DNA from: Candidatus Saccharimonadota bacterium
GTDB taxonomy: Bacteria; Patescibacteriota; Saccharimonadia; Saccharimonadales; OFTM59
Length of the DNA stretch: 64,000 nt
NCBI GenBank assembly: GCA_029260875.1
Contig: JAJDCL010000011.1
Span: forward strand, 62,401-126,400
Direction of reading: 5' to 3'
In this document: positions 1-64,000 of the stretch, in pieces
Layout: the number at the start of each line of letters is the position of its first letter
Position numbering within the stretch: the first letter of the stretch is position 1
The notes under the pieces: model-generated
Seen by the model: only the letters and a program-made list of their open reading frames with translations
What the model was told of the DNA's origin: nothing
The model's database searches: none
Made by a program: the position numbers and the translations under genes

Positions 1-2
1 AA

Positions 3-338
3 CTGGAACATTACGAGCAACTTATAAAGGTCGCAAACCATAACATTCAAGCTAATACTAAGGAGTTAGAGCGTCTTAAAGTCAGCTTGCCAACCGAGCA
101 AGAGTTCTACGAACTTACTAATTCGTATCTGTCAGACCTACTAAACACGACTGATTTAATGGAACAGGACGCAATATGCAACGAGCTAGTGTTGAACCTA
201 CGAGCGAGCAACGATTCCGTATCTGTTATAAAACTAAATCCACCATACAATTTGCTGGTGGATTTAGCTGAAATATCTACTGGTCGGGGTGAAAGGACTC
301 GAACCTTCGACCTCCGCGTCCCAAACGCGGCGCGCTAG
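3..338 (+). CDS. 3'-terminal part of an ORF that enters from the left edge of the window; product unknown
   Basis: The frame starting at nt 3 is open to the stop at 336-338. The ORF track only shows the Met-initiated 87..338 fragment. The tail overlaps the tRNA-Pro on the opposite strand, so the true stop or extent is uncertain. Confidence 0.25.
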   Translation: MEHYEQLIKVANHNIQANTKELERLKVSLPTEQEFYELTNSYLSDLLNTTDLMEQDAICNELVLNLRASNDSVSVIKLNPPYNLLVDLAEISTGRGERTRTFDLRVPNAAR

Positions 339-357
339 CCAACTGCGCCACACCCCG
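281..357 (-). tRNA. tRNA-Pro (anticodon TGG)
   Basis: The reverse complement reads CGGGGTG-TG-GCGC-AGTTGGCTA-GCGC-G-CCGCG-TTTGGGA-CGCGG-AGGTC-GAAGG-TTCGAGT-CCTTT-CACCCCG-A-CCA. This is a full cloverleaf with a 7 bp acceptor stem, GTTCGAGT T-loop, anticodon loop TTTGGGA and an encoded CCA. Confidence 0.9.
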
Positions 358-416
358 ATAATCTAAGTTAAGTTACGAGGGGGATTATAGCGGATAACAG
401 AGAAGAATGCTAGAAG

Positions 417-1454
417 TTACGGAATCCAGCGCTGGTTAAGCCCACCATGGCAATCCCAGACAATAATTTGCGTTCCATTAGCCGTCCCTGGGCCAGCAGC
501 GTCAAGACAACGGCCACTAGCGTGTGAAGCTAAAAGCGTACCAGTACTACCATTGCTGCCTCCCCATTTCTGATTTGCCCCACCGTGGCAATCATAAATC
601 TCAACTGGCGACATATTACGCCCGCCAAATGCGGCGTCTACGTCTAAACACTTACCGCTATGAACGGATCGTAGTGTGCCATCGCTGGCTATCCATTGCT
701 GATTTGTTCCGCCGTGGCAATCCCATAAGATGACCTGGGTGCCGTTTGCGGTGCCCCAGCCCGAAACGTCAAGACAACGATTGCCCGCACCAGCTGTTCT
801 TATACGAAACCCCTGGGAAGATGAAGCGCTACTACCTGGGTTACTCGCCCCGTTGTTGCCATTATTTCCTGTGCCGTTGGCCCCGTTAGCTCCACTACAA
901 CCGCTGCCAGTGCAGCTGCCACTTCCACCTGCCCCACCAGCCCCACCGTTGCTAGCCTGTTGCCCCGCTTGGCCAGCACTACCACCAGGGTTGCTTGTTC
1001 CGCCAGTAGAATTATTACCGGTACTGCCTGTATTATTACTAGAAGATGCTTCGGACGCTTTTAGTGCTTTCAGTGCCACCTTGTGGCGATCTTTCATGGC
1101 GTCTTCTTCGGCCTCGTTGTTGTCTTTTAGCAATTTGAGCTCATCTTCACAAACATCCTCTTGCTTGCCTGACATAGCGTCACATTGGTCGTCCTTGAGG
1201 TCTTCAACTGCTTTATGTTTATCTTTGAGCGCCCTTAGCTCAAGCTTTTGAGCAGCTTTTAGACTGCTTACGCCCGGACTCTGAGCTAAAGAGGTTACGA
1301 TGAATAGGGCTGAGGCAACACTAAACGCAATGACAAATAGCCATTTCTGCTTGCGTCGCTGATTTGTAGCAATTTTCTTAGTGCGTAAAGAACCTGAGCG
1401 AGTGTTTGATCTGGTGTTTCGTTTTGCAGATGTTTTTTTAGCAGTTTTTGCCAT
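417..1454 (-). CDS. N-anchored surface protein with a basic tail, TM helix, cysteine-containing coiled coil, Gly/Ser/Asn-rich spacer and a C-terminal ricin-B (beta-trefoil, QxW) lectin domain
   Basis: The N-terminus is MAKTAKKTSAKRNTRSNTRS...KQKWLFVIAFSVASALFIV (basic tail plus one TM). The C-terminus has three repeats with a CxD...G..QxW pattern (TNQQWIASDGTL, ANQKWGG, LNQRWIP), typical of ricin-B lectins. Confidence 0.7.
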   Translation of the reverse strand: MAKTAKKTSAKRNTRSNTRSGSLRTKKIATNQRRKQKWLFVIAFSVASALFIVTSLAQSPGVSSLKAAQKLELRALKDKHKAVEDLKDDQCDAMSGKQEDVCEDELKLLKDNNEAEEDAMKDRHKVALKALKASEASSSNNTGSTGNNSTGGTSNPGGSAGQAGQQASNGGAGGAGGSGSCTGSGCSGANGANGTGNNGNNGASNPGSSASSSQGFRIRTAGAGNRCLDVSGWGTANGTQVILWDCHGGTNQQWIASDGTLRSVHSGKCLDVDAAFGGRNMSPVEIYDCHGGANQKWGGSNGSTGTLLASHASGRCLDAAGPGTANGTQIIVWDCHGGLNQRWIP

Positions 1455-1564
1455 AAGAGCACTTCCTTAGGTAATTGTTAATACTTATGGGGTAATAATA
1501 CCATAACAACACTTATGCCTATAGCCCAATCACAATAATTACTAGATAGTAACAAGGGTGTCTC

Positions 1565-2623
1565 CTAGTAACCAGTAGCTCTGAGCGCTAAAATTTGTAG
1601 GTCCCGCGCTTCATCTGCAAGTTGGCAAACTGTATCTGACCCACGGCTCACATGAACGCCTGTAGCCTGTTCAAACATAATCATACGATCAGCTTCATTA
1701 GGGTTGCCGCTGTCAAAGGCTGCCATTAGTGGCGCAACAACCACACCTTTAGGGCCAGCAATAAATTTGCCACTTTGATACGTGCCGCACACTTCAGCCT
1801 GAGCCGTGGGGATCTTAGCCAAAGCGCTTGGTTGGTTAGTATCAAAAAGGCTCAGGCCACCCCCCATCCACTCACCGTACACAGGGTTGCCGTCAGAACC
1901 GTTGCCCATAAATATATTATCTCCAGGCGACGGGGAATTAGAGGCTACAAAAACGGATTTGCTTTTTATAAACTCAGTATCTGATCCCTCTACTAGACTC
2001 AGCACGGCTAGGTCTGTATCTTCATTTTGACGTATGGACACAGCAATTTTGTTAATCATGATTGCGCGTGTACCAGGAGCTGACACTGCATATTCAAATT
2101 TGTCTGGTAGGTCTTGGGCAATGTCGGCTACATCATTATTGCCAGCTTGTCTTAAACGGTCACGTATAGGCTGTGTTACTCGATTAACTCCTGTTTGCTT
2201 ATCCGTATACGGTTCAGAATCAAATGTATGAGCTGAGGTACCAATAACATACATGTCACCAACCTTATCGTCACTAACTCGTAAGGCTGCACCCTTACCG
2301 ATGTTCTGCCAAACCTTTGCCCCTTTTGACCGAGCCAGCACATCCACTGTAGCACTGGTTAAGTTGTCTCTAATCTCTTGAGAGACCTCGACCGCTTCAG
2401 AAGCAGATTCATGCATATTCTCATGAATAGTCTCTTGCCGTGCTGGTACATCCGCCACAACACTAGGCTTTAAAGCAAAAGCCAAGACTCCTACAGCCGC
2501 CAGAGCAAGCACGTTACGACTAACCCTACTTGTTAAACGTCTGTACTCGGGCCTTTCTATTGAGTGCCTAGGTTTATGTTTTTTATCTTGGTTTTCATCG
2601 GAAATACCGATTCTTCCATCCAT
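1565..2623 (-). CDS. N-anchored hypothetical exported protein, possibly a degenerate trypsin-like fold
   Basis: The N-terminus has a basic tail and a TM (NVLALAAVGVLAFAL). GTSAHTF, DLAVLSL and GNGSDGNPVY loosely resemble the His, Asp and GDSGGP segments of chymotrypsin-family proteases, but with a non-canonical Ser region. Confidence 0.35.
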   Translation of the reverse strand: MDGRIGISDENQDKKHKPRHSIERPEYRRLTSRVSRNVLALAAVGVLAFALKPSVVADVPARQETIHENMHESASEAVEVSQEIRDNLTSATVDVLARSKGAKVWQNIGKGAALRVSDDKVGDMYVIGTSAHTFDSEPYTDKQTGVNRVTQPIRDRLRQAGNNDVADIAQDLPDKFEYAVSAPGTRAIMINKIAVSIRQNEDTDLAVLSLVEGSDTEFIKSKSVFVASNSPSPGDNIFMGNGSDGNPVYGEWMGGGLSLFDTNQPSALAKIPTAQAEVCGTYQSGKFIAGPKGVVVAPLMAAFDSGNPNEADRMIMFEQATGVHVSRGSDTVCQLADEARDLQILALRATGY

Positions 2624-2678
2624 ATAGATATATTAGCATAAGCTTTACTAAAAGTCAAGATTAGAATATGTAGTTGGT

Positions 2679-4412
2679 TTACCATGTGCCCCAGCGCTGG
2701 TTGCTGGCACCTTTGAAGCAGTCCCAGATCTGTAAGTCTGTCCCGTTTGCAGTGTCATTATCCTTTACATCCAGGCATTTACCTGTAGCGCTTGAACGGA
2801 TAGTGCCATCACTATTCCATTGCCAGCGTTGGTGAGAACCACCATTACACGTGTAGATTTGCACATCTGAGCCGTTCCTGGTTTTGCCCCCTTCCACTTC
2901 AAGACATAGTCCACTAGCAGCAAGTCGGATCGTGCCATCAGTTGCCAAGCCCCACTTTTGATTGGAGTTACCTGTGCAGTCCCAGATCTGAGTATCTTTA
3001 CCTCTAGTTGTTCCGTCGGCGTCCATACAGCGACCACTGGCGTGACTTCTTATTACATATTGTGCAACTGCGGGAGGTTTATCGGTAGACGAAGAGGCCT
3101 TGGTTGTCGTAGTTTTTCCGTCAGGAGTAGTTGTGGTGCAAGTGCCATTCTTGCAAGATGTTTTGGTAGAGCCACTGTAGCTGGTGCCTTGGGACTGGCC
3201 CCCTATAGAAACCCCGCCCTGTGAACCCTTAGAGCCTTGTGAGCCACTCGTGCCAGATGTGCCTGAAGCACCCTGTGAGCCAGGAGCCCCAGGTGAACCG
3301 GGCGAGCCTTGAGTAGCTTTACCGGGGTTGCTAGCACCAGGCTGGCCAGGATTGCTCGCGCCAGGCTGACCGGCCTGACAGCCACCAACACAATTACTAG
3401 ATCCAGACTGACCGGGAAGTCCAGGTTGAGGAGCAGGTATCGGACGGCCAGCACCGATTATATCTTCCAGGGCACCGCCACCGCCAGCTTCCTCTAGGTC
3501 TACAATCTTATTGAACTCTGCCCACGTTGCGGCGCCCACTTTACCGTCACAGGTCCACCATGTTGTGGGCGCTCCCAATACGCATTTAGACCCGGGAACG
3601 CTGCGGTTATACTGCATAAATCGCACAAGATCGGCAGTCCGGCCATCATATATGCCCGTTTGAGGGACATTTTCAAGACCCATAACATTCTTTAAGAAGC
3701 CTTGTAGCACCTTGACGCACGGGTGGCTTGATCTATGATCAAGCGTCACTCTGCTGCATGTAGTCATGTTCCAGCTAGTTGGAGCGCTACTTGAGAGGGT
3801 CTGTGAGGGAGCACCAGAACCACTGCCCCCGACCGGTGTACAGGATGAATAGGAGCGTCCGGGATTTATGGGTGCACCGTTTTTTCGTATCTCAAAATGT
3901 AAATGGGCAGGCCCAGCTCCAGTTTCACCAGAATATGCAATTAGTTCCCCTTCGGAAACAGACCCAGTTTTTGCAATGCTACTTAGGTGCGCAAAACGAA
4001 ATGTATAGTTTCCAGATGTCAGGTCTGCCGATATACCATAACCTCCGTCCGGGCCCCTGCTAACAGTACCACTCCTGGGGGCGAAAATAGGCGTGCCGAC
4101 TGTAACGCCCGCACTGTTCGCGCCAAAATCAACACCTGCATGTTTACGACCATTGGGTCGGCCAGCTCCAAAACCGCCACCGTTATAATCTGTATTATTG
4201 CTATGTGCGGGCTTACCTTTTAACGGACATGTCATTGCAACTGTTTCTGCACGGCTAACATAAACCGTGGCAACACCAATAACAGCAAACAAGGTTATAT
4301 AAGCCAGCTTACGGATTCCTAAGGGCAATCCTTTCAGCATCAATAGACCCATAATTGATTGTCTGCTAGTTGAACGACTAATGGTTGTTTTGCGCTTGAT
4401 TTTGGGAGACAT
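2679..4412 (-). CDS. N-anchored M23/LytM-family metallo-endopeptidase fused to a collagen-like Gly/Pro/Ser spacer and a C-terminal ricin-B lectin domain
   Basis: The M23 signature is HAGVDFGA...G.PI.A...G.V...............HLHFEI. The middle has GQPGASNPGQPGASNPG collagen-like repeats. The C-terminus has repeated QxW beta-trefoil motifs (NQKWGL, HQRWQW, NQRWGTW). Confidence 0.8.
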   Translation of the reverse strand: MSPKIKRKTTISRSTSRQSIMGLLMLKGLPLGIRKLAYITLFAVIGVATVYVSRAETVAMTCPLKGKPAHSNNTDYNGGGFGAGRPNGRKHAGVDFGANSAGVTVGTPIFAPRSGTVSRGPDGGYGISADLTSGNYTFRFAHLSSIAKTGSVSEGELIAYSGETGAGPAHLHFEIRKNGAPINPGRSYSSCTPVGGSGSGAPSQTLSSSAPTSWNMTTCSRVTLDHRSSHPCVKVLQGFLKNVMGLENVPQTGIYDGRTADLVRFMQYNRSVPGSKCVLGAPTTWWTCDGKVGAATWAEFNKIVDLEEAGGGGALEDIIGAGRPIPAPQPGLPGQSGSSNCVGGCQAGQPGASNPGQPGASNPGKATQGSPGSPGAPGSQGASGTSGTSGSQGSKGSQGGVSIGGQSQGTSYSGSTKTSCKNGTCTTTTPDGKTTTTKASSSTDKPPAVAQYVIRSHASGRCMDADGTTRGKDTQIWDCTGNSNQKWGLATDGTIRLAASGLCLEVEGGKTRNGSDVQIYTCNGGSHQRWQWNSDGTIRSSATGKCLDVKDNDTANGTDLQIWDCFKGASNQRWGTW

Positions 4413-4450
4413 CTGATTTATCCAGTTTATGTTAATACTTTATATATGTG

Positions 4451-5083
4451 TTATTCCGGGATGCTGACTGGAATGTCAGTAGACTGTTCGCCTGCGTCGC
4501 TTGGCACTGCATCCTCTTCGTTTGCTTCATTATTTTCTTCTGGAGCGTCGGTTGGACCCTGGTTGTCAGTATCATTCTGATTGGTTTCACTTTCAAACAC
4601 AGGAGTCTTAGGTACAGGTAAGCACGGGGCACCCCTTATGCTTCCTAGTGGTTTCCAGCAACTTTCTGAGTCTTTCCATGGTTTGCTGCCGACTTTTTGA
4701 TTATTCCAGTCTGCAATAAACTTATCGTCCTGTATATTACTTGGTGCTAGACGGGCTTCACTGAAACCTCCATAATTGTTCCAGTCTTTATCATTATAGT
4801 CATATGCTCCGCCTGGTCTTTCATAACTGTGCTCGCCCCAAACGCCGTCACCACTTTCACATGCTCTTACTCTTCCAATCCAGTAACCGGCATTCCCCCA
4901 GTAACCTGGCTTGGATGCGGCAAAGGTTGTGAAAACAAGGTAACTACCAAGCATTGCGAAACCAAGTACAAAGAATAATGTTAACTGCTGTTGACGCAAT
5001 TTCTTACCTGTTAGCCAGTTTTTTACAGCACCTTTTTGACTATTTGTATTACGCATCTGGCGAGATTTTTGTGTCTTTTTCAT
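4451..5083 (-). CDS. N-anchored protein with an Rpf/transglycosylase-like (CESG) motif
   Basis: The internal Met start MKKTQKSRQ at 5083 is preceded by aggaa and avoids overlap with the upstream gene. The protein has a basic tail plus TM. RACESGDGVWGEHSYERPGGAYDYNDKDWNNYGG resembles the CESGGNW...YGG core of resuscitation-promoting-factor lysozyme-like domains. Confidence 0.4.
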   Translation of the reverse strand: MKKTQKSRQMRNTNSQKGAVKNWLTGKKLRQQQLTLFFVLGFAMLGSYLVFTTFAASKPGYWGNAGYWIGRVRACESGDGVWGEHSYERPGGAYDYNDKDWNNYGGFSEARLAPSNIQDDKFIADWNNQKVGSKPWKDSESCWKPLGSIRGAPCLPVPKTPVFESETNQNDTDNQGPTDAPEENNEANEEDAVPSDAGEQSTDIPVSIPE

Positions 5084-5096
5084 AAATGTTCCTGTT

Positions 5097-5744
5097 CTAG
5101 GTATCTCTCTCGTAGATACAGGTTTTAAGAAGCTCGCTACTGTTGTTAATGTCGAAGTGCTCACCGTAAGTTTCTCCGAAATCTTCATCATCCATGACGG
5201 CGGGATCACGCGTAATCGGAGTAGTAGAAGCTGGTTGAGCAATTTCAGAATCCTGATCGTTATTGCTGGCGCCTGTATTATCTGGTGATAATGCAGTTTT
5301 GTTAGCTACAGCTTGCCGATCACCTTCTGGAAGACTGGCTATGAATTGCTCTTCTGCGCTTCCAAAAATTGTTGCGTCCGGTAACGACTTACGAGCATCT
5401 GAATCTGGAACGGGCAAAAGCACTGGTTGCACCCATTCAGGGCTGCTTTTTCCCCTGCCTACAATAAAATTTAGGCGGTTGAATGTATCGCTGGCCCTTA
5501 AGCCAAAACGCTCACGAAGGCTTTCTCCCCTTGAATCAAGCGCCGAGCGACTGTCCGAGTTGGCGCCATAGTTGCTGGGAGCAAAGAATGTCATGACCAT
5601 ATAAATCCCTACGAGGCCCACAACAACCACCAACACGGAAGATAGTTGATATTTGCGGGAATGCCTAAGACGTCTGATGAGGTTTTCAGAAACGCTATAC
5701 TGTTGTTTTGACATCTTTTTCCTGGTAGTTTTTTTCATATTCAC
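5097..5744 (-). CDS. N-anchored hypothetical protein (basic tail plus TM, acidic C-terminus)
   Basis: The N-terminus is MNMKKTTRKKMSKQQ...LSSVLVVVVGLVGIYMVMTFF. It has the same anchoring architecture as its neighbours. Confidence 0.5.
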   Translation of the reverse strand: MNMKKTTRKKMSKQQYSVSENLIRRLRHSRKYQLSSVLVVVVGLVGIYMVMTFFAPSNYGANSDSRSALDSRGESLRERFGLRASDTFNRLNFIVGRGKSSPEWVQPVLLPVPDSDARKSLPDATIFGSAEEQFIASLPEGDRQAVANKTALSPDNTGASNNDQDSEIAQPASTTPITRDPAVMDDEDFGETYGEHFDINNSSELLKTCIYERDT

Positions 5745-5834
5745 AAACTGTTCCTGTGTCAGCTTGTTATTTTGGCCTGGTTTCAGTTATAGGCGCTTAT
5801 GCTTCGGGTGTCAAGACCCAGAAGATATCAGACA

Positions 5835-6302
5835 TCAACGACTCACTGAGCCACTTGGCGCGCTTGGGGCGCTTGGGGCACTAGATTGGCCTGTAGTACC
5901 GGGAGAGCTTGGAGCCCCGGGAGAGCCCGGTGTCCCTGGCGAACTAGTACCCGGGGTGCCGCTACCAGGCGTACCGGGGGTGCCCGTGCCATTGCTACCA
6001 GAGGTGCCGTTACAACCGCTGCCCGTACAGCTACCACTACCACCCGCACCGCCTGAACCGCCGTTAGTGCCTGGTTGCCCAGGGGCACCATTACTACCGC
6101 CACTAGTAGGGGCAGGTGGGCACAAACTGGCTGCCAGTACGCTAACCACAAAATACAAACCGATTAATGCAAAAGCTGTTACAAAAAGAGCCTTTTTGGG
6201 CGATTTTTTAAGACTTGCAGTAAAACGCGACAGATTCTTGCTTGACCCTGCGGTGGTTTTACGACGATTTGACGTGGTCTTCTCTATGCTTTTTTTAGCC
6301 AT
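5835..6302 (-). CDS. N-anchored Gly/Ser/Thr/Pro-rich collagen-like low-complexity surface protein
   Basis: MAKKSIEKTTSNRRKTTAGSSKNLSRF...ALFVTAFALIGLYFVV, followed by GAPGQPGTNGGSGGAGGSGSCTGSGC and an SSAPSAPSAPS tail. It shares the GGAGGSGSCTGSGC block with 417..1454. Confidence 0.55.
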   Translation of the reverse strand: MAKKSIEKTTSNRRKTTAGSSKNLSRFTASLKKSPKKALFVTAFALIGLYFVVSVLAASLCPPAPTSGGSNGAPGQPGTNGGSGGAGGSGSCTGSGCNGTSGSNGTGTPGTPGSGTPGTSSPGTPGSPGAPSSPGTTGQSSAPSAPSAPSGSVSR

Positions 6303-6303
6303 T

Positions 6304-7017
6304 TTATAATCCTGCCCAGCCCGACACCCTAGTGTTTATTGTCTGAATAACAGCCATAATGCCGTTGGTTCGTGGGCATAGAGCATTACCGGAAAAACCG
6401 CTATCGCCACTAACACCACCCGTACCTGACTGACCGCTAGCACCACTTGTGCCACCATTACTTGAGCCCGGGTTACTAGCGCCTGTATTACCGTTAGTCC
6501 CTGTGCCACTGGCGCCGGGGCTACTACTGCAGTTGGCGCCTGAACATGTTCCACTGCTACTTGTACCGTTTGCGCCACTGTTTGATTGACTAGACTGGCC
6601 TGTGCCTGATGAGCCGGCTGAGCCGCTTGTACCGCTAGTGCTAGTGCCAGCATTACCACTACCTGCTTGTCCGTCGGTTCCTGTTCCTGGTTGACCAGGT
6701 TGCCCTGTGCTTGTACCCGTTCCGTCCTGACCATCCTGCCCGTCCTTTACGAGTTGGGTCTGACCAGTGGTTTTATTAATGCCAGCCAAGTTACTGAAAA
6801 AGCCACCAATACGCTCGCGGACGCTCAGACTTTGGTTGCCTTCCGAGCCAGAGGTTAGCGAGCTAACTTCGTTGGCCGATTGATAAGCAGCGACAGACGA
6901 GATGATCAAGTAAATGCCAAGTGCGGCAACAGCAAACATAATGAACGTCGCCTTATTGCTGTTAGAACCTCGACGGTTGACCGAAAGTTTAGGAGAATTC
7001 TTTGATGTTTTTTTCAT
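6304..7017 (-). CDS. N-anchored Gly/Ser/Thr-rich low-complexity surface protein
   Basis: MKKTSKNSPKLSVNRRGSNSNKATFIMFAVAALGIYLIISS, then DGQDGQDGTGTSTGQPGQPGTGTDGQAGSG collagen-like repeats. Confidence 0.55.
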   Translation of the reverse strand: MKKTSKNSPKLSVNRRGSNSNKATFIMFAVAALGIYLIISSVAAYQSANEVSSLTSGSEGNQSLSVRERIGGFFSNLAGINKTTGQTQLVKDGQDGQDGTGTSTGQPGQPGTGTDGQAGSGNAGTSTSGTSGSAGSSGTGQSSQSNSGANGTSSSGTCSGANCSSSPGASGTGTNGNTGASNPGSSNGGTSGASGQSGTGGVSGDSGFSGNALCPRTNGIMAVIQTINTRVSGWAGL

Positions 7018-7134
7018 GTATGACAGAACTATTGATCCCTAAGATTTGTGAGTTTTAATATCACTTGCATTAACTTATATGCGCTTATGTTTATGATGTC
7101 AACGCGATTTGTACTGGACTAATGATCTAAAACC

Positions 7135-7710
7135 TTAACGACAAGAGTTACTACTACCGCCACTGGCGCCGTTACTGCCACTTGCGCCATTGCCACTACT
7201 ACTCGCACCGCCCGCGCCGTTGGTGCCATTACCGCCATTGCCACTACTACCCGCGCTGCCATTAGAGCTGCCGGTTCCGGGTTGACCCGGGGAGCCGTTT
7301 GTAGCTGCAAACGTGCTAGCGCCACACACACCGCTATTTTGCTTGTTTTGCTGCTTAAAGGCATCTTTTGTTCGGTCGTATTCAGCATCGTTTCTGTCTT
7401 TTAATGCATCGGCTTCTGATTTGCAAAGCTTTTTTCGCGTCCTGTCATCTATAGTCTTGCATTGGGCTTTCTTTGCGTCTTCTGCTGCTTCATGACGATC
7501 TTCCATACGTTGAAGCTCGGCCTTTTGGGCACTTGTTAAAGAGGCTGCTTCTGAAGTCATAACCAAAATACTACCAAGCACAGCAAAAAGCAGTACCAAA
7601 ATTAACATGCGCTGCTTGCTGGATAAGGCGCGGATTCTATCCACTAGCCCTTTAGGTTTTTTATCTGATACTCTGTTTTTCCGTGCACTAGCAGATTTTG
7701 ATTTCGCCAT
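7135..7710 (-). CDS. N-anchored coiled-coil and Gly/Ser/Asn-rich surface protein, paralog of 417..1454 lacking the lectin
   Basis: The start MAKSKSASARKN at 7710 follows ttaaggaaaattacgta. The protein has a TM (MLILVLLFAVLGSILVM), a Cys-pair coiled coil (AQKAELQRMEDRHEAAEDAKKAQCKTIDDRTRKKLCKSEADALKDRNDAEYDRTKD) and a G/S/N tail. Confidence 0.55.
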   Translation of the reverse strand: MAKSKSASARKNRVSDKKPKGLVDRIRALSSKQRMLILVLLFAVLGSILVMTSEAASLTSAQKAELQRMEDRHEAAEDAKKAQCKTIDDRTRKKLCKSEADALKDRNDAEYDRTKDAFKQQNKQNSGVCGASTFAATNGSPGQPGTGSSNGSAGSSGNGGNGTNGAGGASSSGNGASGSNGASGGSSNSCR

Positions 7711-7831
7711 TACGTAATTTTCCTTAATTTTTGTTTGGTTCACTTATCGTGTAGACATAAGCTTATTCCGAGTGCACCTACCGTGTCAACCCAATGGCTT
7801 TCATTTTATAACCAGACTAAGTAGATTACTG

Positions 7832-8311
7832 CTAAATTGACTTACAAGTTTTAGTGCCATTTTTTGTCGTGCAAACTGTCCCTGTGGAGGGGGCGCTAGG
7901 GGCTGAGGGGGCGCTGGGGGCGCTGGATTGACCAGGCGCACCAGGAGCTGAATTGCTGCCGTTGCTGCCGTTACTACCAGGGGCCGTTTTCACATCTTCT
8001 CCTCGGCCGTCTGTGCCTGGCTGACCCGTTGAGTCTTTACCTGACGTACCGCTGCAATTATTGCTGCTGCTTACAACGCAAGTATTGTCCGTCCCTGTGG
8101 CACCATCCGCGCCTTTACCGTTTAGCCCTTCAGGTGGGGGGCATAGTGCAAGAGCGCCAATCACTAGTAACGTACCGGCCGCTGCAAAACCCAGAATGAA
8201 TAATGATTTTTTAGGTGAGCGCCTAGCCCATAATCCTACACGCTGCAAACGACTGGTAGGTTTAGTTGTTTTAGGTTTCTTGTAGCTTGTTTTTGTTGGT
8301 CTTTTTGCCAT
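7832..8311 (-). CDS. N-anchored Gly/Ser/Thr-rich surface protein
   Basis: MAKRPTKTSYKKPKTTKPTSRLQRVGLWARRSPKKSLFILGFAAAGTLLVIGALALCPPP. It shares the C-terminal SSAPSAPSAPSAPS block with 5835..6302. Confidence 0.5.
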   Translation of the reverse strand: MAKRPTKTSYKKPKTTKPTSRLQRVGLWARRSPKKSLFILGFAAAGTLLVIGALALCPPPEGLNGKGADGATGTDNTCVVSSSNNCSGTSGKDSTGQPGTDGRGEDVKTAPGSNGSNGSNSAPGAPGQSSAPSAPSAPSAPSTGTVCTTKNGTKTCKSI

Positions 8312-8313
8312 GA

Positions 8314-9543
8314 TTATCTACCTATAAAACCCATTAATCTTGTATACATAAATTCACCCAGTGCCGTAACCCCGGTTGTTTTAGGACACAGAGCTTTTTT
8401 TGCCTTACTATTGCTGTTACTCCTGGACCCCCCGCTTAACGTACTCGAACTAATAAGGCTGCGGGGAGGCCCACCCGAATCATACATCGGCTTATTATTA
8501 ACTAAGGGTCTGCCGCCTTTGCAGTCAGTGTTTAAACAGTCATTATAAAGTTGAAAAATTGTTTTTCCAGTTATACTTTTCAGAAGCTCGTCAGAATATG
8601 TGTCATTTCTGAGGGCAGTGTGTAGTTTCTTGACAATATTTTTATCGTGTTTTGTGAGATATTTTAGAAAGGCCGCCCCACAATCGTAACCAGAGCTATA
8701 GTCTACATCAAAGCAAGAGCTAGTACGATCTACACCCAATACTTGTGGCACATAATCCGCCATTCCTTCAACTAGCCACTTTGGATATTGAGGTGTTCCG
8801 TACGATTTATAGCTCTGCACCATGTGTGTTATTTCATGACTCAATAGACGCGTATTCGAGCTATCACTAAATGTGCGCACCGTGTCAATGTCAAGATAGG
8901 CCGCTGCTCGATCCCAGTAGAACACGCAGCCTATCGCCCCCTCGCAAAGTTTTTCGCCTGTTTTAAAATTTGGAGGCAGATAGCTAAAGCTGTAGTCATC
9001 AGCGAGTTTGCCTAGGATAATAATGTATGGTGATCGATAAATAGAAGAGCTGAGCTGTTGTTCTACTCTCGGAAATATATTCTTGCAGTTTGCAAGAAGC
9101 TTCTCCGCTTTAATCTTCATGCTAAGATCTTGGCTATAATCAACCCAGCACATTCCGTTATCAATGACTCCTGGTTTACCCGGCATAACAGGGTCATCTA
9201 CCACAACAGTGCCCGGTGTTTGTTTTGAGGCTGGGCTGGCATTGCCTGGAGCGCCACCTCCTTTATTTGAGCCACTGACGGTGAGCGTAGAATTGTTCTT
9301 GCTTGCCTCAGAAGTCTTCTTTTGCCAAGGCAAGGTTACCTTTTTGCCAAAAAACGTAAACCCGTATTGATTTGCGCCAGCAGTGCTAGACCACAAGGAA
9401 GAGACAATCATATAGCCACCTAAAAACATAAAAGCGAGAGCCACAAAAACAACACTACGCTGCCTAAAGCTAGTCCTTAGATTTCTAAGTTTCTGGGATT
9501 GTGAATAGCTGAATGGTTGGTTGGCGAATCTTTTGTTGGCCAT
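8314..9543 (-). CDS. N-anchored putative zinc metallopeptidase of the basic-secretory-protein (BSP, PF04450-like) type
   Basis: HEITHMVQ (HExxH) followed by WLVEGMADYV, then GYDCGAAFLKYL and LLKSITGKTIFQLYNDC match the BSP-family pattern HE.THV.Q...EG.ADYV...GY...A.FL.Y. The N-terminus has a basic tail plus TM. The start at 9543 is preceded by aaaaagggtcaaa; the alternative start is 9573. Confidence 0.55.
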   Translation of the reverse strand: MANKRFANQPFSYSQSQKLRNLRTSFRQRSVVFVALAFMFLGGYMIVSSLWSSTAGANQYGFTFFGKKVTLPWQKKTSEASKNNSTLTVSGSNKGGGAPGNASPASKQTPGTVVVDDPVMPGKPGVIDNGMCWVDYSQDLSMKIKAEKLLANCKNIFPRVEQQLSSSIYRSPYIIILGKLADDYSFSYLPPNFKTGEKLCEGAIGCVFYWDRAAAYLDIDTVRTFSDSSNTRLLSHEITHMVQSYKSYGTPQYPKWLVEGMADYVPQVLGVDRTSSCFDVDYSSGYDCGAAFLKYLTKHDKNIVKKLHTALRNDTYSDELLKSITGKTIFQLYNDCLNTDCKGGRPLVNNKPMYDSGGPPRSLISSSTLSGGSRSNSNSKAKKALCPKTTGVTALGEFMYTRLMGFIGR

Positions 9544-9618
9544 TTTGACCCTTTTTCTGTTTGTATTTATCACGCAGTGAGATAGTACCTCGTACGATAT
9601 ATGGCTATATTAAACGAG

Positions 9619-10437
9619 TCAACCCTGATTTATTAATACCTCTGGGATAATTCGGTTGATGCTCTGGATTGAAATTGCACTGCGAGAATTACTGGATGTG
9701 ATGATTGTCGCGTTGAATTGCAAGGGGCCGCCTGTTTCTAGTTCGTTTCGGCTTGGCTGGCTGTTTAGCCACCGTTTGGTTGTGATACTCAACTTAACGC
9801 CAAGGCTGGAGTGCAGGGTGCCACACATGCCTACGTCTGTAATGTGGGCGGTGCCCCTTGGCAAAATCATGGCATCGGCCGTTGGCACGTGCCAATGATC
9901 ACCTATAACGGCTGTCACCCTGCCGTCCAGGTAGTAGCCGATCATACGCTTTTCACTACTGAAATCGCCGTGAAAATTCACAATTGTTGCAGAACGTTCA
10001 TGATTTTTATTATCTACTAAAATTTGATCAATGACTTTCAGCGGGTTATCCATCGGATCATCTGCTTTTTTGCCAACAATACTGCCCCTTAAGCTAATCA
10101 CTAGTACGCTACCTGTAGCGGTGTCAACATACTTACACCCCAGCCCTGGTGTGCCTACTGGGTAATTGGCCGGGCGGATTACAGGCTGCTTGGGATCGTT
10201 AAGTGCAGAGTGAATTTCTGGTAAAAACGTAGTCCAGTCCCCTCCGCTACAAAAATCAATACCCATATCTTTCAGCCGCTGAAAGTCAGCTAGCGAAAGA
10301 CCCTTGCCACCCGTAGTGTTCTCTGCCTGTGCAATCACAAGATCAACGCTGTATTGTTTTTTAATTTCGGGCAAAACTCGCTTAACAACCTTTATGCCTG
10401 GTTCGCCCATTATGTCCCCGATATAGAGAATATTCAT
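9619..10437 (-). CDS. ymdB: YmdB-family metallophosphoesterase (2',3'-cyclic-nucleotide phosphodiesterase-like)
   Basis: The N-terminus MNILYIGDIMGEPG...VIAQAENTTGGKG and GDHWHVPT match the YmdB (TIGR00282) pattern. It lies directly downstream of rny, as in the Bacillus rny-ymdB operon. Confidence 0.7.
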   Translation of the reverse strand: MNILYIGDIMGEPGIKVVKRVLPEIKKQYSVDLVIAQAENTTGGKGLSLADFQRLKDMGIDFCSGGDWTTFLPEIHSALNDPKQPVIRPANYPVGTPGLGCKYVDTATGSVLVISLRGSIVGKKADDPMDNPLKVIDQILVDNKNHERSATIVNFHGDFSSEKRMIGYYLDGRVTAVIGDHWHVPTADAMILPRGTAHITDVGMCGTLHSSLGVKLSITTKRWLNSQPSRNELETGGPLQFNATIITSSNSRSAISIQSINRIIPEVLINQG

Positions 10438-10524
10438 AACTTAATTGTAACCGACTCTTCAGCCGTCAAAGAAATATTGGAGTATGTGATTAGTAATGGT
10501 GAGTGATTACCTATAACTTTAGGG

Positions 10525-10660
10525 GGTCTGCAAGCGCTTCCCCTTTAATCGGCTGCATTGTAAGAAAAGCGAGTAGTTTCAATCCGAATCCGGTCTGCAA
10601 GCGCTCACCAAGAAATCGGCTGCAAGCGATTTCTTGGCTGAAGAGCGCCGGTGAGGATGA
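10525..10660. repeat. Imperfect 67 bp tandem duplication with nested inverted repeats in the rny-ymdB intergenic spacer
   Basis: ggtctgcaagcgct occurs at 10525 and 10592. aatcggctgca occurs at 10547 and 10614. The second unit contains an 11 bp inverted repeat, ccaagaaatcg/cgatttcttgg, nested inside ctcacc/ggtgag. Confidence 0.6.
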
Positions 10661-10671
10661 AACTACGAGCG

Positions 10672-12186
10672 CTACTTGGCAAATTCTATGGCGCGGGTTT
10701 CGCGGATTACATTTACCTTAATAGTGCCTGGATACTGCATAGTAGATTCGATCTTGGTAGCTACATCGCGAGCCAGCTTGATGGCGCCGAGGTCATCAAT
10801 ATCTGTTGGTTTTACGAAGATACGAACCTCACGGCCAGCACTAATAGCATATGCCTTTTCGATACCATTAAAACCAAGCGCAACGTTTTCAAGATCTTTC
10901 ATGCGCTCGGCAAAGTTCTCGGCAGAAATATTGCGCGCGCCAGGACGAGCAGCACTCATAGCGTCTACCACACGAACAATGTGTGCCTCTGTAGTAGTTG
11001 CATCTACATCATCGTGGTGAGCTTCAACCGCGTGACAGATATCTTCGGGCACGCCGTACTTACGAAGAGTGTCAGCGCCAATATGATGATGCTTGCCCTC
11101 AACTTTATGTGTTAGGGCCTTGCCTATGTCATGCACTAATGTAGCGTACTTAACCGTCTTGACGTTAGCACCTAGCTCCTCAGCGATGATCCCCGCCATA
11201 TGGGCCATTTCTGTACTGTGCTTGAGCACGTTTTGGCCGTATGATGTGCGGAATTTAAGCTCACCAAGTAGCTGTAAAACTTCTTTGGGAATGCCGATAA
11301 TACCGACTTCGCGGGCAGCGTCTTCACCGGCTCGGACAACTTCTTTTTGGACTACGGCCTGGGCTTTTTCTACAACCTCTTCAATACGGCCGGGGTGAAC
11401 ACGGCCGTCTTTTAGGAGCATCTCAAGAGCTTGGCGGGCTACTTCGCGTCTCACTGGGTCAAACGAACTCAGGATAATCATGCCTGGGGTGTCGTCTACC
11501 ATAATGTCCACGCCGGTGGCGCGCTGTAAGGCCTGAATATTACGCCCCTCTTTGCCGATAATACGGCCTTTCATTTCTTCATCTTCCAGCTTTACAGCCG
11601 TGACCGTCCGTTCTGCCGTAACCTCGCTGGCCATGCGCTCCATTGCCTCAACTATAATAACCGCCCCTTTTTCTTCGGCGGTCTCCCGAGCTTCGTTCTC
11701 GAGCTTTGATATAAGCCCAAGCAAGTCTTGGCGTATGTCTCGCTCTGTCATTTGCATAAGCTTGCCGGCGGCATCTTCTTTGGTAAGCTTAGCGATTTTT
11801 TCTAACTTTTCTTGTTGTTTGACACGAATAGAGCGGATTTCGTCTTTGAGCTGTTCAGCCTCGGTTTCACTGGTACGTAATTTTTCTGCGCGTCTGTCTA
11901 TGTCGTCTAGTTTTTTATCCAAGGATACTTCGCGGTCCAGTAAGCGCTGCTCGATTTCTTTTATTTCTTTGCGACGCGTGGCTTCTTCTTGGCGCGCCTT
12001 TTCTGATACTTTGGTTGCTTCTTCTCGAGCTTCATCTAGGGCTTTCTCAGCCTCTTTTTTGGCCTTTTTTAATTCCTTCTCGGCCGCCTCTTCTGCGGAC
12101 CCTAGTTTGGTTTTGGTCATGACGTTGTTTGCGACAAAGCCCGCACCAACGCCGGCCAATGCCAGCACAATGGTAATTGGATCCAT
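10672..12186 (-). CDS. rny: Ribonuclease Y (N-terminal TM, coiled coil, KH and HD domains)
   Basis: The start MDPITIVLALAGVGAGF at 12186 follows gaaaggaacaaac. The protein has KH-like GKEGRNIQALQRATGVD and HD-domain VLKHSTEMAHMAG...LVHDIGKA. Confidence 0.9.
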   Translation of the reverse strand: MDPITIVLALAGVGAGFVANNVMTKTKLGSAEEAAEKELKKAKKEAEKALDEAREEATKVSEKARQEEATRRKEIKEIEQRLLDREVSLDKKLDDIDRRAEKLRTSETEAEQLKDEIRSIRVKQQEKLEKIAKLTKEDAAGKLMQMTERDIRQDLLGLISKLENEARETAEEKGAVIIVEAMERMASEVTAERTVTAVKLEDEEMKGRIIGKEGRNIQALQRATGVDIMVDDTPGMIILSSFDPVRREVARQALEMLLKDGRVHPGRIEEVVEKAQAVVQKEVVRAGEDAAREVGIIGIPKEVLQLLGELKFRTSYGQNVLKHSTEMAHMAGIIAEELGANVKTVKYATLVHDIGKALTHKVEGKHHHIGADTLRKYGVPEDICHAVEAHHDDVDATTTEAHIVRVVDAMSAARPGARNISAENFAERMKDLENVALGFNGIEKAYAISAGREVRIFVKPTDIDDLGAIKLARDVATKIESTMQYPGTIKVNVIRETRAIEFAK

Positions 12187-12386
12187 GTTTGTTCCTTTCA
12201 GCCTACGGTCAGCCGACATCACTATCACTTCTTTAGTCGCACTTTACCGTAGAAAATCAAAAATTAAATTGTAAGAATTGTGGCACTTCAGGTGCCGACG
12301 GATTTTGCTCCCAAAAAGCTGCATAATCCTACCCTTAACTATACGCGGAATTAGTCGCTCAGGTCAATCCATGCAAGAATATATTC

Positions 12387-13355
12387 CTAGTTGTCAGCAG
12401 GCATAGATGAATCTCTTTGAATGGCGTAGACTACCAGGCGCTGATTATAGGTGTTAGATGTAGCATCATACGAGCCAGCCTCAGTGATCAAATTAAGTCC
12501 CGGCAACCCCGGTACGGCTGTTGCTAGCATGGGCTCCAGCGGGTCAACATCCCTAAAGGCTTGGAGTTTTGCTACATAGTATGTGAAGATTTTACCATCG
12601 CCCGCCTCTAGCCTAAGTTCGTCCCCTGGCTTTAAACTTGTTATATCATGAAAAATACCGGGCTTGCTTGGGCCAGACATGTGGCCAGTCAAAACCACCG
12701 CACCAACCTCTCCAGGCTTGACACTACTTTCATACCAGCCGACATCATATATATTCGAAGGCAATCTGATTTCTGTTTCCGTACCAACGCCCACTCTGCG
12801 GACACGTGCGGAAAGCCCCATGTCATCTATGTGCATAATTCGCGGCAAATTACTGGCAACCTGATAACTCTGTATATTTGTGGGTCGACGTTCACTGATC
12901 TCGTTACTAGTATCTAGCATAGCTTCTACACTAACCCTGCTATGAGACCTATCGGCTTCTGCTTGCTTGCTGGAATGTGCACTGCTTAGTAATATGACTG
13001 AAACAAACAAAACCACAGCCAAACAGATCACTGGTAGGTACATCTTTAACTTGTTTAGACGGGGAAATGTTGGGCCCGGGAACCGCCTGAACTTAATATC
13101 AAATATGTTATCGGAACGCTTTAGCTGAACAGGCAGGCCTGAGAAGCGAGATAGTTTAGGAGGCGTACCGGACAATGATTCAAGGTATTCGCCCTGGTTT
13201 GCCGGCACGTATCTTGACGCACGCTCTCCTATACCGTCAATACTACGAGGCTGAACACGCTGAACAGAACGCCGGTAATAGGGCGAGGGTGAGCTGGTGC
13301 GCGGTTCTGGCGTGCCAACAAGTACTCTGTGCTGACGTGGCCGGTTTGATGCCAT
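12387..13355 (-). CDS. Sortase-fold membrane protein lacking the catalytic cysteine (TLxTC Cys replaced by Glu)
   Basis: The N-terminus has a long basic region plus a TM (MYLPVICLAVVLFVSVILL). The domain aligns with SrtA: IHIDDMGLSARVRRVG, VVLTGHMSGP (His), GLNLITEAGS in place of LTLITC, and NQRLVVYA (Arg). The DNA reads ATC ACT GAG GCT at the expected Cys codon. Confidence 0.55.
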   Translation of the reverse strand: MASNRPRQHRVLVGTPEPRTSSPSPYYRRSVQRVQPRSIDGIGERASRYVPANQGEYLESLSGTPPKLSRFSGLPVQLKRSDNIFDIKFRRFPGPTFPRLNKLKMYLPVICLAVVLFVSVILLSSAHSSKQAEADRSHSRVSVEAMLDTSNEISERRPTNIQSYQVASNLPRIMHIDDMGLSARVRRVGVGTETEIRLPSNIYDVGWYESSVKPGEVGAVVLTGHMSGPSKPGIFHDITSLKPGDELRLEAGDGKIFTYYVAKLQAFRDVDPLEPMLATAVPGLPGLNLITEAGSYDATSNTYNQRLVVYAIQRDSSMPADN

Positions 13356-13423
13356 AATTTTGTTAATTTTTGAGGTTAATGTTCCTGCCTATGACTATAA
13401 ACTTGCGTGATTTTATGTCAAGG

Positions 13424-13816
13424 CTAGCGCTTGGGCTGGGTGATATGGGCATCCGCTCCATAATCTGGGATAACTTGCTTGTCGTTTTTACCCGCAAGCA
13501 GCAGTTTGATTCCCGTAAGCCCCCAGTTCTCGCTTGATGTCCCAACAATCGGAACACCTAGGCTGTCCGCCATAGCGTTAGCCGTGGCAATGCCTATTCT
13601 TAGGCCAGTAAAGCTACCCGGACCCTTATAAACCACTATACCTTGCACGTTCGCAAAGGTTTTAGATTTTGCTTTTAAAATTGTGGCTATTTGCAAGTGA
13701 ATCGTCTCAGCAAGCTTGCGATGCGCCAGCCAATCAAACCCGTCCAGCAGCTCTTCGTCTTCGTATAGACCAAGTTCAGCTTCCGGCTTATCTGTCCGGA
13801 CAGCAAGTATTAGCAT
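13424..13816 (-). CDS. tsaB: tRNA threonylcarbamoyladenosine biosynthesis protein TsaB (short form)
   Basis: The GPGSFTGLRIGIATA motif and an N-terminal YeaZ-like domain. Confidence 0.75.
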   Translation of the reverse strand: MLILAVRTDKPEAELGLYEDEELLDGFDWLAHRKLAETIHLQIATILKAKSKTFANVQGIVVYKGPGSFTGLRIGIATANAMADSLGVPIVGTSSENWGLTGIKLLLAGKNDKQVIPDYGADAHITQPKR

Positions 13817-14274
13817 ATACCCTCCAGAAGATATGATATTTTGTCGGGAGACGATATTGTTAGTTTACGGGCTGTTTCCCCGCCAAGCTTGAAAGTGATA
13901 GTGATGCGTTCTTCTGGCAAAATGTCATGGACTATTTCGCCCCATTCTATAACTGCGACAACATTTGGCTGGCCGATGATTTCTGCCAGCTCATCAGCTA
14001 CGACGCCTGCTTCGTTTAACCTGTAAAAATCAAAGTGATCAAGTTCTAGTCTGTCGGCCTTGTATACATTGCTAATTTTAAAAGTAGGCGAAGAAACATG
14101 GTCAGGGCTGCCAATCCCCCTAGCCAAGCCACGGACAAATGTAGTCTTACCCCCGCCAAGGTCACTGATAAGCTCGATAACCTCACCGCCACGCAAACGC
14201 TTGCCAATTTGTTCAGCAATCTGCTCGGTTTGTTCGGCACTATTTGTAGTAATCTCTGCAGTGGTTAGATTCAT
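13810..14274 (-). CDS. tsaE: tRNA t6A biosynthesis ATPase TsaE
   Basis: P-loop GGGKTTFVRGL, SPTF and HFDFYRL motifs. It overlaps tsaB by 7 nt. Confidence 0.8.
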   Translation of the reverse strand: MNLTTAEITTNSAEQTEQIAEQIGKRLRGGEVIELISDLGGGKTTFVRGLARGIGSPDHVSSPTFKISNVYKADRLELDHFDFYRLNEAGVVADELAEIIGQPNVVAVIEWGEIVHDILPEERITITFKLGGETARKLTISSPDKISYLLEGIC

Positions 14275-14276
14275 GA

Positions 14277-14825
14277 TTGAAGTATACTAGAATTGCCATG
14301 CTACAACTCAGTGCGACATTTACTAACAAACCTATTATGAGCTTGCGGACCGGAGCACGGGTTGCAACGGTAGCCAGCCCTATCATTAATCCGAACAATC
14401 TTAAAATTGAGGGGTTTTACTGTCAAGACATCCGCACCCGCCAAAAGTTGGTTCTGCTCACTCAGGATATTCGCGACATTATAAGTCAAGGCTTGGTCGT
14501 TAATGATCATGATGTGCTCTCTGAACCTGAAGATCTTATACGCCTTAGAAAAATCATGGAGATTGACCTACAGATTATGGGGATGCCTGTTGTCACCGTA
14601 GACAAGCATAAAATAGGTAAAATTAACGACTACGCAACTGATACTCAGACCTTGTACATCCAAAAACTTTATGTAGCCCAACCATTGATCAAATCGTTGA
14701 GTGGCGGTCAGCTGAGCGTTGACCGAAGTCAAATCGTAGAGATCACCAACCGCAAGATCGTCATCCAGGAACCTCTACAGCCAACCAAGGCGGGCATCCG
14801 GGTAACGGCGCCCGTAGCTTCATAA
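14277..14825 (+). CDS. Hypothetical protein, possibly PRC-barrel-like; start uncertain (alternative Met at 14337)
   Basis: ORF only. The two Val/Ile-rich segments are weakly PRC-barrel-like. Confidence 0.3.
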   Translation: MKYTRIAMLQLSATFTNKPIMSLRTGARVATVASPIINPNNLKIEGFYCQDIRTRQKLVLLTQDIRDIISQGLVVNDHDVLSEPEDLIRLRKIMEIDLQIMGMPVVTVDKHKIGKINDYATDTQTLYIQKLYVAQPLIKSLSGGQLSVDRSQIVEITNRKIVIQEPLQPTKAGIRVTAPVAS

Positions 14826-14827
14826 TT

Positions 14828-15433
14828 TTATTGATCTGTTTCGTTTAATACTGTCTTAATATCGTCGTAGTTGAATCCTTGGCGAGCTAGGTACTGCATT
14901 AGTTTTAGGTTGTCCTGATATTTGGCTTGTTTGCGCTTTCGCTCAATCAGCTCGACTAGTACTTCCCGCTCGTCCGTATCATCTGCGCTTAAAGCTTGAT
15001 TAATAATTTCATCTGAAACGCGTTTTTGTCTAAGTTCCTGGGTGAGGCGTCGCTTGCTCGTGGGCTTAAGGAGCCTCCTGTTGTTGACCCAGCGTTGTGC
15101 GAAATCCAAATCATCAACATAGCCTAATTTACTTAACGCGTTAAGTGTTTGTTCAATAATCTCCGGTTCAAACTCTTTTCGCCTCAGATAATCTTCTAGC
15201 TCCCATCTACTGCGTGGTCGCCTAGCTATTTGGTCAAAGGCTTTGGCCCTGGCTTTGTCTACTACGGCATCATTTTTGAGTTTCGCTACTTCTTCTGGCG
15301 TTATTTCTTGATGTACACGCAACTCAAGTTTCAATAGTGTGGACTCTGAAAACGAGCAAATATATTTGTCGTCAATAAATATAGAGTAACGATCCGACCG
15401 CTTAACCTGCTGCTTAATCGCGGAGATTTTCAT
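14828..15433 (-). CDS. recX: Recombination regulator RecX
   Basis: Repeated helical LxxLGYVDDxxFA units (ALSKLGYVDDLDFAQRWV). It lies downstream of recA. Confidence 0.75.
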   Translation of the reverse strand: MKISAIKQQVKRSDRYSIFIDDKYICSFSESTLLKLELRVHQEITPEEVAKLKNDAVVDKARAKAFDQIARRPRSRWELEDYLRRKEFEPEIIEQTLNALSKLGYVDDLDFAQRWVNNRRLLKPTSKRRLTQELRQKRVSDEIINQALSADDTDEREVLVELIERKRKQAKYQDNLKLMQYLARQGFNYDDIKTVLNETDQ

Positions 15434-15436
15434 CCA

Positions 15437-15898
15437 TCACGGCCAAAGCTTTATTAAGACAATGCCCACTAAAATAAGATATACGGCTTCAATATAGATG
15501 CCTGAGGGCCGTTCACGGCTCTGAATTCGCTCATGAAATTCGTTAAAACGGCTATGTGGTTTGTCTTCGCTTAACTCTAATTGGCGGTTGACTATAAATT
15601 GGTATACCCAAGCTAGGTCAGGTGAAAAGGCTACAAAACCAGCGACATAGAACAAAGTCGGGGCGCCCTGGGACACAAACAAGATAAGCATCAAAACAAT
15701 AAGAGCCACGTCGATTGTTATGACCCCATTTATTAGCCGTTTCTGTTTCCGCCTGGCCTTGTCCCAATTTTTAAAACCAAAGTGCGGCATGGAATCAAGC
15801 ATAAAGTGCGAGGCAAACGCCAAAGGCAAAACCAGAACGGGCTGCTGCACGGCCCCCGCAATCACCGCCCCCGTAACCATATGGTTTATGCCTGTCAT
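15437..15898 (-). CDS. DUF457/YdjM-like membrane-bound metal-dependent hydrolase
   Basis: MTGINHMVTGAVIAG...SHFMLDSMPHFGF matches the YdjM/YbcI family, which is in the SOS regulon in other bacteria. It sits between recA and recX. Confidence 0.5.
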   Translation of the reverse strand: MTGINHMVTGAVIAGAVQQPVLVLPLAFASHFMLDSMPHFGFKNWDKARRKQKRLINGVITIDVALIVLMLILFVSQGAPTLFYVAGFVAFSPDLAWVYQFIVNRQLELSEDKPHSRFNEFHERIQSRERPSGIYIEAVYLILVGIVLIKLWP

Positions 15899-15901
15899 AT
15901 A

Positions 15902-16933
15902 CTAAAGATCCGCTACCTTGCTTGCTGAGTCCATTACTTTCTTAGCAAATTCGTCCATAAGTTTAGGATTTTTTTGTAAATACTCCTTGGCTGCCTCGCG
16001 GCCTTGGCCGATCTTCTCGCCTTTGTAGCTGAACCAAGCACCAGACTTTTCTACGATGTCATGCTTAGCCGCAAGGTCCAATATGTCACCAGCTTTACTT
16101 ATCCCTTCGTTATACATGATGTCGAATTCTGCTTCGCGGAATGGCGGGGCAATCTTATTTTTAACCACCTTTACGCGAGTTCTGTTGCCTATCACTTCGT
16201 CTCCCGCCTTGATCTGACCAATTCGGCGAATATCCATACGCAGGCTGGCGTAGAACTTCAGGGCGTTTCCACCTGTCGTGGTCTCGGGGTTACCAAACAT
16301 AACGCCAATCTTCATACGAATCTGATTAATAAATATAACGGTGGTGTTGCTTCTCGATATAACACCGGTCAGCTTTCGTAAAGCCTGGCTCATTAATCGT
16401 GCCTGAAGCCCCATATGGCTATCGCCCATCTCACCTTCAATCTCAGCCCTGGGCACTAAGGCGGCAACAGAGTCCACCACAATAAGGTCAACCGCGCTGC
16501 TGCGGACAAGTGTTTCGGTAATTTCTAGCGCTTGCTCGCCGTTATCCGGCTGACTGAGCAAAAGGTTGTCCACATCTACGCCAATACGTTTTGCATATGA
16601 GGGGTCTAGGGCGTGTTCTGCATCAATGAACGCCGCTGTACCGCCACGCTTTTGGACTTCTGCAATTGCATGCAATGTCAGCGTAGTCTTGCCCGAGCTC
16701 TCAGGACCGTAAACCTCAATAATGCGCCCTTTTGGGATACCGCCACCAAGGGCCAGGTCTAGCGATACACTGCCAGTAGGCGTGCATTCAACCGCACCTT
16801 GTTGACCTGTGCCAAGTTTCATTATTGAGCCTTTGCCGAACTGTTTTTCAATCTGTTCTAAAGCTAGGTTTAACGCCTTGCTTTTACCATCATTTACACC
16901 CACCGTGCTGTCACCACTGTCTTTTGCAGCCAT
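15902..16933 (-). CDS. recA: Recombinase RecA
   Basis: GPESSGKTT Walker [32 protein letters not shown], and the GNALKFYAS loop. Confidence 0.97.
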
Positions 16934-17046
16934 ATTACCCTCCTCAAGTTGTAGAGTTTAGTATAGCTTGTCGTTAGGGGCCATGACAATGGAGTATCTT
17001 GGTATAGTCTTTATGCTTGTAAGTAGTTATAATCGGTGTAAGTATT

Positions 17047-18801
17047 ATGCGAGTCTCTGATGCCTTTGTTGAGCAACTATTAAAAAAATCCGGCAAGGTC
17101 ACCGACCAACAGCTGGCAGATTTGCGTGAGCAAGAAAAAAACGAAAAAAAGCCACTACAAGATCTGGCTGTTTCATCTAGCCTGATCTCCGAAGCCGAAC
17201 TTACCAAGGCCTACGCAGAAGAGATTGATGTGCCCTTTGTTGAGATAGACACAAAAGCCTTATCTAAAGAACTCTTGCATTTAGTACCCGAACGCATAGC
17301 CAGACAGTACCGTGCGGTTTTATATGGGGTTGATAAGAATGGCAACAAACAGCTAGCAATGGCCGACCCTGACGACGTTCAGGCGATTAGTTTCTTGCAG
17401 AAACAGCTAGGTTCGGACTTAAGAATATATGTGGCAACACAGTCAAACATCTTGACTGCTCTTGATCAATACCGTGGCAATATTGGTACGGAGATCAGTA
17501 AAGTAGTCTCTGAAAGTGACGGCGACGGCGACGGCGACGAAGAGGTTAGTGAAGAGGATCTAGCTGAAGATTCGCCCATTGCTCAGACAGTAAACCTGAT
17601 AATTGAATATGCTGTAAACTCTGGCGCCAGTGATATTCACATTGAACCACGGGAAAAGTTTGTTCAGATTCGCTACCGTATTGACGGCGTTTTGCGAGAG
17701 GCAAACAAGCTGCCAAAGCGGACTTTGGCAGCTATGGTTTCACGTATCAAGATTTTGTCTGGACTTAAGATTGACGAGAGGCGTGTGCCACAGGACGGAC
17801 GCTTCAAGCTGAATATGAACGGCCGTATATTTGCCTTTCGGGTGTCAACCTTGCCTGTGTCCGATGGCGAGAAGGTTGTTATGCGTGTTTTGGATGAATC
17901 GAGCGACCCTTTAACGCTTGAAAAGCTTGGTTTTTGGGGCTTGGCACTTGAGCACATTCAGTCTGCAATCAAGCAGCCGCATGGAATGATTTTAGTTACT
18001 GGTCCGACTGGTTCGGGTAAATCCACAACCCTTCATAGTGTGCTTAACATTTTGAACCGGCCTGATATCAATATTTCTACGGTTGAAGACCCTGTTGAAT
18101 ATCGGCTGGAGGGCGTAAATCAGACACAGACCAACAACACCGCTGGCATGACTTTTGCAAACGGCCTGCGGGCGCTGCTTAGGCAGGACCCTAATGTCAT
18201 TATGGTTGGCGAGATTCGTGACGGCGAGACAGCTGGACTAGCTGTACAGGCGGCTTTGACCGGGCATCTCGTCTTTTCAACACTACACACCAACAATGCT
18301 GCTACGTGTTTGCCACGCCTTCTAGATATGAGTATAGAGCCGTTCCTAATCGCTTCAACTGTGCGCGTCGTAATCGGGCAACGTCTGGTGAGGCGGCTTG
18401 TTCCGGAGGAGTGTGAACAATACACACCAGACGACAAAGAGCGCAAAGAGATTGAGCGAGCTTTTTCCATCAAGACAAACGAGGATTGGAAACGGGTACT
18501 CGAGCTGGCCTCTGAGGCTCAGACCGCGTTTGATAGGCCTAAAACAAGCAAGCTGACCTTTTGGCGTCCGAAAAAGGATCTGGGCGAAGGCCATACAGGC
18601 TATAGGGGCCGAATGGGCATTTACGAGGTCCTCAGCGTATCTACCGAGATACAAAAGATGATTGTGGCAAACGCCACCAGCGAGCAGATCCAGAGCGAGG
18701 CAGTAAAAGAGGGTATGGCAACCATGCAGCTCGATGGACTAATCAAAGCAATGTTGGGCATGACTTCAATAGAAGAAATATTAAGAGTAACCAGGGAATA
18801 G
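17047..18801 (+). CDS. pilB: Type IV pilus assembly ATPase PilB (GspE family)
   Basis: N-terminal T2SSE_N-like domain, Walker A GPTGSGKSTTL, and GspE motifs (RQDPNVIMVGEIRD). It contains an in-frame (GACGGC) repeat that encodes DGDGDGDEE. Confidence 0.9.
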   Translation: MRVSDAFVEQLLKKSGKVTDQQLADLREQEKNEKKPLQDLAVSSSLISEAELTKAYAEEIDVPFVEIDTKALSKELLHLVPERIARQYRAVLYGVDKNGNKQLAMADPDDVQAISFLQKQLGSDLRIYVATQSNILTALDQYRGNIGTEISKVVSESDGDGDGDEEVSEEDLAEDSPIAQTVNLIIEYAVNSGASDIHIEPREKFVQIRYRIDGVLREANKLPKRTLAAMVSRIKILSGLKIDERRVPQDGRFKLNMNGRIFAFRVSTLPVSDGEKVVMRVLDESSDPLTLEKLGFWGLALEHIQSAIKQPHGMILVTGPTGSGKSTTLHSVLNILNRPDINISTVEDPVEYRLEGVNQTQTNNTAGMTFANGLRALLRQDPNVIMVGEIRDGETAGLAVQAALTGHLVFSTLHTNNAATCLPRLLDMSIEPFLIASTVRVVIGQRLVRRLVPEECEQYTPDDKERKEIERAFSIKTNEDWKRVLELASEAQTAFDRPKTSKLTFWRPKKDLGEGHTGYRGRMGIYEVLSVSTEIQKMIVANATSEQIQSEAVKEGMATMQLDGLIKAMLGMTSIEEILRVTRE

Positions 18802-18802
18802 T

Positions 18803-20026
18803 ATGCCAACATTTAAATACACAGCAATTGACAAAACAGGTAAGCGTGTAACAGGCACGACCGAAGCAGCAAGCGCTGCTGTTGCAACCGCCAATCTTAA
18901 GTTGCGTGAACTGCGCCCTATTGAGGTTGCGCTAGCAAAAAATGGAAGCCTGGTGAGCAAACTGCCCTTTGGGCCGGGCAAGAAAAAAGTTAAGTCTAAA
19001 GACCTGGTGGTTTTCACCAGACAGCTTGCGACTATGATAAATGCCGGCGTGCCACTTGTAAGGTCCTTAGCAACTTTGCAGGTTCAAACCGAAAACCCAA
19101 ACTTTAAACAGCATATAGTTGAGGTCACTAAGGAAGTAGAGGGTGGTGCAACTTTTGCAGATGCACTTGAAAGGCATTCGGTAGTATTTTCGCCGATTTA
19201 TATAAATATGGTCAGGGCCGGTGAAGCGGGCGGTATTTTAGACGCAATCCTGAAGAAGCTCGCCACTCAGCAAGAAAAAGACGAAAAGATCAAAGGTAAG
19301 TTTAAAAGCGCCATGACATATCCGATCATCCTGCTGACCATTACTACGCTGGTTTTTTTGGCATTGATGGTCTTTGTTATGCCAAAGATAGGTAAAATCA
19401 TTCAGGATCTGGCCGGGCCTAGTGCCGAGTTACCCCCCCTCACAATAGTTATGCTTGGCATCAGCAACTTCCTGGTTGCTAGGTGGTATGTACTCCTTGG
19501 CATTGGCGTAATTGCGGGCGCAGTACTATCACGATACATAAGCACGCCAGGGGGGCGACGAAAGAAGGATAAGATTCTTTTGAAATTGCCTGTTATCAAA
19601 ACTGTTATCAAAAAGGTCGCTATAGCCCGTTTTGCCCGTATTTTTGCATCGCTTATGAGTGCTGGAGTTACGGTTATTGATTCGATTGAGGTAACTGCTA
19701 AAGCTATTGGCAACAGTGTGATTGAAGAAGAACTAATGGCAGCCTCTAAAACAGTCGCAAATGGCCAGCAACTATCCGTACCAATTAGTGCAAGCAAGGT
19801 CTTCCCCCCTATTGTGGGGCAGATGCTATCTGTAGGCGAAGAAACCGGTAAGACAGATGAGATCCTGGTGAAAGTTGCTGATTTTTACGAGGATGAAGTG
19901 GATGTAGTTGTAGATAGTCTTAGCTCTATACTGGAGCCTATTATGATCGTAGTAATGGGTACATTGGTCGGTCTTATAGCTGCCAGCGTGATCGGGCCAA
20001 TCAGCAATCTTTCCAATCAGATATAG
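18803..20026 (+). CDS. pilC: Type IV pilus platform protein PilC (GspF family)
   Basis: Two GspF repeats, the N-terminus MPTFKYTAIDKTGK, and TM segments. It is adjacent to pilB. Confidence 0.9.
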   Translation: MPTFKYTAIDKTGKRVTGTTEAASAAVATANLKLRELRPIEVALAKNGSLVSKLPFGPGKKKVKSKDLVVFTRQLATMINAGVPLVRSLATLQVQTENPNFKQHIVEVTKEVEGGATFADALERHSVVFSPIYINMVRAGEAGGILDAILKKLATQQEKDEKIKGKFKSAMTYPIILLTITTLVFLALMVFVMPKIGKIIQDLAGPSAELPPLTIVMLGISNFLVARWYVLLGIGVIAGAVLSRYISTPGGRRKKDKILLKLPVIKTVIKKVAIARFARIFASLMSAGVTVIDSIEVTAKAIGNSVIEEELMAASKTVANGQQLSVPISASKVFPPIVGQMLSVGEETGKTDEILVKVADFYEDEVDVVVDSLSSILEPIMIVVMGTLVGLIAASVIGPISNLSNQI

Positions 20027-20192
20027 CACACCACCCGAAGACCTTACACATATAGACCTAATAAATAAACCACACCTAATGCACAGGGAAAAGTATTGCG
20101 CGATATGAAACATGTGATAGTGTATAACCATAAGCTGTAAAAAGCTTGAAATACTAATTACAATTTACAAATAAGAAGGGTGGGCATTATAA

Positions 20193-20681
20193 ATGTTCAA
20201 GACACTTAAAAAAGCACAAGACGGCTTCACGATTATCGAACTTTTGATCGTAATCGCGATTATTGCTGTTTTGGCAGGGCTCGTACTTAACAACTTCCAG
20301 GGTGCACAGGCAAAGGCTCGTGACACACAACGTTTAACCGACATAAACAACATACACAGTAAACTAGAAGAATTTTACAACGAGAAGGGTTTTTACCCTG
20401 ATACTTTTGAAGCAGATGATTTCCCTGGTATCGACGAGGATAGCCTAATAGACCCTGATGGTGCAGAGATAGTCAAAAGCGCACCAGTGGCTAACGAAGC
20501 TGGAGCTACAGTAGAACCGGACAGTATAGACGAGTACATTTACATACCATTCCCTACGAGCTGTACTACTGTAAACGAAGACTGTGAGGGTTATGTCCTA
20601 AAGTCTTATATCGAAAAGCCAACCGCTTCTACGACAAACCCATATGTCAAAAAGGGATTGAACAACCCTGCAACCCCTTAG
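20193..20681 (+). CDS. pilA: Type IV major pilin (prepilin with class III signal)
   Basis: KKAQDG|FTIIELLIVIAIIAVLAGLV is a prepilin cleavage and methylation motif with Glu5. Confidence 0.8.
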   Translation: MFKTLKKAQDGFTIIELLIVIAIIAVLAGLVLNNFQGAQAKARDTQRLTDINNIHSKLEEFYNEKGFYPDTFEADDFPGIDEDSLIDPDGAEIVKSAPVANEAGATVEPDSIDEYIYIPFPTSCTTVNEDCEGYVLKSYIEKPTASTTNPYVKKGLNNPATP

Positions 20682-20705
20682 TTTGAGCTTTTAAAAAGCT
20701 TTTCA

Positions 20706-20748
20706 GAGAACCCTGCCAAGTGCTGAAACGGCAGGGTTCTTTTGTTGT
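20706..20748 (+). terminator. Rho-independent terminator after the pilin gene
   Basis: agaaccctgcc / ggcagggttct is an 11 bp stem followed by tttgttgtt. Confidence 0.7.
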
Positions 20749-20787
20749 TGGTTATGCTATAATTTCTCTAAAGCAAAGTGGGCCTTA

Positions 20788-21849
20788 ATGAACAAAATCC
20801 TCTTTTATAAAGACAAAGCAGTATTTGGACTTGATATCGGCTTTAGCAGTATAAAAGTCATGCAGATTGAGCGTGTAGGCAAAAAACGTGTAGTCGGTGG
20901 CTACGGTGTGGTCAATTTTGACCCCAGCGCTGTCGTGGATGGTGTTATTAAGAACCCTGAACTGCTTGCAAAGTCAGCGTATGAGTTATTTAAGAAAAAT
21001 TTAGTTGGCGATATAACTACTCGTCGCGTTGCATTAGCTATCCCCGCTGTTCGCACATTTAACCGCACCGTGCAACTACCAAAGATGGGTCGTAAACAAC
21101 TGGATCAAGCTATCAGGCTAGAAGCAGAACAATACATTCCCCTCCCCCTAGATAGCCTGTACCTAGATTACGAGATAATAAGACAAACCGACGAAGCACT
21201 AGAGCTGCTGGTCGTCGCCACACCACGAACCATAATAGACTCTTACATATCATGGATTCGCCTAATAGGGCTAGAGGTGGCCGCCATTGAAACAACTATC
21301 GGTTCTGGCAGTCGGTTATTTGTCCAAGCAGAAGACAGTAGCGTACCTACTGTACTCATAGATTTTGGGTCAGTGTCTTCTGACATTACGGTCTACGATC
21401 AAACCCTCGTTGTAACCGGTACAGTGCCGGGCGGGGGTGATAGCTTTAGTAGCCTGATCGCTGACTCTTTAAACGTTACTAAGCAAGAGGCACACGTGAT
21501 CAAAACAAAATATGGCCTGGGGGTTAGCAAAAAACAGAAAGAAATATCCGACAGCCTTTCACCTCTCTTAGAGCAACACCTTAAAGAAATACGGCGCATG
21601 ATTCGTTACTATGAAGAACGGTCTGATACGGATCGCAAAATTGGCCAGGTAGTTACCATGGGCGGTGGGGCTAATATGCCAGGCCTGTCAGAGCACCTCA
21701 CAAATCAACTTCGCTTGCCGGTTCGGATGTGCAGCCCTTGGCAAAAGCTAAACTTTGGCGGGCTGCAGCCACCAAGCTCTGTGGAGAAGTCTATGTATAT
21801 AACGGTCGCTGGCCTGAGCCTAATAGAACCGGGCGAAATATACGCATGA
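20788..21849 (+). CDS. pilM: Type IV pilus assembly protein PilM (actin-like ATPase)
   Basis: FGLDIGFSSIKVMQIE and the actin/HSP70-fold pattern. It overlaps pilN with an ATGA junction. Confidence 0.85.
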   Translation: MNKILFYKDKAVFGLDIGFSSIKVMQIERVGKKRVVGGYGVVNFDPSAVVDGVIKNPELLAKSAYELFKKNLVGDITTRRVALAIPAVRTFNRTVQLPKMGRKQLDQAIRLEAEQYIPLPLDSLYLDYEIIRQTDEALELLVVATPRTIIDSYISWIRLIGLEVAAIETTIGSGSRLFVQAEDSSVPTVLIDFGSVSSDITVYDQTLVVTGTVPGGGDSFSSLIADSLNVTKQEAHVIKTKYGLGVSKKQKEISDSLSPLLEQHLKEIRRMIRYYEERSDTDRKIGQVVTMGGGANMPGLSEHLTNQLRLPVRMCSPWQKLNFGGLQPPSSVEKSMYITVAGLSLIEPGEIYA

Positions 21850-22448
21850 TAAATCTGTTACCGCCCGAACTCAAAGATACGTTATTATATGCGCGTCGCA
21901 ACCGCATGCTCGTTAAGTGGGTTGCTGCTTTCTTTATTGGTATGGTAGGTATAGGTGGCGTCATACTAGCTGGAGATATATACATAAATCAATCTGCGCA
22001 AGATTACAAGACGGGCGTAGAGCGTCAGAAAGCCCAACTAACCGAACAAAAGCTAGAAGAAACCAAACAACGAACCGAGGATATAAGCACAAGTACCAAG
22101 CTGGCCTTTCAGGTTTTATCGCGCCAGGTGTTGTTCTCGGAACTTTTACAGCAGACCGGTGCGGTAATGCCTTCAGGCGCAGCCTTGCAGTCACTCAGCA
22201 TAAGTAAGCTTGAGGGCGCTCTTGATCTTCAAGTGATAGCTGCAGATTACCAAACCGGCACACAAGTACAGGTCAACTTATCCGACCCACAGAACAAGAT
22301 TTTTGATAAAGCAGATATTGTCAGTATTACCTGTGCGGCCTCAGCGCCCGATAATCGCTACCCGTGCCAGGTGAGTATCCGCGCACTATTCTCTAAGGAC
22401 AGCACCTTCCTGTTTACCAACTTAGCAAAGGAGGGTAGTGCAAGATGA
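21846..22448 (+). CDS. pilN: Type IV pilus assembly protein PilN
   Basis: The internal start MINLLPPELKD (the INLLP motif) and a TM. The ATGA overlap with pilM is at 21846. Confidence 0.7.
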   Translation: MINLLPPELKDTLLYARRNRMLVKWVAAFFIGMVGIGGVILAGDIYINQSAQDYKTGVERQKAQLTEQKLEETKQRTEDISTSTKLAFQVLSRQVLFSELLQQTGAVMPSGAALQSLSISKLEGALDLQVIAADYQTGTQVQVNLSDPQNKIFDKADIVSITCAASAPDNRYPCQVSIRALFSKDSTFLFTNLAKEGSAR

Positions 22449-23071
22449 ACAGCAAGCGTCTCTTCTATACACTATGCATAATGCTGGTATTGTTGGGCGC
22501 CGCCAGTTTAGGTGTTGTTATTTTTGGCAATAGCTATATCAAGCAGCAGACACAGCACATTGTCGCCTTAAAAGCAGAGAGCTTGGCCTTGGATGAGCAA
22601 AGTCGCTCTCTCGTGCAAGCTAAAAAAGATATTGAAAAATACGAAGAGCTAGAGCGCATTTCAAAATCCATCGTTCCTCAGGAAAAAGATCAAGCCAGGA
22701 CGGTAAGAGAGATCATTGCGTTGGCCGAACAAAGCGGAGTGTCTATTTCCAGTGTCACCTTTCCTTCCTCAAATCTTGGGCAACCTACTGCCCGACCAGC
22801 AACCCCTGCGACAGGCAGTAGCACCCCTCCAGCATCCGCTACAACCCAAGTAAAGCCGGTGGAAGGAATCCCGAACGTGTACCAACTTGAGATCTCAATT
22901 CAATCGGATGCAGCCAAGCCGGTACCATATCAAAGTATGTTAATCTTCTTGTCAAAGCTAGAGCAAAATCGCAGAACAGCGCACATCACCAACCTATCGG
23001 TAACTCCGCACAACAACGATCGCAACCGTGTCACATTTAACCTAACCGTAAATGCATATATAAAACCATGA
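22445..23071 (+). CDS. pilO: Type IV pilus assembly protein PilO-like
   Basis: N-terminal TM and a coiled coil. It is translationally coupled to both neighbours. Confidence 0.55.
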   Translation: MNSKRLFYTLCIMLVLLGAASLGVVIFGNSYIKQQTQHIVALKAESLALDEQSRSLVQAKKDIEKYEELERISKSIVPQEKDQARTVREIIALAEQSGVSISSVTFPSSNLGQPTARPATPATGSSTPPASATTQVKPVEGIPNVYQLEISIQSDAAKPVPYQSMLIFLSKLEQNRRTAHITNLSVTPHNNDRNRVTFNLTVNAYIKP

Positions 23072-23367
23072 ATAAATACATCGGAATAATTACGACTAAA
23101 TTAGGCCCGCTCATAGAAATACTGCGACGCTATAGGGTGGCCGTTTTTATCATTTGTTTCTTGGGGATATATACGTTTTTAGTCATGCAGATTAATGTGC
23201 TGAGTAACAGAGAACCCGACCCGGCTACAATTAGCTCACAGCAGCAAACTACAAAAAGGCTGAGCATAGACCAAAGCTCCATTGACAGAATCCTTGAGCT
23301 AGAAGAACAAAATATTGATGTGAAGACACTGTTTGAACAAGCCCGTCAAAACCCCTTCAACGAATAG
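23068..23367 (+). CDS. Small membrane protein in the pilMNO operon (PilP-like?)
   Basis: ATGA overlap with the pilO stop and a single TM. Confidence 0.4.
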   Translation: MNKYIGIITTKLGPLIEILRRYRVAVFIICFLGIYTFLVMQINVLSNREPDPATISSQQQTTKRLSIDQSSIDRILELEEQNIDVKTLFEQARQNPFNE

Positions 23368-23378
23368 CTACTCCGGTA

Positions 23379-23993
23379 CTAATTGCCATAAAGTTTTAAG
23401 TTTTCTTCGTGTGCATGCACAATTGACTTAGAGGCAGCATATGGTTTTGGCACGTAACTAAAAGTATAGTTTTGTTGCTCGCCAGCTGTCTCCACCACCA
23501 AGGTCCCGTAATCGAATATGCGCGACAGGATACCAATCTGGCTAACGGTCACGTCCTGGACATCTCCAATGCTAAGTTGAGATATTTTTCTATCAAAGAT
23601 TGTTCTGTAGGTGACTTGGGTTAGTTTTTCGCTAGTCACAAGCACTACGTTGCTTTGGTATATGTACGCACCTAAAAAGGTGATTAGCAAGGTAAGTAGC
23701 GTAAGAAAGGTACCTAGTAAAATTAGTGGAGTGCGGAGTGGGGTTGTTGCCACACCGGTACTAAGTGGGTCGTTATCTAAAAAGAATGTAGCGCCAAAAA
23801 ACGCTATAACTAACATAGTAGCCACGAATAAGCCCGTAAGATAAATTAGGAACAACCCGAGCGGATGTTTACGAATCTCGCACACAAGCTTTTCGTCTTC
23901 GTCAAATTCAATAAGTTTAAACAGTTTTTGACCGACACCTGATAGATTAGCTGGCTGCATATGTACCATTATACCAGCCCTGATGGTATACAA
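23379..23993 (-). CDS. Membrane protein with a bacterial PH (bPH_2/DUF304-like) domain
   Basis: Two TM helices followed by a YdbT-like PH-domain pattern (VLVTSEKLTQVTYRTIFDRKISQLSIGDVQDVTVSQ). Confidence 0.45.
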   Translation of the reverse strand: MYTIRAGIMVHMQPANLSGVGQKLFKLIEFDEDEKLVCEIRKHPLGLFLIYLTGLFVATMLVIAFFGATFFLDNDPLSTGVATTPLRTPLILLGTFLTLLTLLITFLGAYIYQSNVVLVTSEKLTQVTYRTIFDRKISQLSIGDVQDVTVSQIGILSRIFDYGTLVVETAGEQQNYTFSYVPKPYAASKSIVHAHEENLKLYGN

Positions 23994-24004
23994 TAGACAA
24001 CAAC

Positions 24005-24415
24005 ATGCTTGTGTTTCGTAACAAACTCTTAAAAGAGTGGCAAGGTTTTACTATTATCGAACTATTAATAGTAATTGCGATATTTGCCATTGTTATGCCC
24101 ACGCTTGCAGCCGGGATAAATAACTTAACAGTATTAAATAATCGCTCTCGTGATTTAGCGCTTGCGAATTTGATCGCCGAAAGTAAGGCCGAGCAACTAC
24201 GCAATGCGGGCTATAATAGCCTTTCGCCAGGCACGGTGAGTTTTAGCGAGGACCTACCAGACGAATTGGCCCCGCCCAAAACTGGCACGTACACAGTTTC
24301 AACCCCAACCCCCGGTTTGGCAGAAATCTCTATTGAAATTAGCTACAGGGATTACAGCCAAACCAAGGTTGTAAAATACAAAACTGTAGTGAGCGAGCTG
24401 GGAGTTGGGCAATGA
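24005..24415 (+). CDS. Minor pilin or pseudopilin (prepilin-type N-terminal domain)
   Basis: KEWQG|FTIIELLIVIAIFAIV. Confidence 0.7.
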   Translation: MLVFRNKLLKEWQGFTIIELLIVIAIFAIVMPTLAAGINNLTVLNNRSRDLALANLIAESKAEQLRNAGYNSLSPGTVSFSEDLPDELAPPKTGTYTVSTPTPGLAEISIEISYRDYSQTKVVKYKTVVSELGVGQ

Positions 24416-25071
24416 AAAAACTCGGCCAAAACGGCGTAACAATCTTCGAACTTTTGATATCGGTTAGCATTGCAGCTATTCTCATCACTGTACTAGTGTC
24501 AGTTTCACTGGGTTTTTACGGCAGCACAATAAGAAGTCAAGTAACAGCAGAGATGGCTATTGACTCACATTTTATGTTACGAGCGATGGTAGAAGATTTG
24601 CGTTTAGGTCGCAACATAGGCGTAACTAGTGTCTTGGCTGACTCAAACGCTCCTAGCGGAGGCTGGGCGACCAGTGACGTTAATAATGTACTTATAATCA
24701 ATAGGCCCGCAACAACCGCAAGTAATGACATCATCTATGACAGCAGCACAGGATACCCCTACAATAATGAGCACATATACTTTATTACGGAGAATAAACT
24801 GCAGAAAAGATTGTTAAAAAATACCAGTGCCGCAGGCAATCACATCACTACTAGTTGCCCGTTATCAGCCTCAAGCAGCACCTGTCCATCTGATAGACTC
24901 TATTCATCATATGTTGATAACATGGCCTTCACATTCTATGATGACAATAATAATATTATAACTGATGTGGCCCTAGCACGGTCCGTAAACATAAACCTTG
25001 TAATGTCGCGCAAGATTTTTGGCAAAACAGTAACTTTTAATAACACAATTCTCACAAAGCTAAGGAACTAA
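24412..25071 (+). CDS. Minor pilin or pseudopilin
   Basis: QNG|VTIFELLISVSIAAILITVLV. It overlaps the upstream minor pilin gene by 4 nt. Confidence 0.6.
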   Translation: MKKLGQNGVTIFELLISVSIAAILITVLVSVSLGFYGSTIRSQVTAEMAIDSHFMLRAMVEDLRLGRNIGVTSVLADSNAPSGGWATSDVNNVLIINRPATTASNDIIYDSSTGYPYNNEHIYFITENKLQKRLLKNTSAAGNHITTSCPLSASSSTCPSDRLYSSYVDNMAFTFYDDNNNIITDVALARSVNINLVMSRKIFGKTVTFNNTILTKLRN

Positions 25072-25072
25072 G

Positions 25073-26518
25073 ATGAAGAACAAAAAACCAATACAGCACC
25101 AGCAACATGGCTTTATCATGCCCGTACTGTTATTTACTATAACGCTCATCGTAACAATGATGGCGTTTGTGGGCTCACTCTCACTCACCACCTATAACCT
25201 AGCCTCACGAGAAGCCTATAAGGTCAACGCCCAACTCGCTGCTGATGCCGGATTAGATGTAGGTATTCACGAGTTCAACCTGGATAATACATGGACGGGC
25301 ACAAGCAGCTCCGATCCGCACTGGTCAGGCGTGGGTGATGAAATAAACCTACTAGACACACCAAGCCTCCGCACTACTTATGAAACCGACATACTGCCAG
25401 GGGCAAGCGATGATCGTAGAATTATCGCGGTTATTGCACGGAGCTATTCGCCAAGTACTTCAGCTACGCCAAAAATCACCCGGCGTTACGAAGTTGATTT
25501 ACAATCTGTAACTAGTGGATATGGGCCTTCCTCTGTAGTGAGTGGTGTTGGCGGTCTAGTATTAAACAACAATGCCAAGATCACTGGAGGAGACGTTGTG
25601 GTAAATGGGACCATAGCCCTTGGGAACAATTCCCAAATCGGTTTGTCTTCTACACCTACAGATAACGCGGTTAATGTAAGAGTCTCGCACATCAACTGCC
25701 CAAACCCACCCGATAGCACATATCCTCGTACTTGTGCAGCAGGTGAAAACGGTGAGCCGATAACCATAGGAAGCAATGCAAAAATCTACGCTGATGTGCG
25801 GGCAACAAACCAAATCAGCGGATCAAGTATGTTTAACCCCGGCTTAGTTCCGAACCAGACCTTCCCTCCTGTTATTTTGCCAGATTATGATCGTCAAGCC
25901 CACAAGGATGCGGTGGCCGTCGAACGAGCCCCCAGCCACACCGATATATCGTGTGGCAGTAATGGCACGAAAACATGGCCCGAAAATGTCAAAATCACCG
26001 GGAACGTGAATCTTGGGAATAACTGCACCGTAACATTGTCGGGTAACGTATGGATAACTGGTAACCTAGGGTTTGGGAATAACGCAAAAATGAAGATCCC
26101 CAACTCCGTAGGCATCAACCCGCCCGTAATCATGGTTGACGGTTCTAATGGAGTTACATTTGGCAATAACGCCACGATACAAGCCAATAACGTCAAGACA
26201 GGGGCTTATATTATAAGCTATTGGAGCGCAGACAGTTCGTGTAGCCCGGAATGTATGAATGTAACAGGGGTAAACCTAGTCAACAGCCAGAATGTCGTAA
26301 AGATTAACTTAAGTAATAATGGCAGCGCCCCGGGAAGCATACTTTATGCTCGTTGGTCACGGGTTCGGGTTTCTAATAATGGCGCTGTTGGGGCACTAGC
26401 CGGTCAATCAATTGAGCTAGGCAATAATGCCGTTATTAACTTTACTTCATCTCTGCCCGGTAGCGATAACATGATCGTGACTTGGGTAAAACGCGGCTAT
26501 ATGCGTGTGTTTGAATAG
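25073..26518 (+). CDS. Large PilX-like minor pilin or pilus tip protein with a parallel beta-helix repeat region
   Basis: N-terminal prepilin-like hydrophobic segment (HG|FIMPVLLFTITLIVTMMAFVG). The C-terminal half has repeated GNN..I.G...V.G motifs (VKITGNVNLGNNCTVTLSGNVWITGNLGFGNNAKMKI). Confidence 0.55.
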   Translation: MKNKKPIQHQQHGFIMPVLLFTITLIVTMMAFVGSLSLTTYNLASREAYKVNAQLAADAGLDVGIHEFNLDNTWTGTSSSDPHWSGVGDEINLLDTPSLRTTYETDILPGASDDRRIIAVIARSYSPSTSATPKITRRYEVDLQSVTSGYGPSSVVSGVGGLVLNNNAKITGGDVVVNGTIALGNNSQIGLSSTPTDNAVNVRVSHINCPNPPDSTYPRTCAAGENGEPITIGSNAKIYADVRATNQISGSSMFNPGLVPNQTFPPVILPDYDRQAHKDAVAVERAPSHTDISCGSNGTKTWPENVKITGNVNLGNNCTVTLSGNVWITGNLGFGNNAKMKIPNSVGINPPVIMVDGSNGVTFGNNATIQANNVKTGAYIISYWSADSSCSPECMNVTGVNLVNSQNVVKINLSNNGSAPGSILYARWSRVRVSNNGAVGALAGQSIELGNNAVINFTSSLPGSDNMIVTWVKRGYMRVFE

Positions 26519-26521
26519 GGC

Positions 26522-27547
26522 CTATTCAAGGATTGTCTGCTGAGTATTAGTTTTAGATGTCTGCTTTAAATGCTGGTAAGCTTTGGCTGTAACTTTTCGG
26601 CCACGCGGGGTACGTTCTAGAAGCCCGATCTGCATAAGATACGGTTCGTAAAAATCTTCTATGGTCCCACGCTCATCACCCGTTAGCGCTGCTAAAGTTT
26701 CCACGCCAACAGGCCCGCCGTTATGACTTTCAATGATTGCCATCAATAGCATTCTATCGGCTGGGTCCAGGCCCAGCTCATCAATCTCTAGCAGCTCAAG
26801 CGCTTGTAGCCCAGTAGCGTGGTTAATAATCCCATCACCATTTACATCAGCGTAGTCACGCACTCTTTTAAGAAGACGATTGGCAATCCTTGGGGTTAAT
26901 CGAGCACGTACAGCTAGGACTTCAGCGGCTTTTTTGTCTATTTTTATGTTCAGAATCTTAGCAGCCCGTTCAATTATTTTTCTCACCTCATCGGGCTTAT
27001 AAAATTCCAAACGGTGCACGAGACCGAAGCGGTCACGCAAAGGCGCCGCCAATGATCCAGCCCTCGTCGTAGCACCTATCAAAGTAAACTTCGGTAAATC
27101 TAGCCGCAAGCTACGTGCTGAGGGCCCCTTACCGAGCATAATGTCTAGCTTAAAATCTTCCATGGCGCTATAAAGCACCTCTTCAACACTCCTATGTAGG
27201 CGATGAATTTCGTCAATAAACAATATGTCATTGTCTTGAAGATTAGTTAATATGCTAGCCAGATCACCGGCACGCTCAATGGCAGGCCCACTGGTCACAC
27301 GAATCGTTGTGCCCATTTCGTTCGCTATAACTGTTGCCATAGTAGTCTTGCCAAGTCCCGGTGGACCATATAACAAGACGTGGTCTAGTGGTTCGCCCCG
27401 TTTTTTTGCAGCCGATATCGCTAATTGCAGGTTCTGTTTGAGCCTGTCTTGACCAATATAATTAACAAAGTCACGAGGCCGAATAGTCTGCTCTAATTCT
27501 TGCTCGGGCACATCATCTGCAGACGGGTTAACGATTCGTTCAATCAT
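26522..27547 (-). CDS. ruvB: Holliday junction helicase RuvB
   Basis: [22 protein letters not shown], and sensor motifs. Confidence 0.95.
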
Positions 27548-28127
27548 AGCTCACCGCCTTTAGCGCTGCCCTGATTCGCTCTTCGGCAGGCAGCTGAACA
27601 TCGATATTGGTCAGCGCTTTGACTGCGTCAGGCAGAGCATAACCTAAAGCAAGTAACCCTTGTACGGCTTCGTCCTGCTCGGCTTGGGCGCTGCTAACAA
27701 AAAGTGCATCTGTGTCAGCGGTGCTAACAAGCCCAACTTTGTCTTTCAGTTCTACAACTATCCTCTCGGCCACCTTTTTGCCCACACCCGTAGCACTCTG
27801 GATCAACTTGGTGTCTCCTGACGCAATCGCCCGTCGTACAGCATCGGCAGAACCCACACCAAGTACATTCAGCGCCATCTTAGGTCCTACCCCATTCACG
27901 TCTAACAACAGCTCAAACAACTTCTTGGTGCCCAGTTTAGTAAAACCGTATAAATCATGGCTGCTTTCACGTATGTGTTCATATACATAAACCTTTATTG
28001 GATCGCTGACGGTAACCGTAGTAAGGTCTTCAAGTGGCACATAAACACCGTAGCCCACGCCACCAACATCAATTACCAAAATCTCAGCCAGTTTTTCGGC
28101 AACCCTACCACTCAATTTTGCAATCAT
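27540..28127 (-). CDS. ruvA: Holliday junction DNA helicase RuvA
   Basis: MIAKLSGRV...[10 protein letters not shown] and HhH motifs ([11 protein letters not shown]). It overlaps ruvB by 8 nt. Confidence 0.9.
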
Positions 28128-28152
28128 ACCCCATTATCCCACACATCCTGTT

Positions 28153-28173
28153 GCTCAGGGTCCGTCCTTGTGC
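28153..28173 (+). repeat. REP-like motif (left flank of the Y1 transposase)
   Basis: gctcagggtccgtccttgtgc. The core GGTCCGTCCTTG recurs at 28820 and, inverted, at 59457. Confidence 0.6.
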
Positions 28174-28800
28174 ATATACTTAGATATGCCTGGAAAGAAT
28201 ATTATTAAGCATTACGGTGCTGAGCAGTATTATCATATTTATTCTAGAGGGGTTGCTAAGCAGGCGATTTTTCTGGACGATGATGATTATTCCTATCTCT
28301 TGAGCATTTTGAAACGATATATTTCGCGTAAACCCGCACAACAGCCTGGCCACGGCGTTTATCCTCATTACGGAGAACGGCTAACGCTTTTGGCATATTG
28401 TCTTATGCCCAGCCACGTTCACCTACTCGTATACCAAAAAGACCGGCAGGCAATGGCCGAGTTCATGCGTAGCATGATGACAAGCTATAGTATGTATTTC
28501 AACCGAAAATATAAGCGTGTTGGCCCAGTATTTCAAAGCCGCTATAAGGCAAGTCGTATTACCCAAGATAGTTACCTGGAGCATATCTCTCGCTACATTC
28601 ATCTTAACCCAAATAATTGGGTTAATTATCCTTATTCAAGTCTTAAATACTATCTGGGTAATGCAAGGGCTGAATGGATTAGACCAAACAGTATAACCGA
28701 ACTGTTCCCCTCTCCCCAACAATACCTAGAGTTTGTGCAAGACTACGAAGGTCATAAGCAAATGCTGGATGAGATACACTGGGAATTAGCCGATCAATAA
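28168..28800 (+). CDS. IS200/IS605-family Y1 (HuH) tyrosine transposase, RAYT-like
   Basis: YCLMPSHVHLLVY is the HuH motif. YHIYSRGVAKQAIF is the N-terminal beta-strand pattern. RYIHLNPNNW is the catalytic Tyr helix (COG1943-like). Confidence 0.75.
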   Translation: MCIYLDMPGKNIIKHYGAEQYYHIYSRGVAKQAIFLDDDDYSYLLSILKRYISRKPAQQPGHGVYPHYGERLTLLAYCLMPSHVHLLVYQKDRQAMAEFMRSMMTSYSMYFNRKYKRVGPVFQSRYKASRITQDSYLEHISRYIHLNPNNWVNYPYSSLKYYLGNARAEWIRPNSITELFPSPQQYLEFVQDYEGHKQMLDEIHWELADQ

Positions 28801-28819
28801 ATTACGCTTGCTCAAGAAT

Positions 28820-28840
28820 GCTCAAGGTCCGTCCTTGAGC
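28820..28840 (+). repeat. REP-like hairpin motif (right flank of the Y1 transposase)
   Basis: GCTCAAGG-tccgt-CCTTGAGC has a perfect 8 bp stem and the same core as 28153..28173. Confidence 0.65.
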
Positions 28841-28881
28841 AACTTACTTTATGCTTTGTGTAGTCGGACATGGCTTTTTTA

Positions 28882-29364
28882 TTATGTGTTGGGTTGGCGT
28901 TGCATGCTGTGACAGATAGCTGTAGCAAGTGCGTCAGCACAATCATCTGGCGTTGGCACGGTTGTTAGGCCCAACACTACACGAACCATCTCTTGCATTT
29001 GCTTTTTGTCTGCTCGTCCATACCCTGTTAAAGCTTGCTTGATTTGCAATGGTGTATATTCAAAGATTTTCATATTATGCTTCATTCCCAGCAACAAAAC
29101 TACCCCACGAGCTTGCGCTACAGTCATTGCAGTCGTAACATTTTGCGCGAAGAAAAGCTTTTCCACCGCCATTACATCAGGTTTTAATTCTTGAATTACT
29201 TGCTTAAGTTCATCATAGATAATCAGCAGTCTTTCGGCGTCCGGATGTTTAACTGGTGTTCTTATGACCCCAGCGTCAAGCAGCGTCGCCTTGCTATTCG
29301 GTGCCACATCAATAACCCCAAACCCCAGAATCCCTGTCCCTGGATCAATTCCAAGTATATGCAT
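28882..29364 (-). CDS. ruvC: Crossover junction endodeoxyribonuclease RuvC
   Basis: MHILGIDPGTGILGFGVI and an RNase H-like fold with catalytic D/E positions. Confidence 0.9.
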   Translation of the reverse strand: MHILGIDPGTGILGFGVIDVAPNSKATLLDAGVIRTPVKHPDAERLLIIYDELKQVIQELKPDVMAVEKLFFAQNVTTAMTVAQARGVVLLLGMKHNMKIFEYTPLQIKQALTGYGRADKKQMQEMVRVVLGLTTVPTPDDCADALATAICHSMQRQPNT

Positions 29365-30095
29365 CAGTTTTCCAGTAATTCTTCAGGGATATCGAAGTTG
29401 GTGTGAGTGGCTGATACGTCGTCTATGAGTTCGAGCGCATTCATGAGGCGCATGATTTTACCGGCAGTTTCTTTGTCACTAACTTCTATGGTGTTATCTG
29501 GCACGAATGTCAGCTCGGCTTCTAAAACTTCTATACCAGCTTCCCGCAGAGCATCACGAACCTTGGCCAGGTCTTTTGGGCCAGTATAAATAACTGATTC
29601 TTCGCCTTCTTCTTCCATGTCTTCAGCGCCAGCGTCTATAGCCTGAAGCATTAGGTCATCGCCCTTGCCTTTGACGCGGATCATTCCTTTTTGATCGAAC
29701 TGAAATGCAACCGCCCCTTTTTCGGCCATATTGCCACCATGCTTAGAAAATGCCAGCTTAACCTCCGGATACGTACGGTTAACATTATCGGTAGCACACT
29801 CAACCATAATCGCCACACCCCCTGGACCATAGCCCTCATACATCACTTCCTGAATCTGTTCACCGCCCAGCTTGCCACTACCGCGGTCAACTGAACGCTG
29901 TATGTTGGCCATTGGCATATTGGCGGCTTTAGCCTTATCAATCGCCAGCCGCAGCGTAAAGTTCATTTCCGGGTCAGCACCGCCCCGAGCAGCAACTGCT
30001 ATGACATTACCAAGCTTCGTAAAAACCGCACCGCGCGCCGCGTCTTTGGCACCCTTCTGCCGCTTAATGGTTGACCACTTGCTGTGTCCAGACAA
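29364..30095 (-). CDS. yebC: YebC/PmpR-family transcriptional regulator
   Basis: MSGHSKWSTIKRQKGAKDAARG is the YebC signature. The yebC-ruvC linkage is conserved. Confidence 0.9.
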   Translation of the reverse strand: MSGHSKWSTIKRQKGAKDAARGAVFTKLGNVIAVAARGGADPEMNFTLRLAIDKAKAANMPMANIQRSVDRGSGKLGGEQIQEVMYEGYGPGGVAIMVECATDNVNRTYPEVKLAFSKHGGNMAEKGAVAFQFDQKGMIRVKGKGDDLMLQAIDAGAEDMEEEGEESVIYTGPKDLAKVRDALREAGIEVLEAELTFVPDNTIEVSDKETAGKIMRLMNALELIDDVSATHTNFDIPEELLEN

Positions 30096-30109
30096 CGCTT
30101 AAACTCCTA

Positions 30110-31573
30110 CTATTCAATAATATTCTTATCTGTAATGGTACCATATTTGGCCCTCACCTTGCGAGCAAGCACCAACATGCAGACAAGTATCAGGCCGTAT
30201 GCCAACAACATCCCGGTCAAGGACAAGTTAAGCTCAACCTTTGCGTATGGTATACGCGAAAACAGGTTCACCACATCAAGCATATAGGTCATAAGGATCA
30301 CTCCGGGCCAAGCAAAGATACCCGACAAAACGGGCGCCAACATACCACCTACCCCCGCGATCACTGAAAACATCATGGCAAACGGTACAAGGGGCACGAT
30401 CACAGCATTACTAGCCAGGGCTATTAAAGAAGTCTCGCTAAAGATGTAGAGAATCACAGGAGTAACCATAATTTGAGCTGATATGCTTTCTATCACAACT
30501 TGACCCAAGAATTTTTGTTCTTTCATACCAAACATGCGGATCTTTAAAAGAGGGGCTAGAATCAGGACGCCAAAAAACGCCAAAAACGAAAGGCGCCAAC
30601 CTATGTCAGACCATAGATAAACTGGGTTCCAGGCAGCAGTCATTGCTGCCGCTAGAGATATTAACAGCAACGGCTTAAACTTTCTGCCGTAATACCAAGC
30701 CGCCAAGCTTAAACTGGTGACTATTGAAGCCCTTACTATAGAGGCGCTAAAACCAGTCAGCAGCAAGAAGCCCGCCATAAGCACTAGCGAAAGTACAGTT
30801 GATTGATACTTAGAAAGTCGGTTCAACTTACGCCGCACACCCCTGATGATTATAGTCAAGTTGTAGCCAGAAACCGCTATGATATGTGTCAGCCCAACGA
30901 TAGACAATTGCTCGCTCAGATCATCGGGCAAGGTAGTTCTTTGACCTATAAGAATGCCTAGGCCGAACGACGCAAGCGGTTCTGGGAGCGCAGTCTGCAT
31001 ACCCGCTACAAACTTTCGTCGTATAGATTCAACTAATGAGCCACTTCTGCCTACTATCCGAATTTCCGCAAAGCTAATCCTGCCCTGCCGAGCGCCGCCA
31101 GTCGGGTACATCTTGCCACTCACCTCTACAATATCACCCCTGTATACTATCGGCACGCCGCGACCACGGATCTGGAGTTTTCCTGACAATTTTAGGTTTG
31201 TTGGCTTTAAGATTTCTACATGCGACGCATCAAACTCCAACTGTCCGCCATCTGCATAAACTGCATCCGAATCGGCTTGGACGCTGACCGTTAACTCTTC
31301 TCCGTACAGCGTTTCGTATGGCTGAAGTTTATTTAAATATGCCTGCCCCCGCAATATCCCACCGCTGACTCCAAGCAGTAAAGCTGAGGCTAGCAGTATC
31401 AGCGCTTTTCGTCTCCAACTAAAATCAAACATCATAGTTGCGAACAGTAACCAAACTACGTGTAAATCACTACCGCTGCGGGCTAAAGCTAGTCCGGCCA
31501 AAAAGCTCACAAACGTTATAGTAAATATCGTAGTACGTCTAAAACGTATTTTCAGCTTTACATTATTAACCAT
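30110..31573 (-). CDS. comEC: ComEC/Rec2-family competence membrane channel (no beta-lactamase domain)
   Basis: Polytopic membrane protein with the competence-domain motif GLTHIIAVSGYNLTII and an N-terminal DUF4131-like region. Confidence 0.6.
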   Translation of the reverse strand: MVNNVKLKIRFRRTTIFTITFVSFLAGLALARSGSDLHVVWLLFATMMFDFSWRRKALILLASALLLGVSGGILRGQAYLNKLQPYETLYGEELTVSVQADSDAVYADGGQLEFDASHVEILKPTNLKLSGKLQIRGRGVPIVYRGDIVEVSGKMYPTGGARQGRISFAEIRIVGRSGSLVESIRRKFVAGMQTALPEPLASFGLGILIGQRTTLPDDLSEQLSIVGLTHIIAVSGYNLTIIIRGVRRKLNRLSKYQSTVLSLVLMAGFLLLTGFSASIVRASIVTSLSLAAWYYGRKFKPLLLISLAAAMTAAWNPVYLWSDIGWRLSFLAFFGVLILAPLLKIRMFGMKEQKFLGQVVIESISAQIMVTPVILYIFSETSLIALASNAVIVPLVPFAMMFSVIAGVGGMLAPVLSGIFAWPGVILMTYMLDVVNLFSRIPYAKVELNLSLTGMLLAYGLILVCMLVLARKVRAKYGTITDKNIIE

Positions 31574-31782
31574 TAATTAATACAGTTTATCCTAAATTGA
31601 CTTTTCTCTGTAAATACGGATAATGTAAGGAGTTATTTTTGGTTATGCCAGAAGTGCGCTTTCCAAAATTTCAAACTAAGCCAAAGGTTGTTTGGAATTT
31701 TGAGAGGAGGAAGCGACTAGAAGGTGAAGTAAGACAAAAATATTGTTTTTGTCTTACGTAAGCTGACCGTCGATTCTGACGA

Positions 31783-31859
31783 GGGCCGTTAGCTCAGCTG
31801 GTTAGAGCACCTGCCTTTTAAGCAGGGTGTCCCGGGTTCAAGTCCCGGACGGCCCTCCA
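31783..31859 (+). tRNA. tRNA-Lys (anticodon TTT)
   Basis: GGGCCGT-TA-GCTC-AGCTGGTTA-GAGC-A-CCTGC-CTTTTAA-GCAGG-GTGTC-CCGGG-TTCAAGT-CCCGG-ACGGCCC-T-CCA. A complete cloverleaf. Confidence 0.92.
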
Positions 31860-31941
31860 ATTTGACCTTACAGATGACCCTAGTGGGAAAGTCTGAACTA
31901 AAGAGCCAGAAGTGGTTCTTTTTGTTTGCTATCATTAGGCT

Positions 31942-32349
31942 ATGAAACTATTTTGCTCAAATGCGTTCACTGGCGAAGATTTTGAAACGGTCAGTCGGCG
32001 GATGCAATTAGTGGTTGATGCTCTGAATAAATCAGGACATGCAGCCTATTGTCCCATATTTGACCCGCGTAAAATAGAATTGCAAGAACGGCAAGCTGCC
32101 AAAGAGATATTTGATTATGCCTTTCAGAACTTAGCTAAATGCGATGGTATGATAGCAATCGTTACTTCTGACAGAAAAAGCGAAGGTCAGCTAATGGAAA
32201 TTGGAGCAATCCTCGCTGCCAATAAGCCTTTGTATCTATTTGTTCACGATTCAGCAAGAAAGGCTCCTTCACATTTGCATAAACTAGCCGCAAAAGTTTA
32301 TATTTGGTCGTCAGACGAAGACTTAGCTAATAAGCTGGCTAATATATAG
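31942..32349 (+). CDS. Hypothetical protein, possibly with a nucleoside 2-deoxyribosyltransferase-like fold
   Basis: MKLFCSNAFTG...MEIGAILAANKPLYLF loosely fits the PF05014-like pattern. The stretch is visibly AT-rich. Confidence 0.3.
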   Translation: MKLFCSNAFTGEDFETVSRRMQLVVDALNKSGHAAYCPIFDPRKIELQERQAAKEIFDYAFQNLAKCDGMIAIVTSDRKSEGQLMEIGAILAANKPLYLFVHDSARKAPSHLHKLAAKVYIWSSDEDLANKLANI

Positions 32350-32367
32350 CGGCTTATTTAGAGCTAA

Positions 32368-32400
32368 TTTAGTTGCAATAGTTTGCACCTTGCTCCTCCA
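32368..32400 (+). repeat. 33 bp direct repeat, copy 1 (immediately 3' of the gene ending at 32349)
   Basis: tttagttgcaatagtttgcaccttgctcctcca is identical to 33009..33041. Confidence 0.8.
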
Positions 32401-32465
32401 CGGATGAACCTAGTTGAACTACTGCAACTAACCATTACAGTAGTTTTTCATTTATAATCAACGAT

Positions 32466-33005
32466 ATGAAACCACGCTTTGTATATATTCACGGAAATCA
32501 GTCAACTCATTGGTCATTCGCGTGGGCTACATGGTTAAAAAATGAACTCGAGAAACTAGGCTATGAGACTTTCTTTGAGACGATGCCTGATTCTATCATT
32601 GCTCGCTCCGAGTATTGGCTTCCTTTCTTAAAAGACCACGTTAAAGTCGGAGAGATTGACGTTATAGTCGGCTGGTCATCTGGAGCGGTAGCTGCCATGC
32701 GTTACGCAGAAGAAAATAAGCTTCTCGGCTCCATTTTAGTTTCGCCCTGTTATACGGACTTGGGCGACGACATGGAAAAACAAAGCGGCTACTATGATAA
32801 GCCCTGGAAATGGGATAGCATCAAATCAAACCAGAAGAAAATAGCTCTATTCTGGGGCGATGATGACCCTTATATTCCGCAGTCAGAGTTTAAGTTTATT
32901 GCAGAGCAATTAGCGCCAGAACAAATAAAAGTAGCTGTTGGAAAGCATTTTGTTGAACAATCGGAATTCCCCGAAGTTCTGCAATATATAAAGCAGAATT
33001 ATTAG
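32466..33005 (+). CDS. YdeN/RBBP9-family alpha/beta serine hydrolase
   Basis: YIHGNQSTHWSFAWATWL (HG...HW motif), nucleophile elbow VGWSSGA (GxSxG), and C-terminal Asp/His segments. Confidence 0.65.
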   Translation: MKPRFVYIHGNQSTHWSFAWATWLKNELEKLGYETFFETMPDSIIARSEYWLPFLKDHVKVGEIDVIVGWSSGAVAAMRYAEENKLLGSILVSPCYTDLGDDMEKQSGYYDKPWKWDSIKSNQKKIALFWGDDDPYIPQSEFKFIAEQLAPEQIKVAVGKHFVEQSEFPEVLQYIKQNY

Positions 33006-33008
33006 CTA

Positions 33009-33041
33009 GTTTAGTTGCAATAGTTTGCACCTTGCTCCTCC
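33009..33041 (+). repeat. 33 bp direct repeat, copy 2, followed by a 16 bp-stem hairpin at 33040..33078
   Basis: An identical 33-mer, then ccatataaaagatcta/taggtcttttatatgg. Confidence 0.8.
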
Positions 33042-33343
33042 ATATAAAAGATCTACCCTGCGTAGGTCTTTTATATGGTTGTCTTGGTCGACTTGAACCC
33101 TTGACAGAGATTTTTCTTTAGAAAAATATCGTAGTCGTGAATCGGCGGAGCGAAAGCACACGCAAGTACTTGCACCGAGCATGATTGAGCGGAGAAGGCC
33201 TAAAGCCGCTGTCCCACTGGCCTTACAGTGTAATGACCTCACTGCTAAGTGGGGTCTTTTCATTGGGCCAGAGGCTTGCCTGAAAGAGATAAAAGCCTTA
33301 AGCTTAGTGTGAAGATTTTAATTTAACAATAAAGGAATTCTAC

Positions 33344-33553
33344 ATGTCATTCTTTTCAAAGCTTTTTGGCAAAAAATCTAATAATTCTGCAGCCCCAAGT
33401 GCAGATGTTACACCAACACAAACATTTACTGAACCGCCTGCAACTCCGGTCACGCCACCACAACCCATACCAACACCGTTAGAGCAATCAGAACCGCAAA
33501 TTCCAGAGCAAGACGAAACTCCAGGCCAAACACCACTCGCGCCAAGTGCCTAG
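33344..33553 (+). CDS. Small Pro/Thr-rich hypothetical protein
   Basis: aaaggaattctacATG precedes the start. The composition is low-complexity (PPATPVTPPQPIPTP). Confidence 0.25.
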   Translation: MSFFSKLFGKKSNNSAAPSADVTPTQTFTEPPATPVTPPQPIPTPLEQSEPQIPEQDETPGQTPLAPSA

Positions 33554-34029
33554 TGATTCTTACTGTGTCCGCGTGAGCGATTCGTGGCCCAAAGGGTAAC
33601 GAGTTGAATAAATACTACTGCACCTACAATTGCCTCGCTACCCTCAAGCAAGCGCTGTCCAGCGTGTATACTACGCACTTCTTGCTGCAAACCTTCCGGT
33701 AGTAGGGGCAACGCAAATGCAGCCAGCACAAAACCAGTTATTAAAAACGGAATTATGTAAAGAAAGAGTCTCCCCTTACTCAATGTGTTGCGTAAAAAAA
33801 CAGCAGTCAAAATAACCGGCACCAATAAAAGCGCAAGTTCTGAATATGCCAGCACCGATTCTCGCCTAGTTACGAGCCTGGTTACTAGCTCTGTATCGTC
33901 ACTAAAGTAACGGGCCAATAACTCGCCAGCCAGCATACTGAAAAATAGGTATGAAGAATTAACCCTGAAAATAATGCCGAGCAACAGCGGCAACCCTAGG
34001 ACTATGCCCAGAATAATATAAGCAACCAT
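33550..34029 (-). CDS. Polytopic hypothetical membrane protein
   Basis: Internal start MVAYIILGIVLGL and about four TM segments. Confidence 0.4.
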   Translation of the reverse strand: MVAYIILGIVLGLPLLLGIIFRVNSSYLFFSMLAGELLARYFSDDTELVTRLVTRRESVLAYSELALLLVPVILTAVFLRNTLSKGRLFLYIIPFLITGFVLAAFALPLLPEGLQQEVRSIHAGQRLLEGSEAIVGAVVFIQLVTLWATNRSRGHSKNH

Positions 34030-34051
34030 ATGCCAATAATAGCATAAGGGT

Positions 34052-34531
34052 TTAGAGGGGCAGGTATTGTCCCGTGAACAAGCCAGCCTTATCGGCTGTT
34101 CCCGCCAAAACCTCCACAACAAACTTTCCGTCTGTGCAAAAAGTTTCAGGATAGGTTTCTGGACCTACGTTTTTCTTTATACTCACAATCTTTCCCCTTT
34201 CATTAAGCCAGATAATGTCTAAACTTAAATGCATATCTTTCATCCACATACACTGCTTAGCGGACTGGTCAAACACGAAAAGCATGCCTTGGGTCGGCGC
34301 CATGTTTTTCCGGTCAGAAAGACCCTGTACTCGTAAAGCCTCTGACTCAGCCTTTTCTAAAACAACACATGTGGTTTTGGGTGGCCTCATTGTGTCGGGG
34401 ATTTTAAAGGCACAGTTTTCGCCGTACCTGTGCGTAAAGTTCAAGTAAGCATACAGCCCGACAGTACCAACCGCCAAGCTAATAAGTATTATGGAAACAG
34501 CTGCGTTATTAGCTTTCTTCCACCCAAGCTT
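34052..34531 (-). CDS. DUF192 (COG1430) domain protein
   Basis: MLFVFDQSAKQCMWMKDMHLSLDIIWLNERGKIVSIKKNV...FVVEVLAG is the DUF192 signature. The start MKLGWKK at 34531 abuts the rimK stop. Confidence 0.6.
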   Translation of the reverse strand, partial: KLGWKKANNAAVSIILISLAVGTVGLYAYLNFTHRYGENCAFKIPDTMRPPKTTCVVLEKAESEALRVQGLSDRKNMAPTQGMLFVFDQSAKQCMWMKDMHLSLDIIWLNERGKIVSIKKNVGPETYPETFCTDGKFVVEVLAGTADKAGLFTGQYLPL

Positions 34532-34538
34532 CATGCCT

Positions 34539-35441
34539 TTAAGCCCCGACCCGATCCTTACGTCGTTTCCCGCGCGCGTTTTGTTCAATATAATCAACGA
34601 TCGCACTTGCAACGTTACGGCCGGTTACTTTTTCAATACCAAATCCTGGGCTAGAATTAACCTCTAACACCAAAGGCCCGCGATCACTTCGCATCATATC
34701 TACACCACAAATGGTTAGGCCCATGGCTTTTGCAGCCTTCTGAGCGGTTTTGCGCTCTTCATCAGTTAATTTTATGGACGTTCCTTCACCACCCTGATGC
34801 AAGTTAGACCTGAAATCATCGTCCAGACTTTGGCGCTTCATACTAGCTACTACCTTGCCACCTACTACAATTGCACGTATATCGGTGCCTGCACTCTCTG
34901 CTATATATTCTTGGACCAAAAAGCTTACACCCTCAACATAGAAAGCCTGCATTACTGCCTTTGCCGCCTTGTTAGTTTCCGCAAGCACAACGCCATTACC
35001 ATGAGTGCCACGCGCTACCTTAATAACCAAGGGGGCGCCGCCAGCTAGCTGGATAACGTCGTCAAGGTCGGCCGTCTCACGAGCAAATACAGTCTTAGGG
35101 ATGCCTACGCCTGCGCGAGCTAACAGTTGGGTACTTCGCAACTTATCGCGTGAGCGCACAATAGAGATCGAACTAGAAGTCGTAAATACACCCTGCATTT
35201 CAAATTGTCGCACAATAGAAGTACCGTACTTAGTAAGACTTGCGGCAATTCGCGGAATAATTACATCAACGCCACCGATTTCTTTTCCTTCGTAACGAAT
35301 TACAGGATTACCACTTTCGACGGTGACATAACATTTGGCATAGTTAATCACTCTTACGCTGTGGCCACGGAGCTTAGCTTCCTCTTTAAGCCTCTTTGTA
35401 GAGTAGTTGCCCGGACCCTTCGAAAGTATGGCTATATTCAT
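34539..35441 (-). CDS. rimK: RimK-family alpha-L-glutamate ligase (ATP-grasp)
   Basis: MNIAILSKGPGNYSTKRL...VIKVARGTHGNGVVLAE...LVLEVNSSPGF. Confidence 0.85.
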   Translation of the reverse strand: MNIAILSKGPGNYSTKRLKEEAKLRGHSVRVINYAKCYVTVESGNPVIRYEGKEIGGVDVIIPRIAASLTKYGTSIVRQFEMQGVFTTSSSISIVRSRDKLRSTQLLARAGVGIPKTVFARETADLDDVIQLAGGAPLVIKVARGTHGNGVVLAETNKAAKAVMQAFYVEGVSFLVQEYIAESAGTDIRAIVVGGKVVASMKRQSLDDDFRSNLHQGGEGTSIKLTDEERKTAQKAAKAMGLTICGVDMMRSDRGPLVLEVNSSPGFGIEKVTGRNVASAIVDYIEQNARGKRRKDRVGA

Positions 35442-36025
35442 GTCTCTAAATCCTCCTCGTCTTCTGGCGTCATGATACCTTTAAGGCTTTTTAGTGCCAT
35501 CCGGTTAATTGAGGTCTGGCTGACATCTACTAGAAAACGTTTTTTCAACGCATGTCGGCCGATTAATATCGGATAAATATTATTAGCCCGGTCGCTTAAA
35601 GTAAAAGATGTGCTAAAAATCTTCGGCCCGATTTTAATTTTCAGCTTAACTTCATAGCGCGTTTCTACGTCTCCCATAGAATTTTTAATGACCAGGCTTC
35701 TGAACTCATCTGTTTTAAGGGGGCGCATAACCGGTGAGCAAGGATGGCCAAGCAGATTGCATCTAAGCCACTCTTTACCTTCGGTTTTAACCAACTTAAT
35801 ATTTTGCGCATGTATGGATGATCTAAAGGCGCCAGTATCTATTTTTGCCGGCAGCTCAAGAGCAATGCCGACAATGTCAATCAGCTCAGCGCGTCCAATA
35901 ATAACTGGGTGGCTTTTAGTCATAGTTGTGTTTAACTTAAAATTACTGGTTAGTGGTATTGTAGCCATATATAATACCAAAGTAGTATATCCTATAATTA
36001 TAGCATTTATGTTTGAAGAAGTCAA
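35438..36025 (-). CDS. RimB-like retropepsin-type aspartic peptidase (PF05618), RimK-associated
   Basis: AKIDTGAFRSSIHA is the DTGA aspartyl-protease motif of the RimK-associated protease family. It overlaps the rimK start by 4 nt. The start may be the internal MTKSHPVIIG at 35923. Confidence 0.6.
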   Translation of the reverse strand: MTSSNINAIIIGYTTLVLYMATIPLTSNFKLNTTMTKSHPVIIGRAELIDIVGIALELPAKIDTGAFRSSIHAQNIKLVKTEGKEWLRCNLLGHPCSPVMRPLKTDEFRSLVIKNSMGDVETRYEVKLKIKIGPKIFSTSFTLSDRANNIYPILIGRHALKKRFLVDVSQTSINRMALKSLKGIMTPEDEEDLET

Positions 36026-36947
36026 TAACTATTACCTCTCCCGCATGGCCGATTTGCCTTTTGAAAAACAGTTTCATTTTGCTTCCAGGTTATGGCTGTG
36101 GACCGGCAAAAAGACATATGCTGATATTCTGTTACGCCTCAAACCTCAATTTTGCGACGATGGCAGCCCTGATGCTGTTAATAAAGTTCTGGGCGATTTA
36201 CTAGCCAGTCAAAACTCAGACTTTGGCTCCAAAAATGCCGCAGTGGAGAGAGCCCCATACTTTGCCCATTATCCGTTATTGCGCCAAGTCTTACCGCTGT
36301 TATTCCGTCTTCTCTTTATGAAGACAATTTATAATATTGATGCCCGCCGAGAGTTAAAGAATCATGTAGATCTTGATGCGGTGGATAAATTAGCACTAGA
36401 GCTCGCCAATGACCGCGAGGCAATTGCAATCCTATCCACTTACGCCTGTAATTTCTTTTATCTCTGGCATAGCTTTTTTAAGGAAAGCCCGAAGGATATA
36501 CCCGTTTTGCAAATGTATGAGATCGGGCTTACAGCGTATGACTTCAGTCTGACTCATCGGAAATTACAATTTTATTTGTACACGCATTGTATAATCGGTG
36601 ATTCGTACTTTTACAAACGCAACTTGCCATTAGAAAATTTGCAGGTTTATCGAAACATGTGTGAAAATCTGGAAAATTATTTATCCGCAAACTTTAGGGA
36701 TATCAACCTTGATAATAAATGTGAGTTTATAGTTGCTTGTTCGATAGCAGGCTTCAGTTCAAAATTGAAAAGCGCAGTGCATGATGAGGCTTCTAGGTCG
36801 ATGTCACCGAATGGTAATTTTATTATTGACCGGCATAACAATAATCCGCAGGCTGGTAAAATAACCCCAGAAGAATCAGAACACCGGAACGTCCTTCTGA
36901 TAATGTCTTCAACGGACTTTAAGCCTTTTGATCAAGTAGTCGGCTAA
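36009..36947 (+). CDS. Hypothetical protein (no recognisable motif); AT-rich
   Basis: Internal Met start MFEEVNNYY at 36009, a long ORF, and convergent 29 nt overlap with the ATP-grasp gene. Confidence 0.4.
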   Translation: MFEEVNNYYLSRMADLPFEKQFHFASRLWLWTGKKTYADILLRLKPQFCDDGSPDAVNKVLGDLLASQNSDFGSKNAAVERAPYFAHYPLLRQVLPLLFRLLFMKTIYNIDARRELKNHVDLDAVDKLALELANDREAIAILSTYACNFFYLWHSFFKESPKDIPVLQMYEIGLTAYDFSLTHRKLQFYLYTHCIIGDSYFYKRNLPLENLQVYRNMCENLENYLSANFRDINLDNKCEFIVACSIAGFSSKLKSAVHDEASRSMSPNGNFIIDRHNNNPQAGKITPEESEHRNVLLIMSSTDFKPFDQVVG

Positions 36948-37824
36948 AGTATTCATCGACCAACTTTCTCTTTTCTTCGAGCAGTGCACCTGTACGCAAT
37001 TGTGGCTGTGAATTAATCTCCAAGAAGTACAGTTGCTGGGTCTCCAGATTAGGCATTAAATCTATCCCACATATATTAAGTTGGAGCCTGTCACTAATCT
37101 TTCGCGCGTCTTCCAGGGTTTTTTGAGTCAGTATATTGTCTTTTTTTGTAGCCACCGCACCTTTGGAGGTGTTGTTTAGGTGGGTGTCGCTGCTACCTCG
37201 TCTTTCAAACATAAGTAGCGACTCACCAATCAACAGCAATCGGTAATCGCGATCATTCGGGCAGTACTCTTGTGCAAGAAAATCCACCGTATATTCATCT
37301 ACAGTATGATGTTTGGCTTCGTCTGGTGATTTAATCAGGTAGTTTGAGTCGCCATGTGAGCCTACATTAGTTTTTAAAATGTACGGTGTCCCAAAATGGT
37401 GCTCAGCCTGATAAATCAGTCGTTCTTTGTTGACACAATAGATGGTTTTTAGAAAGGTAACTTTTTCTTCCAGAAATATAATCGACTGCGCAAATTTGGT
37501 GCCCGGATAATATAAAGAGCAGTCATTTACGCAATCAATATTGTTCCACATGCAGTATCTACTCAAGTAATAAGCCTGCGCACTGTTAAGCCTCATTTTG
37601 GGGTCGCGTATGAATATACTGTCCATGTTCTTAGCGTCAATGTTATTTAGCATGTCAAACACATCAAAACGCCCGGGCATCACCATAAAAGCAAGTTGAT
37701 CGAGGTAGGTTTTATAAACTGTCGCCTTGTCACCAAGAGTCTCGGCTAAGTAAGCGGCAAAGTCCCGCAAGGATTGCTCGGCTTGCTCATCAATCTGCAT
37801 GCCACCAACTATCAGAATTTTCAT
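36919..37824 (-). CDS. ATP-grasp ligase of uncertain specificity
   Basis: The C-terminus ICGIDLMPNLETQQLYFLEINSQPQL is the ATP-grasp GxDxxxxxxxxxYxLEVNxxPG block. There is a central Lys/Gly ATP-binding region. Confidence 0.5.
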   Translation of the reverse strand: MKILIVGGMQIDEQAEQSLRDFAAYLAETLGDKATVYKTYLDQLAFMVMPGRFDVFDMLNNIDAKNMDSIFIRDPKMRLNSAQAYYLSRYCMWNNIDCVNDCSLYYPGTKFAQSIIFLEEKVTFLKTIYCVNKERLIYQAEHHFGTPYILKTNVGSHGDSNYLIKSPDEAKHHTVDEYTVDFLAQEYCPNDRDYRLLLIGESLLMFERRGSSDTHLNNTSKGAVATKKDNILTQKTLEDARKISDRLQLNICGIDLMPNLETQQLYFLEINSQPQLRTGALLEEKRKLVDEYFSRLLDQKA

Positions 37825-37999
37825 TGTTAATAGAGTACCATGGGCAGGTACTTATCGTGCGTTTTTGACCCGTAGATATGCAAAAGCTATTGCTGTGAAA
37901 AGAATCAGCATAAGCATGACTACCATGGCAATAAAGCCGTTTTGTTGGCCGTGTAAATCTTTCATCTTAAGCTTATTATATAGTAAGAAGCACTCGTTT

Positions 38000-39346
38000 T
38001 TATTTCTTAGCTGGCGGAAGTTTGCCGCCAGATTCTTCATTGTAGAGGGCTTGGCTGCCGAATGACTCGGGGTGTTGATTGGCTAGCTCAAACATATCAG
38101 GCGTGTTCTTATCATCAATGTTTTTGTCGCCATGAGCTATGCGCTCAGCCTGCTCTTTTCTAATATCGCCCCAAGTCTGTTTGATCGCCAAGCCAGATAT
38201 GGGCTGAGCAGCATGATGCGTTTTACTAGGCGCAGCGACCACGGGGGGCTGTGGAGCCATTACCGTTTTAGCCGTTAAGGTTGGGGGTGGCGGCAAAGGC
38301 ACGGGCTGCACCGGTGCTTGGGGCGCTGGTGTTTGTGACGTAATAGTGGCTACAGGTTCAAGGTCCGGATCATCTCTGGCTGGCAGTTTGTTAGAGTGGG
38401 GTCGGTTTTTGGTTTTGCGCCTTCGGTAATATAAAAAGAATATTCCATCCATCAGAAGAATCAAAGCACCCAGTATTGCCACGGTTGGTATGGAACCGTC
38501 TTTGTTGTGTACCTGTTCCTCAGAAGATTGTCCATTTAAAAGGTCACTTATCGTAGGCTCTTCGTCTGTTGGGGTGCTATCGGTAGCGGTGGCTTCATCG
38601 GATAATAAGCCCTGAGGAGCACTATCGCCTTCCGGCGAGCTTGGCAAAGCAGAGGGGGGCTGCCCTGAGTCTAACGGCGCACTAGGGCTAGAAGGGTTGG
38701 ATGGTCCTGAAGACGAAGAAGTGGGGGGAGAGGCGGGAGGCGCCGGAGACGAGGGAGGAGAGGGCGCGGGCGAGGGTGACGGCGAAGGGGCTGGTGCAGC
38801 TGGACCGGTAATTGTTATTGAGGCTGAAAGGTTTGATACTGGGTAATATTCGGGTCTGCTTCTCCCCTCGTATGCAAGTGCGCTACCAGTCAGGTTAGTT
38901 GTATGAGTCCCAAATACTGACTTGGCTGTGAGCCTGATGTTGGCGAGGTTAAAAAAACCGTCCGTGCCGCCGCTGTCAGTGCTTTCATATTCGAAAATAA
39001 CAGAACTAGGTGTCACCTGCTGCTGAACAATACGGAAGTCACTACCCCCATTACTGATGGATGTAAAGCTGAGCTTACTCGAATCAAAGTTGACTTGAAC
39101 AGACCCGCCGTTTACGTCTTTGGTTCCACTATTTAGTTGCACACTTACTGTTCTAGCTTGGTCAGGACTCGCACTTTGAGTACTGGGTGAGAGCGAAATA
39201 CCAATAAAAGGGGCAGCCAACAGCTGGACTAAGCCAACGGCCGTCATAATCACACCGAAGCATAAACCAAACACTAAACTGCGTCGCAAGTGTACGTGCA
39301 GTTTGCGGTGCTGCAACACCATTTTTGGCTTGTGGTTTTTACGCAT
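38000..39346 (-). CDS. Bitopic membrane protein with an N-terminal extracellular Ig/cohesin-like domain, Pro-rich linkers and a cytoplasmic tail
   Basis: Signal anchor, then TVSVQLNSGTKDVNGGSVQVNFDSSKLSFTSISNG, then a PAPSPSPSPAPSPPSSP linker, then a TM (TVAILGALILLMDGIFFLYY) followed by RRRKTK. Confidence 0.45.
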   Translation of the reverse strand: MRKNHKPKMVLQHRKLHVHLRRSLVFGLCFGVIMTAVGLVQLLAAPFIGISLSPSTQSASPDQARTVSVQLNSGTKDVNGGSVQVNFDSSKLSFTSISNGGSDFRIVQQQVTPSSVIFEYESTDSGGTDGFFNLANIRLTAKSVFGTHTTNLTGSALAYEGRSRPEYYPVSNLSASITITGPAAPAPSPSPSPAPSPPSSPAPPASPPTSSSSGPSNPSSPSAPLDSGQPPSALPSSPEGDSAPQGLLSDEATATDSTPTDEEPTISDLLNGQSSEEQVHNKDGSIPTVAILGALILLMDGIFFLYYRRRKTKNRPHSNKLPARDDPDLEPVATITSQTPAPQAPVQPVPLPPPPTLTAKTVMAPQPPVVAAPSKTHHAAQPISGLAIKQTWGDIRKEQAERIAHGDKNIDDKNTPDMFELANQHPESFGSQALYNEESGGKLPPAKK

Positions 39347-39396
39347 TATTTTATCTCAGCATAACCGATTATGGCGTGTCTTGCCATCCCTAGCAA

Positions 39397-40518
39397 TTAA
39401 GAGTGGCCAAAAAAGGGCTTCTTGCCATCAAACTCTTTTGCTAACTGTTCTAAAAGTTCCTTTTGACGTTTAGTAAGTTTTACTGGTGTTTCTACATGAA
39501 TTGTAACTATGTGAGCGCCACGAGTACTACTCTTAAGGTGCGGAACGCCGTGTTCAGAAAGCTTAAAATCAGTTCCACTTTGTGTCCCGGCCGGTATTTT
39601 CATTCGAACTGGCCCATCTACGGTATCTACATTTATTTCTGTTCCTAATGACGCATCAACCATACCAATTGTTTCTTCACTTAAAATAATGTCGCCTTCA
39701 CGTGTAAATTTCTTGTGCGGCTTTACACGAATGTTTACATATAGGTCGCCCTTCGGGCCGTTAGCAACCGCTTCTCCGTGCTCGCGCAAGCGGATTGTTG
39801 CTCCATCGTCAATACCGGCAGGGATTTTCAAACCTATGGTCTGCGCCCGTCGCTGCGTCCCCTTGCCGTTACAAACAGTACAAGCTTTCTCAGGCACTTT
39901 CCCCTTACCTCTGCACTTAGGACAAATACTTGCCTGCTGTATGTTGCCAAATATAGTGCGAGTCACACTTACGACCTGGCCCGAGCCTTTACATTCGTCA
40001 CAAGTTTTAAGCTCATACCCGGGTTCAACAGTTACCCCCTTACAATGCTCACAAGTATCCTCCAGGTTTAAGTTAAGGTCGGCTTCAGTCCCAAAGACCG
40101 CCTGTTCAAAGGTAATTTCTATAGTAGTTTCTACGTCGCGGCCACGAGCCTGGCGCTGGCTGCGCGTACCCCCTCCGCCACCGCCCCCGAAAAAACTGCC
40201 AAAAATATCACCCAGCCCCAGGTCGCCAAAATCAAAGTGCACTTCTTGCCCGTTACCAAAACCAGCAAATGGATTTCCACCGCCAGCTCCGTTACCTCCT
40301 ACTCCAGCATGACCAAATTGGTCATAGCGCTGGCGTTTGCTCGGGTCTTTTAAGACTTCGTAAGCTTCATTGAGCTCTTTGAACTTAGTCTCATCACCAC
40401 CCTCTTTGTCAGGATGATGCTGTACTGCCTGCCTACGGAATGCTTTTTTGATCTCATCCGCACTGGCATTCTTGCCAACCCCTAAAACTTCGTAATAGTC
40501 ACGTTTGCTCATAGTCAT
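39397..40518 (-). CDS. dnaJ: Chaperone DnaJ
   Basis: J domain with HPD (YYEVLGV...HHPDK), a G/F region, and four CxxCxGxG zinc-finger repeats. Confidence 0.95.
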   Translation of the reverse strand: MTMSKRDYYEVLGVGKNASADEIKKAFRRQAVQHHPDKEGGDETKFKELNEAYEVLKDPSKRQRYDQFGHAGVGGNGAGGGNPFAGFGNGQEVHFDFGDLGLGDIFGSFFGGGGGGGTRSQRQARGRDVETTIEITFEQAVFGTEADLNLNLEDTCEHCKGVTVEPGYELKTCDECKGSGQVVSVTRTIFGNIQQASICPKCRGKGKVPEKACTVCNGKGTQRRAQTIGLKIPAGIDDGATIRLREHGEAVANGPKGDLYVNIRVKPHKKFTREGDIILSEETIGMVDASLGTEINVDTVDGPVRMKIPAGTQSGTDFKLSEHGVPHLKSSTRGAHIVTIHVETPVKLTKRQKELLEQLAKEFDGKKPFFGHS

Positions 40519-40817
40519 TTCTTCATTCTATAAAGTAACCGATTCAGGGCTACAAGGATAACACTTAGGGTAAAAAGCACGAATATTATAGAAATTACAC
40601 TGGACACTACCGCTTCCCATCCACCTACGCAACCAAAATCTGCAAAACCAGGCCCACTGCACGGATACTTGTCCAGTTCCCGGTTACCAAATAGCCAGAT
40701 AAAGAGTGGAGTGAATAACCATGTACCGAACACTAATAAAACTACCACGTCTGGCCAGGGGTTTGTGTTAGCTGAAGGCCTCAATAGTGACCTAAATCCT
40801 GGGGCCATTTTAGACAT
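40515..40817 (-). CDS. Small membrane protein between dnaK and dnaJ
   Basis: Two TM segments. It overlaps the dnaJ start. Confidence 0.35.
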   Translation of the reverse strand: MSKMAPGFRSLLRPSANTNPWPDVVVLLVFGTWLFTPLFIWLFGNRELDKYPCSGPGFADFGCVGGWEAVVSSVISIIFVLFTLSVILVALNRLLYRMKK

Positions 40818-40822
40818 AAAGT

Positions 40823-42760
40823 TTATTTTTCCTCTTTGTCGTCGACGACTTCGCCTTCTACGGGGTTGTCTTTGTCTTTTTTGCCTGCCTTTGCGTCTGA
40901 TTTTTCTTCATTTTCTGCGCTTCCGTCTTCTGGTTTTGCGTCCTTGGCTGCCTGTTCGTACATCTTGGCACCGATTGGCATGAGTTTGTCGGTTAGCTCT
41001 TTGGCGGCTGTTTCCAGTGTGTCTTTGTCGGATTTTTCGTCAGCTAGAACCTTTTTGGCAGCTTCCATTGATTCATCAATAGATTTTGAGTCTTCTTCGC
41101 TGATTTTGTCCTTATTGTCGGACTTCATCTTTTCAGCTTGGTAAACCGCGCTGTCCAATTGGTTGCGGGCATCAATTGATTCGCGCTTTTTCTTGTCTTC
41201 GTCGGCGTGGGCCTCGGCCTCTTTGGCCATTTTCTCAACTTCTTCTTTGGATAGACCGCTACTGTTTTGGATTGTAATGCTTTGTTCTTTGCCAGAACCT
41301 TTGTCTTTGGCGCTAACATTTAATATACCGTTGGCGTCAAGATTAAACGTAACCTCAATCTGCGGTACACCGCGCGGTGCAGATGGGATGCCGTCCAGCA
41401 CAAAGCGTCCCAAAGACTTGTTGTCGGCTACCATTTCACGCTCACCTTGCACCACATGGATTTCCACTTGTGGCTGATTATCTGCAGCAGTTGAGAATAC
41501 CTCGCTCTTGCTGGTCGGAATTGTGGTGTTGCGTTCAATCAGTTTGGTAGCCACGCCACCCAGTGTTTCAATACCAAGTGAAAGTGGTGTTACGTCAAGA
41601 AGTAGAACGTCCTTAACGTCACCCTGCAGCACACCACCTTGGATAGCAGCGCCTACAGCAACAACCTCGTCAGGATTAACACCTTTCATTGGCTCTTTAC
41701 CGAAGATTTTCTTAACTTTTTCTTGTACGGCAGGCATACGGGTCATACCACCAACCAGCACGACAGCGTCAATATCGCTTGCTTTTATGCCTGCATCTTT
41801 TAGCGCTTTTTCGCAAGGTGCCGCAGTTTTGTCAATCAGATCACCTACCAAGCTTTCCAACTTAGCGCGTGTCAATTTAGTCTCAAAGTGCTTTGGCCCA
41901 TCTGCATCAGCCGTTAAGAATGGCAGGTTTATATCTACCTCAGTTGTGGTTGAAAGTTCGATCTTGGCCTTCTCGGCTTCGTCACGCAAGCGCTGCATTG
42001 CAGCTTTGTCTTCGGTAATGCTAATGCCGTGCTCTTTTTTGAACTCATCGGCAAAGTAATTTACTAATATGCGGTCAAAGTCGGCACCGCCAAGGTGTGT
42101 GTCACCGTTAGTAGCCTTCACCTCAAACACCCCATCACCAAGCTCTAAGATTGATACGTCAAATGTCCCTCCACCAAGGTCATACACAGCAATCTTTTCA
42201 TCTTTCTTAGATTCTTTGTCCAGACCGTAGGCTAAAGCAGCTGCCGTCGGCTCGTTGATAATACGCTTTACCTCAAGGCCGGCAATCTTACCAGCATCTT
42301 TAGTGGCCTGGCGCTGAGAGTCGTCAAAGTAGGCAGGCACCGTGATAACAGCTTCTGTTACAGGCTCGCCCAAGAAACTTTCGGCGTCTGATTTTAGTTT
42401 GCCTAGTATCATGGCGCTGATTTCTTCGGGGCTGTATTCTTTGTCGCCCATCTTGACCTTTACGCCATTACCGCTCTTGACCATTTCATAGCCCATCAGC
42501 TTTATATCGCGCTGGACTTCTTTGTCTTCCCAACGTCGGCCGATCAGGCGTTTGACTTCATAAATAGTGTTTTTAGAGTTAGTGACCTGCTGGCGCCGCG
42601 CTACCTGGCCAACTAAACGCTCGCCGTTCTTATTAACAGCTACTACGCTAGGGGTGGTGCGCGCGCCCTCAGAATTAGCAATAATCTCCGGCTTACCAGC
42701 CTGCATAACGGCCATCGCCGAGTTAGTAGTACCTAAATCTATTCCGATAATCTTACCCAT
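40823..42760 (-). CDS. dnaK: Chaperone DnaK (Hsp70)
   Basis: [18 protein letters not shown] and a full Hsp70 architecture. Confidence 0.97.
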
Positions 42761-42805
42761 TATTTTCCTCCTCTATTCTTAGGTATCCAATGTTGCTCCT
42801 CCTAA

Positions 42806-42879
42806 TTAGCAGCTAACATACAAGGGTGCTAGAACTATTCTAGCATAAAAAATTAGCACTCACATGTCAAGAGTGCTAG
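42806..42879. promoter_or_regulatory. Tandem CIRCE (HrcA operator) elements upstream of dnaK
   Basis: A perfect TTAGCACTC-acatgtcaa-GAGTGCTAg at 42853..42879. A degenerate copy TTAGCAgcT-aacatacaa-GgGTGCTAg at 42806..42832. Confidence 0.8.
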
Positions 42880-43184
42880 TTAGAATGTTGATTTTCTGCT
42901 TCTGAACGTCGTCGTATTTCCGCCAAGTTGAATAGTTGCATCAATGCAGTTTTCCCTATACCGTTCTTTAAAGCATCATTGCCTATACGTAAAAATTCTT
43001 GCTGAAGTTCAGCCGTATCAAGTCTGCCCGACGATCCAGCCAACAATCCGTAAAAGCTGTCCGCCACGCCATAGAACGGCTGGTCTTTGAGCGGGTATTT
43101 TCCAGATTTCCATACATCAATTTCATGGCTGATATCTAGATCAAGTTGTAGCTCGGGTAGGTCTTCCATGTTATTACTGTCCAT
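42876..43184 (-). CDS. Hypothetical protein between grpE and dnaK
   Basis: ORF only. Confidence 0.35.
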   Translation of the reverse strand: MDSNNMEDLPELQLDLDISHEIDVWKSGKYPLKDQPFYGVADSFYGLLAGSSGRLDTAELQQEFLRIGNDALKNGIGKTALMQLFNLAEIRRRSEAENQHSN

Positions 43185-43296
43185 TATCTCGTACTAGCAT
43201 CGCGCAGAGGCAAAAAATTTTCTATAAAATTTCTATCTTAGTGTAAGACTTATCACCCCTTTAGAGTTGCACGCTCATCTGTTTCGTTCAGTGAGT

Positions 43297-43761
43297 TTAC
43301 TTCAAGGTTACTTTTACCATGGCATGGCGCATGATTTCATCTCCTAGCTTGTAGCCAGATTGTAATTCTTCGGCTACTACCTCAGTAGTTCCTTCGCCCT
43401 CTTCCATAGTTACGGCTTCATGTAGCCGCGGATCAAAGACCTCACCTACGGTCTTTATGCGTTCAACGCCCATTTGTTCTAAAGTTTTCTCAAACTGCTT
43501 TACAACTCCTTGGACGCCTTTGACATAATCATTATCTTTAAGGTCTGCTGGCACATGCTTAAGCGCCCGCTCAAAGTTATCTATGACCGGCAAAAGCTCA
43601 CGCACAACATTGGCTTTGACAAGAGTTTTCAGCGACCCTATTTGTTCTTCGTGACGACGTCGGATATTTTCAGAATCCGCGCGCTCACGCTGCAATGCCT
43701 CGGTAAGCTCGACGACCTGTTGCTTCAGTGTATCAATAGTTGGGTGTTTTAATTTATTCAT
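43297..43761 (-). CDS. grpE: Nucleotide exchange factor GrpE
   Basis: The coiled-coil N-terminus and the C-terminal GrpE signature EVFDPRLHEAV...VKVTL. Confidence 0.9.
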   Translation of the reverse strand: MNKLKHPTIDTLKQQVVELTEALQRERADSENIRRRHEEQIGSLKTLVKANVVRELLPVIDNFERALKHVPADLKDNDYVKGVQGVVKQFEKTLEQMGVERIKTVGEVFDPRLHEAVTMEEGEGTTEVVAEELQSGYKLGDEIMRHAMVKVTLK

Positions 43762-44308
43762 CTGTAACTCCGTTCGGCGTTAAAGCATTACGGGGCTGAC
43801 CACGGAAAACAAAAAGCGCGCTCGTAACAACATCAAAACTCCGCACGCCACGACGTAAGCTATAAAGCCCCATCTCCTCATGTTCTAACCACAATCCTTT
43901 ATACGCCACAACTGTGGGTAAGCTATGATCGTACTGAGTTCCTTTAAAAGCATAATCTTCGTCTGTAGGTAATGGTTTATTGCCTCGCTGCATATGTTCT
44001 GTTGTAACAGCATATGTACGACGACGATCGCCAAAAGTTGCACGACGCAAGACATTTTTCCCGGGGAAACCACACCACATAGAACTCTTTAGCTGCGCAT
44101 CGCTAAAACAGTCTTCTGCGAACTCCAATATAAATCGTGATAGTCTAGTAACGTCTGGTTCTTGTTCAAGCATCCTATCAAGATTACCCTCATAAACAAG
44201 CCATGGGTACTGTAGACCATTATCATTAGACTTAACGGGCCTCCAGAGCTCTTCGGTTCTAGTAGCTGTATGTGAAGGGATAATCCTTTCACACTGATCA
44301 TTATTCAT
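43754..44308 (-). CDS. Hypothetical protein inserted between hrcA and grpE
   Basis: ORF with 8 nt overlaps on both sides. No recognisable motif. Confidence 0.4.
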   Translation of the reverse strand: MNNDQCERIIPSHTATRTEELWRPVKSNDNGLQYPWLVYEGNLDRMLEQEPDVTRLSRFILEFAEDCFSDAQLKSSMWCGFPGKNVLRRATFGDRRRTYAVTTEHMQRGNKPLPTDEDYAFKGTQYDHSLPTVVAYKGLWLEHEEMGLYSLRRGVRSFDVVTSALFVFRGQPRNALTPNGVTDE

Positions 44309-45005
44309 ATAGTGCCTCCTCAAGCGCATGCCCTGTACGCTTAACAAGATGCATCACGTCTCGGTATTGCTGACGAGTAGGACCAAGTACGCCCACATAA
44401 CTATTGTCAGAGTAAGGGCTACGGAAACGGCTGATAATTAGCGTAACTCCTGCGCTGCGTCCGATCGGATTCTCGTGACCTATATAAACACTTAGTGGCT
44501 CGTTGGGTGCGACCTCCTGAAGCCAGGGTTCGAGATTATCAAGTAAATGTGCGACCTGCTGAGCTTGGCCTGCTTGCACAAACTCTGGTTGGCCAAATAA
44601 ATTTGATAGCCCACTCATATAAAGCTGGTTGCCTATGGTGGCCAGCCCTAAATTGTGTGTTAGTTCAACTAGAGTATCTACCGCACTACGAATAGTGTGC
44701 TCTGGCAACCCGCCACCACTGACACGAGCAGCTAGCGCTCGCTCTGCGCGACGCTCGCCTTGAGTCTCGTCACTTGCCTGCAAATGATTTACATAATGCC
44801 TGTACCCTTTATCCGTAGGCACACGACCAGCACTAGTATGTGGCTGCATGATAAAACCCATTCTTTCAAGCTCAGCCATTTCTGCCCGGATAGTTGCTGA
44901 AGAAACGCCAAAGGCTTTTGCAAGCAAAGAAGAGCCTACAGGGCTTGCGACCTCTGCATATTGCTCCACAATAGCAGCCAAGATTTTCTGTTGCCTCGGA
45001 CTCAT
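44301..45005 (-). CDS. hrcA: Heat-inducible transcriptional repressor HrcA (short form)
   Basis: The start MSPRQQKILAAIVEQYAEVASPVGSSLLAKAFGVSSATIRAEMAELERMGF is a winged helix. Confidence 0.75.
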   Translation of the reverse strand: MSPRQQKILAAIVEQYAEVASPVGSSLLAKAFGVSSATIRAEMAELERMGFIMQPHTSAGRVPTDKGYRHYVNHLQASDETQGERRAERALAARVSGGGLPEHTIRSAVDTLVELTHNLGLATIGNQLYMSGLSNLFGQPEFVQAGQAQQVAHLLDNLEPWLQEVAPNEPLSVYIGHENPIGRSAGVTLIISRFRSPYSDNSYVGVLGPTRQQYRDVMHLVKRTGHALEEALYE

Positions 45006-45025
45006 AACGTTTATATAGTAGCATT

Positions 45026-45052
45026 TTGGCAGTCCTGTATCAAGAGTGCCAG
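45026..45052. promoter_or_regulatory. Degenerate CIRCE-like inverted repeat upstream of hrcA
   Basis: TTgGCAgTC-ctgtatcaa-GAGTGCcAg matches the CIRCE consensus at 7/9 plus 7/9 with an exact N9 spacer. Confidence 0.45.
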
Positions 45053-45099
45053 TGCATAGATACTTGCCATGAACGTACGCATGTCTATACAATACCGAG

Positions 45100-45726
45100 A
45101 TGGGGATACCCGGATACGAAACCAAAATTACGCAGATCAAAACGTGGCTTGGTAGTGGTGCGCTCAATATTTTTGGGCTACCTTTTGCCGGCAAAGACAC
45201 CCATGCCCGTGAATTAGCCAGCATTTTTGACGGAGTTGTCATTGGCGGTGGCGATATTTTACGATCAAAACACACTCCCTCACACGTGCAAGAACATATT
45301 AAAAGCGGGGCTTTAGCCCCTACTGATGAATATTTAAGAATAGTTCTACCCTATTTTTCGCGTAAAGAGCTTATTGGCAAGCCGCTAATTCTAAGCTCGG
45401 TCGGGCGTTGGCACGGCGAAGAAGCTGGGGTGCTAGAAGCCACGGCAGAATCAGGCCACCCATTACGCCAGGTAATATATCTAGAAATTTCAGATGACGA
45501 GATGCGCCGTAGATGGCAAGCCGCTCAAGAGCTAAAAGACAGAGGTGAGCGCAGAGACGATGCCGAACATGTTTTAGACACTCGGCTTGAAGAGTTTAGA
45601 AGCAAAACCATGCCTGTTCTGGATTTTTATAAGGATCAAGGCATGCTCATAGAGACTGATGGTATGCCTGGAAGGCAAGAAGTATTGCATGCAATTATTG
45701 ATCAACTTTACTTAAGAGCTGTTTAA
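45100..45726 (+). CDS. adk: Divergent adenylate kinase-like NMP kinase
   Basis: P-loop GLPFAGKDT and the LID/C-terminal pattern RRDDAEHVLDTRLEEFRSKTMPVLDFYKDQG, which matches Adk R.DD.E....RL..Y...T.P...YY. Confidence 0.5.
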   Translation: MGIPGYETKITQIKTWLGSGALNIFGLPFAGKDTHARELASIFDGVVIGGGDILRSKHTPSHVQEHIKSGALAPTDEYLRIVLPYFSRKELIGKPLILSSVGRWHGEEAGVLEATAESGHPLRQVIYLEISDDEMRRRWQAAQELKDRGERRDDAEHVLDTRLEEFRSKTMPVLDFYKDQGMLIETDGMPGRQEVLHAIIDQLYLRAV

Positions 45727-45727
45727 T

Positions 45728-46057
45728 TTAACTTTTGTAAGCGGTTCCGGTTCCAATCAATATGACGATCCCTATAAGCAAAAGAATCCAGGGGTTATTC
45801 ACAAGTAGATCTATTTTATCTATAAGCTTTTCAAAGCCATAAAGTACAGATACAAAGCCGAATGTGGTCATGAGACCAAATAAAAGCGGGTATTTTATTT
45901 CTGCCTTTGATCTTTTGCTGTTCATAACCTGAATTAGACGTTCTTCGGCTGACGTAAAAGGTACAAGATTGTTTTTCATGCATATTTCCTCTTTACCTAT
46001 AATAATACCGCAAAAAATATTGCGAACAGCGCACAGTAGGCGTATAGATATAGGCAT
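45728..46057 (-). CDS. Small hypothetical membrane protein
   Basis: ORF with two TM segments. Confidence 0.3.
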   Translation of the reverse strand: MPISIRLLCAVRNIFCGIIIGKEEICMKNNLVPFTSAEERLIQVMNSKRSKAEIKYPLLFGLMTTFGFVSVLYGFEKLIDKIDLLVNNPWILLLIGIVILIGTGTAYKS

Positions 46058-46105
46058 AAGTTAAATGCTGGCCAGAACTTTGCTGGCAGGTAAAGGAGAC
46101 AAGAA

Positions 46106-46513
46106 ATGCCCGTAGCAGAAATTAACTATATAGCAGTGTTGGTAGCGGCCTTGGTATTTATGGTCGTAGGCTCAGTGTGGTATTCGCTTGGAGTATTTGG
46201 CAAAAGCTGGATGCACGAGGTCGGCCTGAAAGAAAGCGACATCAAACAAGGTCCCGGCAAAGGATATGCTCTAGCGATAGGAGCGAGCCTACTACAAGCT
46301 TTTGTATTGGCGCACTTTGTCTACTACGTTTCAGCAGAAAGCGCTGTGGATGGTGCCGTAACCGGGCTTTGGATTGGTTTTGGATTCGTTGCTATGGCAA
46401 TCGGGCTTAACTACGTGTTTGCCAAGCGTTCCGCCATGCTCTGGATGATTGATGCAGGCTACTTCGTCGTGTCGCTGATGATTGCCGGCGCAATTCTTGC
46501 AGTAATGCAATAG
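46106..46513 (+). CDS. DUF1761-family membrane protein
   Basis: INYIAVLVAALVFMVVGSVWYSLGVFGKSWM. Confidence 0.5.
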   Translation: MPVAEINYIAVLVAALVFMVVGSVWYSLGVFGKSWMHEVGLKESDIKQGPGKGYALAIGASLLQAFVLAHFVYYVSAESAVDGAVTGLWIGFGFVAMAIGLNYVFAKRSAMLWMIDAGYFVVSLMIAGAILAVMQ

Positions 46514-46526
46514 TTCTTTGGGGGCT

Positions 46527-48308
46527 TTAGTCCCTTTTTAGCATCACAGTAAAGGCTTCGGCCGGGATATCTACTTTACCAAATCTCTTTAGGCGTTTCT
46601 TGCCTTTCGCCTGTTTGGCTAAAACTTTTTTCTTACGGCTAACATCACCGCCATATAGACCAGTTGTTACGTCTTTTCGGTAGGCACTAATATCTTCTCG
46701 GGCGATAAATTTACCGCCGATTGCCGCTTGCAGACTTACCTGGAAATTCTGCCTTGGTATAACATCTTTCAGCTTACCAACCGTCACACGACCCAAGCCA
46801 GGCGCCTCAGAACGGTGCACCATAATGGAAAGCGCTTCAACGATTTCGCCCGCCACATAGAAATCTAGCCGGACCAGATCTTCCGACCTATAGTCTGCTA
46901 ACTCATAATTAAACGATCCGTAGCCACTGGTAATGCTCTTGAGCTGGTCATAAAAGTCTGTCAGTAAGTTGGCGAGTGGCGCCTCAAAGGCAATGATAGA
47001 TAACTGAGCATCAACGTAAGAAATGTTTTTCTGAAGACCCCTTTTAGCAGTGATCAACTGGATAACCGGACCTATGTAATCTTTAGGCAGCACAACCTCG
47101 CCGTTGATCCATGGTTCACGGATCTCGCGGATCATTGCCGGATCAGGCAAATCGGCCGCAGATTTAATATCCAGCTCGTCACCGTTAATTAGAGATACCT
47201 GGTAATCCGTCGACGGGTTAGTCACAACCAGCTCTAGGTTATATTCACGCTCCAAGCGCTCCCGAACAATATCCATGTGTAAAAGGCCAAGGAACCCTAC
47301 GCGCACCCCAAAACCAAGCACTGATGAATTTTCCGTAGTAAATTGCAGGGCAGAATCGCTGAGCGATAGTTTTTCAATCGCATCTTTTAGTAATTGATAG
47401 TTTTCGTTACTGTCGGGAAAGAAGCCTGCATAAACAAACGGCTTTACATCTTTATACCCCGGCAGCCCTTGTTCGGCTGGCTGTTGCACCAAAGTGACGG
47501 TATCTCCTACTTTCGCCTCGCGCGTACTCCGCAAATTAGTAACAATATATCCAATCTCGCCAGCTTCAAGACCGGGGAGCGGTGACATATCCGGCTTCAG
47601 GGCGCCAACTTCTAAAGCCAGCCCTTCAGCACCTGTGGCTTTCATGAGTATTTGAGCGCTCTTCGCAATTTGGCCGTCTACCACACGAACATATAAAATA
47701 ACACCGCGGTAATCATCATAGTAACTGTCAAAAATAAGTGCTCTTGTAGGCAGATTTAAATCACCCCGAGGCGGAGGCACGGTGGCTACAATACGCTCTA
47801 GAACCGCTCCAATTCCCTGGCCGGTCTTGGCTGATATGTGCATGATGTCCTCAGCCTTACAACCAAGCAAACTGATAATTTCTTGGGATACACGCTCTAC
47901 ATTGGCTGCCGGCAGGTCAATCTTATTCAGCACAGGTATAATCACCAGGTCGGCAGCTAAAGCCAAATAAACATTAGCAAGTGTTTGTGCCTGAATCCCT
48001 TGGGACGCATCCACAACAAGCAGCGCGCCTTCACAGGCCTCTAAACTACGGGACACCTCATAACTAAAGTCCACATGACCAGGGGTGTCAATCAAGTTCA
48101 GTTCGTAGTTATTGTACTTCATACGAACGGGGGCTAATTTAATCGTAATACCCTTTTCGCGCTCCAGATCCATGCGGTCTAGCAGCTGCTCCTTCATTAG
48201 CCGTTTCTCTACAGTACCAGTCAGCTCAAGTAGACGATCCGCTAAGGTACTTTTGCCGTGATCAATATGAGCTATGATGCAAAAGTTTCTAATCTGTGCC
48301 TTATCCAT
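46527..48308 (-). CDS. lepA: Elongation factor 4 (LepA)
   Basis: IRNFCIIAHIDHGKSTLADRLL and the C-terminal LepA domain. Confidence 0.97.
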   Translation of the reverse strand: MDKAQIRNFCIIAHIDHGKSTLADRLLELTGTVEKRLMKEQLLDRMDLEREKGITIKLAPVRMKYNNYELNLIDTPGHVDFSYEVSRSLEACEGALLVVDASQGIQAQTLANVYLALAADLVIIPVLNKIDLPAANVERVSQEIISLLGCKAEDIMHISAKTGQGIGAVLERIVATVPPPRGDLNLPTRALIFDSYYDDYRGVILYVRVVDGQIAKSAQILMKATGAEGLALEVGALKPDMSPLPGLEAGEIGYIVTNLRSTREAKVGDTVTLVQQPAEQGLPGYKDVKPFVYAGFFPDSNENYQLLKDAIEKLSLSDSALQFTTENSSVLGFGVRVGFLGLLHMDIVRERLEREYNLELVVTNPSTDYQVSLINGDELDIKSAADLPDPAMIREIREPWINGEVVLPKDYIGPVIQLITAKRGLQKNISYVDAQLSIIAFEAPLANLLTDFYDQLKSITSGYGSFNYELADYRSEDLVRLDFYVAGEIVEALSIMVHRSEAPGLGRVTVGKLKDVIPRQNFQVSLQAAIGGKFIAREDISAYRKDVTTGLYGGDVSRKKKVLAKQAKGKKRLKRFGKVDIPAEAFTVMLKRD

Positions 48309-48316
48309 AGATATTA

Positions 48317-49912
48317 TTACCAGTTAATTCTTATGGGTTTAAGGATTATTTGTTTGGCCTTATTAATCACCGCCTTGGCTTCTTCCAGGTCAAATAGCCA
48401 AGAAGTGGATGTATGCACTAGTAGCGTTACTAAGCTGATGGCCGCTAATTTCCCGCCCAAAACCACAAGCCCCCTGTCGTTCGCCAGTAACGGCAGATAA
48501 GATATCATAATAAACGCCGCCAATAAGCTGAACCCTGTAACTGAGAATATTCGCAAAATACCACTAAAGAACCTACGGTCCAAGAGCAACCGGTCCCTGT
48601 ATACCATAATAATAGTCAGTACCGTCACCTCACTTGCGGCGACTATTGATTGGGCAAGCGCGAGTCCCGCAATACCGTATGAGCTTGGATGAGCGAGGCG
48701 AAATGCCAAAACTATGTTTAGAGCAATGGCAAATATAGACACTAGTAGCGGAGTTTTTGTGTCCTTGTACGCATAAAAATAGCGCGAGACCATGCTGTAG
48801 ATAATCCTAAACAGTATGGCTACTACCAGGAAGCCGAATATCAACGCCACCTCGCGCGATGCATCACCAAGAATTAGACGTACTAAATATGCCCGACAAA
48901 AGTAACATATAACCAGAACGGGCATAGTCATCCAGATGATTGTACGCATAATACGCAAGAAATCTTGCCTAAATAAGTCGGGTCGGTTCTGGCTCAGTCG
49001 CTCAGTCAAGCGTGGAAACGCGGCAATAGCGATAGAATTTCCTAGCAGCATTATTGGCACATTCATCAGCGTAAGAGCATATGTATAGCTGCTGATCGCG
49101 CCAACACCCAGCACTGAGGCACGGTTAACTTCCACGATGCTGTTGACCTGGTCAATACCCTGGTCGAGTGACCTCGGCGGCAGCTGCCGCAAAACCTTTC
49201 TAAACTCCAAACTCTGCCAAGCTATAACTGGCCGCCACGTAAATCCAGTTCCAAATAGCCCTAAAAATGCTATTAAAAGCTGTAAGACCCCCCCAGCCAG
49301 CGCGCCAATACCGAGACCAACTATACCTATGTTGTCCTTGAATAAATAAACGCTAAGTATAATCGCGAAGTTGTAAGCTAAAGGTGCAACAGCATAAAAG
49401 AAAAAGCGCCCAAACGTTTGCTGCACGCTGGTTAGAATTCCGGATAAAGAGAATAACAGGGGGTTGATTGCTATCAGACGCATAATAACTACTGCCTGAT
49501 TAAAATGTTCTGGCGAAGACCTCAACGCTGGTGCCAGCAAACCTATGAATTGAGGGGCAAGAACAAGCATAACAACTGCCACAAACCCCATTAATATTGC
49601 CAAAACATTAAGCAAACTGCTGGCTAATTCCCAAACACCTTGTTTATCGCCCGCTTCTAGCCGATCTGACAAAAACGGGATAAATGCCACACCTAGAGCC
49701 CCAGCTGCAATTGTATAAAAGAAGAAGTCCGGTATCAGAAATGCAGCAAAGAAAGCATCGGAAGAGCCTGGATCAATATACGTAAAGTTCGCGCTAATAA
49801 GACGGTTGCGCAAGAAACCAAGCAACTGGCCAGCTAACGCCACCGCCACTAACAGAGTAGCAGCGCCACCTAGAGATATCCTTTGGTTGGCACGGTTAAT
49901 AAATCGCTTCAT
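48317..49912 (-). CDS. murJ: Lipid II flippase MurJ (MviN)
   Basis: A 14-TM MOP-superfamily pattern and the N-terminus RISLGGAATLLVAVALAGQLLGFLRNRLIS. Confidence 0.85.
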   Translation of the reverse strand: MKRFINRANQRISLGGAATLLVAVALAGQLLGFLRNRLISANFTYIDPGSSDAFFAAFLIPDFFFYTIAAGALGVAFIPFLSDRLEAGDKQGVWELASSLLNVLAILMGFVAVVMLVLAPQFIGLLAPALRSSPEHFNQAVVIMRLIAINPLLFSLSGILTSVQQTFGRFFFYAVAPLAYNFAIILSVYLFKDNIGIVGLGIGALAGGVLQLLIAFLGLFGTGFTWRPVIAWQSLEFRKVLRQLPPRSLDQGIDQVNSIVEVNRASVLGVGAISSYTYALTLMNVPIMLLGNSIAIAAFPRLTERLSQNRPDLFRQDFLRIMRTIIWMTMPVLVICYFCRAYLVRLILGDASREVALIFGFLVVAILFRIIYSMVSRYFYAYKDTKTPLLVSIFAIALNIVLAFRLAHPSSYGIAGLALAQSIVAASEVTVLTIIMVYRDRLLLDRRFFSGILRIFSVTGFSLLAAFIMISYLPLLANDRGLVVLGGKLAAISLVTLLVHTSTSWLFDLEEAKAVINKAKQIILKPIRINW

Positions 49913-49985
49913 TCAGATGGATATTATAGGTTACACTCTGGCCAGGGGCTAGTATAAAGTGCTGCCGTCTCGACTAAAGAGAGTT

Positions 49986-51857
49986 TTAGTACAATGCTGC
50001 AGCTTGGGGCATTTTTGTGCCCTTAAAGACATCTAAGACCTCGTCAGCTTCGACTGTTTCCTTTTCCAAGAGACGATCCTTGAGTGCTTCTAGCTTATCT
50101 CTGTTGGCCTTTATAACTGCCTTGGCACGTTCGGCAGCCTCCGTGATTAACGCCTCTACTTCATCATCTATAAGCTTAGCGGTCTCATCTGAGTATTGGC
50201 GTTCGTGCATCATGCGCTCCATCATGATGCCTTCCTCAACATGAAACACTTGATTTCGTAGCTTTTTGCCCATTCCTTGCTTGATAACCATTTCACGCGC
50301 CAGCTCTGCCGCTGCGGGCAAGTCAGACCCGGCCCCCGTGGTTACTCGCTCTGCCCCGTAAACAACTTCTTCAGCAACACGTCCGCCAAGTGCGCGCGCT
50401 AAGACATCCTTGTATTCAATAATACTGTGGTAGCTTCTGTCTTCGGTTGGAATTGACCAGGTCACGCCACCCGTCCCGCCTCTAGGTATAATTGTAACTT
50501 TATGAATTGGGTCGCTATCAGGCAAAACGTGCCCCACCAAAGCGTGTCCAGCTTCATGATAAGCTGTCATCTCCTTCTCTTTTTCGCTCATCACCTTACT
50601 CTTACGCTCAGGCCCTATAGCTACTTTTTCAAAGGCTTCAGTAACATCACTCTGAATAATCTCTTTGCGATTTTTGCGTGCTGCGATAATAGCTGCCTCA
50701 TTAGTGATATTCGCCAAATCTGCGCCGGACGAACCTGCAGTTTTTGCAGCTAAAGCGTCAAGGTCTACATTTTTGGCCAGAGGTTTTTTGGCAAAATGAA
50801 CACGCAATATTGCTTCACGGTCTTTACGCTCTGGCAAGCCTATGTTGACCCGCCGGTCAAAGCGCCCAGGCCTAAGCAGAGCAGGATCTAGTACATCAGA
50901 ACGGTTCGTAGCTGCCAGGACAATAACATTTGTGCCCTGCTCAAAACCATCCATTTCAACGAGTATTTGGTTGAGGGTTTGCTCGCGCTCATCGTGTCCA
51001 CCACCCATACCCGAGCCTCTACGACGCCCGACCGCATCAATTTCGTCTATGAATATAATGCAAGGGGCATTTTTCTTGGCTTTAGCAAACAGATCGCGCA
51101 CACGTGAGGCGCCCACGCCAACAAACATTTCAACGAATTCAGAGCCAGAAATACTAAAGAAAGGCGCATTCGCCTCGCCCGCTACGGCGCGGGCCAACAT
51201 GGTTTTACCCGTACCTGGGGGACCAACTAATAGCACCCCCTTAGGGATGCGAGCTCCGACGCCTTCAAATTTTTTTGGAAACTTCAAGAACTCAACAACC
51301 TCTTCTAGGTCCTGCTTGGCTTCATCGCTTCCTGCAATGTTACTAAAAGTCACTTTGTCCTTTTCATTACCGTATAATCGTGCGCGACTCTTGCCAAAGC
51401 TCAATGCCTGGTTGCCTTGTCCTTGGGCGCTTCTGAGCATAAAGAATAAAACCAAACTAATGATCACTATGGGTAGTAAATTAGCGCCAATACTCAACCA
51501 TGTTGACCCAGCCGACGAAGGTTGCTGGGGGTTAACCGTCAGACCTTCAATACCCAGCTTAAGCCCCTGTTCATAAATGGTCGAGCCGCTTTCTTTGGTT
51601 GATTTTTCACTGGGTTCTTCTTCGCCTTTTTTGGTAATTTCAATAGCATTGTCACGGATAATAATTTCACTAATTTCGCCATTATTGGCTCGGGTAACTA
51701 CGTCAGATAAAGGTACTTCCTTAAGCTGGCTTGGCTGGCCGTATGCGGCAAATATAATCAAGCCGAACAGAATTATCAGCGCTATAAAGCCAACGTTTTT
51801 GGCCCCGCGTCGATTCTTCGGCCCCCCAGGGTTAGATTGGAATGGTTTCTTATCCAT
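49986..51857 (-). CDS. ftsH: ATP-dependent zinc metalloprotease FtsH
   Basis: [14 protein letters not shown], and HEAGHAL zinc-binding. Confidence 0.97.
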
Positions 51858-51890
51858 ACCGGGCTATTATACACAAGATTGAGCCTATGA

Positions 51891-52781
51891 TTAATAGCGC
51901 TCTCGCTGCGTGAGTGCCAAACTGTCTTTTGTTACCTTAATAAAATGCCTTGCGTTAACATCAATATGCTTGCCAGAGGCAAGAGTTTTAGCACTGGCCA
52001 CAAGTTTTTCTAATAGTTTTTTATCAAACTGACGGATATCGTGAATCCGGAGCCAAGTGGCCATCAATTCTAACGAAATAGCATGGGGTAGTGAAATAAA
52101 TAACCTCCTATTCATTCTCTTGCCCTGACCTACAACTTGCAAAAGATTCGCAATTTGTAGGTCAAGTGTCTTGTTGGTTTGTCTCGTTTTTGCCAGCAGT
52201 TTCAGTAAACGCTTACGCTCATTTGGGTTCATTTTTTTGACGATATTTTCTCGTACGTAATTGCGGCGATACTTTGTATCGGTATTTGTACTATCTTCTC
52301 GCCACCTTACCTGTTGGTGTTTGGCATATGCTGTTAGCTCTTTTTTGGATACATGCAGCAGAGGTCTGCGTATGTTTTTATCATCAGCAAGCGAACTCAG
52401 CCCTTTGCGATTCGTACCTCTTAACATGTTCATTATTGCAGTTTCTAGCAAATCATCTTGGTGATGTGCCGTAATAATTGCGTTTGCGCCTGTTGCTCGC
52501 TGAACTTTGCGCAAAAAGTCGTAACGGGCCTTGCGGGCTGTAGCCTCGCTTGCATCGGGGCCTAAGTTAGCTTGGTCGTAGACAAATACCAGCCCATGCT
52601 TATTAGCTATTTCTTGAACCAGAAGCCTGTCAATATCCGAATCCGGACGAATACCGTGGTCCAAATGTGCCACGACCAGTCTGATGTCGCTTCGCCGACG
52701 TAAGACATCCAGGAGAGCCATGGAGTCTACCCCGCCAGAAACCCCCAAAACATAAATCCCCGGCCCTAAGTCAACCTTCAT
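51891..52781 (-). CDS. tilS: tRNA(Ile)-lysidine synthetase TilS
   Basis: PP-loop VSGGVDSMALL. The tilS-ftsH linkage is conserved. Confidence 0.85.
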   Translation of the reverse strand: MKVDLGPGIYVLGVSGGVDSMALLDVLRRRSDIRLVVAHLDHGIRPDSDIDRLLVQEIANKHGLVFVYDQANLGPDASEATARKARYDFLRKVQRATGANAIITAHHQDDLLETAIMNMLRGTNRKGLSSLADDKNIRRPLLHVSKKELTAYAKHQQVRWREDSTNTDTKYRRNYVRENIVKKMNPNERKRLLKLLAKTRQTNKTLDLQIANLLQVVGQGKRMNRRLFISLPHAISLELMATWLRIHDIRQFDKKLLEKLVASAKTLASGKHIDVNARHFIKVTKDSLALTQRERY

Positions 52782-52860
52782 ACATATATATTAACCTACT
52801 AGGCTGCCTTTGAAGCAGGTCCATAAATCAAGCTGTTACATAGCCATTACCCGATAGCAC

Positions 52861-53991
52861 TTATAAGTGCATTCGCCTACTCAGTAGTGTGTCTAGAAGC
52901 GCCATGCGTATATAAAGACCGTTGCCTGCTTGTTCAAAATATTTTGCCCGTGGGTCGTTGTCAACTTCTGGTGTTATTTCCCAGACCCGCGGCAGGGGGT
53001 GCATTATTATCGTGTCTTTCTTCATCAATCGTGCCACTTTTAGATCAATCACAAAGCTTGAGACAGATGCCTGGGTAGACTTATGGTTGGGGCTAGATAG
53101 TTTAGTGTTTTGTGCAAATAAATCCTTCTCCGATTCAGCTAGTCTCTCTGTCTGTGTTCTTGTCCAATACACCACATCTGCGTCCCGTAAAGCAATACTA
53201 CGCGCATCTTCCATGCTAAAAAATTCTTTAAAAGTAGTGCCCTGCGCTCTAAGAATTTTCAAAACATCGTCTTGCATCTTTAAGCCAGGCATAGACACAA
53301 AGCTAATGTGATTTTTAGTATATTTGGACAATAGCTGTGCAAGTGAGCGCACTGTTCTGCCATGCCTTAAATCACCACCCATAACAACGTGCAACCTATC
53401 CAGCCTACCCTTTTCGCGCTTAATAGTATACGCATCAAGCAATGCCTGTGTAGGGTGTTCGCCCATGCCGTCTCCAGCGTTAATAATAGGAACATTACTT
53501 ACTGAAGCCGCTCGTAGAGCAGAGCCCGTTTCATGATGCCGCAAAACAATAATACTAAAGTCATATTCATTGATCACCCGCGTGCTGTCCTCAATGGTTT
53601 CACCCTTAGCAGCAGATGAGAACTCGCGCGCGTTTTCTGTACTCACTATGCCCACACCCAGCTTTGTAGCTGCTTGCTCAAAGCTTAATCTTGTCCTGGT
53701 GGAAGGTTCATAAAATAGGCTGCAGAGCTGATGTCCTTTGTAGCGGGAAGCTAGCGACCGCCTGGATGTAGGAATTGCGAGCATTTTTCTAAGCTCGTCA
53801 GCGCGCAGGAACAATCTTTCTAGTTGGTTAGGGGTAAATTGCTGTGCATTTAAAACATGAGGGATGTTAAGAAGCGGTCTGGACTCACGCGCAGGAGCAA
53901 CAAAAAAACGGCCACTGGCCGCTTCTGAAATTTTTAGTTGAGGAGTTTGCCCTCCAACTGCACCTAGTAATTGAGCTTTTTGTGCTGCCAT
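52861..53991 (-). CDS. pyrB: Aspartate carbamoyltransferase catalytic-chain-like protein with an N-terminal extension
   Basis: STRTRLSFE, HPTQALLD, GDLRHGRTVRS, and IMHPLPR with ...NGLYIRMALL. The N-terminus has about 40 extra residues. Confidence 0.65.
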   Translation of the reverse strand: MAAQKAQLLGAVGGQTPQLKISEAASGRFFVAPARESRPLLNIPHVLNAQQFTPNQLERLFLRADELRKMLAIPTSRRSLASRYKGHQLCSLFYEPSTRTRLSFEQAATKLGVGIVSTENAREFSSAAKGETIEDSTRVINEYDFSIIVLRHHETGSALRAASVSNVPIINAGDGMGEHPTQALLDAYTIKREKGRLDRLHVVMGGDLRHGRTVRSLAQLLSKYTKNHISFVSMPGLKMQDDVLKILRAQGTTFKEFFSMEDARSIALRDADVVYWTRTQTERLAESEKDLFAQNTKLSSPNHKSTQASVSSFVIDLKVARLMKKDTIIMHPLPRVWEITPEVDNDPRAKYFEQAGNGLYIRMALLDTLLSRRMHL

Positions 53992-54077
53992 ACTAGATTT
54001 ACAGTATAGTCCGTTGCGCTAAAGCTTGCAAACTTTTTGTGTTTACTAACAGCCAGCTTATGTGTTTTGATTGACTT

Positions 54078-54494
54078 ATGGCAGATAAAAAACCAGGCGT
54101 TGGTATTGGCGTATACATTTTTAAAGACGGCAAGTTACTCCTTGGGCAGAGACAAAGTGAAAGCACACATGGCGTGGGCGGATGGTGCCCACCTGGCGGC
54201 AAGCTGGATTTTGGTGAAAGTTTTGCAGAGTGCGCTAAGCGCGAAGTAGCAGAAGAGTGCGGCCTTAAGATATCTGATCCCGTTTATGTGGGCTGCACAA
54301 ACGACATATTTGAAAATGAAGACATGCATTTTGTCACGATCGCCATGCGCGCAGAATGGGTCAGCGGCAAACCGCAAGTACTCGAACCACATAAAATTGC
54401 CGAATGGCAGTGGTTTGACCTTAACAAGCTGCCTTCGTCACTTTTCTTGCCTGTAATCAATTTTATGCGTACTAATCTCAAAATACTTAGATAA
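54078..54494 (+). CDS. NUDIX hydrolase
   Basis: Nudix box GGKLDFGESFAECAKREVAEECGL. Confidence 0.8.
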   Translation: MADKKPGVGIGVYIFKDGKLLLGQRQSESTHGVGGWCPPGGKLDFGESFAECAKREVAEECGLKISDPVYVGCTNDIFENEDMHFVTIAMRAEWVSGKPQVLEPHKIAEWQWFDLNKLPSSLFLPVINFMRTNLKILR

Positions 54495-54546
54495 ATATTA
54501 AATTTTATTGTATAATAAGTAGACGCCTAGAAGGATTGCTATTACG

Positions 54547-55086
54547 TTGGTCGGACACCCGGGTTCAGGTAAAACTGAGTCCAGCAGATATTTGGCTGAA
54601 GAACACGACTTCAAACCTTTTACCAACAGTGCATACTTGCAAGCCGAAGCCGCTAAGCGCGGCTTAATACTTAAGGAACGATCTGATTATGAAGCACTGC
54701 AAAGAAGGTTGCGGCTAGAAGTCAGCGCTACATTTATAACCGACATGACATTCCAAATGCCGTATGATCGTATTTTAAATGACGGTTTACGAAATAGATT
54801 GGATGCGCTTAAGTTTCTTGAAAAACGCGGTATTCTGATTGCATTAAATTGTCCGTTAGAAATTCGTTTTGAACGCACTGCCGGTTCTTACCCTAGATAT
54901 CCAACTACGTTAGAGGAATTTAAGGCAGCGGAATTGCCAGAGTATAATCATACTGATCCGTTTGGCTTACACACTCAATGGGTAATGGATAACGCTACAT
55001 ATCACATTGACACCTCCGGATCCATAGCAGACAGCCAACTTGCTCTTGATAAAATTGTAGCCACCCAGACCGCACTTTTAATTTAA
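54547..55086 (+). CDS. P-loop NTPase, putative nucleotide kinase; TTG start
   Basis: GHPGSGKTE Walker A is immediately at the N-terminus. The ORF has no in-frame ATG, so it uses TTG at 54547 or ATT. Confidence 0.4.
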   Translation: MVGHPGSGKTESSRYLAEEHDFKPFTNSAYLQAEAAKRGLILKERSDYEALQRRLRLEVSATFITDMTFQMPYDRILNDGLRNRLDALKFLEKRGILIALNCPLEIRFERTAGSYPRYPTTLEEFKAAELPEYNHTDPFGLHTQWVMDNATYHIDTSGSIADSQLALDKIVATQTALLI

Positions 55087-55236
55087 AATAATGACTTGCA
55101 GAGGAATGTTACATAACATCATATGACTGTTCAGTATTTACTGAATACACAGTAAAATTTCTAGCTGTTAAGTGCTCATTAGAAGCAAATAATAATTATA
55201 TAAACTGGAGGTATTTATGAACAGTTCGGGCCTTTA

Positions 55237-55809
55237 TTACTTCTGGTTGTCGTCACTGCCTTTTAGAGCTGATTCAATTACGTCCCTAGGCAAGGCTGCA
55301 GCAGAAAGCAAAGCGCTCCGCACTGTTTGAACTGCATCGCCACCTATACTGGTTGCTGCATTCATTGCACCACCAACAGCCGACTTGGCCGCTTCTGCGG
55401 TATCGCCACCAACGTCACCGGCCGCTTTTATGGCACCCTGCACTGCAGAAACTGCAGCACCACCTATGTCACCCCCGGTTTCTGCGGTTGCCTTAACAAC
55501 ACCTTGAGCCCCACCGTATACGGCTGAGATTACGTCGCCGCCAATTTGGCTAACGCCTTTTACGACACCACTCATAGTGTTTGAAATTGTATCTGTCACA
55601 GAGGCACCTACTTGCCCCGCACCTTTTACGGCCCCGCTAGCTACAGAGGCAACTGCCTCTACAGCGCTTCCTGCTACTTCGCCCGTACCTTGCAAGACAT
55701 TTACAACCTGGTCCTTCACGGTACCCGTAATGGCATCTACAATATTATCAACACCCTGTACGGCCGCTACCACGGCATTGCTTGCTTCTTGTATTAATCT
55801 ATCGATCAT
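55237..55809 (-). CDS. Gly/Ala/Val-rich protein built from about fourteen 11-residue (seven 22-residue) repeats
   Basis: IGGDVISAVYG GAQGVVKATAE TGGDIGGAAVS AVQGAIKAAGD VGGDTAEAAKS AVGGAMNAATS IGGDAVQTVRS are periodic 11-mers. Confidence 0.5.
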   Translation of the reverse strand: MIDRLIQEASNAVVAAVQGVDNIVDAITGTVKDQVVNVLQGTGEVAGSAVEAVASVASGAVKGAGQVGASVTDTISNTMSGVVKGVSQIGGDVISAVYGGAQGVVKATAETGGDIGGAAVSAVQGAIKAAGDVGGDTAEAAKSAVGGAMNAATSIGGDAVQTVRSALLSAAALPRDVIESALKGSDDNQK

Positions 55810-55884
55810 TTTTTCTCCTTTTACCCATTAACAGTTCGTACTACTACCCTAACATATAATGTTTATATGGTCATGTAGAGGCTA

Positions 55885-56603
55885 TTGCTCTGCTGGGTTG
55901 ACAGAATATACGTACGGTACAAGTCAAAGTTGAAAGTCCTATATAATCAAAGCGTGAGCGAATTCCTGGTTCTGGGCGGGCTGGCGTTGGCCGATGCCAT
56001 CAACCCGACAACTCTCGGCATAAGCCTGTATTTGTTAATGCACCGTCATTACTTGCAACAGGTTTTGCTGTTTGTTTGTGGTGTTTTTGTGACTTACTTC
56101 TTTTTTGGTTTAGTACTCGAACTTGGGTTTGACAAGTTTTTACTAGGTTTATGGGGCGAACAGCATTCGGCGCTGACAGCCCTGAATCTTTTGATCGGTA
56201 CAGCTATAATATTGTATGGTTTTAGGCTCGGCAAAAGACCAAAAAAACGCCGTGCCTCACTGCAAAAACAAAGTGTTGTTACTGTACATTCCGCGTTTGT
56301 ACTAGGCGGCCTGGCTACTGTCATGGACCTGCCCACGGCTTTTCCTTACCTTGGGCTATCAGCCTTATCGGGACCTTAAGCGACAACTTCAGCGAAGCAA
56401 TAACTATATTGTTCGCCTACAATCTGATTGTAATATCGCCATTGTTACTTTTATTGCTTACCAGGCTGGTTTTTCATGATCATTCTGAAGCCGTGGTCAA
56501 AAAAGTACGCAGCAATATTTTCATATGGGAACCACCGGTACTGCGTCTTACATTAACCTTTATCGGCACAATGTTTCTTTATAACGCACTTGTTGCGTTA
56601 TAG
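55885..56603 (+). pseudogene. Membrane protein gene, apparently split by a frameshift (55885..56379 plus 56409..56603)
   Basis: Two consecutive hydrophobic ORFs in different frames separated by 30 nt. The second lacks an RBS context. Confidence 0.3.
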
Positions 56604-56841
56604 CCGCAGCTTTTTTGCTAAGCTTGGGCATAGTATGTAAGTGCTAAAATGCAATTATGGGATATTTGCTTGTTACTGGTTACATTTTGTTGGTGGGTGT
56701 TTAACGGTCATGGATTATTAGTAGATCATTTTGTATCAGAATATCAATGTAGTGATACGAGATTAAAGTTATGTACCACTGTTGATACATAATCGCTTAT
56801 GTGTAACATTCACTAGTTGAAGCTGATACCAGTCGCGATCA

Positions 56842-56861
56842 ATGTACCACTAGTGGTACAT
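56842..56861. repeat. Perfect 20 bp palindrome ATGTACCACT/AGTGGTACAT with a half-site copy at 56771..56790
   Basis: atgtaccactagtggtacat. Related gtatca/tgatac motifs occur at 56733-56760. Confidence 0.6.
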
Positions 56862-56932
56862 ACAAAATATAATCAGTGCCAACAATAGAGTGGTTGATTA
56901 TAATCTTTTTGCCGGTTTGCCAGGATACTCGC

Positions 56933-57268
56933 TTATGCTAGTGCCTCGTCTATCCAGTTGCGTAGTTCTTGATTCATATCGTCAGGTAATATAAATGTCA
57001 TCATAGGCACTTCTTCGGATGTGGTTTTGCGAACGTCATCCATCACCGCATTTTTATGCCTGTCGGTTGTGTAAGAAGTAATGGTTACGTAATCCATATC
57101 TTGGACCTTGCCCTTCCAAAGAAACCGTGCTGGTGCACTGATGAATTGTCCACCAGTGACTAGCTTTTTCTCAAGTAACGAGTTCAAAATTTTATCAGCC
57201 TGGTCCTGATTCTCCGCACTAATCTTAACTTCGTAATACAAGCTCATGATTTGTTGTTGCTGTTCCAT
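56933..57268 (-). CDS. CutA1-like divalent-ion tolerance protein
   Basis: FLWKGKV...H.YEVP...pattern (RFLWKGKVQDMDYVTITSYTTD...EEVPMMTFILP). Confidence 0.45.
   Translation of the reverse strand: MEQQQQIMSLYYEVKISAENQDQADKILNSLLEKKLVTGGQFISAPARFLWKGKVQDMDYVTITSYTTDRHKNAVMDDVRKTTSEEVPMMTFILPDDMNQELRNWIDEALA

Positions 57269-64000: not shown

Follow-up and report, generated by a model that had tools for sequence, protein, structure and literature searches.

The Saccharibacteria are tiny bacteria that, where cultivated, grow attached to other bacterial cells. For one of them, TM7x, polysaccharides of the host cell wall are important in binding, and the lectins involved have yet to be identified (PMC11623550); envelope proteins with glycan-binding domains have been proposed to target host glycans (PMC10633639). 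The gene array described here resembles the envelope glycan-binding proteins and lectin-like minor pilins of those cultivated members of the phylum (PMC10633639, PMC11623550) in that it encodes exported carbohydrate-binding domains that could serve for host wall glycans, with a type IV pilus cluster about 7 kb away. However, the domains in those systems are VCBS, dockerin, FN3 and pilin heads, whereas the array, which is known from sequence alone, carries ricin-B, M23, Rpf-like and BSP domains on proteins that are not pilins. We suggest that it is a clade-specific exported toolkit for binding and cutting cell walls, probably at the host interface, and we hold this reading with about even confidence.

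The array occupies positions 417-9573 on the minus strand of the window, by which we mean the whole 64 kb stretch of DNA that was analyzed, and consists of ten consecutive co-oriented ORFs, g1 to g10 (Table 1). This organization, proposed in a first-pass annotation, was borne out by the ORF list and by an independent gene caller, which placed these ten genes on a Logan contig of 100% identity as well. The caller's starts for g5, g8 and g10 differ from those of the longest ORFs, and the start of g4 is likely 5083 rather than the longest-ORF start at 5242. Specific to a small clade, the array forms an island that is inserted between the ymdB gene and tRNA-Pro of an environmental Saccharibacterium.

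Table 1. Features of the array and its flanks (positions are those of the window)
Feature	Position	Strand	Residues	Description
tRNA-Pro (TGG)	281..357	-		ARAGORN; downstream island boundary
g1	417..1454	-	345 aa	Ricin-B lectin protein
g1 N-terminus			1-57	Basic tail and TM
g1 helical hairpin	1080-1277		60-125	Conserved Cys pair
g1 spacer			126-215	Gly/Ser/Asn, with CxxxxC loop
g1 ricin-B lectin	426-809		216-343
g2	1565..2623	-	352 aa	N-terminal tail and hydrophobic segment, then probable trypsin-fold serine protease
g2 probable trypsin-fold domain	1604-2356		~90-340	Candidate triad His132, Asp204, Ser284
g3	2679..4412	-	577 aa	Tail and TM, M23, PG_binding_1-like, spacer, ricin-B
g3 M23 endopeptidase	3861-4145		90-184
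g3 PG_binding_1-like segment	3603-3722		231-270
g3 Gly-rich spacer	3054-3464		317-453	Conserved (Gly-X-Y)11 run, CxxxC/CxxxxC loops
g3 ricin-B lectin	2691-3059		452-574
g4	4451..5083	-	210 aa	Tail and TM, divergent Rpf-like domain, acidic C-terminal tail
g4 divergent Rpf-like (PF06737-type) domain	4604-4909		59-160	CES motif at residues 75-77
g5	5097..5744	-	215 aa (gene caller 205 aa from 5714)	Tail, TM, ectodomain, acidic tail
g6	5835..6302	-	155 aa	Tail, TM, LCPP motif, Gly/Ser/Pro spacer with GSGSCTGSGC loop; no globular head
g7	6304..7017	-	237 aa	Tail, TM, short conserved segment ERxGGFFxxLAGIN, variable-length Gly/Ser spacer, conserved C-terminal tail
g8	7135..7743	-	202 aa (gene caller 191 aa from 7710)	Tail, TM, Cys-pair helical hairpin as in g1, Gly/Ser/Asn spacer, C-terminal NSCR; no head
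g9	7832..8311	-	159 aa	Tail, TM, LCPP motif, spacer, C-terminal CxTxNGxKTC loop; g6 paralogue
g10	8314..9573	-	419 aa (gene caller 409 aa from 9543)	Tail, TM, short spacer, peptidase, C-terminal tail
g10 BSP-type HExxH zinc peptidase	8539-8850		242-345	HEITH at 8824-8838
g10 C-terminal tail	8317-8394			Resembles that of g7
ymdB-like phosphoesterase	9619..10437	-		PF13277; upstream island boundary; synteny anchor
rny	10672-12228			Precedes ymdB
Sortase gene	12387-13355			Sortase Pfam match; precedes ymdB along with rny

All ten proteins have export-type N-termini, in which a tail of 24-45 residues with 7-14 Lys/Arg leads into a single hydrophobic segment (mean Kyte-Doolittle value of 1.7-2.6 in a 19-residue span) with only 0-2 Lys/Arg just past it. 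This rule of a basic tail and one segment is followed by 10/10 array genes compared with about 5/62 other ORFs of the window (Fisher p = 5.6e-9). The Lys/Arg counts on either side of the segment agree, under the positive-inside rule, with the N-in/C-out topology that had been suggested, and we predict that all ten proteins are Sec-exported. The same front end had been claimed for every member. In architecture this holds throughout; homology in sequence was found for g4-g9 (leave-one-family-out HMM test, E 1.6e-4 to 3.4e-10) and for g1, which matches g8 by BLAST, whereas g2, g3 and g10 have only the architecture in common with the others.

The ricin-B (g1 and g3) and M23 (g3) assignments were upheld by Pfam matches above the gathering score: RicinB_lectin_2 (6.3e-36) and Ricin_B_lectin (9.8e-29) in g1, and Peptidase_M23 (1.3e-16), RicinB_lectin_2 (3e-27) and Ricin_B_lectin (1.3e-31) in g3. 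Each ricin domain has three QxW motifs, that of g1 is 93% identical in the related array L002, and the M23 motifs HAGVD and HLH are intact. The PG_binding_1 match of g3 (0.0066) is sub-threshold and clearer in orthologues. Similar to lysostaphin, LytM and zoocin A, g3 has an M23 domain (intact HxxxD and HxH) followed by a C-terminal carbohydrate-binding module. In g3, however, the targeting module is ricin-B rather than SH3b, and the protein, whose activity is predicted, additionally has the PG_binding_1-like segment, a (Gly-X-Y)11 stalk and the basic-tail/TM N-terminus.

The Rpf-like call for g4, which has no direct Pfam match, is backed by several comparisons. Against 177,635 PDB sequences, the sole match of a g4-family profile was RpfC (E 0.078 and 0.32; CESG-GxW / W..GG region). 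When 5,028 ORFs were searched with a profile limited to the mature domain, one gene outside the family matched (E 5.9e-4); it is a neighbouring gene in a related array and itself scores 2.7e-18 on PF06737. Relatives carry fusions of the g4 domain with M23, or with PG_binding_1 and ricin. Alignment with hhalign to an approximate sequence of M. luteus Rpf gave E 7.6e-4 and a probability of 25%, and the AF2 model was poor, with low confidence. A divergent Rpf-like muralytic domain is supported by profile similarity and by the fusions in relatives, evidence that, like that for g2 below, is sub-threshold or indirect. The likeness to actinobacterial Rpf (PF06737) and the RpfB-RipA pair lies in the family pattern CESG...W..GG...Q, the RpfC match, the PF06737-positive neighbour and the placement of the domain beside or fused to a peptidoglycan endopeptidase. 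In contrast to these systems, g4 fails the Pfam model, one homologue is without the Glu, the partner is M23 rather than NlpC/P60, and the organism is a Saccharibacterium; a literature search found no paper connecting Rpf with Saccharibacteria.

Two further genes appear to encode proteases. The BSP-type zinc peptidase proposed for g10 passes the Pfam threshold (3.8e-15, above the gathering score, spanning model positions 104-206 of 207), and its HEITH motif is intact. The product of g2, for which no match was found in Pfam or PDB sequences, is a probable trypsin-fold serine protease. Across five orthologues T129, H132 and D204 are invariant and an SG motif is present in each; one orthologue matches Trypsin_2 at E 0.002, and Foldseek matches of the AF2 model (pLDDT 44, low confidence) are almost all HtrA, DegS or tPA (best E 6.7e-4, TM ~0.2). 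These features converge, if weakly, on the trypsin-like fold that had been suggested as possibly degenerate; degeneracy is not obvious. Whole-protein coverage of g2 is found in only three 50%-identity clusters, its own included, among 1.84 billion representatives.

The other five members, g5-g9, have no enzymatic head and end in short conserved Cys-containing motifs. With orthologues in all four related arrays, g5 had no match in Pfam, NCBIfam, PHROG, PADLOC or PDB; its conserved ectodomain, some 60 residues long, is followed by an acidic tail and a CxYExEA motif at the C-terminus. The paralogues g6 and g9 are 43% identical, and g9 is 78% identical in L002. The C-terminal tail of g7, ALCPRTNGIMAVIQTINTRVSGWAGL (window 6307-6384), is common to g10; g7 orthologues range from 237 to 353 aa, with the N- and C-terminal pieces kept and the spacer varying. 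The N-terminal half of g1 and g8 are 35% identical over 128 residues, and the Cys pair of their hairpin is conserved in eight sequences.

A collagen-like or Gly-rich spacer had been ascribed to every member. We found Gly/Ser-rich spacers in g1, g3 and g6-g9 and a short version in g10, but none in g2, g4 or g5, and in-phase Gly-X-Y runs exceed chance only in g3 (11 triplets), g6 (8 triplets; p = 0.001 against shuffles) and g7 (8 triplets). The spacer of g3 does not follow the TM segment but separates the PG-binding-like segment from the ricin domain, and each of its 11 in-phase Gly residues is invariant among five orthologues. Gly-rich stalks bearing a C-terminal head, with invariant Gly ahead of the lectin in g3, recall Scl1/Scl2, BclA and collectins. 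Compared with Scl and BclA, however, the runs are far shorter, no array protein has an LPXTG motif and trimerisation is putative; the NCBIfam Scl models give 25-30 bits, where the cut-offs stand at 325-400. The peptide blocks GGAGGSGSCTGSGC (g1 and g6) and SSAPSAPSAPS (g6 and g9) are present as first described, but the underlying DNA, reported as near-identical, matches at 35/42 and 23/33 bases, respectively (70-83% identity), and no long DNA repeats were found. Paralogous expansion itself is borne out by the pairs g6/g9 and g1/g8 and by the two ricin domains and, since the DNA of the blocks has diverged, is judged to be old, not recent.

The organism belongs to the Saccharimonadales, and the nearest relatives are all Saccharibacteria/Saccharimonadales MAGs, which fits the initial guess of an episymbiont. 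Four related assemblies contain the array with its order unchanged; the gene order after ymdB is kept in L002, L082 and L083, and the array ends at the same tRNA-Pro in L002, L084 and L001. At the ymdB-tRNA-Pro junction of about 60 other Saccharimonadales species the array is absent, and tRNA-Pro usually follows ymdB by 30-130 bp. Four array proteins present in the protein collection form singleton clusters. A comparison of copy number and spacer length across relatives, proposed at the outset, revealed gene gain and loss, fusions and varying spacer lengths. For example, g10 was found only in the window and is absent from the L002, L082 and L083 arrays, L002 has an extra g4 paralogue and an Rpf-like/M23 fusion, and L084 has a fusion of Rpf-like, PG_binding and ricin domains and a canonical PF06737 gene. 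Modular turnover of this kind is often seen in interaction genes. Divergence between the window and L002 is uneven, with identities of 94% for Rny and 79% for YmdB, 51-58% for g4, g5, g7 and g8, and 84-93% for the ricin domains.

These distributions bear on whether the genes encode housekeeping envelope proteins, with M23 and Rpf-like enzymes as the cell's own autolysins for wall growth and daughter-cell separation, low-complexity proteins as structural wall or surface-layer components, and lectins that bind the cell's own wall polymers. M23 and Rpf-like enzymes are also ordinary autolysins, of which PG_binding_1 is likewise typical. Immediately upstream of the array are the housekeeping genes rny and ymdB, no clear terminator having been seen in between, and the M23 domain of g3 directly follows the membrane anchor, which would favour own-wall action if g3 stays anchored. 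However, wider conservation would be expected of a core division function than is seen for these families, which are extremely rare, missing at this locus in about 60 other Saccharimonadales species, and variable in gene content and domain fusions among close relatives. The analysis covered 64 kb of the genome, and other autolysins may lie elsewhere in it; we regard a housekeeping role as rather unlikely.

The proteins might also be released, their N-termini being long Gram-positive-type cleaved signal peptides, and act as free bacteriolysins and proteases against competitors or in scavenging amino sugars and peptides, as do lysostaphin and zoocin A. Lysostaphin-type lysins combine M23 with a C-terminal targeting domain; g3 has this layout, compared here by domain order alone, and two proteases are co-encoded. 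Most of the hydrophobic segments have small-x-Ala at their end, so that many members may undergo cleavage and release instead of being displayed. Nine of the ten proteins nevertheless have segments of 19-23 residues, half of the members are without an enzymatic head, and the cytoplasmic tails carry conserved motifs, which are unusual for cleaved signal peptides. This conservation would favour retained anchors, especially in g5, in which the tail is strongly conserved (AKQQNSxSENxIxRLRHSRK) and a Pro follows the candidate cleavage site; release seems improbable to us. Least plausible by far is a phage or mobile-element remnant with tail-fibre-like and lysin genes: the island adjoins tRNA-Pro, its spacers weakly match tail-fibre PHROGs and the g3 M23 domain resembles tape-measure/endolysin domains of Staphylococcus and Arthrobacter phages (32-47% identity over 110-165 residues), but phage similarity is confined to that domain, the locus has no phage context (integrase, capsid, portal and terminase genes are all absent), the island is on the 5′ side of the tRNA, no IMG/VR relatives were found, GC content is in line with that of the flanks and export-type N-termini are universal.

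The proteins share a plan in which a basic tail leads through a single hydrophobic segment (N-in, C-out) to a stalk (Gly/Ser-rich spacer, short collagen-like run or disulfide-stapled helical hairpin) and on to a variable C-terminal head (ricin-B in g1 and g3, M23 in g3, Rpf-like in g4, probable trypsin-fold in g2 and BSP in g10). If the array does bind and cut walls at the host interface, the stalks, displayed at the surface, would take the heads through the symbiont's own wall. The (Gly-X-Y)11 run of g3 may allow it to trimerise and present three lectin domains, although eleven Pro-poor triplets are short for a stable triple helix; such a trimer, if formed, would be comparable to a collectin or to a targeted lysin of the lysostaphin type. 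We infer that the host wall, not the symbiont's own, is the target. The lectins would attach to wall glycans of the partner cell, M23 would cleave peptide cross-links and the Rpf-like domain glycan strands, opening the peptidoglycan locally, and the proteases may trim surface proteins. Through such co-operation between members, the array would provide this Saccharibacterium with attachment and access to nutrients at the contact site.

Judged from its sequence, the island between ymdB and the tRNA-Pro(TGG) gene is a lineage-restricted, modular set of predicted exported proteins that unites wall-binding with wall-cleaving domains. An ORF scan of the window found ten ORFs in succession at 417-9573, all on the minus strand (g1 to g10), and an independent gene caller reproduced this set of ten on a Logan contig, the sole contig of the same species, which is 100% identical over 10.2 kb. 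The two sets of starts differ only for g5, g8 and g10; the gene caller places the g10 start at the ATG at 9543, and an exact look-up of g10 from the GTG start gave no record. For g4, the start is likely 5083 and not the longest-ORF start at 5242. Spacing between the genes is 1-121 bp and a consensus scan detected no convincing minus-strand terminator between them, so co-transcription of the array is possible. Three plus-strand ORFs, two of them antisense to Gly-rich coding regions, are most likely shadow ORFs and not genes. Coordinates of these and other features are collected in the table.

Features of the array, its surroundings and two related loci (coordinates in the window unless another locus is named)
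Feature	Coordinates	Strand	Observation
tRNA-Pro (TGG)	281-357		downstream boundary of the array
g1	417-1454	-	ricin-B lectin
g3 spacer	3054-3464	-	in-frame length change
g6	5835-6302	-	LCPP/LCPT after hydrophobic segment
g7 C-terminal tail	6307-6384	-	shared with g10
g9	7832-8311	-	LCPP/LCPT after hydrophobic segment
g10	8314-9573	-	BSP-type peptidase
g10 C-terminal tail	8317-8394	-	shared with g7
ymdB	9619-10437		upstream boundary of the array
Plus-strand ORF	87-338	+	crosses the tRNA-Pro gene
Plus-strand ORF	730-1251	+	antisense to Gly-rich coding region
Plus-strand ORF	5653-6309	+	antisense to Gly-rich coding region
Sortase gene	12387-13355	-	PF04203, 2e-14; upstream of rny and ymdB
Type IV pilus cluster	17047-26518	+	about 7 kb from the array
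PilB-like ATPase	17047-18801	+	type IV pilus cluster
PilC-like platform	18803-20026	+	type IV pilus cluster
Pilin	20193-20681	+	type IV pilus cluster; N-methylation motif
PilM	20788-21849	+	type IV pilus cluster
448-aa protein	38000-39346	-	basic tail, N-terminal TM, Pro/Ser-rich spacer, second TM, Pro-rich C-terminal region
Two-gene version, locus L009	10834-14120		more distant species
g2 positional orthologue, locus L002	16903-18047		two overlapping ORFs in different frames

Several neighbouring features deserve mention in their own right. About 20 further Saccharimonadales loci have their genes in the order sortase-rny-ymdB without carrying the array. Within the type IV pilus cluster, several ORFs after PilM have short hydrophobic segments at their N-termini and may encode minor pilins. 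The 448-aa protein had no Pfam match, and the HMM of the array's N-terminal module was also silent on it.

All ten array proteins begin with 24-45 residues containing 7-14 Lys/Arg, followed by a single hydrophobic segment (Kyte-Doolittle mean 1.7-2.6 over 19 residues) and 15 residues with 0-2 Lys/Arg; the hydropathy analysis gave no second strong hydrophobic segment. One TM segment with positive charge on its N-terminal side is the arrangement of a type II signal-anchor, and the positive-inside rule predicts from it the N-in, C-out topology that the first-pass annotation had put forward. This front-end rule is true of 10 of 10 array proteins and of about 5 among the window's 62 other ORFs (Fisher p = 5.6e-9). 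The idea that all ten share the same front end stands as a statement about architecture; it does not extend to sequence homology for g2, g3 and g10, which have the architecture alone in common with the other members. An HMM of tail and TM segment made almost no other matches in 1.4 Mb of Saccharimonadales sequence and, with one family left out at a time, still found g4, g5, g6, g7, g8 and g9 (E 1.6e-4 to 3.4e-10), while BLAST matched g1 to g8 over 128 residues. Two further modes of attachment were considered and rejected. No protein of the ten ends in an LPXTG-type motif with a hydrophobic segment and a basic tail, as a sortase substrate would, and the Leu preceding Cys in ASLC (g6) and LALC (g9) leaves no lipobox by inspection.

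Behind this front end, ricin-B, M23 and BSP heads are supported by Pfam matches above the gathering score. Ricin-B domains scored 123 and 100 bits in g1 (Pfam PF14200 / PF00652) and 110 and 96 bits in g3 (PF00652 / PF14200), above the gathering score in each case, with all three QxW motifs intact (252, 295 and 341 in g1; 485, 528 and 572 in g3) and the threefold QxW conserved across eight ricin-B domains. As had been proposed, both are ricin-B (beta-trefoil) lectins, predicted to bind carbohydrate. The M23 domain of g3, which is membrane-proximal, was likewise upheld: it scored 61.0 bits against a cut-off of 28.7 (PF01551, E 1.3e-16, model positions 2-96 of 96), and its zinc-binding/catalytic motifs, HAGVD at 91-95 and HLH at 170-172, are invariant in five orthologues. 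Scanning a metagenome collection (JGI metagenomes) with the g3 family alignment gave no relatives.

The spacers had been described as collagen-like throughout, and this applies to part of the array. Gly/Ser-rich spacers occur in g1, g3 and g6-g9 and, in short form, in g10; g2, g4 and g5 have no Gly-rich spacer. In-phase Gly-X-Y triplets exceed shuffled sequences only in g3, g6 and g7 (longest runs of 11, 8 and 8, against no more than 4 in the others). Long uninterrupted Gly-X-Y regions of the Scl/BclA type are absent from the array proteins, which score far under the cut-offs of the NCBIfam Scl models. The signature of a collagen-type helix is invariant Gly with variable X and Y. Across five orthologues with 47-64% identity to the window protein, none of the eleven Gly positions of the g3 run varies, which makes a short trimerising collagen-type stalk ahead of the lectin plausible; based on the conservation of this run, a short triple helix is possible in g3. 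The g3 spacer also lacks 31 residues (ASIGQGTGG...GGSG) present in all four orthologues compared, an in-frame change inside an otherwise well-conserved stalk. Small CxxxxC loops are repeated within the array spacers.

The Rpf-like motif claimed for g4 drew indirect support from profile links and from fusions in relatives, and not from a direct Pfam match, since g4 itself gave none to PF06737 at E <= 0.1. With a six-member family profile, RpfC was the sole PDB match (E 0.078 and 0.32), across the catalytic CESG region, and hhalign of the family against M. luteus Rpf gave E 7.6e-4 and a probability of 25%. An HMM of the mature domain alone had one non-family match among 5,028 ORFs (E 5.9e-4), a gene of the related L084 array that itself scores 2.7e-18 on PF06737; a second protein of that locus, L084_5 (51% identical to g4), matches PF06737 at E 0.005. 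The predicted catalytic Glu (C-E-S/T context) is kept by g4 and by 6 of the 7 family members. Related loci carry g4-type domains fused with M23 (a 750-aa protein in L002) and with PG_binding_1 plus ricin-B (L084). These comparisons support a designation of g4 as Rpf-like, below formal PF06737 membership. Searching PDB with the g4 sequence gave no matches, nor did Foldseek with a poor AF2 model (pLDDT 52.8, 6-sequence alignment), and the g4 family alignment found no relatives in the JGI metagenome collection.

Two proteins carry protease-type heads. The BSP-type zinc peptidase proposed for g10 held up at 56.7 bits against 23.8 (PF04450) with HEITH (246-250) and EGMA (269-272) intact, the match covering only model positions 104-206 of 207, the C-terminal half; a PDB sequence search gave chance-level matches only. 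For g2, Pfam and PDB sequence searches were empty. Whole-protein coverage reached just three 50%-identity clusters, its own included, among 1.84 billion representatives, and apart from g2, searches with the single sequence and with a five-sequence profile recovered nothing but the L002 protein. Weak but convergent evidence makes a trypsin fold probable. Neither H132 nor D204 varies among five positional orthologues, an SG motif occurs in 5 of 5 but not in one aligned column, and one orthologue matches Trypsin_2 at E 0.002. Foldseek on a poor AF2 model (pLDDT 44.3, 4 sequences) returned nearly all HtrA, DegS and plasminogen-activator folds, but at TM about 0.2. The first-pass annotation had suspected a degenerate trypsin-like fold; the likeness to trypsin is probable, and we saw no sign of degeneracy. 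In the L002 counterpart, one ORF covers the N-terminal signal region and the other the protease region with TAFHC...GSSGA; the split is due to a frameshift (pseudogene) or to misassembly.

The remaining proteins, g5-g9, have no globular head, and each family keeps a short Cys-containing end motif; a g5 profile had no matches in PDB. Common to g1 and g8 is a helical hairpin whose Cys pair is conserved. About 25 C-terminal residues are shared by g7, three of its orthologues and g10 after otherwise unalignable spacers (consensus [LFV]CPK[TN]xG[VIL]xA[VIL]..T.NTR[VL].G[WF].G[LIR]). This tail (LCPKTxG...) has a mean hydropathy of about 0.8 by hand estimate and no basic end; it was rejected as an LPXTG signal or TM segment, having no LPXTG and too low a hydrophobicity, and it matched none of the NCBIfam C-terminal sorting domains. 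Directly after the hydrophobic segment, g6, g9 and their orthologues carry LCPP/LCPT, which resembles the LCP(K/R)T of the g7 and g10 C-termini; that the two might be paired disulfide sites between family members is pure speculation. The peptide blocks reported to be shared among members are real. Their near-identity in DNA is not (35 of 42 and 23 of 33 bases match). Recent duplication or gene conversion was rejected, as there are no long DNA repeats and the shared blocks match at 70-83% of their DNA positions, which argues that selection has kept the block motifs.

By its YmdB neighbour, the window belongs to Saccharibacteria/Saccharimonadales, the nearest genome being a MAG at 78% identity. 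Most of the approximately 50 species scanned for tRNAs have tRNA-Pro(TGG) 30-130 bp after ymdB, and the remaining ones have 2-6 kb of unrelated genes in between; this array occupies the interval in the window's clade only. Across loci L003-L081 the interval is variable, and its long versions often hold a minus-strand gene of about 520-590 aa. L001 has g10 to g1 as in the window. Among the related arrays, L082 and L083 have g8 to g1 and L084 has g5 to g1, with order kept in these three and a canonical PF06737 gene added in L084. L002 has no g10 and carries an extra g4 paralogue, the Rpf-like and M23 fusion and the apparently frameshifted g2. Orthologues of g7 measure 237 to 353 aa, a difference due entirely to the spacer. 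Gene content and spacer length vary among related arrays. A two-gene version in L009 pairs an anchored trypsin-like protease with an anchored CAP-like plus ricin-B protein, the CAP-like call being by eye only. Identity between window and L002 is 94% for Rny, 79% for YmdB, 84-93% for the ricin domains, 51-58% for g4, g5, g7 and g8 and about 30% for the M23 region; at such distances, synonymous sites have probably reached saturation. Four member proteins are present in the protein collection, all as singleton clusters, and PADLOC (anti-phage defence systems) had no matches among the array proteins.

Cultivated members of the Saccharibacteria phylum are episymbionts. Based on this lifestyle, the restricted distribution, the turnover of genes and domains and the presence of divergent enzymes beside conserved lectins, we infer that the island acts outside the cell on wall, most likely that of a partner. 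Published proposals are in keeping with this: type IV pili have been implicated in host recognition, and binding of TM7x is governed by host wall polysaccharides, through lectins that have yet to be identified (PMC11623550), while glycan-binding envelope proteins of Saccharibacteria have been suggested to act on the glycans of the host (PMC10633639). The window itself has a type IV pilus cluster about 7 kb from the array. The main rival is that the array serves growth of the symbiont's own wall; enzymes of the M23 and Rpf-like kinds are well-known autolysins, and the membrane-proximal M23 domain of g3 would suit such a role, whereas the features just listed favour a partner's wall. As another alternative, the proteins may be secreted and act as free lysins and proteases. 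Most of the hydrophobic segments end in small-x-Ala, which would permit cleavage by signal peptidase; however, the cytoplasmic tails carry conserved motifs (clearest in the g5 family, AKQQNSxSENxIxRLRHSRK), and this favours N-terminal anchors that are retained rather than cleaved. Origin as a prophage remnant is unlikely, as PHROG matches fall in the M23 and ricin domains alone, apart from weak tail-fibre matches to stalk/spacer regions (g1 E 3.9e-4, g6 E 3.7e-4), and an IMG/VR scan found no relatives.

Action on a partner's wall could be elaborated into a dedicated host-interface toolkit, with one homologous anchor module and interchangeable heads, a version that we consider improbable. Here g3 would act as a collagen-like M23-ricin trimer, a "collectin-style" lysin, and the Rpf-like factor would mimic a growth factor typical of Actinobacteria, to our knowledge the only hosts of cultivated Saccharibacteria. 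The heads would open the host wall at the attachment site, or even stimulate its remodelling, and the stalk proteins without heads, g5-g9, would be joined by disulfides between their conserved Cys motifs into a matrix on the cell surface.

Lysostaphin-type M23 lysins also have a targeting domain, and the Rpf plus endopeptidase pairs of Actinobacteria and short collagen-like surface proteins are close in kind, but none matches the whole array organisation. The open-access texts searched contained no description of this island, nor of ricin-B or Rpf-like proteins in Saccharibacteria, and a search on the isolate name OFTM277 gave nothing relevant. The domain biology is ordinary; it is the arrangement, the lineage and the possible host-interface role that merit attention. 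With a lineage that is rare and not in culture, impact in the near term is confined to heterologous biochemistry.

In conclusion, this locus offers testable candidates for the means by which episymbiotic Patescibacteria recognise and breach the host wall: two well-conserved ricin-B lectins, a lectin-tethered M23 endopeptidase, an Rpf-like domain and two proteases, together in one syntenic island of a small clade with modular turnover. Should the host wall be their target, they would open host range and access to nutrients to molecular study; should it be the wall of the symbiont itself, they would represent an unusual way for a reduced genome to organise its autolysins.

Follow-up and report, generated by a model that had tools for sequence, protein, structure and literature searches.

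Lysostaphin, ALE-1 and zoocin A are secreted modular enzymes in which an M23 head with an intact HxxxD/H/HxH active site is followed by a linker and, at the C-terminus, a domain that targets the wall, and in lysostaphin and zoocin A this C-terminal domain recognises the target rather than the producer. The M23 enzymes of DD-endopeptidase type in Gram-negative bacteria (Neisseria NMB0315/NGO1686, Helicobacter Csd1/Csd3, Vibrio ShyA and E. coli MepM) remodel the cell's own wall. An M23 domain combined with a PG_binding_1 domain is a common arrangement in housekeeping enzymes and phage lysins, and an Rpf-like enzyme together with an endopeptidase constitutes a known autolytic pair, as in mycobacteria, where RipA and RpfB cooperate. 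CBM13 domains of the ricin-B type are found in Streptomyces on plant-polysaccharide hydrolases, namely S. lividans Xyn10A (1knl/1knm), the S. olivaceoviridis xylanase (1isv) and the S. avermitilis arabinopyranosidase (3a21).

The means by which ultra-small episymbionts, including Saccharibacteria, recognise host walls and break through them are largely unexplained. Cultivated Saccharibacteria are obligate episymbionts whose binding is affected by host cell-wall glycans, with the responsible lectins yet to be identified (PMC11623550), and an attack on the host wall has previously been suggested for the secreted peptidoglycan hydrolases of a CPR predator (PMC8080830). The gene family described here is a concrete candidate for such a function, in that it joins a catalytic head to two binding modules, has a partner enzyme nearby and shows a pattern of head-swapping on a conserved lectin stalk. 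Given the obligately episymbiotic lifestyle of the cultivated members, a foreign wall is a biologically reasonable target. We tentatively favor the reading, at a little under even odds, that the protein is an exported, catalytically competent zinc M23 endopeptidase and that the wall it would attack is that of a bacterial host or neighbor.

Domain architecture and the M23 head

The gene is found in a 64 kb window (the whole stretch of DNA analysed) that shares synteny with Candidatus Saccharibacteria OFTM277. The RNase Y proteins of the two are 94% identical in amino acid sequence, and the source bacterium is taken to be a close relative of this MAG. An ATG start is supported by the homologue P0002, which begins with MSPKTK, and the open reading frame confirms the initial annotation in placing an M23 signature and three QxW repeats in one protein of 577 residues. 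From the N-terminus the protein consists of a Sec-type segment, the M23 domain, a PG_binding_1 domain, a Gly-rich spacer and a ricin-B/CBM13 domain (Table 1). It is thus built wholly from well-known parts, and the best reading is that it is a secreted, lectin-targeted peptidoglycan endopeptidase, whose catalytic activity we infer from its sequence.

Table 1. Features of the M23-ricin gene and its neighbors; coordinates are those of the window
Feature	Residues	Coordinates	Strand	Basis or remarks
Second ricin-B protein (w417)		417..1454	-	N-anchor, coiled coil, Gly-rich spacer with SCTGSGC, ricin-B
Downstream neighbor, secreted, hypervariable	352 aa	1565..2623	-	No family match
M23-ricin CDS	577 aa + stop	2679..4412	-	Complete
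Ricin-B/CBM13 beta-trefoil	451-577	2682..3062	-	Pfam, 1knl, AF2, Foldseek, invariance
Gly/Ser/Thr/Pro-rich spacer	301-450	3063..3512	-	Motifs; pLDDT ~25
Collagen-like run, 11 unbroken Gly-X-Y triplets	369-401	3210..3308	-	Shuffles, homologues
PG_binding_1-like helical domain	~205-300	3513..3800	-	Degenerate here; family matches, model helices
M23 (LytM-fold) metallopeptidase	59-190	3843..4238	-	Pfam, PDB matches, Foldseek, invariant residues
N-terminal segment	1-58	4239..4412	-	Basic n-region, hydrophobic stretch, SRA|ET
Upstream neighbor, secreted, Rpf-like ('ACESGDG...')		4451..5242	-	38 bp from M23 gene; tblastn

The first 35 residues contain nine Lys/Arg and lead into a hydrophobic stretch at residues 36-53 (LAYITLFAVIGVATVYV), which is followed by SRA|ET; residues 31-53 are helical in the AF2 model. 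This segment is predicted to act either as a signal peptide, probably cleaved after SRA56, or as an N-terminal anchor. In P0127 and P0128, two distant members of the family, the signal peptides are short and canonical and end in ALA|ES and AYA|EV; the protein itself contains 16 cysteines in conserved pairs. Together, the basic n-region, the hydrophobic segment with its SRA motif, the paired cysteines and the signal peptides of the distant members suggest that the protein is exported. The M23 domain starts approximately five residues past the hydrophobic segment, such that an uncleaved anchor would keep the active site close to the membrane and wall of the producing cell. This position of the catalytic domain directly after the hydrophobic segment speaks for a housekeeping autolysin, which would act with the Rpf-like enzyme, as in RipA/RpfB, on the cell's own Gram-positive-type wall during growth and daughter-cell separation. 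In that case the M23 domain would cleave the cross-links of this wall, PG_binding_1 would bind its peptidoglycan and the lectin its secondary wall polysaccharide. We regard this alternative as substantial but on the whole doubtful, and the AxA-like site after the hydrophobic segment and the clearly cleavable signal peptides of the distant homologues argue against it.

The HxxxD...HLH signature that had been noticed earlier belongs to a complete active site. Pfam Peptidase_M23 matches residues 90-184 (E 1.3e-16, 61 bits; cutoff 28.7), with the HxxxD motif corresponding to H91-AGV-D95, the HxH motif to H170-L-H172, and an additional H142, in the sequence 'FAHL', supplying the third catalytic histidine. 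These five residues are invariant in the family alignment of six homologues; H91 and D95 align with the H..D of NMB0315 and LytU, and H142 and H170-H172 with the 'AHL' and 'HLH' of solved enzymes. The domain is flanked by two invariant cysteines, C62 and C191. Among PDB sequences it matches Csd1, NMB0315, LytU and LytM with the motifs aligned (E 2e-11 to 2e-4), and the Gram-negative DD-endopeptidases are the closest solved domains in fold and in sequence (E 2e-11 to 1e-6, 30-38% identity), a similarity too low for their substrate specificity to be transferred to the present protein. Pgp3, MepM and ShyA also appear as sub-threshold NCBIfam matches; the LysM, coiled coils and inhibitory domain 1 of the Gram-negative enzymes are missing here. 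A full-length AF2 model computed with the six-sequence alignment had a mean pLDDT of 44.5 and an unfolded ricin part, leaving the M23 core alone usable (mostly 57-88 per 10-residue block). When searched with Foldseek, this M23 model of moderate quality retrieved Csd1, Csd3, NMB0315 and LytM (E ~1e-7, probability 1.0), in agreement with the LytM fold expected from the signature.

Foldseek also retrieved the LytM domains of EnvC, and ActS, an amidase activator, is faintly matched in NCBIfam (E 0.006), both of which would suit a non-catalytic LytM regulator of the EnvC/NlpD type that activates an amidase. However, such degenerate factors lack the zinc ligands, whereas here all five residues are kept and invariant in the six homologues; with the catalytic residues intact we reject this reading as very improbable. 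A search of phages with the M23 part returned 343 records (best E 2e-11, identity <60%) of M23 domains within tape-measure proteins of Arthrobacter, Mycobacterium, Streptomyces and Staphylococcus phages, which might be taken to indicate a phage lysin or tail-associated lysin remnant on a prophage. Yet cellular M23 enzymes are matched at least as well, the gene has no phage genes beside it, and it belongs to a conserved chromosomal island in six contigs. Hence, the similarity to tape-measure proteins being only of the generic M23 kind, a phage origin was rejected as having next to no probability. We assume that the predominance of actinophages among the matches may reflect which phages were sequenced and deposited.

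The initial annotation had taken the lectin to stand in place of a wall-binding module of the LysM or SH3b type, which has to be revised, as a PG_binding_1 domain sits between the M23 domain and the spacer. Its match to Pfam PF01471 at residues 231-270 remains under the 23-bit cutoff (17 bits, E 0.0066), but the domain is matched in all six family members (best E 2.3e-8). In more distant members it is matched at E 1e-11 to 1e-17 (9e-14 to 3e-17 in P0127, P0107 and P0160; 43-63 bits in these three and P0128). The AF2 model places helices at residues 213-219, 231-243, 257-270 and 294-308 of this region. The lectin is therefore an addition to, and not a replacement of, a peptidoglycan-binding module.

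The lectin domain and the Gly-rich spacer

Pfam Ricin_B_lectin matches residues 452-574 (E 1.3e-31, 110 bits; cutoff 29), and the three QxW repeats of the initial annotation are located at 485 (QKW), 528 (QRW) and 572 (QRW), with cysteine pairs at 462/479, 503/522 and 546/565. Owing to the poor full-length model, this domain was modelled alone with 47 sequences, which gave a pLDDT of 95.8 and, in Foldseek, superpositions on the Streptomyces CBM13 domains (1knl, 1isv and 3a21) with TM scores of 0.86-0.90 and rmsd of 1.3-1.8 Å; the proposed beta-trefoil is thereby supported. In sequence, 1knl is matched with its repeats aligned (E 1.5e-25), and the Streptomyces domains share 40-43% identity, the three QxW motifs and the single cysteine pair per repeat with the present one. 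The canonical sugar-site residues, with roles assigned after the structures of ricin B and CBM13, form a full, invariant set in repeat 1 (D464, Q475, W477, N484, Q485) and repeat 3 (D548, Q561, W563, N571, Q572); repeat 2 is altered, with E505 for Asp and H527 for Asn, such that two of the three sites count as canonical. The domain is accordingly a predicted sugar binder with two intact sites. Transfer of the domain from actinomycete hosts was considered and rejected, since identities of 40-54% are generic for the family. The actinomycete copies are attached to plant-polymer hydrolases (cf. L002-L007), and the one described here to a peptidoglycan peptidase.

The spacer contains, in order, a CxGGC motif (residues 341-345), two copies of QPGASNPG (349-364), the (GXY)11 run and a Thr-rich CKNGTC hairpin (420-425). 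The initial annotation had described it as collagen-like on the basis of a GQPGASNPG repeat. Both this string and a Gly-rich spacer are indeed present; however, GQPGASNPGQPGASNPG at residues 348-364 comprises two copies of an 8-residue unit and is for that reason out of the Gly-X-Y register, and the real Gly-X-Y run is short and follows the string. In 100,000 shuffles of the spacer that preserved its composition, 11 triplets in a row never arose; each of the five homologues retains 10-11 triplets in a row, and glycine is invariant at 10 triplet positions. Tandem Repeats Finder detected no DNA tandem array within the gene, so that expansion of a simple repeat does not account for the Gly-rich region; about 31 residues found in all five homologues are missing from the spacer of the present protein.

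An unbroken, conserved Gly-X-Y run directly before a lectin domain is reminiscent of streptococcal Scl1/Scl2, Bacillus BclA and the animal collectins with their collagen stalk and lectin head. In contrast to these, the run is short and proline-poor, with three prolines and one charged residue (a lysine) among its 22 X/Y positions, and it falls outside the Scl/BclA-type collagen-like proteins, which typically have 20 or more triplets rich in proline and charge; Pfam Collagen has no match at E<=0.05 in the 577-residue protein. It is conceivable, although we consider it decidedly improbable, that the 10-11 triplets and a CxGGC knot form a short triple helix that trimerises the CBM13 heads in a collectin-like manner, with the Gly-rich stalk serving as a junction for the swapping of wall-degrading heads. 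If this were true, M23 and Rpf-like heads would be exchanged on one host-glycan-binding module, pointing to a modular, diversifying effector display for episymbiotic attack on host walls.

Mosaic evolution and gene neighborhood

The two halves of the protein differ markedly in their conservation. The M23 and PG_binding_1 half is 28-33% identical to those of four positional orthologues and 55% identical to that of L008, whereas the linker and lectin half is 61-85% identical among positional orthologues; for comparison, neighboring secreted proteins are 42-80% and housekeeping genes 77-94% identical. The nearest relative also differs by half, being L001 for the C-terminal and L008 for the N-terminal one, and nucleotide homology with L001 stops at position 3386 of the window, inside the CxGGC motif. 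These comparisons show the gene to be a mosaic, and its evolution, of the kind seen at an interface, speaks for the host-wall reading. The most conserved part of the protein is the lectin domain (72-90% identical pairwise among relatives), which fits a constant, possibly self, glycan better than the tracking of diverse hosts.

Such strong conservation is what an autolysin with a constant self ligand would be expected to show. On the other hand, the M23 and PG_binding_1 half is the fastest-diverging, recombining part (28-33% identity, against 94% for RNase Y), which is unexpected if its substrate were the cell's own constant peptidoglycan. Both the conserved lectin and stalk and the variable, recombining head would be explained by a further alternative, which we hold to be unlikely, namely a self-anchored but outward-facing effector. 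Here the signal peptide would be cleaved, the lectin and stalk would tether the protein non-covalently to a glycan of the cell's own surface, by analogy with SLH, GW or choline-binding domains, and the swappable M23 and PG_binding_1 head would face the host wall. The conserved length of the stalk, including its 10-11 triplets, is in line with this alternative, as is the recurrence of similar CxGxGC/CxGGC Gly-rich spacers in several adjacent secreted proteins, including w417, which also ends in a ricin-B domain. Against it, CBM13 is not known to serve as a self-anchor, and the C-terminal domains of lysostaphin and zoocin A are directed at the target cell.

The gene lies in a conserved island of secreted proteins; in six contigs this island is bordered by RNase Y/YmdB on one side and tRNA-Pro on the other. 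Immediately upstream is the Rpf-like gene, the true start of which is likely an ATG near 5083. Its product has no match in a direct Pfam search, and the assignment is transitive: it is 33% identical to the N-terminus of P0003 in tblastn (E 3e-23), and PF06737 matches that N-terminus at E 8.7e-5 and an L008 paralogue at E 2.7e-18. In OFTM277 the Rpf-like homologue and the M23 protein form a single polypeptide, P0003, with the Rpf-like part at its N-terminus, and in L008 an Rpf-like domain carries the same PG_binding_1 and ricin pair, which makes the ricin-B domain a recurrent targeting module on wall-active proteins of this clade. As with mycobacterial RipA and RpfB, a PF06737-related gene is thus associated with an endopeptidase; there the latter is of the NlpC/P60 family, whereas here it is an M23 enzyme. 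This association suggests a putative system coupling glycan-strand and peptide-stem cleavage.

Downstream, the hypervariable secreted protein has no tblastn match in L001, though the flanks align, and its counterpart in L008 matches Trypsin_2 (E 0.002) with the motifs TAAHC and GGSGGS; judging by these, the positional counterparts look like S1/trypsin-like proteases. The lectin domain of w417 is 46% identical to that of the M23 protein. In NCBIfam, w417 also matched collagen-like adhesins of the SclA/SclB kind (E 3e-7), but at 30 bits, with the cutoff at 325 bits, this was judged to be compositional and rejected. A scan for promoters and terminators found 18 promoter-like sites (12.8 +/- 3.1 in shuffled sequence) and eight terminator-like ones (10.7 +/- 3.4), both counts being close to the shuffled values, with no site defining a transcription unit for the M23 gene; the short gaps of 38 bp and 55 bp suggest that it may be co-transcribed with its neighbors. 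The window further contains genes for type IV pili and for ComEC, in line with its assignment to Saccharibacteria.

The candidate target wall and related architectures

In light of the above, we propose the following for the favored host-wall reading. After Sec export and probable cleavage of the signal peptide, the compact M23 head would cut peptide cross-links in peptidoglycan, with the adjacent PG_binding_1 domain holding the peptidoglycan and the CBM13/ricin-B domain, on its tether of ~150 Gly/Ser/Thr-rich residues, binding a wall-associated glycan through its two intact sugar sites. The wall in question would be that of a host or neighbor at the episymbiont contact site, where the enzyme might act with the Rpf-like glycan-strand enzyme and the putative proteases of the same island. 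The host wall would thereby be thinned or opened, allowing attachment, uptake of nutrients or DNA, or lysis. If so, the lectin domain could serve as a probe for host range and the enzyme as a narrow-spectrum lysin scaffold.

The prevalence of the M23 and PG_binding_1 combination among housekeeping enzymes and phage lysins counts against this reading. Furthermore, MurJ and a sortase are encoded in the window, indicating an organism that makes a peptidoglycan wall for itself and hence needs endopeptidases, and the present gene is the only M23 gene found there; both observations, like the adjacent Rpf-like enzyme with its autolytic precedent, favor the autolysin. The location of the gene, in an island of hypervariable secreted proteins and not with division or wall-synthesis genes, weighs in the opposite direction. 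Were the autolysin reading correct, the protein would provide a first handle on the wall polysaccharide of the Saccharibacteria themselves.

In its overall organization the protein parallels lysostaphin, ALE-1 and zoocin A, and LytM, LytU and zoocin A were retrieved by sequence and fold. It differs from the lysostaphin group in using CBM13/ricin-B and PG_binding_1 domains instead of SH3b or the zoocin TRD, in its linker of ~150 residues with a Gly-X-Y run, and in its low similarity to the staphylococcal enzymes (E 1e-4). SH3b-type Pfam models find no match at E<=0.05, the C-terminus being ricin-B. Thus, it is not a lysostaphin-type member but may function like one.

A literature search on M23-ricin fusions and Southlakia Tn-seq yielded nothing useful. 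In metagenomes, however, there are further proteins combining M23, PG_binding_1 and ricin domains (P0127, P0128, P0107 and P0160), which shows that the architecture is rare but not unique, and others with M23 and two ricin-B domains, in part with fn3 (P0137, P0118, P0050 and P0044). Both types share with the present protein the domain order, a 'CP' motif before the M23 domain and a Cys-Gly-rich junction after it; they differ in lacking the long spacer, the (GXY)11 run and CxGGC, in having short canonical signal peptides, and in being only 27-40% identical. The contig encoding P0127 is 1.19 Mb long with 47% GC, and its RNase Y is 61% identical to that of the window.

Domain architecture and predicted folds

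Pfam scans of the 577-residue protein score Peptidase_M23 at 61 bits (E 1.3e-16; cutoff 28.7 bits; residues 90-184) and also recover a Ricin_B_lectin domain at residues 452-574 (E 1.3e-31). The metallopeptidase motifs are intact (H91xxxD95, H142 within 'FAHL' and H170-L-H172), and the catalytic His and Asp are invariant in the alignment of the family, i.e. this protein and five close homologues. In phmmer comparisons with PDB sequences these motifs align with Neisseria NMB0315/NGO1686, Helicobacter Csd1, LytU and LytM (E 2e-11 to 2e-4), and the C-terminus, with three QxW motifs (485, 528 and 572), aligns with Streptomyces CBM13 modules (ricin-B-type β-trefoil lectins; 1knl, E 1.5e-25). The fusion of M23 and ricin-B domains proposed in the initial annotation is thus confirmed.

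The N-terminus contains nine Lys/Arg in 35 residues, followed by a hydrophobic helix of 17-18 residues and SRA|ET. After this Sec-type N-terminus come M23 and PG_binding_1; a spacer of ~150 aa rich in Gly/Ser/Thr/Pro then leads to CBM13. The predicted PG_binding_1 domain is degenerate in this protein (17 bits, under the 23-bit Pfam cutoff); nevertheless all six family members match the model (best 2.3e-8), distant proteins of the same architecture score 43-63 bits, and the AF2 model places helices in this region. This domain, overlooked in the initial annotation, lies between M23 and the spacer; the protein thus carries its lectin in addition to a classical module for peptidoglycan binding and not, as initially suggested, in place of one.

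The full-length AF2 model is poor (pLDDT 44.5, from an alignment of six sequences only), but the M23 core folded in this run (pLDDT mostly 57-88 per 10-residue block), and its top Foldseek matches in the PDB are all of the M23/LytM fold (Csd1/2/3, NMB0315, ShyA, LytM and EnvC; E about 1e-7). Modelled alone with a 47-sequence alignment, the ricin domain reached pLDDT 95.8 and pTM 0.89; superposition with Streptomyces CBM13 modules gives TM 0.86-0.90 and an rmsd of 1.3-1.8 Å. Hence the LytM fold and β-trefoil expected of the two domains are both recovered, alongside the conserved catalytic residues. The sugar-site set, whose roles we take to be those known from ricin B and CBM13 structures, is complete in repeat 1 (D464, Q475, W477, N484, Q485) and repeat 3 (D548, Q561, W563, N571, Q572), without variation in either set among the six homologues. 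In repeat 2, Glu505 and His527 align with an Asp and an Asn of 1knl. Each repeat also has a Cys pair, and the three pairs are conserved without exception in 47 ricin domains.

The repeat initially read as collagen-like (GQPGASNPGQPGASNPG, residues 348-364) is an 8-residue unit occurring twice, off the collagen register; the description does fit the next stretch, residues 369-401, with 11 uninterrupted Gly-X-Y triplets, a length reached by none of 100,000 composition-preserving shuffles. All five homologues keep 10-11 triplets with invariant Gly positions. They also share ~31 residues of Gly-rich spacer (IGQGTGG...GGSGT; alignment columns ~546-577), which are deleted in our protein just N-terminal to its CxGGC motif.

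An island of secreted proteins

Among species-representative genomes, our scan detected a single full-length relative, in 'MAG: Candidatus Saccharibacteria bacterium isolate OFTM277' (L001), whose locus is syntenic with the window (amino acid identities: RNase Y 94%, YmdB-like phosphoesterase 78%, sortase 70%, small secreted proteins 51-80%, second ricin protein, at 417..1454, 67%). The window, which also encodes RecA/RecX, DnaK/DnaJ, FtsH, MurJ and LepA along with the pilus genes tabulated below, is chromosomal DNA from a close relative of this organism. The same gene order surrounds four more homologues in SRA assemblies. At least 10 genes for exported or N-anchored proteins with long basic n-regions, the M23 gene among them, form an island at 417..9573 in which every gene lies on the minus strand; synteny of this island extends to OFTM277 and to four SRA contigs.

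Selected features of the window
Feature	Position	Strand	Remarks
Coiled-coil/ricin-B protein	417..1454	-	Island member; SCTGSGC
Hypervariable exported protein	1565..2623	-	352 aa; no family match; counterparts resemble S1 proteases
M23/PG_binding_1/ricin-B protein	2679..4412	-	577 aa; ATG start; NCVGGC
Rpf-like protein	4451..5242	-	Directly upstream of the M23 gene (38 bp); 'ACESGDG...GAY..W' domain
Island protein	5835..6302	-	SCTGSGC; 8-triplet Gly-X-Y run
Island protein	6304..7017	-	TCSGANC; 8-triplet Gly-X-Y run
Several small Gly-rich exported proteins	within 417..9573	-	
BSP-family HExxH peptidase	8314..9573	-	419 aa, exported; PF04450 ('peptidase of plants and bacteria') E 3.8e-15; HEITH motif; faint flagellinolysin-like match
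Type IV pilus set (PilB, PilC, pilin with N-methylation motif, PilM), short ComEC, class F-like sortase	17047..21849, 30110..31573, 12387..13355	+, -, -	within 10-27 kb of the island

Several island proteins have in common a spacer rich in Gly/Ser/Asn/Pro that contains a CxGxGC-type mini-motif. The BSP-family protein is predicted to be a further secreted metallopeptidase of the island. The hypervariable protein has no detectable match in OFTM277, though the DNA on either side aligns with 74-76% identity. In L008, another contig with a homologue, the protein at the corresponding position matches Trypsin_2 weakly and contains the motifs TAAHC and GGSGGS. Possibly the hypervariable protein is an S1-like protease; if so, the Ser motif of the window copy could be degenerate. 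In cultivated Saccharibacteria, functions of the type IV pilus, ComEC and sortase kind are tied to DNA uptake and to binding of the host.

For the Rpf-like gene an ATG near 5083 (MKKTQKSRQ...) is more likely the start than the listed TTG at 5242, as the latter overlaps the preceding ORF. The OFTM277 M23 protein (P0003, 750 aa; L001 7371..9623) has an additional N-terminal domain homologous to this gene product (33% identity, E 3e-23); this extra domain weakly matches the Rpf-type 'Transglycosylase-like' domain (PF06737, 8.7e-5), and in L008 (4695..5843) an Rpf-like domain is joined to PG_binding_1 and ricin-B. That such domains occur fused speaks for a common substrate of the Rpf-like and M23 enzymes, and suggests that PG_binding_1 plus ricin-B is the standard targeting pair of wall-active enzymes in this clade.

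Mosaic divergence and the target wall

The protein is very probably an M23 peptidoglycan endopeptidase that is exported and active, its PG-binding domain and tethered lectin serving to position it. An amidase-activator role is essentially excluded by the invariance of the catalytic residues, and a phage remnant essentially so by a phage search.

Pairwise identity among the six homologues averages 39% in M23 and 35% in the PG-binding region, against 61% in the spacer and 78% in the lectin. The N-terminal half is nearest L008 (55%; about 28-33% to other homologues), whereas the C-terminal half is nearest L001 (85%), its identity to L008 being only 63%. Nucleotide identity to L001 is 66-79% along the island; within the gene the alignment is limited to 2678-3386, starting inside CxGGC (codons 341-345, at 3378-3392) and running through to the stop codon. 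The incongruence of the two halves indicates that the spacer has recombined, that the catalytic half diverges very fast, or both.

Such mosaic behavior is typical of proteins at inter-organism interfaces and less expected of a housekeeping enzyme. It therefore weighs against an autolysin acting on the Saccharibacterium's own wall, which we regard as somewhat unlikely, even though the cell needs to remodel that wall, the catalytic domain abuts the hydrophobic segment and the lectin is the best-conserved part. The conservation pattern also agrees with a self-anchored effector, whose lectin would hold the producer's own surface with the head facing the host, but this appears rather improbable. 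Cultivated Saccharibacteria are episymbionts. Their binding is influenced by host wall glycans, the lectins responsible being not yet identified (PMC11623550), and CPR hydrolases were previously proposed to attack host walls (PMC8080830). In light of these precedents, the mosaic, hypervariable catalytic head and the setting in a secreted-protein island, we tentatively consider it quite possible that the enzyme is host-directed and would cut the host wall.

Relatives and novelty

Word-indexed searching of 5.8 billion proteins turned up no close members beyond the six of the family. When 1.84 billion representatives were searched exhaustively with HMMER, and the results examined by local domain mapping and Pfam scans, further metagenome proteins emerged that combine M23 with PG_binding_1 and ricin (P0127, P0128, P0107, P0160) or with two ricin domains (P0137, P0118, P0050, P0044), all of which, unlike our protein, are without the long spacer with its Gly-X-Y run. 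The P0127 contig (1.19 Mb, 47% GC) encodes an RNase Y 61% identical to that of the window, so its source probably belongs, as a more distant relative, to the same broad group. Thus the M23-ricin fusion is uncommon but not unique; our literature search found no paper describing it.

All parts belong to well-known families and follow the modular bacteriolysin/autolysin theme; what sets the protein apart is the domain combination, the Saccharibacteria setting, the conserved short Gly-X-Y stalk and the head-swapping pattern. That the stalk is a collectin-like trimeric lectin platform for recombining wall-degrading heads strikes us as a long shot. The protein is a worthwhile candidate for experiments rather than a surprise.

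On L012 (ERZ25039476 contig_17805, 1.19 Mb), a compact 412-aa M23+PG_binding_1+ricin-B protein (8001..9239) lacks a Gly-rich stalk and begins with a canonical signal peptide; its gene adjoins a serine recombinase and a restriction-modification pair, and a small ORF nearby matches Pup (PF05639), unusual outside Actinobacteria. The closest non-family lectin match in the word-indexed search, P0007, is a partial protein annotated as Chytriomyces hyalinus (a chytrid fungus), with repeated ricin-B domains 38-40% identical to our lectin, a likeness that probably reflects generic CBM13 similarity.

Follow-up and report, generated by a model that had tools for sequence, protein, structure and literature searches.

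The question raised by this locus is what function is left to a sortase homologue in which the catalytic cysteine has been replaced. Sortases are textbook cysteine transpeptidases, and the transpeptidation reaction is defined by a thioacyl intermediate, which needs a thiol. In the window analysed here, a 64,000-nt stretch of a Saccharibacteria (CPR) genome, one complete open reading frame encodes a sortase-like protein in which the catalytic histidine and arginine are accompanied by glutamate instead of cysteine (Table 1). Such a triad departs from the rule stated in a review (PMC8225981) that all sortases carry a His-Cys-Arg triad, and searches of the full-text literature found no description of a natural Cys-less sortase family.

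Table 1. Features of the sortase paralogue and its surroundings (positions within the 64,000-nt window).
Feature	Position	Strand	Description
Cys-less sortase paralogue, complete ORF	12387..13355	-	322 aa, ATG start, triad His-Glu-Arg, labelled 'SrtE-type'
Predicted cytoplasmic N-terminal tail, residues 1–105	13041..13355	-	basic, mostly disordered, conserved islands
Predicted single transmembrane helix, residues 106–128	12972..13040	-	Kyte-Doolittle maximum at 105–125; AF2 helix 107–133
Predicted extracytoplasmic linker, residues 129–162	12870..12971	-	conserved motif SEISERRPTN; pLDDT low over 129–145
Sortase beta-barrel domain, residues 163–313	12417..12869	-	pLDDT mostly >90; Foldseek matches are sortases
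His225 codon CAC	12681..12683	-	catalytic-His position (VVLTGHMS); invariant in 28/28 aligned homologues; codon checked
Glu292 codon GAG	12480..12482	-	nucleophile position (GLNLITEAGS; LNLITE for LNLITC); codon checked
Arg306 codon CGC	12438..12440	-	catalytic-Arg position (NQRLVVYA); invariant in alignment A1; codon checked
tsaB	13424..13816	-	TsaD-family, 130 aa, Pfam PF00814; conserved upstream neighbour marking the locus
rny (RNase Y)	10672..12228	-	Pfam RNase_Y_N, KH, HD; conserved downstream neighbour
Promoter-like site TTGACA-16-TATAGT	13394..13421	-	11/12 consensus matches, 39 nt upstream of the start codon

The product is 100% identical to a protein in public data (P0001), and its N-terminus, M-x-x-x-R, is common to 12 members of the clade of Glu-bearing homologues described below (45–67% identity to the product). 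The succession of a basic tail, one hydrophobic helix and an extracytoplasmic domain suggests a type-II membrane protein that obeys the positive-inside rule, and the predicted helix following the basic tail corresponds to the N-terminal anchor of sortases. The tail contains 20 Lys and Arg versus 7 Asp and Glu residues (pI 11.5), and is modelled by AF2 with a pLDDT of about 50 except for a short helix at residues 54–61. Within the clade alignment several islands of the tail are kept, namely Y26, DG at about 40–41, PAxQxEY[IL]xSLS at 51–61, LSR at 67–69, and F85, and in the linker A134, S142, E144, E152, E155, R157, and P158 are invariant. The first-pass annotation of this DNA had pointed to an unusually long (~110 aa) basic cytoplasmic region; its basic character holds, but its length is common: the 237 Cys-bearing relatives have tails with a median of 106 aa, and for the 33 Cys-less relatives the median is 98 aa. 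A cytoplasmic tail of about 100 aa is a family-wide trait and nothing special to this protein.

Membership in the sortase superfamily follows from a match to the Pfam model PF04203 with 53.9 bits (cut-off 26.6; E = 2e-14) over residues 174–311 and from the beta-barrel fold. All of the best 50 Foldseek PDB matches listed were sortases, with E-values of about 1e-9 and target-normalised TM-scores of 0.52–0.69; together with the high confidence of the AF2 model over the domain, this confirmed, at the level of the predicted structure, an intact sortase fold. Among class models, class F (NCBIfam NF033748) scored best with 88.7 bits, compared with 38.5 bits for class E and 20–28 bits for class D, while the class A model gave no match to the product. 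The alignment with class A/E sortases proposed in the first-pass annotation was dropped on these scores, and the protein is best described on sequence grounds as class-F-like, closest to class F though below the NF033748 cut-off of 166 bits.

The assignment of the triad rests on alignments of homologues. A profile of the clade searched against PDB sequences matched a single sortase (4d70), and this only around the His, leaving the nucleophile column outside the alignment; a quick pairwise alignment to an approximate Staphylococcus aureus SrtA sequence was gapped at the motif and carries no weight here. In the 28-sequence alignment A1, all 15 more distant relatives carry LNLI[TS]C at the site of Glu292, and Cys occupies this column in 141 of 174 aligned sequences, while His225 and Arg306 are invariant in both A1 and a second alignment, A2. 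The TLxTC cysteine of sortases is thus replaced in the window protein, as the first-pass annotation had reported along with the GAG codon and the retained His and Arg. Its statement that the mature domain is free of cysteine is also correct: the sole cysteine of the protein, C111 (TGT, 13023–13025), lies within the predicted membrane helix. The location of C111 in the bilayer and its lack of conservation across the clade rule it out as a stand-in nucleophile.

Glutamate at this position is a property of a whole clade. LNL[IV][TS]E was found in 13 out of 13 members, and the nearest homologues sharing the same genomic position all carry Glu. Of the outcomes that the first-pass annotation had named as refuting its reading, neither a Cys in these homologues nor a predicted fold unlike that of sortases was observed. 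These data bear directly on the trivial explanation that the actual codon is TGY, the gene encodes an ordinary sortase, and the glutamate is an assembly or sequencing error. TGY and GAG differ at all three codon positions, and Glu is also present in 12 homologues that come independently from other samples and assemblies, encoded by GAG (window and L001) or GAA (L003); no observation in support of an error was found, and this explanation, refuted by the two lines of evidence just given, has a negligible probability. Three further sites that are highly conserved in Cys enzymes are changed in the Glu clade: D223->T (Asp in 84%), R251->T (Arg in 74%), and M273->L (Met in 96%).

The genomic position of the paralogue is fixed between tsaB and rny in the Saccharibacteria loci where these neighbours were detected: tsaB lies 36–340 nt upstream in several lineages and rny 100–220 nt downstream in related loci. 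The gene has stayed at this one locus in lineages whose RNase Y proteins share only about 80% identity. The true start of rny in the window is probably the ATG at 12186 (MDPITI...), because the homologues are 504 aa long. The promoter-like site upstream of the paralogue is a weak lead, since such sites are no more frequent in the region than in shuffled sequence; the promoter and terminator scan found no terminator at the gene.

Glutamate is only one of several replacements found at the tsaB–rny locus. In homologues from other lineages, the nucleophile is replaced by Ser, Ala, Thr, Val or Tyr, and His or Arg is missing as well from some of them. Examples are the triads HAQ (L014), HVR (L029), YYR (L024), and YYH (L013), in which the residue at the site is unable to serve as a nucleophile; HSR and HTR forms were found among the homologues as well. 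Twenty further Cys-less sequences, identified in a set comprising the best 150 representatives and earlier matches, have S, A, H, Y, F or W at this site, and 10 of these 20 lack His or Arg too. Among the other Cys-less lineages Ser is the commonest replacement, and a Ser nucleophile is conceivable in principle. Class-F-like sequences from Patescibacteria run to about 10,000 matches.

In contrast to these Cys-less forms, many Cys-bearing homologues adjoin a recognisable substrate gene, coding for a PATR beta-helix protein with a C-terminal xP[N/D]TG motif followed by a membrane helix and a basic tail. After deduplication, 27 of 27 judged homologues adjoining such a gene have His-Cys-Arg, the sorting signal being [AVSTP]P[ND]TG, and in no case among the judged homologues was a Cys-less form the only sortase beside a substrate. 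Homologues with no adjacent substrate gene comprise 9 Cys and 7 Cys-less forms, compared with 27 and 0 for those with one (Fisher p = 3.6e-4, uncorrected for phylogeny). As judged from gene neighbourhoods, this shows that the true sortases of Saccharibacteria pair with PATR beta-helix proteins and would recognise xP[N/D]TG rather than LPxTG.

Two members of the Glu clade, L097 and L101, have a cassette in which the order is Glu-sortase, substrate, and Cys-sortase; the substrate, ending with ...APNTG, is thus flanked by both sortase forms, with the Glu paralogue directly upstream. This cassette was found with the clade members P0012 and P0011 in a search for second sortases. Most members of the clade, including that of the window, have no substrate gene nearby. 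No second sortase or substrate homologue occurs within the 64-kb window, and no second sortase was present among the matches listed for clade contigs of 926, 128, and 127 kb, the latter being a weak negative. At this locus, the lineage of the window has lost the substrate and the Cys-sortase and has kept the Glu form. The role of a sorting-signal receptor, suggested in the first-pass annotation, is plausible in L097 and L101, where the paralogue stands beside a substrate and a true sortase, but both of these are absent at the window's locus.

The loss of the substrate gene raises the possibility that the gene is a decaying relic, a formerly dedicated sortase that has lost its substrate, is drifting towards a pseudogene and has no function now. 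The correlation between loss of the substrate gene and loss of Cys is in line with this view, as is the fact that the paralogue is the fastest-evolving of the genes compared between the window and the Glu-clade locus L001 (67% identity over the whole protein, versus 75–94% for the other seven). However, the fast evolution is limited to the tail, with 41% identity and a dN/dS of about 0.19, while the domain is 86% identical and has a dN/dS of about 0.04 at a pS of 0.70, near saturation of synonymous sites. None of the 13 clade members has a broken reading frame, about 76 positions do not vary within the clade, and the gene has been kept at one locus in genomes that are small, one member (P0008) being on a 926-kb contig. 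In the pair L097 and L101, the domain of the Glu paralogue is 87% identical, compared with 81% for that of the Cys sortase of the same genomes. These values point to strong purifying selection on the domain rather than to a pseudogene; they largely refute the relic explanation, which we consider highly improbable.

The product therefore combines the two sequence hallmarks of a pseudoenzyme, the loss of an essential catalytic residue (Cys to Glu) and maintenance of the gene by purifying selection. Sortase transpeptidation would be impossible for it, since no thioacyl intermediate can form without a thiol, and this is the reason for reading it as a pseudo-sortase. With a probability of roughly 0.55, we propose that this sortase paralogue has been conserved without catalytic activity, as a module for binding or scaffolding. 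Replacement of the thiol nucleophile by Glu, with His and Arg kept, would leave the fold and probably also the peptide-binding groove in place; the protein could then serve as a membrane-anchored module in the handling of cell-envelope proteins, and its conserved cytoplasmic tail might tie this module to some partner. The binding or scaffold role and the link to a partner, like the absence of catalysis itself, are inferred.

A different possibility is an active enzyme with altered chemistry, in which Glu292, together with His225 and Arg306, would carry out hydrolysis, as a general base acting on water, or a Cys-independent acyl transfer, with a stem peptide of the cell wall or a peptide resembling a sorting signal as its target. 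Chemically, Glu is able to act as a general base. The His, Glu, and Arg are invariant in 13 sequences down to 45% identity, with Glu kept through a synonymous codon change, and the strand LNLITExG is wholly invariant within the clade; neither the two retained catalytic residues nor this strand is obviously needed structurally, which fits a site still in use and speaks, weakly, against a pseudo-sortase. This invariance says little either way, because about 40% of the domain positions are invariant and the clade is fairly shallow. Also in favour of an enzyme are the very strong selection on the domain, its conservation on a par with that of the true sortase when the same two genomes are compared, and the location in L097 and L101, where the gene directly downstream codes for a sorting-signal protein. 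Against an enzyme stand the homologues at the same locus with Ala, Val, Tyr, Phe or Trp at the site, several of which lack His or Arg and yet are retained, an indication that the conserved role is independent of a catalytic site; the weakly supported His-Ala-Gln sister group; the three additional changes at positions near-universal in Cys enzymes; the absence of a substrate gene near most clade members, including that of the window; and the failure of literature searches to reveal a sortase-fold enzyme with a carboxylate nucleophile. On balance we regard altered chemistry as unlikely, and a more explicit version of it, in which His-Glu-Arg would be the working site of a hydrolase or a Cys-independent transpeptidase or ligase acting on envelope proteins or peptidoglycan, with the His-Ser-Arg of sister lineages as a parallel serine version, as slightly more doubtful still. 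Of the two options left by the first-pass annotation, a pseudo-sortase or new chemistry, the comparative data thus lean towards the non-catalytic one, because Ala, Val, Tyr, Ser or Thr occupies the site in the same-locus homologues, some of which have lost His or Arg.

On the neighbour-joining tree, the Glu clade is recovered with 100% bootstrap support and is separate from the substrate-linked Cys sortases; its sister group has His-Ala-Gln, with a bootstrap of only 41%. The deep nodes of both Rny-based and domain-based trees have bootstraps of 2–40%, values that do not distinguish one loss of Cys from many. Saccharibacteria paralogues apparently lost the nucleophile more than once. A recent duplication of the Cys sortase next to it does not account for the gene, since the two domains are only 49% identical and fall into separate groups of the tree. 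The gene is rather an old paralogue of class-F-like Saccharibacteria sortases, with a deep paralogy to the true sortase.

The best class model for comparison is provided by the class F sortases, of which SrtF of Cutibacterium/Propionibacterium acnes has been characterised (Di Girolamo et al. 2019, as cited in PMC8225981 and PMC13251363). The window protein shares with them the type-II topology, the TGH and RLVVYA motifs and the fold, and its domain is 36–43% identical to Cys-bearing Saccharibacteria proteins named 'class F sortase'; it differs in the replacement of Cys by Glu, in a score of 88.7 versus 166 bits, in three changed conserved residues, and in the lack of an adjoining substrate in the window. 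A second comparison is with the substrate-linked Cys sortases of Saccharibacteria (for example P0047 in L097, P0017 in L008, and P0025 in L006), which belong to the same phylum, occupy the same tsaB...rny neighbourhood and have tails of about 100 aa like the Glu paralogue, with 49% domain identity between paralogues of the same genome. Unlike the Glu paralogue, they keep His-Cys-Arg, are always paired with a PATR xP[N/D]TG substrate and form a group apart on the tree.

Nucleophile-less paralogues with a function are known outside the sortases. SipA/LepA, an inactive signal-peptidase homologue, is needed for pilus assembly in Streptococcus pyogenes, and the iRhom pseudoproteases are catalytically dead paralogues that serve as chaperones or scaffolds. 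Like them, the window protein is the paralogue of a processing enzyme associated with the membrane, lacks the nucleophile and has kept its fold under purifying selection, and in some genomes the Glu paralogue is located beside the active enzyme and its substrate. It differs from them in fold and family, and in that the Glu paralogue is more widely retained than the pair of active sortase and substrate.

Cys-less paralogues have been retained at a fixed housekeeping locus in genomes of very small size, and selection on them matches in strength that on the true sortase. This implies that in the cell envelope of these episymbionts the sortase fold has an unrecognised function, probably a non-catalytic one, by which sortases would join the enzyme families with functional pseudoenzyme members. 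If the His-Glu-Arg triad were a working site, it would give the sortase (C60) fold its first catalytic type other than cysteine. Automatic annotation labels the Cys-less proteins 'sortase' or 'class F sortase', and because of these labels the surface-anchoring capacity of genomes is overstated.

The three catalytic motifs proposed in the first-pass annotation for the Cys-less sortase homologue (hereafter the Glu-sortase) were all found in the minus-strand gene, with the codons listed in the table. A search covering 5.8 billion proteins returned one identical public copy and 12 relatives with 45–67% identity (with the window protein, the Glu clade), and all of them carry Glu at the nucleophile position in an LNL[IV][TS]E motif, which settles the question about orthologues raised at that stage; LNLI[TS]C was found in all 15 more distant relatives (identity of about 43% or less). 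His225 and Arg306 are invariant in the 28 aligned sequences. This Glu is encoded by GAG in the window and in its closest relative, Candidatus Saccharibacteria bacterium isolate OFTM277 (L001), and by GAA in the related locus L003. An assembly error is effectively excluded, since TGY and GAG differ at all three codon positions and Glu recurs in the 12 relatives. Three other residues, almost universal among Cys enzymes, are also replaced in the Glu clade (Asp223 to Thr, Arg251 to Thr, and Met273 to Leu). In a profile search over 1.84 billion representatives the clade was compact, comprising two representatives at 50% identity, after which the score fell from 496 to 243 bits.

Table. Coordinates and catalytic residues (in the order His, nucleophile, Arg positions) of the Glu-sortase, its homologues in loci of related genomes (L numbers), their substrates, and other window features
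Feature	Location	Strand	Details
Glu-sortase ORF	12387..13355	-	322 aa, ATG start
His225	12681-12683	-	CAC, VVLTGH
Glu292	12480-12482	-	GAG, GLNLITEAGS
Arg306	12438-12440	-	CGC, NQRLVVYA
His-Ala-Gln	L014		tsaB-rny position, no substrate gene
His-Ser-Arg	L015, L016, L081, second copy in L022		tsaB-rny group without substrate gene
Tyr-Tyr-His	L013:9812-10699		tsaB-rny position; intact 295-aa ORF
Tyr-Tyr-Arg	L024		tsaB-rny position, no substrate gene
His-Val-Arg	L029		tsaB-rny position, no substrate gene
His-Thr-Arg	L046		tsaB-rny position, no substrate gene
Substrate	L006:4472-5956		paired with true Saccharibacteria sortase
Substrate	L008:4272-5996		paired with true Saccharibacteria sortase
Substrate	L011:8153-9727		paired with true Saccharibacteria sortase
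Substrate	L097:11058-12767		paired with true Saccharibacteria sortase; PATR repeat
rny ORF as listed	10672-12228	-	518 aa, GTG start
Promoter-like site	12367-12338		between Glu-sortase and rny
182-aa ORF	14277-14825	+	between tsaE and recX
419-aa ORF	8314-9573	-	PF04450
Small ORF	5835-6302	-	low-complexity C-terminal half
Small ORF	7832-8311	-	low-complexity C-terminal half
Four ORFs	17047-21849	+	584, 407, 162, and 353 aa

Residues 174–311 of the Glu-sortase match the Pfam Sortase domain (PF04203) with 53.9 bits against a cut-off of 26.6. Among the NCBI sortase class models, class F scored highest (88.7 bits, well under its cut-off of 166), followed by class E (38.5 bits) and class D (20–28 bits), while class A gave no match, at odds with the class A/E assignment made initially. 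In the AlphaFold2 model, computed from an alignment of 28 homologues, pLDDT is mostly above 90 at residues ~165–315, which follow a mostly disordered N-terminal tail and a helix at 107–133. The 50 best Foldseek matches in the PDB are exclusively sortases (classes C, D, E, and A; E ~1e-9), bearing out the expected sortase fold. A single hydrophobic helix (residues 106–128) is the predicted membrane anchor; like the fold, the domain, and the catalytic His and Arg, it is among the features defining the sortase superfamily, while the defining Cys is replaced by Glu. The only Cys, C111 (TGT), lies in this helix, so the mature domain is indeed free of Cys, as first described. The Glu-sortase is clearly derived from class-F-like sortases, its best-scoring class, but does not belong among the sortase enzymes proper, since it lacks the Cys and falls below the class-F threshold. 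CPR genomes are rich in sortases (PMC6744442), and what class F sortases do in the cell has been called unknown (PMC13251363). A full-text literature search (pseudo-, inactive, or non-catalytic sortase; sortase and pseudoenzyme; also with Saccharibacteria) turned up no account of a naturally occurring sortase family without Cys.

The long basic N-terminal region pointed out previously is real (residues 1–105, with 20 K+R versus 7 D+E and a pI of 11.5) but not peculiar to the Cys-less form: a simple hydropathy rule puts the median length of the tail before the helix at 106 aa for 237 Cys-bearing relatives and at 98 aa for 33 Cys-less ones. Such a tail is common to this entire Patescibacteria sortase family. 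Its conserved islands read PAxQxEY[IL]xSLS...LSR in Glu-clade proteins, and most of the remaining Cys-less members have PxLPRQxRSxVLxR.

In a family alignment of 174 sequences (the 150 best representatives plus earlier matches), the His-Cys-Arg triad is present in 141 and His-Glu-Arg in 14, the window sequence and its identical copy included. The 20 further Cys-less members carry Ser (7), Ala (6), His (2), Tyr (2), Phe (2), or Trp (1) at the nucleophile position, and 10 of them also lack the His (Tyr or Gln instead) or the Arg (Gln, Lys, or His). His-Cys-Arg is retained in every homologue adjoining a substrate gene. About 25 such loci were found beyond the four in the table; the substrates are secreted proteins of ~300–970 aa, often about 500–600 aa. 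In the four whose complete sequence was read, the C-terminus runs from ...GGDGNDVVLT... through [AVSTP]P[ND]TG and a hydrophobic helix to a basic tail; one of them (L097) contains the PATR repeat PF12951. The first motif position is usually Ala, Val, or Ser, versus Leu in the classical LPxTG. Homologues wedged between tsaB and rny with no substrate gene are mostly Cys-less; Cys is still present in L017 and L019, located between these genes, and in L018, where only rny is seen. Once near-duplicates and loci of insufficient length had been removed, 27 Cys and no Cys-less homologues had an adjacent substrate gene, versus 9 and 7, respectively, with none adjacent (Fisher p = 3.6e-4, the loci being treated as phylogenetically independent).

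Several further sortase-like proteins were noted. In the L013 homologue, from another Saccharibacteria lineage, all three catalytic residues are gone (His to Tyr, Cys to Tyr, and Arg to His). Another subtype of Cys sortase (LNLVTCQG), with lower scores, has partners of ~310–340 aa with [LF]PNTG (L039, L041, L047, and L074). Directly downstream of the Cys sortase in L023, a 466-aa ORF (2453–3853) has a weak degenerate sortase-like domain (102 bits) in which the aligned positions hold neither His nor Cys. P0201, a 557-aa protein from a Dehalococcoidia MAG, is an unusual sigma factor-sortase fusion, in which an ECF sigma-70 factor (PF04542, PF08281), a Cys-rich anti-sigma-like segment, and a Gly/Ala-rich hydrophobic region accompany a C-terminal sortase domain whose His-Cys-Arg triad is intact.

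In the window, the Glu-sortase gene is preceded by recA, recX, a conserved 182-aa ORF, tsaE, and tsaB, and followed by rny and ymdB; these neighbours assign the window to Saccharibacteria. The order tsaE-tsaB-Glu-sortase-rny is shared by L001/L009, L003/L004, L010, L098, and L099, that is, by every Glu-clade locus on a contig reaching far enough; the sequences of L005 and L100 stop with the sortase gene and display the tsaB side only. A tblastn search of the 64-kb window with substrate and Cys-sortase proteins matched the Glu gene alone, and no sorting-signal protein was found in the window. The substrate and Cys-sortase pair has here been lost or was never present.

A fuller arrangement was observed in two Glu-clade members, P0012 (L097, a 117,730-bp JGI contig) and P0011 (L101): tsaB, the Glu-sortase, a 569-aa PATR protein, a Cys sortase (P0047 or P0202, LNLITC), and rny, with tsaB visible in L097 only, since L101 starts at the Glu-sortase gene. 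The PATR protein ends with ...SVPAAPNTGFRL, a hydrophobic helix, and RRLQRVNAK. In L022 (21–2740), a substrate gene (...APDTG...), a Cys sortase (406–1380), a 91-aa ORF, the His-Ser-Arg copy (1763–2740), and rny follow one another, showing directly that Cys-less and active copies occur together as paralogues. L020 and L025 contain tsaB, substrate, Cys sortase, and rny with no Cys-less copy; L012 has the first three, its contig stopping within the sortase gene, and in L008 the pair lies immediately downstream of rny. Among the matches listed, close P0047 orthologues are confined to the P0012 and P0011 contigs plus a single 3.3-kb contig, with none on the 926-kb, 128-kb, and 127-kb contigs of other Glu-clade members.

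The Glu and Cys copies within one genome share just 49% domain identity. On a bootstrapped neighbour-joining tree built with the three catalytic columns left out, the Glu clade is monophyletic (100%), with the His-Ala-Gln group as its weakly supported sister (41%), and P0047 clusters with further Cys enzymes linked to substrates. This marks the Glu form as an old paralogue rather than a recent copy of the neighbouring Cys sortase. Cys-bearing sequences nested in Cys-less groups, such as P0031 with the His-Ser-Arg pair P0037/L015 (79%), suggest that Cys may have been lost more than once, the deep nodes of this distance-based tree being weakly supported.

Between the window and L001, the sortase domain retains 86% protein identity at almost saturated synonymous sites (pS 0.70; dN/dS ~0.04), while the tail is 41% identical (dN/dS ~0.19). 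In L097 and L101, the one genome pair allowing comparison of both paralogues, the Glu domain is 87% identical and that of the true Cys sortase 81%. The domain dN/dS and this comparison indicate that the Glu-sortase is maintained by selection, and a decaying relic is effectively excluded. The strongly conserved barrel and short tail islands likewise indicate a retained function.

Sortase catalysis needs a thiolate, which forms a thioacyl intermediate with the threonine of the sorting signal (PMC8225981); with its Cys replaced, the Glu-sortase cannot form this intermediate. We propose, with a probability of roughly 55%, that it is a pseudo-sortase acting as a membrane-anchored binding or scaffold module. 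A non-catalytic role of the tsaB-adjacent paralogues is favoured by the inert Ala, Val, Phe, Trp, and Tyr at the nucleophile position in sister lineages, by the loss of His and Arg in several of them, and by the real Cys sortase beside every substrate gene found; the three swapped residues of the Glu clade point the same way. Alternatively, His-Glu-Arg could be a working site, for example that of a hydrolase, as the strict invariance of these residues throughout the Glu clade might imply; yet about 40% of all domain positions are invariant there, making this weak support, and we consider such an enzyme unlikely. The proposed pseudo-sortase would act through its sortase groove on the outer side of the membrane and its tail on the cytoplasmic side; it may at first have worked beside a sortase and substrate pair and become useful enough alone to outlive both. 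Its ligand could be a sorting-signal-like peptide, a cell-wall precursor, or a partner protein. The closest functional analogies may be inactive paralogues of envelope peptidases with a chaperone role, such as SipA of streptococcal pilus assembly and the iRhoms.

Several neighbouring features of the window were also recorded. The true start of rny is probably the ATG at 12186, since its homologues have 504 aa and begin with MDPITI; the sortase-rny gap would therefore be ~200 nt, and a promoter-like site lies within it. The 182-aa ORF, on the opposite strand and with no Pfam match, is kept at the same place in all compared Saccharibacteria loci reaching it (49–85% identity). Two small ORFs gave false positives in the sorting-signal scan. 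Their C-terminal halves are long Gly/Ser/Pro/Thr-rich low-complexity stretches containing or ending with SAPSAPSAPS, and L001 and L009 have a tail of this kind too; a Pfam scan of the 7832-8311 ORF gave no match. The 419-aa ORF matches the BSP family ('peptidase of plants and bacteria', E = 3.8e-15). In size and position, the four ORFs adjoining recA on the opposite strand resemble genes of the syntenic loci L001 and L097 whose annotation is type IV pilus (PilB-like T2SSE, PilC-like T2SSF, N_methyl pilin, and PilM).

What the first reader, a model, noticed from the sequence alone, without database searches (positions are those of the whole stretch)
28153..28840. Y1 (HuH) transposase with REP-like flanks inserted, in opposite orientation, between ruvC and ruvA
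The yebC-ruvC-ruvA-ruvB operon on the minus strand is split by a 633 bp plus-strand gene. Its product has the IS200/IS605 signature (YHIYSRG..., CLMPSHVHLLVY, RYIHLNP). The insertion is bracketed by two co-oriented copies of a 21 bp motif (GCTCAGGGTCCGTCCTTGTGC and GCTCAAGGTCCGTCCTTGAGC). The second copy forms a perfect 8 bp-stem hairpin. At 210 aa, with REP-like hairpins and no TnpB partner, it resembles a REP-associated tyrosine transposase (RAYT) rather than a classical IS. It also separates ruvC from ruvAB and may insulate or regulate them.
Basis: partly seen in the sequence, partly recalled or inferred. Interest (0 to 1): 0.6.

Follow-up and report, generated by a model that had tools for sequence, protein, structure and literature searches.

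The report
Domesticated hairpin-flanked Y1 nuclease beside ruvA
A single-copy, RAYT-like Y1 (HUH) "transposase" gene with matching DNA hairpins on both sides lies between ruvA and ruvC of a Saccharibacteria genome. It is an old, vertically inherited, conserved module, not a recent insertion or an active insertion sequence.

Summary
A + strand gene (28186-28800, 204 aa) lies between ruvA and ruvC and is flanked by two copies of a hairpin (28152-28174 and 28819-28841). A third, solo copy lies at 59456-59476.

The protein passes Pfam Y1_Tnp. HUH (H77/H79) and the YIHLNP tyrosine (Y137) are invariant. The best fold match is E. coli TnpA-REP (4ER8).

It is not a recent insertion. Relatives down to 47% identity keep the gene at this site. 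Y1 divergence tracks RuvA divergence (r = 0.86). dN/dS is 0.07, within the range of its neighbours. Homologue clusters are single-copy.

The hairpins belong to the gene. In 57 of 67 homologue loci the two flanks share at least 12 nt, against 20 of 600 mismatched controls. Stems covary between genomes.

It is not a canonical REP system. There is no GTAG foot, and solo copies are few (about 2.4 per 100 kb; 1-6 strict copies per MAG). It also fails the IS200 tests.

The best reading is a domesticated REPtron-like module whose upstream hairpin lies between the divergent, apparently leaderless ruvA and Y1 promoters. Another clade carries the module next to recA, which hints at a link to recombination but does not prove it.

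The parts
28186..28800 (+). Y1 (HUH) single-strand DNA nuclease/transposase-like gene, 204 aa (stop included). HUH = H77-V-H79, FQ = 116-117, catalytic Tyr = Y137 in RYIHLNP, SS motif = 151-152.
   Evidence: Pfam Y1_Tnp 43.1 bits. NCBIfam REP_Tyr_transpos 47.8 bits, below its cut-off of 80. These residues are invariant or nearly invariant in 16 homologues. AF2 model pLDDT 84; best PDB fold match is 4ER8. dN/dS 0.07 against L001.
28152..28174 (+). Upstream cognate hairpin TGCTCAGGG-TCCGT-CCTTGTGCA (imperfect: one mismatch, one G-T pair). It fills the space between the ruvA and Y1 -10 elements.
   Evidence: It is conserved at the same position in 11-13 ruv-linked relatives, with compensatory stem changes: 89.7% of cells paired against 77.9% in shuffles, 0 of 500 shuffles as high.
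28175..28180 (+). -10-like hexamer TATACT, 5 nt before the ATG and with no Shine-Dalgarno sequence. This is the inferred promoter of a leaderless Y1 mRNA.
   Evidence: Columns 35-40 of alignment A3 read TATAMT, with A36, T37 and T40 invariant. A similar element 3-9 nt before the ATG occurs in 32 of 82 family loci by a strict pattern. The simple sigma-70 scan did not call it because no -35 is present. No transcript data are available.
28819..28841 (+). Downstream cognate hairpin TGCTCAAGG-TCCGT-CCTTGAGCA (perfect 9-bp stem), 18 nt after the Y1 stop and 40 nt beyond the ruvC stop. It is also terminator-like on the + strand.
   Evidence: -10.5 kcal/mol, z = -4.3. The terminator scan flags it. A matching downstream copy is present in the relatives.
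59456..59476 (-). Solo copy of the same hairpin (GCGCAGGG-TCCGT-CCTTGTGT). All 8 stem positions pair if G-T is allowed, on this strand only. It lies in the spacer between divergent genes 58802-59383 (-) and 59732-60760 (+).
   Evidence: The ssDNA fold is -2.5 kcal/mol on the - strand against -0.5 on the + strand.
28133..28143 (-). Extended -10-like element TGTGGGATAAT, 5 nt before the ruvA ATG. This is the inferred ruvA promoter (leaderless) and is context, not part of the module.
   Evidence: It is conserved upstream of ruvA in Y1-bearing loci. It is also present in relatives that lack the Y1 gene: L118 TGAGATAAT and L120 TGGTACAAT.
27540..28127 (-). ruvA, divergent neighbour of the Y1 gene (58 bp between the two start codons).
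   Evidence: Pfam RuvA_N, HHH_5 and RuvA_C.
28882..29364 (-). ruvC, convergent neighbour of the Y1 gene.
   Evidence: Pfam RuvC 173 bits.

Best explanation
This is a domesticated, single-copy, RAYT-like Y1 (HUH) enzyme gene with its own pair of cognate DNA hairpins, a REPtron-like module. It became fixed between ruvA and ruvC in an ancestor of this Saccharimonadales lineage and has been inherited vertically since.

Shown:
- The protein has an intact Y1 catalytic core and is under purifying selection as strong as that on its neighbours.
- Both flanks carry the same roughly 23-nt hairpin ([AG]GG, 5-nt loop, CC[CT]). The two copies stay alike within a genome while the stems covary between genomes.
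- A few solo copies are scattered elsewhere in the genome.

Inferred:
- By analogy with E. coli TnpA-REP and IS608/ISDra2 TnpA, the enzyme binds the hairpin on single-stranded DNA (for example at the replication fork). It then cuts and rejoins nearby through a 5'-phosphotyrosine link at Y137, with H77/H79 and N141 holding the metal ion.
- This activity, or selection for recognition by the same protein, keeps the flanking copies matched and occasionally seeds solo copies.
- The upstream hairpin fills the gap between the back-to-back, apparently leaderless ruvA and Y1 promoters. Binding there could repress the Y1 gene and possibly ruvAB.
- The downstream hairpin probably ends Y1 transcription.

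The module no longer behaves as a mobile element.
For: Protein identity:
- Y1_Tnp is above its cut-off, and REP_Tyr_transpos is the best NCBIfam model.
- H77, H79, Y137, N141 and P142 are invariant.
- The fold matches 4ER8 at E = 6e-7, then ISDra2 and IS608 TnpA.

Housekeeping-like behaviour:
- 3008 homologue clusters were found. Nearly all are about 204 aa, occur on 1-2 contigs each, and show graded identity.
- The position and orientation next to ruvA are the same in L001-L009, L038, L039, L063 and L122, covering 90% to 47% identity.
- Y1 identity tracks RuvA identity (r = 0.86, n = 12).
- dN/dS is 0.07, against 0.02-0.12 for eight neighbouring genes.
- Phage and plasmid collections hold nothing closer than 40% identity: one partial phage hit at 40%, plasmid hits at 38% or less.

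Hairpins belong to the gene:
- They are present on both sides in every ruv-linked relative.
- Across the family, 57 of 67 loci share at least 12 nt between the two flanks, against 20 of 600 controls.
- Covariation was tested on copies chosen by position, not by pairing: 11 double-change cells against 3.9 expected, 0 of 500 shuffles as high; slid controls give 29-61% paired against 89.7%.

Dispersal:
- There is a third copy in the window.
- In related loci there are 10 solo copies in 411 kb, where about 0.2 are expected.
- Some Saccharibacteria MAGs carry 3-6 strict copies on separate contigs.
Against: - No biochemical or transcript data exist for this family. Binding, cleavage, autoregulation and leaderless starts are all inferred.
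- The source genome was not in the scanned collections, so its full hairpin count is unknown.
- Hairpin numbers are far lower than in classical REP/RAYT systems, and the closest relative's MAG (OFTM277) has only the two flanking copies under the strict pattern. Ongoing dispersal is therefore weak at best.
- The loop orientation of the flanking copies varies between genomes (direct here, inverted elsewhere). No single strand-specific end geometry like that of IS200/IS605 holds.
- The sigma-70 scan did not call the proposed Y1 promoter.
Confidence: 0.72

Rival explanations
1. The enzyme has been recruited into homologous recombination or natural transformation. It would act on single-stranded DNA or hairpin/cruciform structures together with RecA/RuvABC, or control their expression through the hairpin in their promoter regions. 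On this view its position beside ruvA is functional, not accidental.
For: - The Y1-ruvA adjacency survives rearrangements. Extra genes are inserted between ruvA and ruvB, between ruvC and yebC, or between Y1 and ruvC (L003, L006, L007, L008).
- In L023 the module lies between ruvA and ruvB.
- In L089 the gene is inverted but the hairpin pair stays next to the ruvA promoter.
- A separate clade of nine loci (45-53% identity) carries the module directly upstream of recA, between pilB and recA.
- All these sites lie in one neighbourhood that holds type IV pilus genes, recA, ruvABC and comEC.
- The upstream hairpin lies between the ruvA and Y1 -10 elements.
Against: - Other clades sit beside unrelated genes: DedA/L25, FAD oxidase/Kelch, PRTase/ClpB-like, and unknowns.
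- recA and ruv lie only 10 kb apart in these small syntenic genomes, so local hopping followed by vertical inheritance would give the same picture.
- Lineages close to the window (L118, L120) have lost the gene while keeping ruvABC and a ruvA promoter.
- No formal enrichment test was run over all contexts.
Confidence: 0.15
2. It is an autonomous IS200-like insertion sequence of about 0.7 kb with left and right end hairpins. It recently transposed into the ruvC-ruvA spacer and split the operon.
For: - The size (about 690 bp from hairpin to hairpin) and the layout of hairpin, gene, hairpin, co-oriented in this window, resemble IS200.
- A relative with an uninterrupted ruvC-ruvA junction exists.
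- Different clades occupy different sites, so the module did move at some time.
Against: - The gene is single-copy here, and each homologue cluster occurs on 1-2 contigs.
- The site and orientation are the same across relatives down to 47% identity, and the gene co-diverges with ruvA.
- The dS between window and L001 (0.74) is of the same order as for neighbouring genes (0.92-2.46), so the gene is not a recent arrival.
- The IS200 NCBIfam model scores 13.7 bits against a cut-off of 55.
- The Y motif is Y---NP, not Y---Q (PMC6006769).
- Hairpin orientation is not fixed.
Confidence: 0.03
3. The Y1 gene is an inert relic, and the hairpins are ordinary regulatory or terminator palindromes that merely happen to flank it.
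For: - The downstream hairpin is terminator-like.
- The upstream one lies in a promoter region.
- The copy number is low.
Against: - The catalytic residues are invariant and dN/dS is 0.07 over the whole length.
- The two flanking copies are matched within each genome but differ between genomes, in 85% of 67 loci across very different genomic contexts. Unrelated terminators and operators would not be expected to behave this way.
- Identical solo copies occur elsewhere in the genomes, some inside ORFs.
Confidence: 0.05

Closest known systems
REP-associated tyrosine transposases (RAYT / TnpA-REP) in REPtrons, e.g. E. coli TnpA-REP (PDB 4ER8); TnpAY1 class 2 of Quentin et al. 2018 (PMC6006769); RAYT groups of Bertels et al. 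2017 (PMC5581495)
   Same: - It has the Y1/HUH fold, and 4ER8 is its best structural match.
- It carries the class-2 Y---NP motif and the SS motif after the tyrosine.
- It is single-copy, vertically inherited and evolves like a housekeeping gene.
- The gene is flanked by cognate hairpins that also occur as dispersed solo copies.
- Pairs of inverted hairpins resembling REPINs occur upstream in several relatives: L002, L008, L039, L063, L071, L086.
   Different: - It scores below the NCBIfam REP_Tyr_transpos cut-off (47.8 against 80).
- There is no GT[AG]G tetranucleotide at the hairpin foot.
- The hairpin is short, with a 9-10-bp stem and a 5-nt loop.
- Copies number a few to perhaps tens per genome, not 100 or more.
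- Some copies are intragenic.
- In this window the flanking copies are direct, not inverted.
TnpAY1 subclass 2.1 (Bertels group 1; 'TIRYT' of Di Nocera et al. 2013, PMC3733652)
   Same: - The motifs match the second 2.1 signature in Table 1 of PMC6006769: NH[VI]H (SHVH in the window), FQ, Y[IV]HLNP and an SS tail motif.
- The nearest non-CPR relatives (about 30% identity, from plasmid records) are Y1 proteins with a Bac_DnaA_C-like HTH, the 2.1 architecture.
- Flanking repeats are of low abundance, as reported for group 1 (12 occurrences).
   Different: - It lacks the C-terminal DnaA-like HTH domain (204 aa against a median of 238).
- It has a roughly 15-residue insertion before the HUH strand.
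- Subclass 2.1 was reported to have no REP-like hairpins, whereas this family is flanked by clear hairpins. These are not GGGGWSAS-type terminal inverted repeats.
IS200 (IS200/IS605 family, TnpA only)
   Same: It is a unit of about 0.7 kb with one Y1 gene and a hairpin near each end, the upstream one overlapping the gene's own expression signals. This comparison with IS200 rests on background knowledge.
   Different: - The Y motif is Y---NP, not Y---Q.
- The IS200 model scores 13.7 bits against a cut-off of 55.
- It is single-copy, immobile over long evolutionary time, and has no near-identical copies.

Membership tests
Y1 HUH superfamily (Pfam PF01797 Y1_Tnp) | Profile match above the curated cut-off | tested here: met
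   43.1 bits against a cut-off of 23.
Y1 HUH superfamily (Pfam PF01797 Y1_Tnp) | HUH motif and a single catalytic tyrosine on the following helix; Y1 fold | tested here: met
   H77-V-H79 and Y137 are invariant in 16 homologues. The AF2 model (pLDDT 84) matches 4ER8, ISDra2 and IS608 TnpA at E = 6e-7 to 1e-4.
Y1 HUH superfamily (Pfam PF01797 Y1_Tnp) | Site-specific cleavage and joining of single-stranded DNA | not testable with these tools
   This needs an in vitro assay with hairpin oligonucleotides.
RAYT / TnpA-REP (TnpAY1 class 2) in a REPtron | Class-2 tyrosine motif Y---NP | tested here: met
   Y137-I-H-L-N141-P142, invariant. The definition is from PMC6006769.
RAYT / TnpA-REP (TnpAY1 class 2) in a REPtron | NCBIfam equivalog model REP_Tyr_transpos above its cut-off | tested here: not met
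   47.8 bits against a cut-off of 80. It is the best-scoring model but falls below the threshold.
RAYT / TnpA-REP (TnpAY1 class 2) in a REPtron | One copy per genome, vertical inheritance, evolution like a housekeeping gene | tested here: met
   The window holds one copy. Homologue clusters occur on 1-2 contigs. Synteny holds down to 47% identity. r = 0.86 with RuvA. dN/dS 0.07. A closed genome was not available.
RAYT / TnpA-REP (TnpAY1 class 2) in a REPtron | Gene flanked on both sides by its cognate palindromic repeats | tested here: met
   In 57 of 67 loci the flanks share at least 12 nt, against 20 of 600 controls. Covariation is shown.
RAYT / TnpA-REP (TnpAY1 class 2) in a REPtron | The same repeat is abundant (tens to hundreds of copies) in extragenic space | tested here: inconclusive
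   There is 1 solo copy in 64 kb here, and 2.4 per 100 kb in related loci against about 0.05 expected. MAGs carry 1-6 strict copies. The repeat is dispersed but in low copy, and some copies fall inside ORFs. The whole source genome could not be obtained.
RAYT / TnpA-REP (TnpAY1 class 2) in a REPtron | Canonical REP: 5' GT[AG]G tetranucleotide at the foot of the hairpin | tested here: not met
   The sequence 5' of the stems is unconserved (e.g. CTGT|TGCTCAGGG, AGAA|TGCTCAAGG). No GTAG or GTGG is present. Subclasses 2.6 and 3 also lack it.
TnpAY1 subclass 2.1 (Bertels group 1 / TIRYT) | Motif set NH[VYF]H, W[EQ] or FQ, YIELNP or Y[IV]HLNP, SS tail | tested here: met
   The family consensus is NH[VI]HL (SHVHL in the window), with F116-Q117, YIHLNP and S151-S152, compared with Table 1 of PMC6006769. 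This is a motif comparison only. No tree was built with reference 2.1 sequences.
TnpAY1 subclass 2.1 (Bertels group 1 / TIRYT) | Conserved C-terminal HTH domain (Bac_DnaA_C / HTH_23 / HTH_28-like) | tested here: not met
   Pfam finds no hit beyond Y1_Tnp at E < 0.01. The protein ends about 60 residues after the tyrosine, and the tail is modelled as one long helix. Plasmid-borne relatives of 287-295 aa do have Bac_DnaA_C.
TnpAY1 subclass 2.1 (Bertels group 1 / TIRYT) | No REP-like hairpins; flanked by terminal inverted repeats (GGGGWSAS type) | tested here: not met
   Clear hairpins flank the gene, and no GGGGWSAS motif is present.
IS200/IS605 insertion sequences (TnpAY1 subclass 1.1) | Tyrosine motif Y---Q; IS200 equivalog model above its cut-off | tested here: not met
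   The motif is Y---NP. NF033573 scores 13.7 bits against a cut-off of 55.
IS200/IS605 insertion sequences (TnpAY1 subclass 1.1) | Several near-identical copies per genome; variable insertion sites among close relatives | tested here: not met
IS200/IS605 insertion sequences (TnpAY1 subclass 1.1) | Subterminal hairpins at both ends on the same strand | tested here: inconclusive
   The copies are co-oriented in the window, L003, L007, L054 and L110. They are inverted or mixed in L002, L038, L039, L042, L047 and L057.

The most novel reading that the evidence does not exclude
In Saccharibacteria this Y1 enzyme is no longer a repeat-spreading element. It would instead be a host factor tied to homologous recombination or natural transformation. 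The enzyme and its hairpin would sit in the control regions of ruvA(B) in one clade and recA in another, inside the pilus/recA/ruv/comEC neighbourhood. There they would either sense or process single-stranded or cruciform DNA, or regulate the recombination genes. That would be the first assigned cellular role for a group-1-like domesticated Y1 transposase.
Probability: 0.12. Interest if true: 0.65.

Novelty: new member of a known kind. Interest (0 to 1): 0.36.

Why it matters
RAYT-like Y1 genes are the textbook case of domesticated bacterial transposases, but their cellular role is still unknown. This case adds a large, previously undescribed branch: more than 3000 sequence clusters, mostly from Saccharimonadales (candidate phyla radiation).

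Its layout is unusually clean and compact: hairpin, -10 element, leaderless gene, hairpin. The position is stable next to ruvA. The proteins carry subclass-2.1-type motifs, a group previously reported to lack hairpin repeats.

The genomes are tiny and the hairpin family is small, and some Saccharibacteria are now genetically tractable. The cost or benefit of such a module, and the recurring placement beside ruvA and recA, could therefore be tested directly.

For annotation, the gene should not be read as evidence of a recent insertion or of an active IS.

Tried and rejected
- Exact look-ups of the window protein (204-aa and 210-aa forms) to recover the source contig found nothing. The listing of cluster members gave no accession for it.
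About a third of its 28 hits fall in unrelated high-GC genomes and are taken as chance matches.
- A sequence search of the PDB with the single protein found nothing. The family profile gave only a marginal ISDra2 hit (E = 0.03). The fold search was needed.
- Rfam found nothing in 27500-29500, so no known RNA family explains the hairpins.
- The simple sigma-70 scan did not call the proposed Y1 or ruvA promoters. They rest on conserved -10 elements only.
- I considered that the outward-facing ATTATCCCACA element was part of the module and supplies ruvA with a promoter. I rejected this because relatives without the module keep an equivalent extended -10 before ruvA, and non-ruv loci mostly lack it (13 of 82).
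- I considered that the L098 neighbour was a ComF-type competence protein. NCBIfam shows only generic phosphoribosyltransferase similarity.
- I considered a DNA-uptake-sequence role for the hairpin. I rejected it as unlikely because copies are far too few.
- Phage and plasmid collections hold only distant relatives: one partial phage hit at 40% identity and plasmid hits at 38% or less.
Full report
**1. What is in the window**

On the - strand lie ruvB (26522-27547), ruvA (27540-28127), ruvC (28882-29364) and yebC (29364-30095). All have strong Pfam matches. Between ruvA and ruvC, on the + strand, is an ORF listed as 28168-28800 (TTG start, 210 aa).

Nearly all of its roughly 3000 homologues are 204-205 aa and start MPG[KR]N. 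The real start is therefore ATG 28186, and the TTG lies inside the upstream hairpin.

- The downstream copy is a perfect 9-bp stem with loop TCCGT. As ssDNA it folds at -10.5 kcal/mol, z = -4.3.
- The upstream copy is imperfect (-4.1 kcal/mol, z = -2.8).
- A third copy of the 12-nt core lies at 59459-59470 on the - strand, in a 348-bp spacer between divergent genes. That makes three copies where 0.13 are expected.

In copies 1 and 3 the departures from Watson-Crick pairing are mainly G-T pairs on the strand that reads GGTCCGTCC, plus one T-T mismatch in copy 1. That strand therefore folds better than its complement.

The window has no second Y1 gene and only five perfect hairpins of 9 bp or more.

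**2. The protein**

Sequence evidence:
- Pfam Y1_Tnp scores 43.1 bits against a cut-off of 23.
- Among NCBIfam models the best is REP_Tyr_transpos (47.8 bits, below its cut-off of 80). The IS200 model scores only 13.7.
- In an alignment of 16 homologues (54-90% identity) the HUH histidines (H77, H79), F116-Q117, Y137-I-H-L-N-P and the SS pair at 151-152 are invariant or nearly so. Conservation runs over the whole length.

Structure evidence:
- A phmmer search of PDB sequences found nothing.
- An AlphaFold model (pLDDT 84) matches E. coli TnpA-REP bound to a REP hairpin best (4ER8, E = 6e-7). ISDra2, IS608 and IS200 transposases follow.

Classification, using Quentin et al. 2018 (PMC6006769):
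- Y---NP defines class 2, the RAYT-like class.
- The set NH[VI]H / FQ / Y[IV]HLNP / SS is the signature of subclass 2.1, which equals Bertels group 1.
- The nearest relatives outside the candidate phyla radiation (about 30% identity, on plasmid records) are 287-295-aa Y1 proteins with a Bac_DnaA_C-like HTH, the 2.1 architecture.
- The window protein lacks that domain and has a roughly 15-residue insertion before the HUH strand. It is a distinct branch related to 2.1.

**3. It is old and vertically inherited, not a recent insertion**

- The homologue clusters each occur on 1-2 contigs and show a smooth decline in identity.
- In every relative whose context could be read, the gene is divergent from ruvA and convergent with ruvC. 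This holds for L001 (90%), L002 (73%), L003 (69%), L006 (64%), L007 (60%) and L008 (58%). It also holds for L038, L039 and L063 (47%) and for L122 (53%).
- The arrangement survives the insertion of other genes between ruvA and ruvB, between ruvC and yebC, or between the Y1 gene and ruvC.
- Y1 identity tracks RuvA identity (r = 0.86, n = 12).
- Between the window and L001, dN/dS is 0.07 for Y1 and 0.02-0.12 for eight neighbours. The dS for Y1 (0.74) is at the low end of the neighbours' range (0.92-2.46) but of the same order.
- Only distant relatives occur in phage and plasmid collections.

Two lineages lack the gene:
- L118/L119 (RuvA 71%, RuvB 85%, RuvC 81%, closer than most Y1-bearing relatives) have an uninterrupted 59-bp ruvC-ruvA junction with no hairpin remnant.
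- L120 also lacks the gene.

Given the distribution, loss is the simplest reading.

**4. The hairpins belong to the gene**

Within the ruv-linked group:
- All ruv-linked relatives have the hairpin on both sides of the gene.
- Within a genome the two copies are nearly identical.
- Between genomes the stems change in a compensating way: CTCAAGG/CCTTGAG, CTAAGGG/CCTCTAG, CTCCGGG/CCCGGAG, CTGCGGG/CCTCCAG. The top GG/CC pairs and, in this clade, the loop stay fixed.

A covariation test used upstream copies chosen only by their position before the ATG (alignment A3):
- 89.7% of cells pair, against 77.9% in shuffles (0 of 500 as high).
- There are 11 double-change cells, against 3.9 expected (0 of 500).
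- Slid controls give 29-61% paired.

Across 80 more distant homologues from metagenomes (40-68% identity):
- In 57 of 67 loci with both flanks available, the flanks share an exact match of at least 12 nt.
- The figure is 20 of 600 when the flanks of different loci are paired.
- The common design is 5-7 variable stem pairs, [AG]GG, a 5-nt loop, then CC[CT].
- Loops are specific to lineage: TCCGT, ACTGT, TCGCA, TCTGA, TGGCA, TTGGA, CCGGG, TACGA, ATTAT.

Matched flanks that differ between lineages are what is expected of sites recognised by the enclosed enzyme. Unrelated terminators or operators would not behave this way.

**5. Dispersal is real but low**

- Besides the solo copy in the window, related loci contain 10 solo copies of their own 11-mer in 411 kb. 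That is 2.4 per 100 kb, against about 0.05 expected.
- A scan of one genome per species with GCNCARGGTCCGTCCTTGNG found 28 stretches. Saccharibacteria MAGs have 1-6 strict copies: six on four contigs in CAZKHR01, three on three contigs in JBARSV01, and only the two flanking copies in OFTM277, the closest relative.
- Beyond the roughly 25-nt palindrome the flanks of solo copies are unrelated.
- Several solo copies fall inside long ORFs.
- There is no GT[AG]G foot.

This is therefore not a canonical high-copy REP family. It resembles the 'atypical secondary structures' and low counts reported for some other class-2 subclasses.

**6. Local anatomy and likely working**

The 58 bp between the two start codons hold, in order:
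- the reverse complement of TGTGGGATAAT (28133-28143), an extended -10 five nt before the ruvA ATG;
- the hairpin (28152-28174);
- TATACT (28175-28180), five nt before the Y1 ATG, with no Shine-Dalgarno sequence.

Conservation of these elements:
- The TATAMT box is conserved directly after the hairpin in the ruv-linked clade and is common in the family.
- The ruvA element is conserved with or without the Y1 gene. ruvAB therefore has its own promoter, and the module is not what uncouples it from ruvC.

I infer two back-to-back leaderless promoters with the hairpin between them. A protein bound there could repress Y1 and perhaps ruvAB.

The downstream hairpin is flagged as terminator-like on the + strand.

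By analogy with TnpA-REP and IS608/ISDra2 TnpA (background knowledge and PMC6006769), the enzyme should recognise the folded hairpin on single-stranded DNA. It would then cut and rejoin through Y137. This step is inferred and has not been shown.

Loop orientation varies between genomes. In L089 the whole gene is inverted between its hairpins while the hairpin pair stays beside the ruvA promoter. Recombination or template switching at the palindromes would explain this.

**7. A recurring neighbourhood**

- In L023 the module lies between ruvA and ruvB.
- In nine loci of another clade (L042, L047, L048, L051, L052, L054, L055, L058, L067) it lies between pilB and recA, directly upstream of recA.
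- In the window, recA (15902-16933, -) and pilB (17047-18801, +) are divergent neighbours with an empty 113-bp spacer, 10 kb from the Y1 site.
- Other clades sit beside unrelated genes.

This may reflect short-range moves within one conserved pilus/recA/ruv/comEC region, followed by vertical inheritance. It may instead reflect a functional tie to recombination. I rate the functional tie at about 0.12-0.15.

**8. Comparison and verdict**

- The module works like a REPtron: a RAYT plus its cognate palindromes.
- It meets the class-2 sequence definition, the single-copy and vertical-inheritance criteria, and the flanking-repeat criterion.
- It fails the equivalog cut-off and the GTAG criterion. 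It does not clearly meet the high-copy criterion.
- Its motifs are 2.1-like, but it lacks the 2.1 HTH domain and has hairpins, which 2.1 was reported not to have.
- It fails the IS200 tests.
- A search of the held literature found no description of this family in Saccharibacteria or Patescibacteria.

I file it as a new member of a known kind, the domesticated RAYT-like Y1 genes. It is of moderate interest, with a minority reading (a link to recombination) that would be more interesting if true.

Noticed in passing
L042, L047, L048, L051, L052, L054, L055, L058, L067 (Y1 at about 10001-10615 in the long loci); window 15902-18801: A second clade of the family (45-53% identity) carries the hairpin-flanked Y1 gene between pilB and recA, directly upstream of recA. 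In the window the recA-pilB spacer (16934-17046) is empty.
   Followed up: partly
L118/L119 3942-4000; L120 3480-4000: These relatives are closer to the window by RuvA/B/C than most Y1-bearing genomes, yet they lack the Y1 gene. L118 has a clean 59-bp ruvC-ruvA junction with no hairpin remnant but with a ruvA extended -10 (TGAGATAAT).
   Followed up: yes
L001 10665-11390 and 11433: In the closest relative (90% identity), two IS1595-family DDE transposase fragments lie between the Y1 stop and the downstream hairpin. The hairpin is displaced by about 0.8 kb but retained.
   Followed up: no
L089 604-1345: The Y1 gene is inverted relative to ruvA (co-directional, upstream). An inverted pair of hairpins remains directly before the ruvA promoter GTGTGGGATAATGG. 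This suggests inversion between the flanking palindromes.
   Followed up: partly
L023 4817-7173: The module lies between ruvA and ruvB instead of between ruvC and ruvA. ruvB there has its own TGAGATAAT element next to a hairpin.
   Followed up: partly
L105 8907-9603; L112 7887-8597: Copies of the cognate 11-mer (AGGTTGGACCT) occur inside the Y1 coding region as well as at both ends. This recalls the in-frame REP insertions described for subclass 2.4.
   Followed up: no
L018 1643-1662 (inside an 1128-aa ORF); L028 5129-5148 (inside a 501-aa ORF); also L013, L015, L019, L026: Several solo hairpin copies in Saccharibacteria MAGs fall inside long ORFs, not in intergenic DNA. The ORF calling was naive, and whether the insertions are in frame was not checked.
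   Followed up: no
L053 4126-4728 and 5074-5682: Two Y1 homologues (each about 50% identical to the window protein) lie in tandem on one contig.
   Followed up: no
window 28127 and 28186; relatives in alignment A3: Both ruvA and the Y1 gene have a conserved -10 element 5-9 nt before the start codon and no Shine-Dalgarno sequence. This suggests leaderless mRNAs in this lineage.
   Followed up: partly
window 32341-32400 and 32983-33042: A 60-nt direct repeat (83% identical) starts at or just before the stop codons of two consecutive + strand genes (31942-32349 and 32466-33005) and extends downstream of them. Its nature is unknown.
   Followed up: no
window 20223-20266, 24044-24087, 24433-24476: A 44-nt repeat family corresponds to the N-terminal prepilin (N_methyl) segment of several type IV pilin genes in the pilus cluster upstream of ruvB.
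   Followed up: no
window 26522-31573 compared with L001: Synonymous divergence from the closest relative is lowest for the Y1 gene (dS 0.74) and ruvA (0.92). For ruvB, ruvC, yebC, comEC and two pilus-cluster ORFs it is 1.07-2.46. This could be noise or could reflect extra constraint around the shared control region.
   Followed up: no
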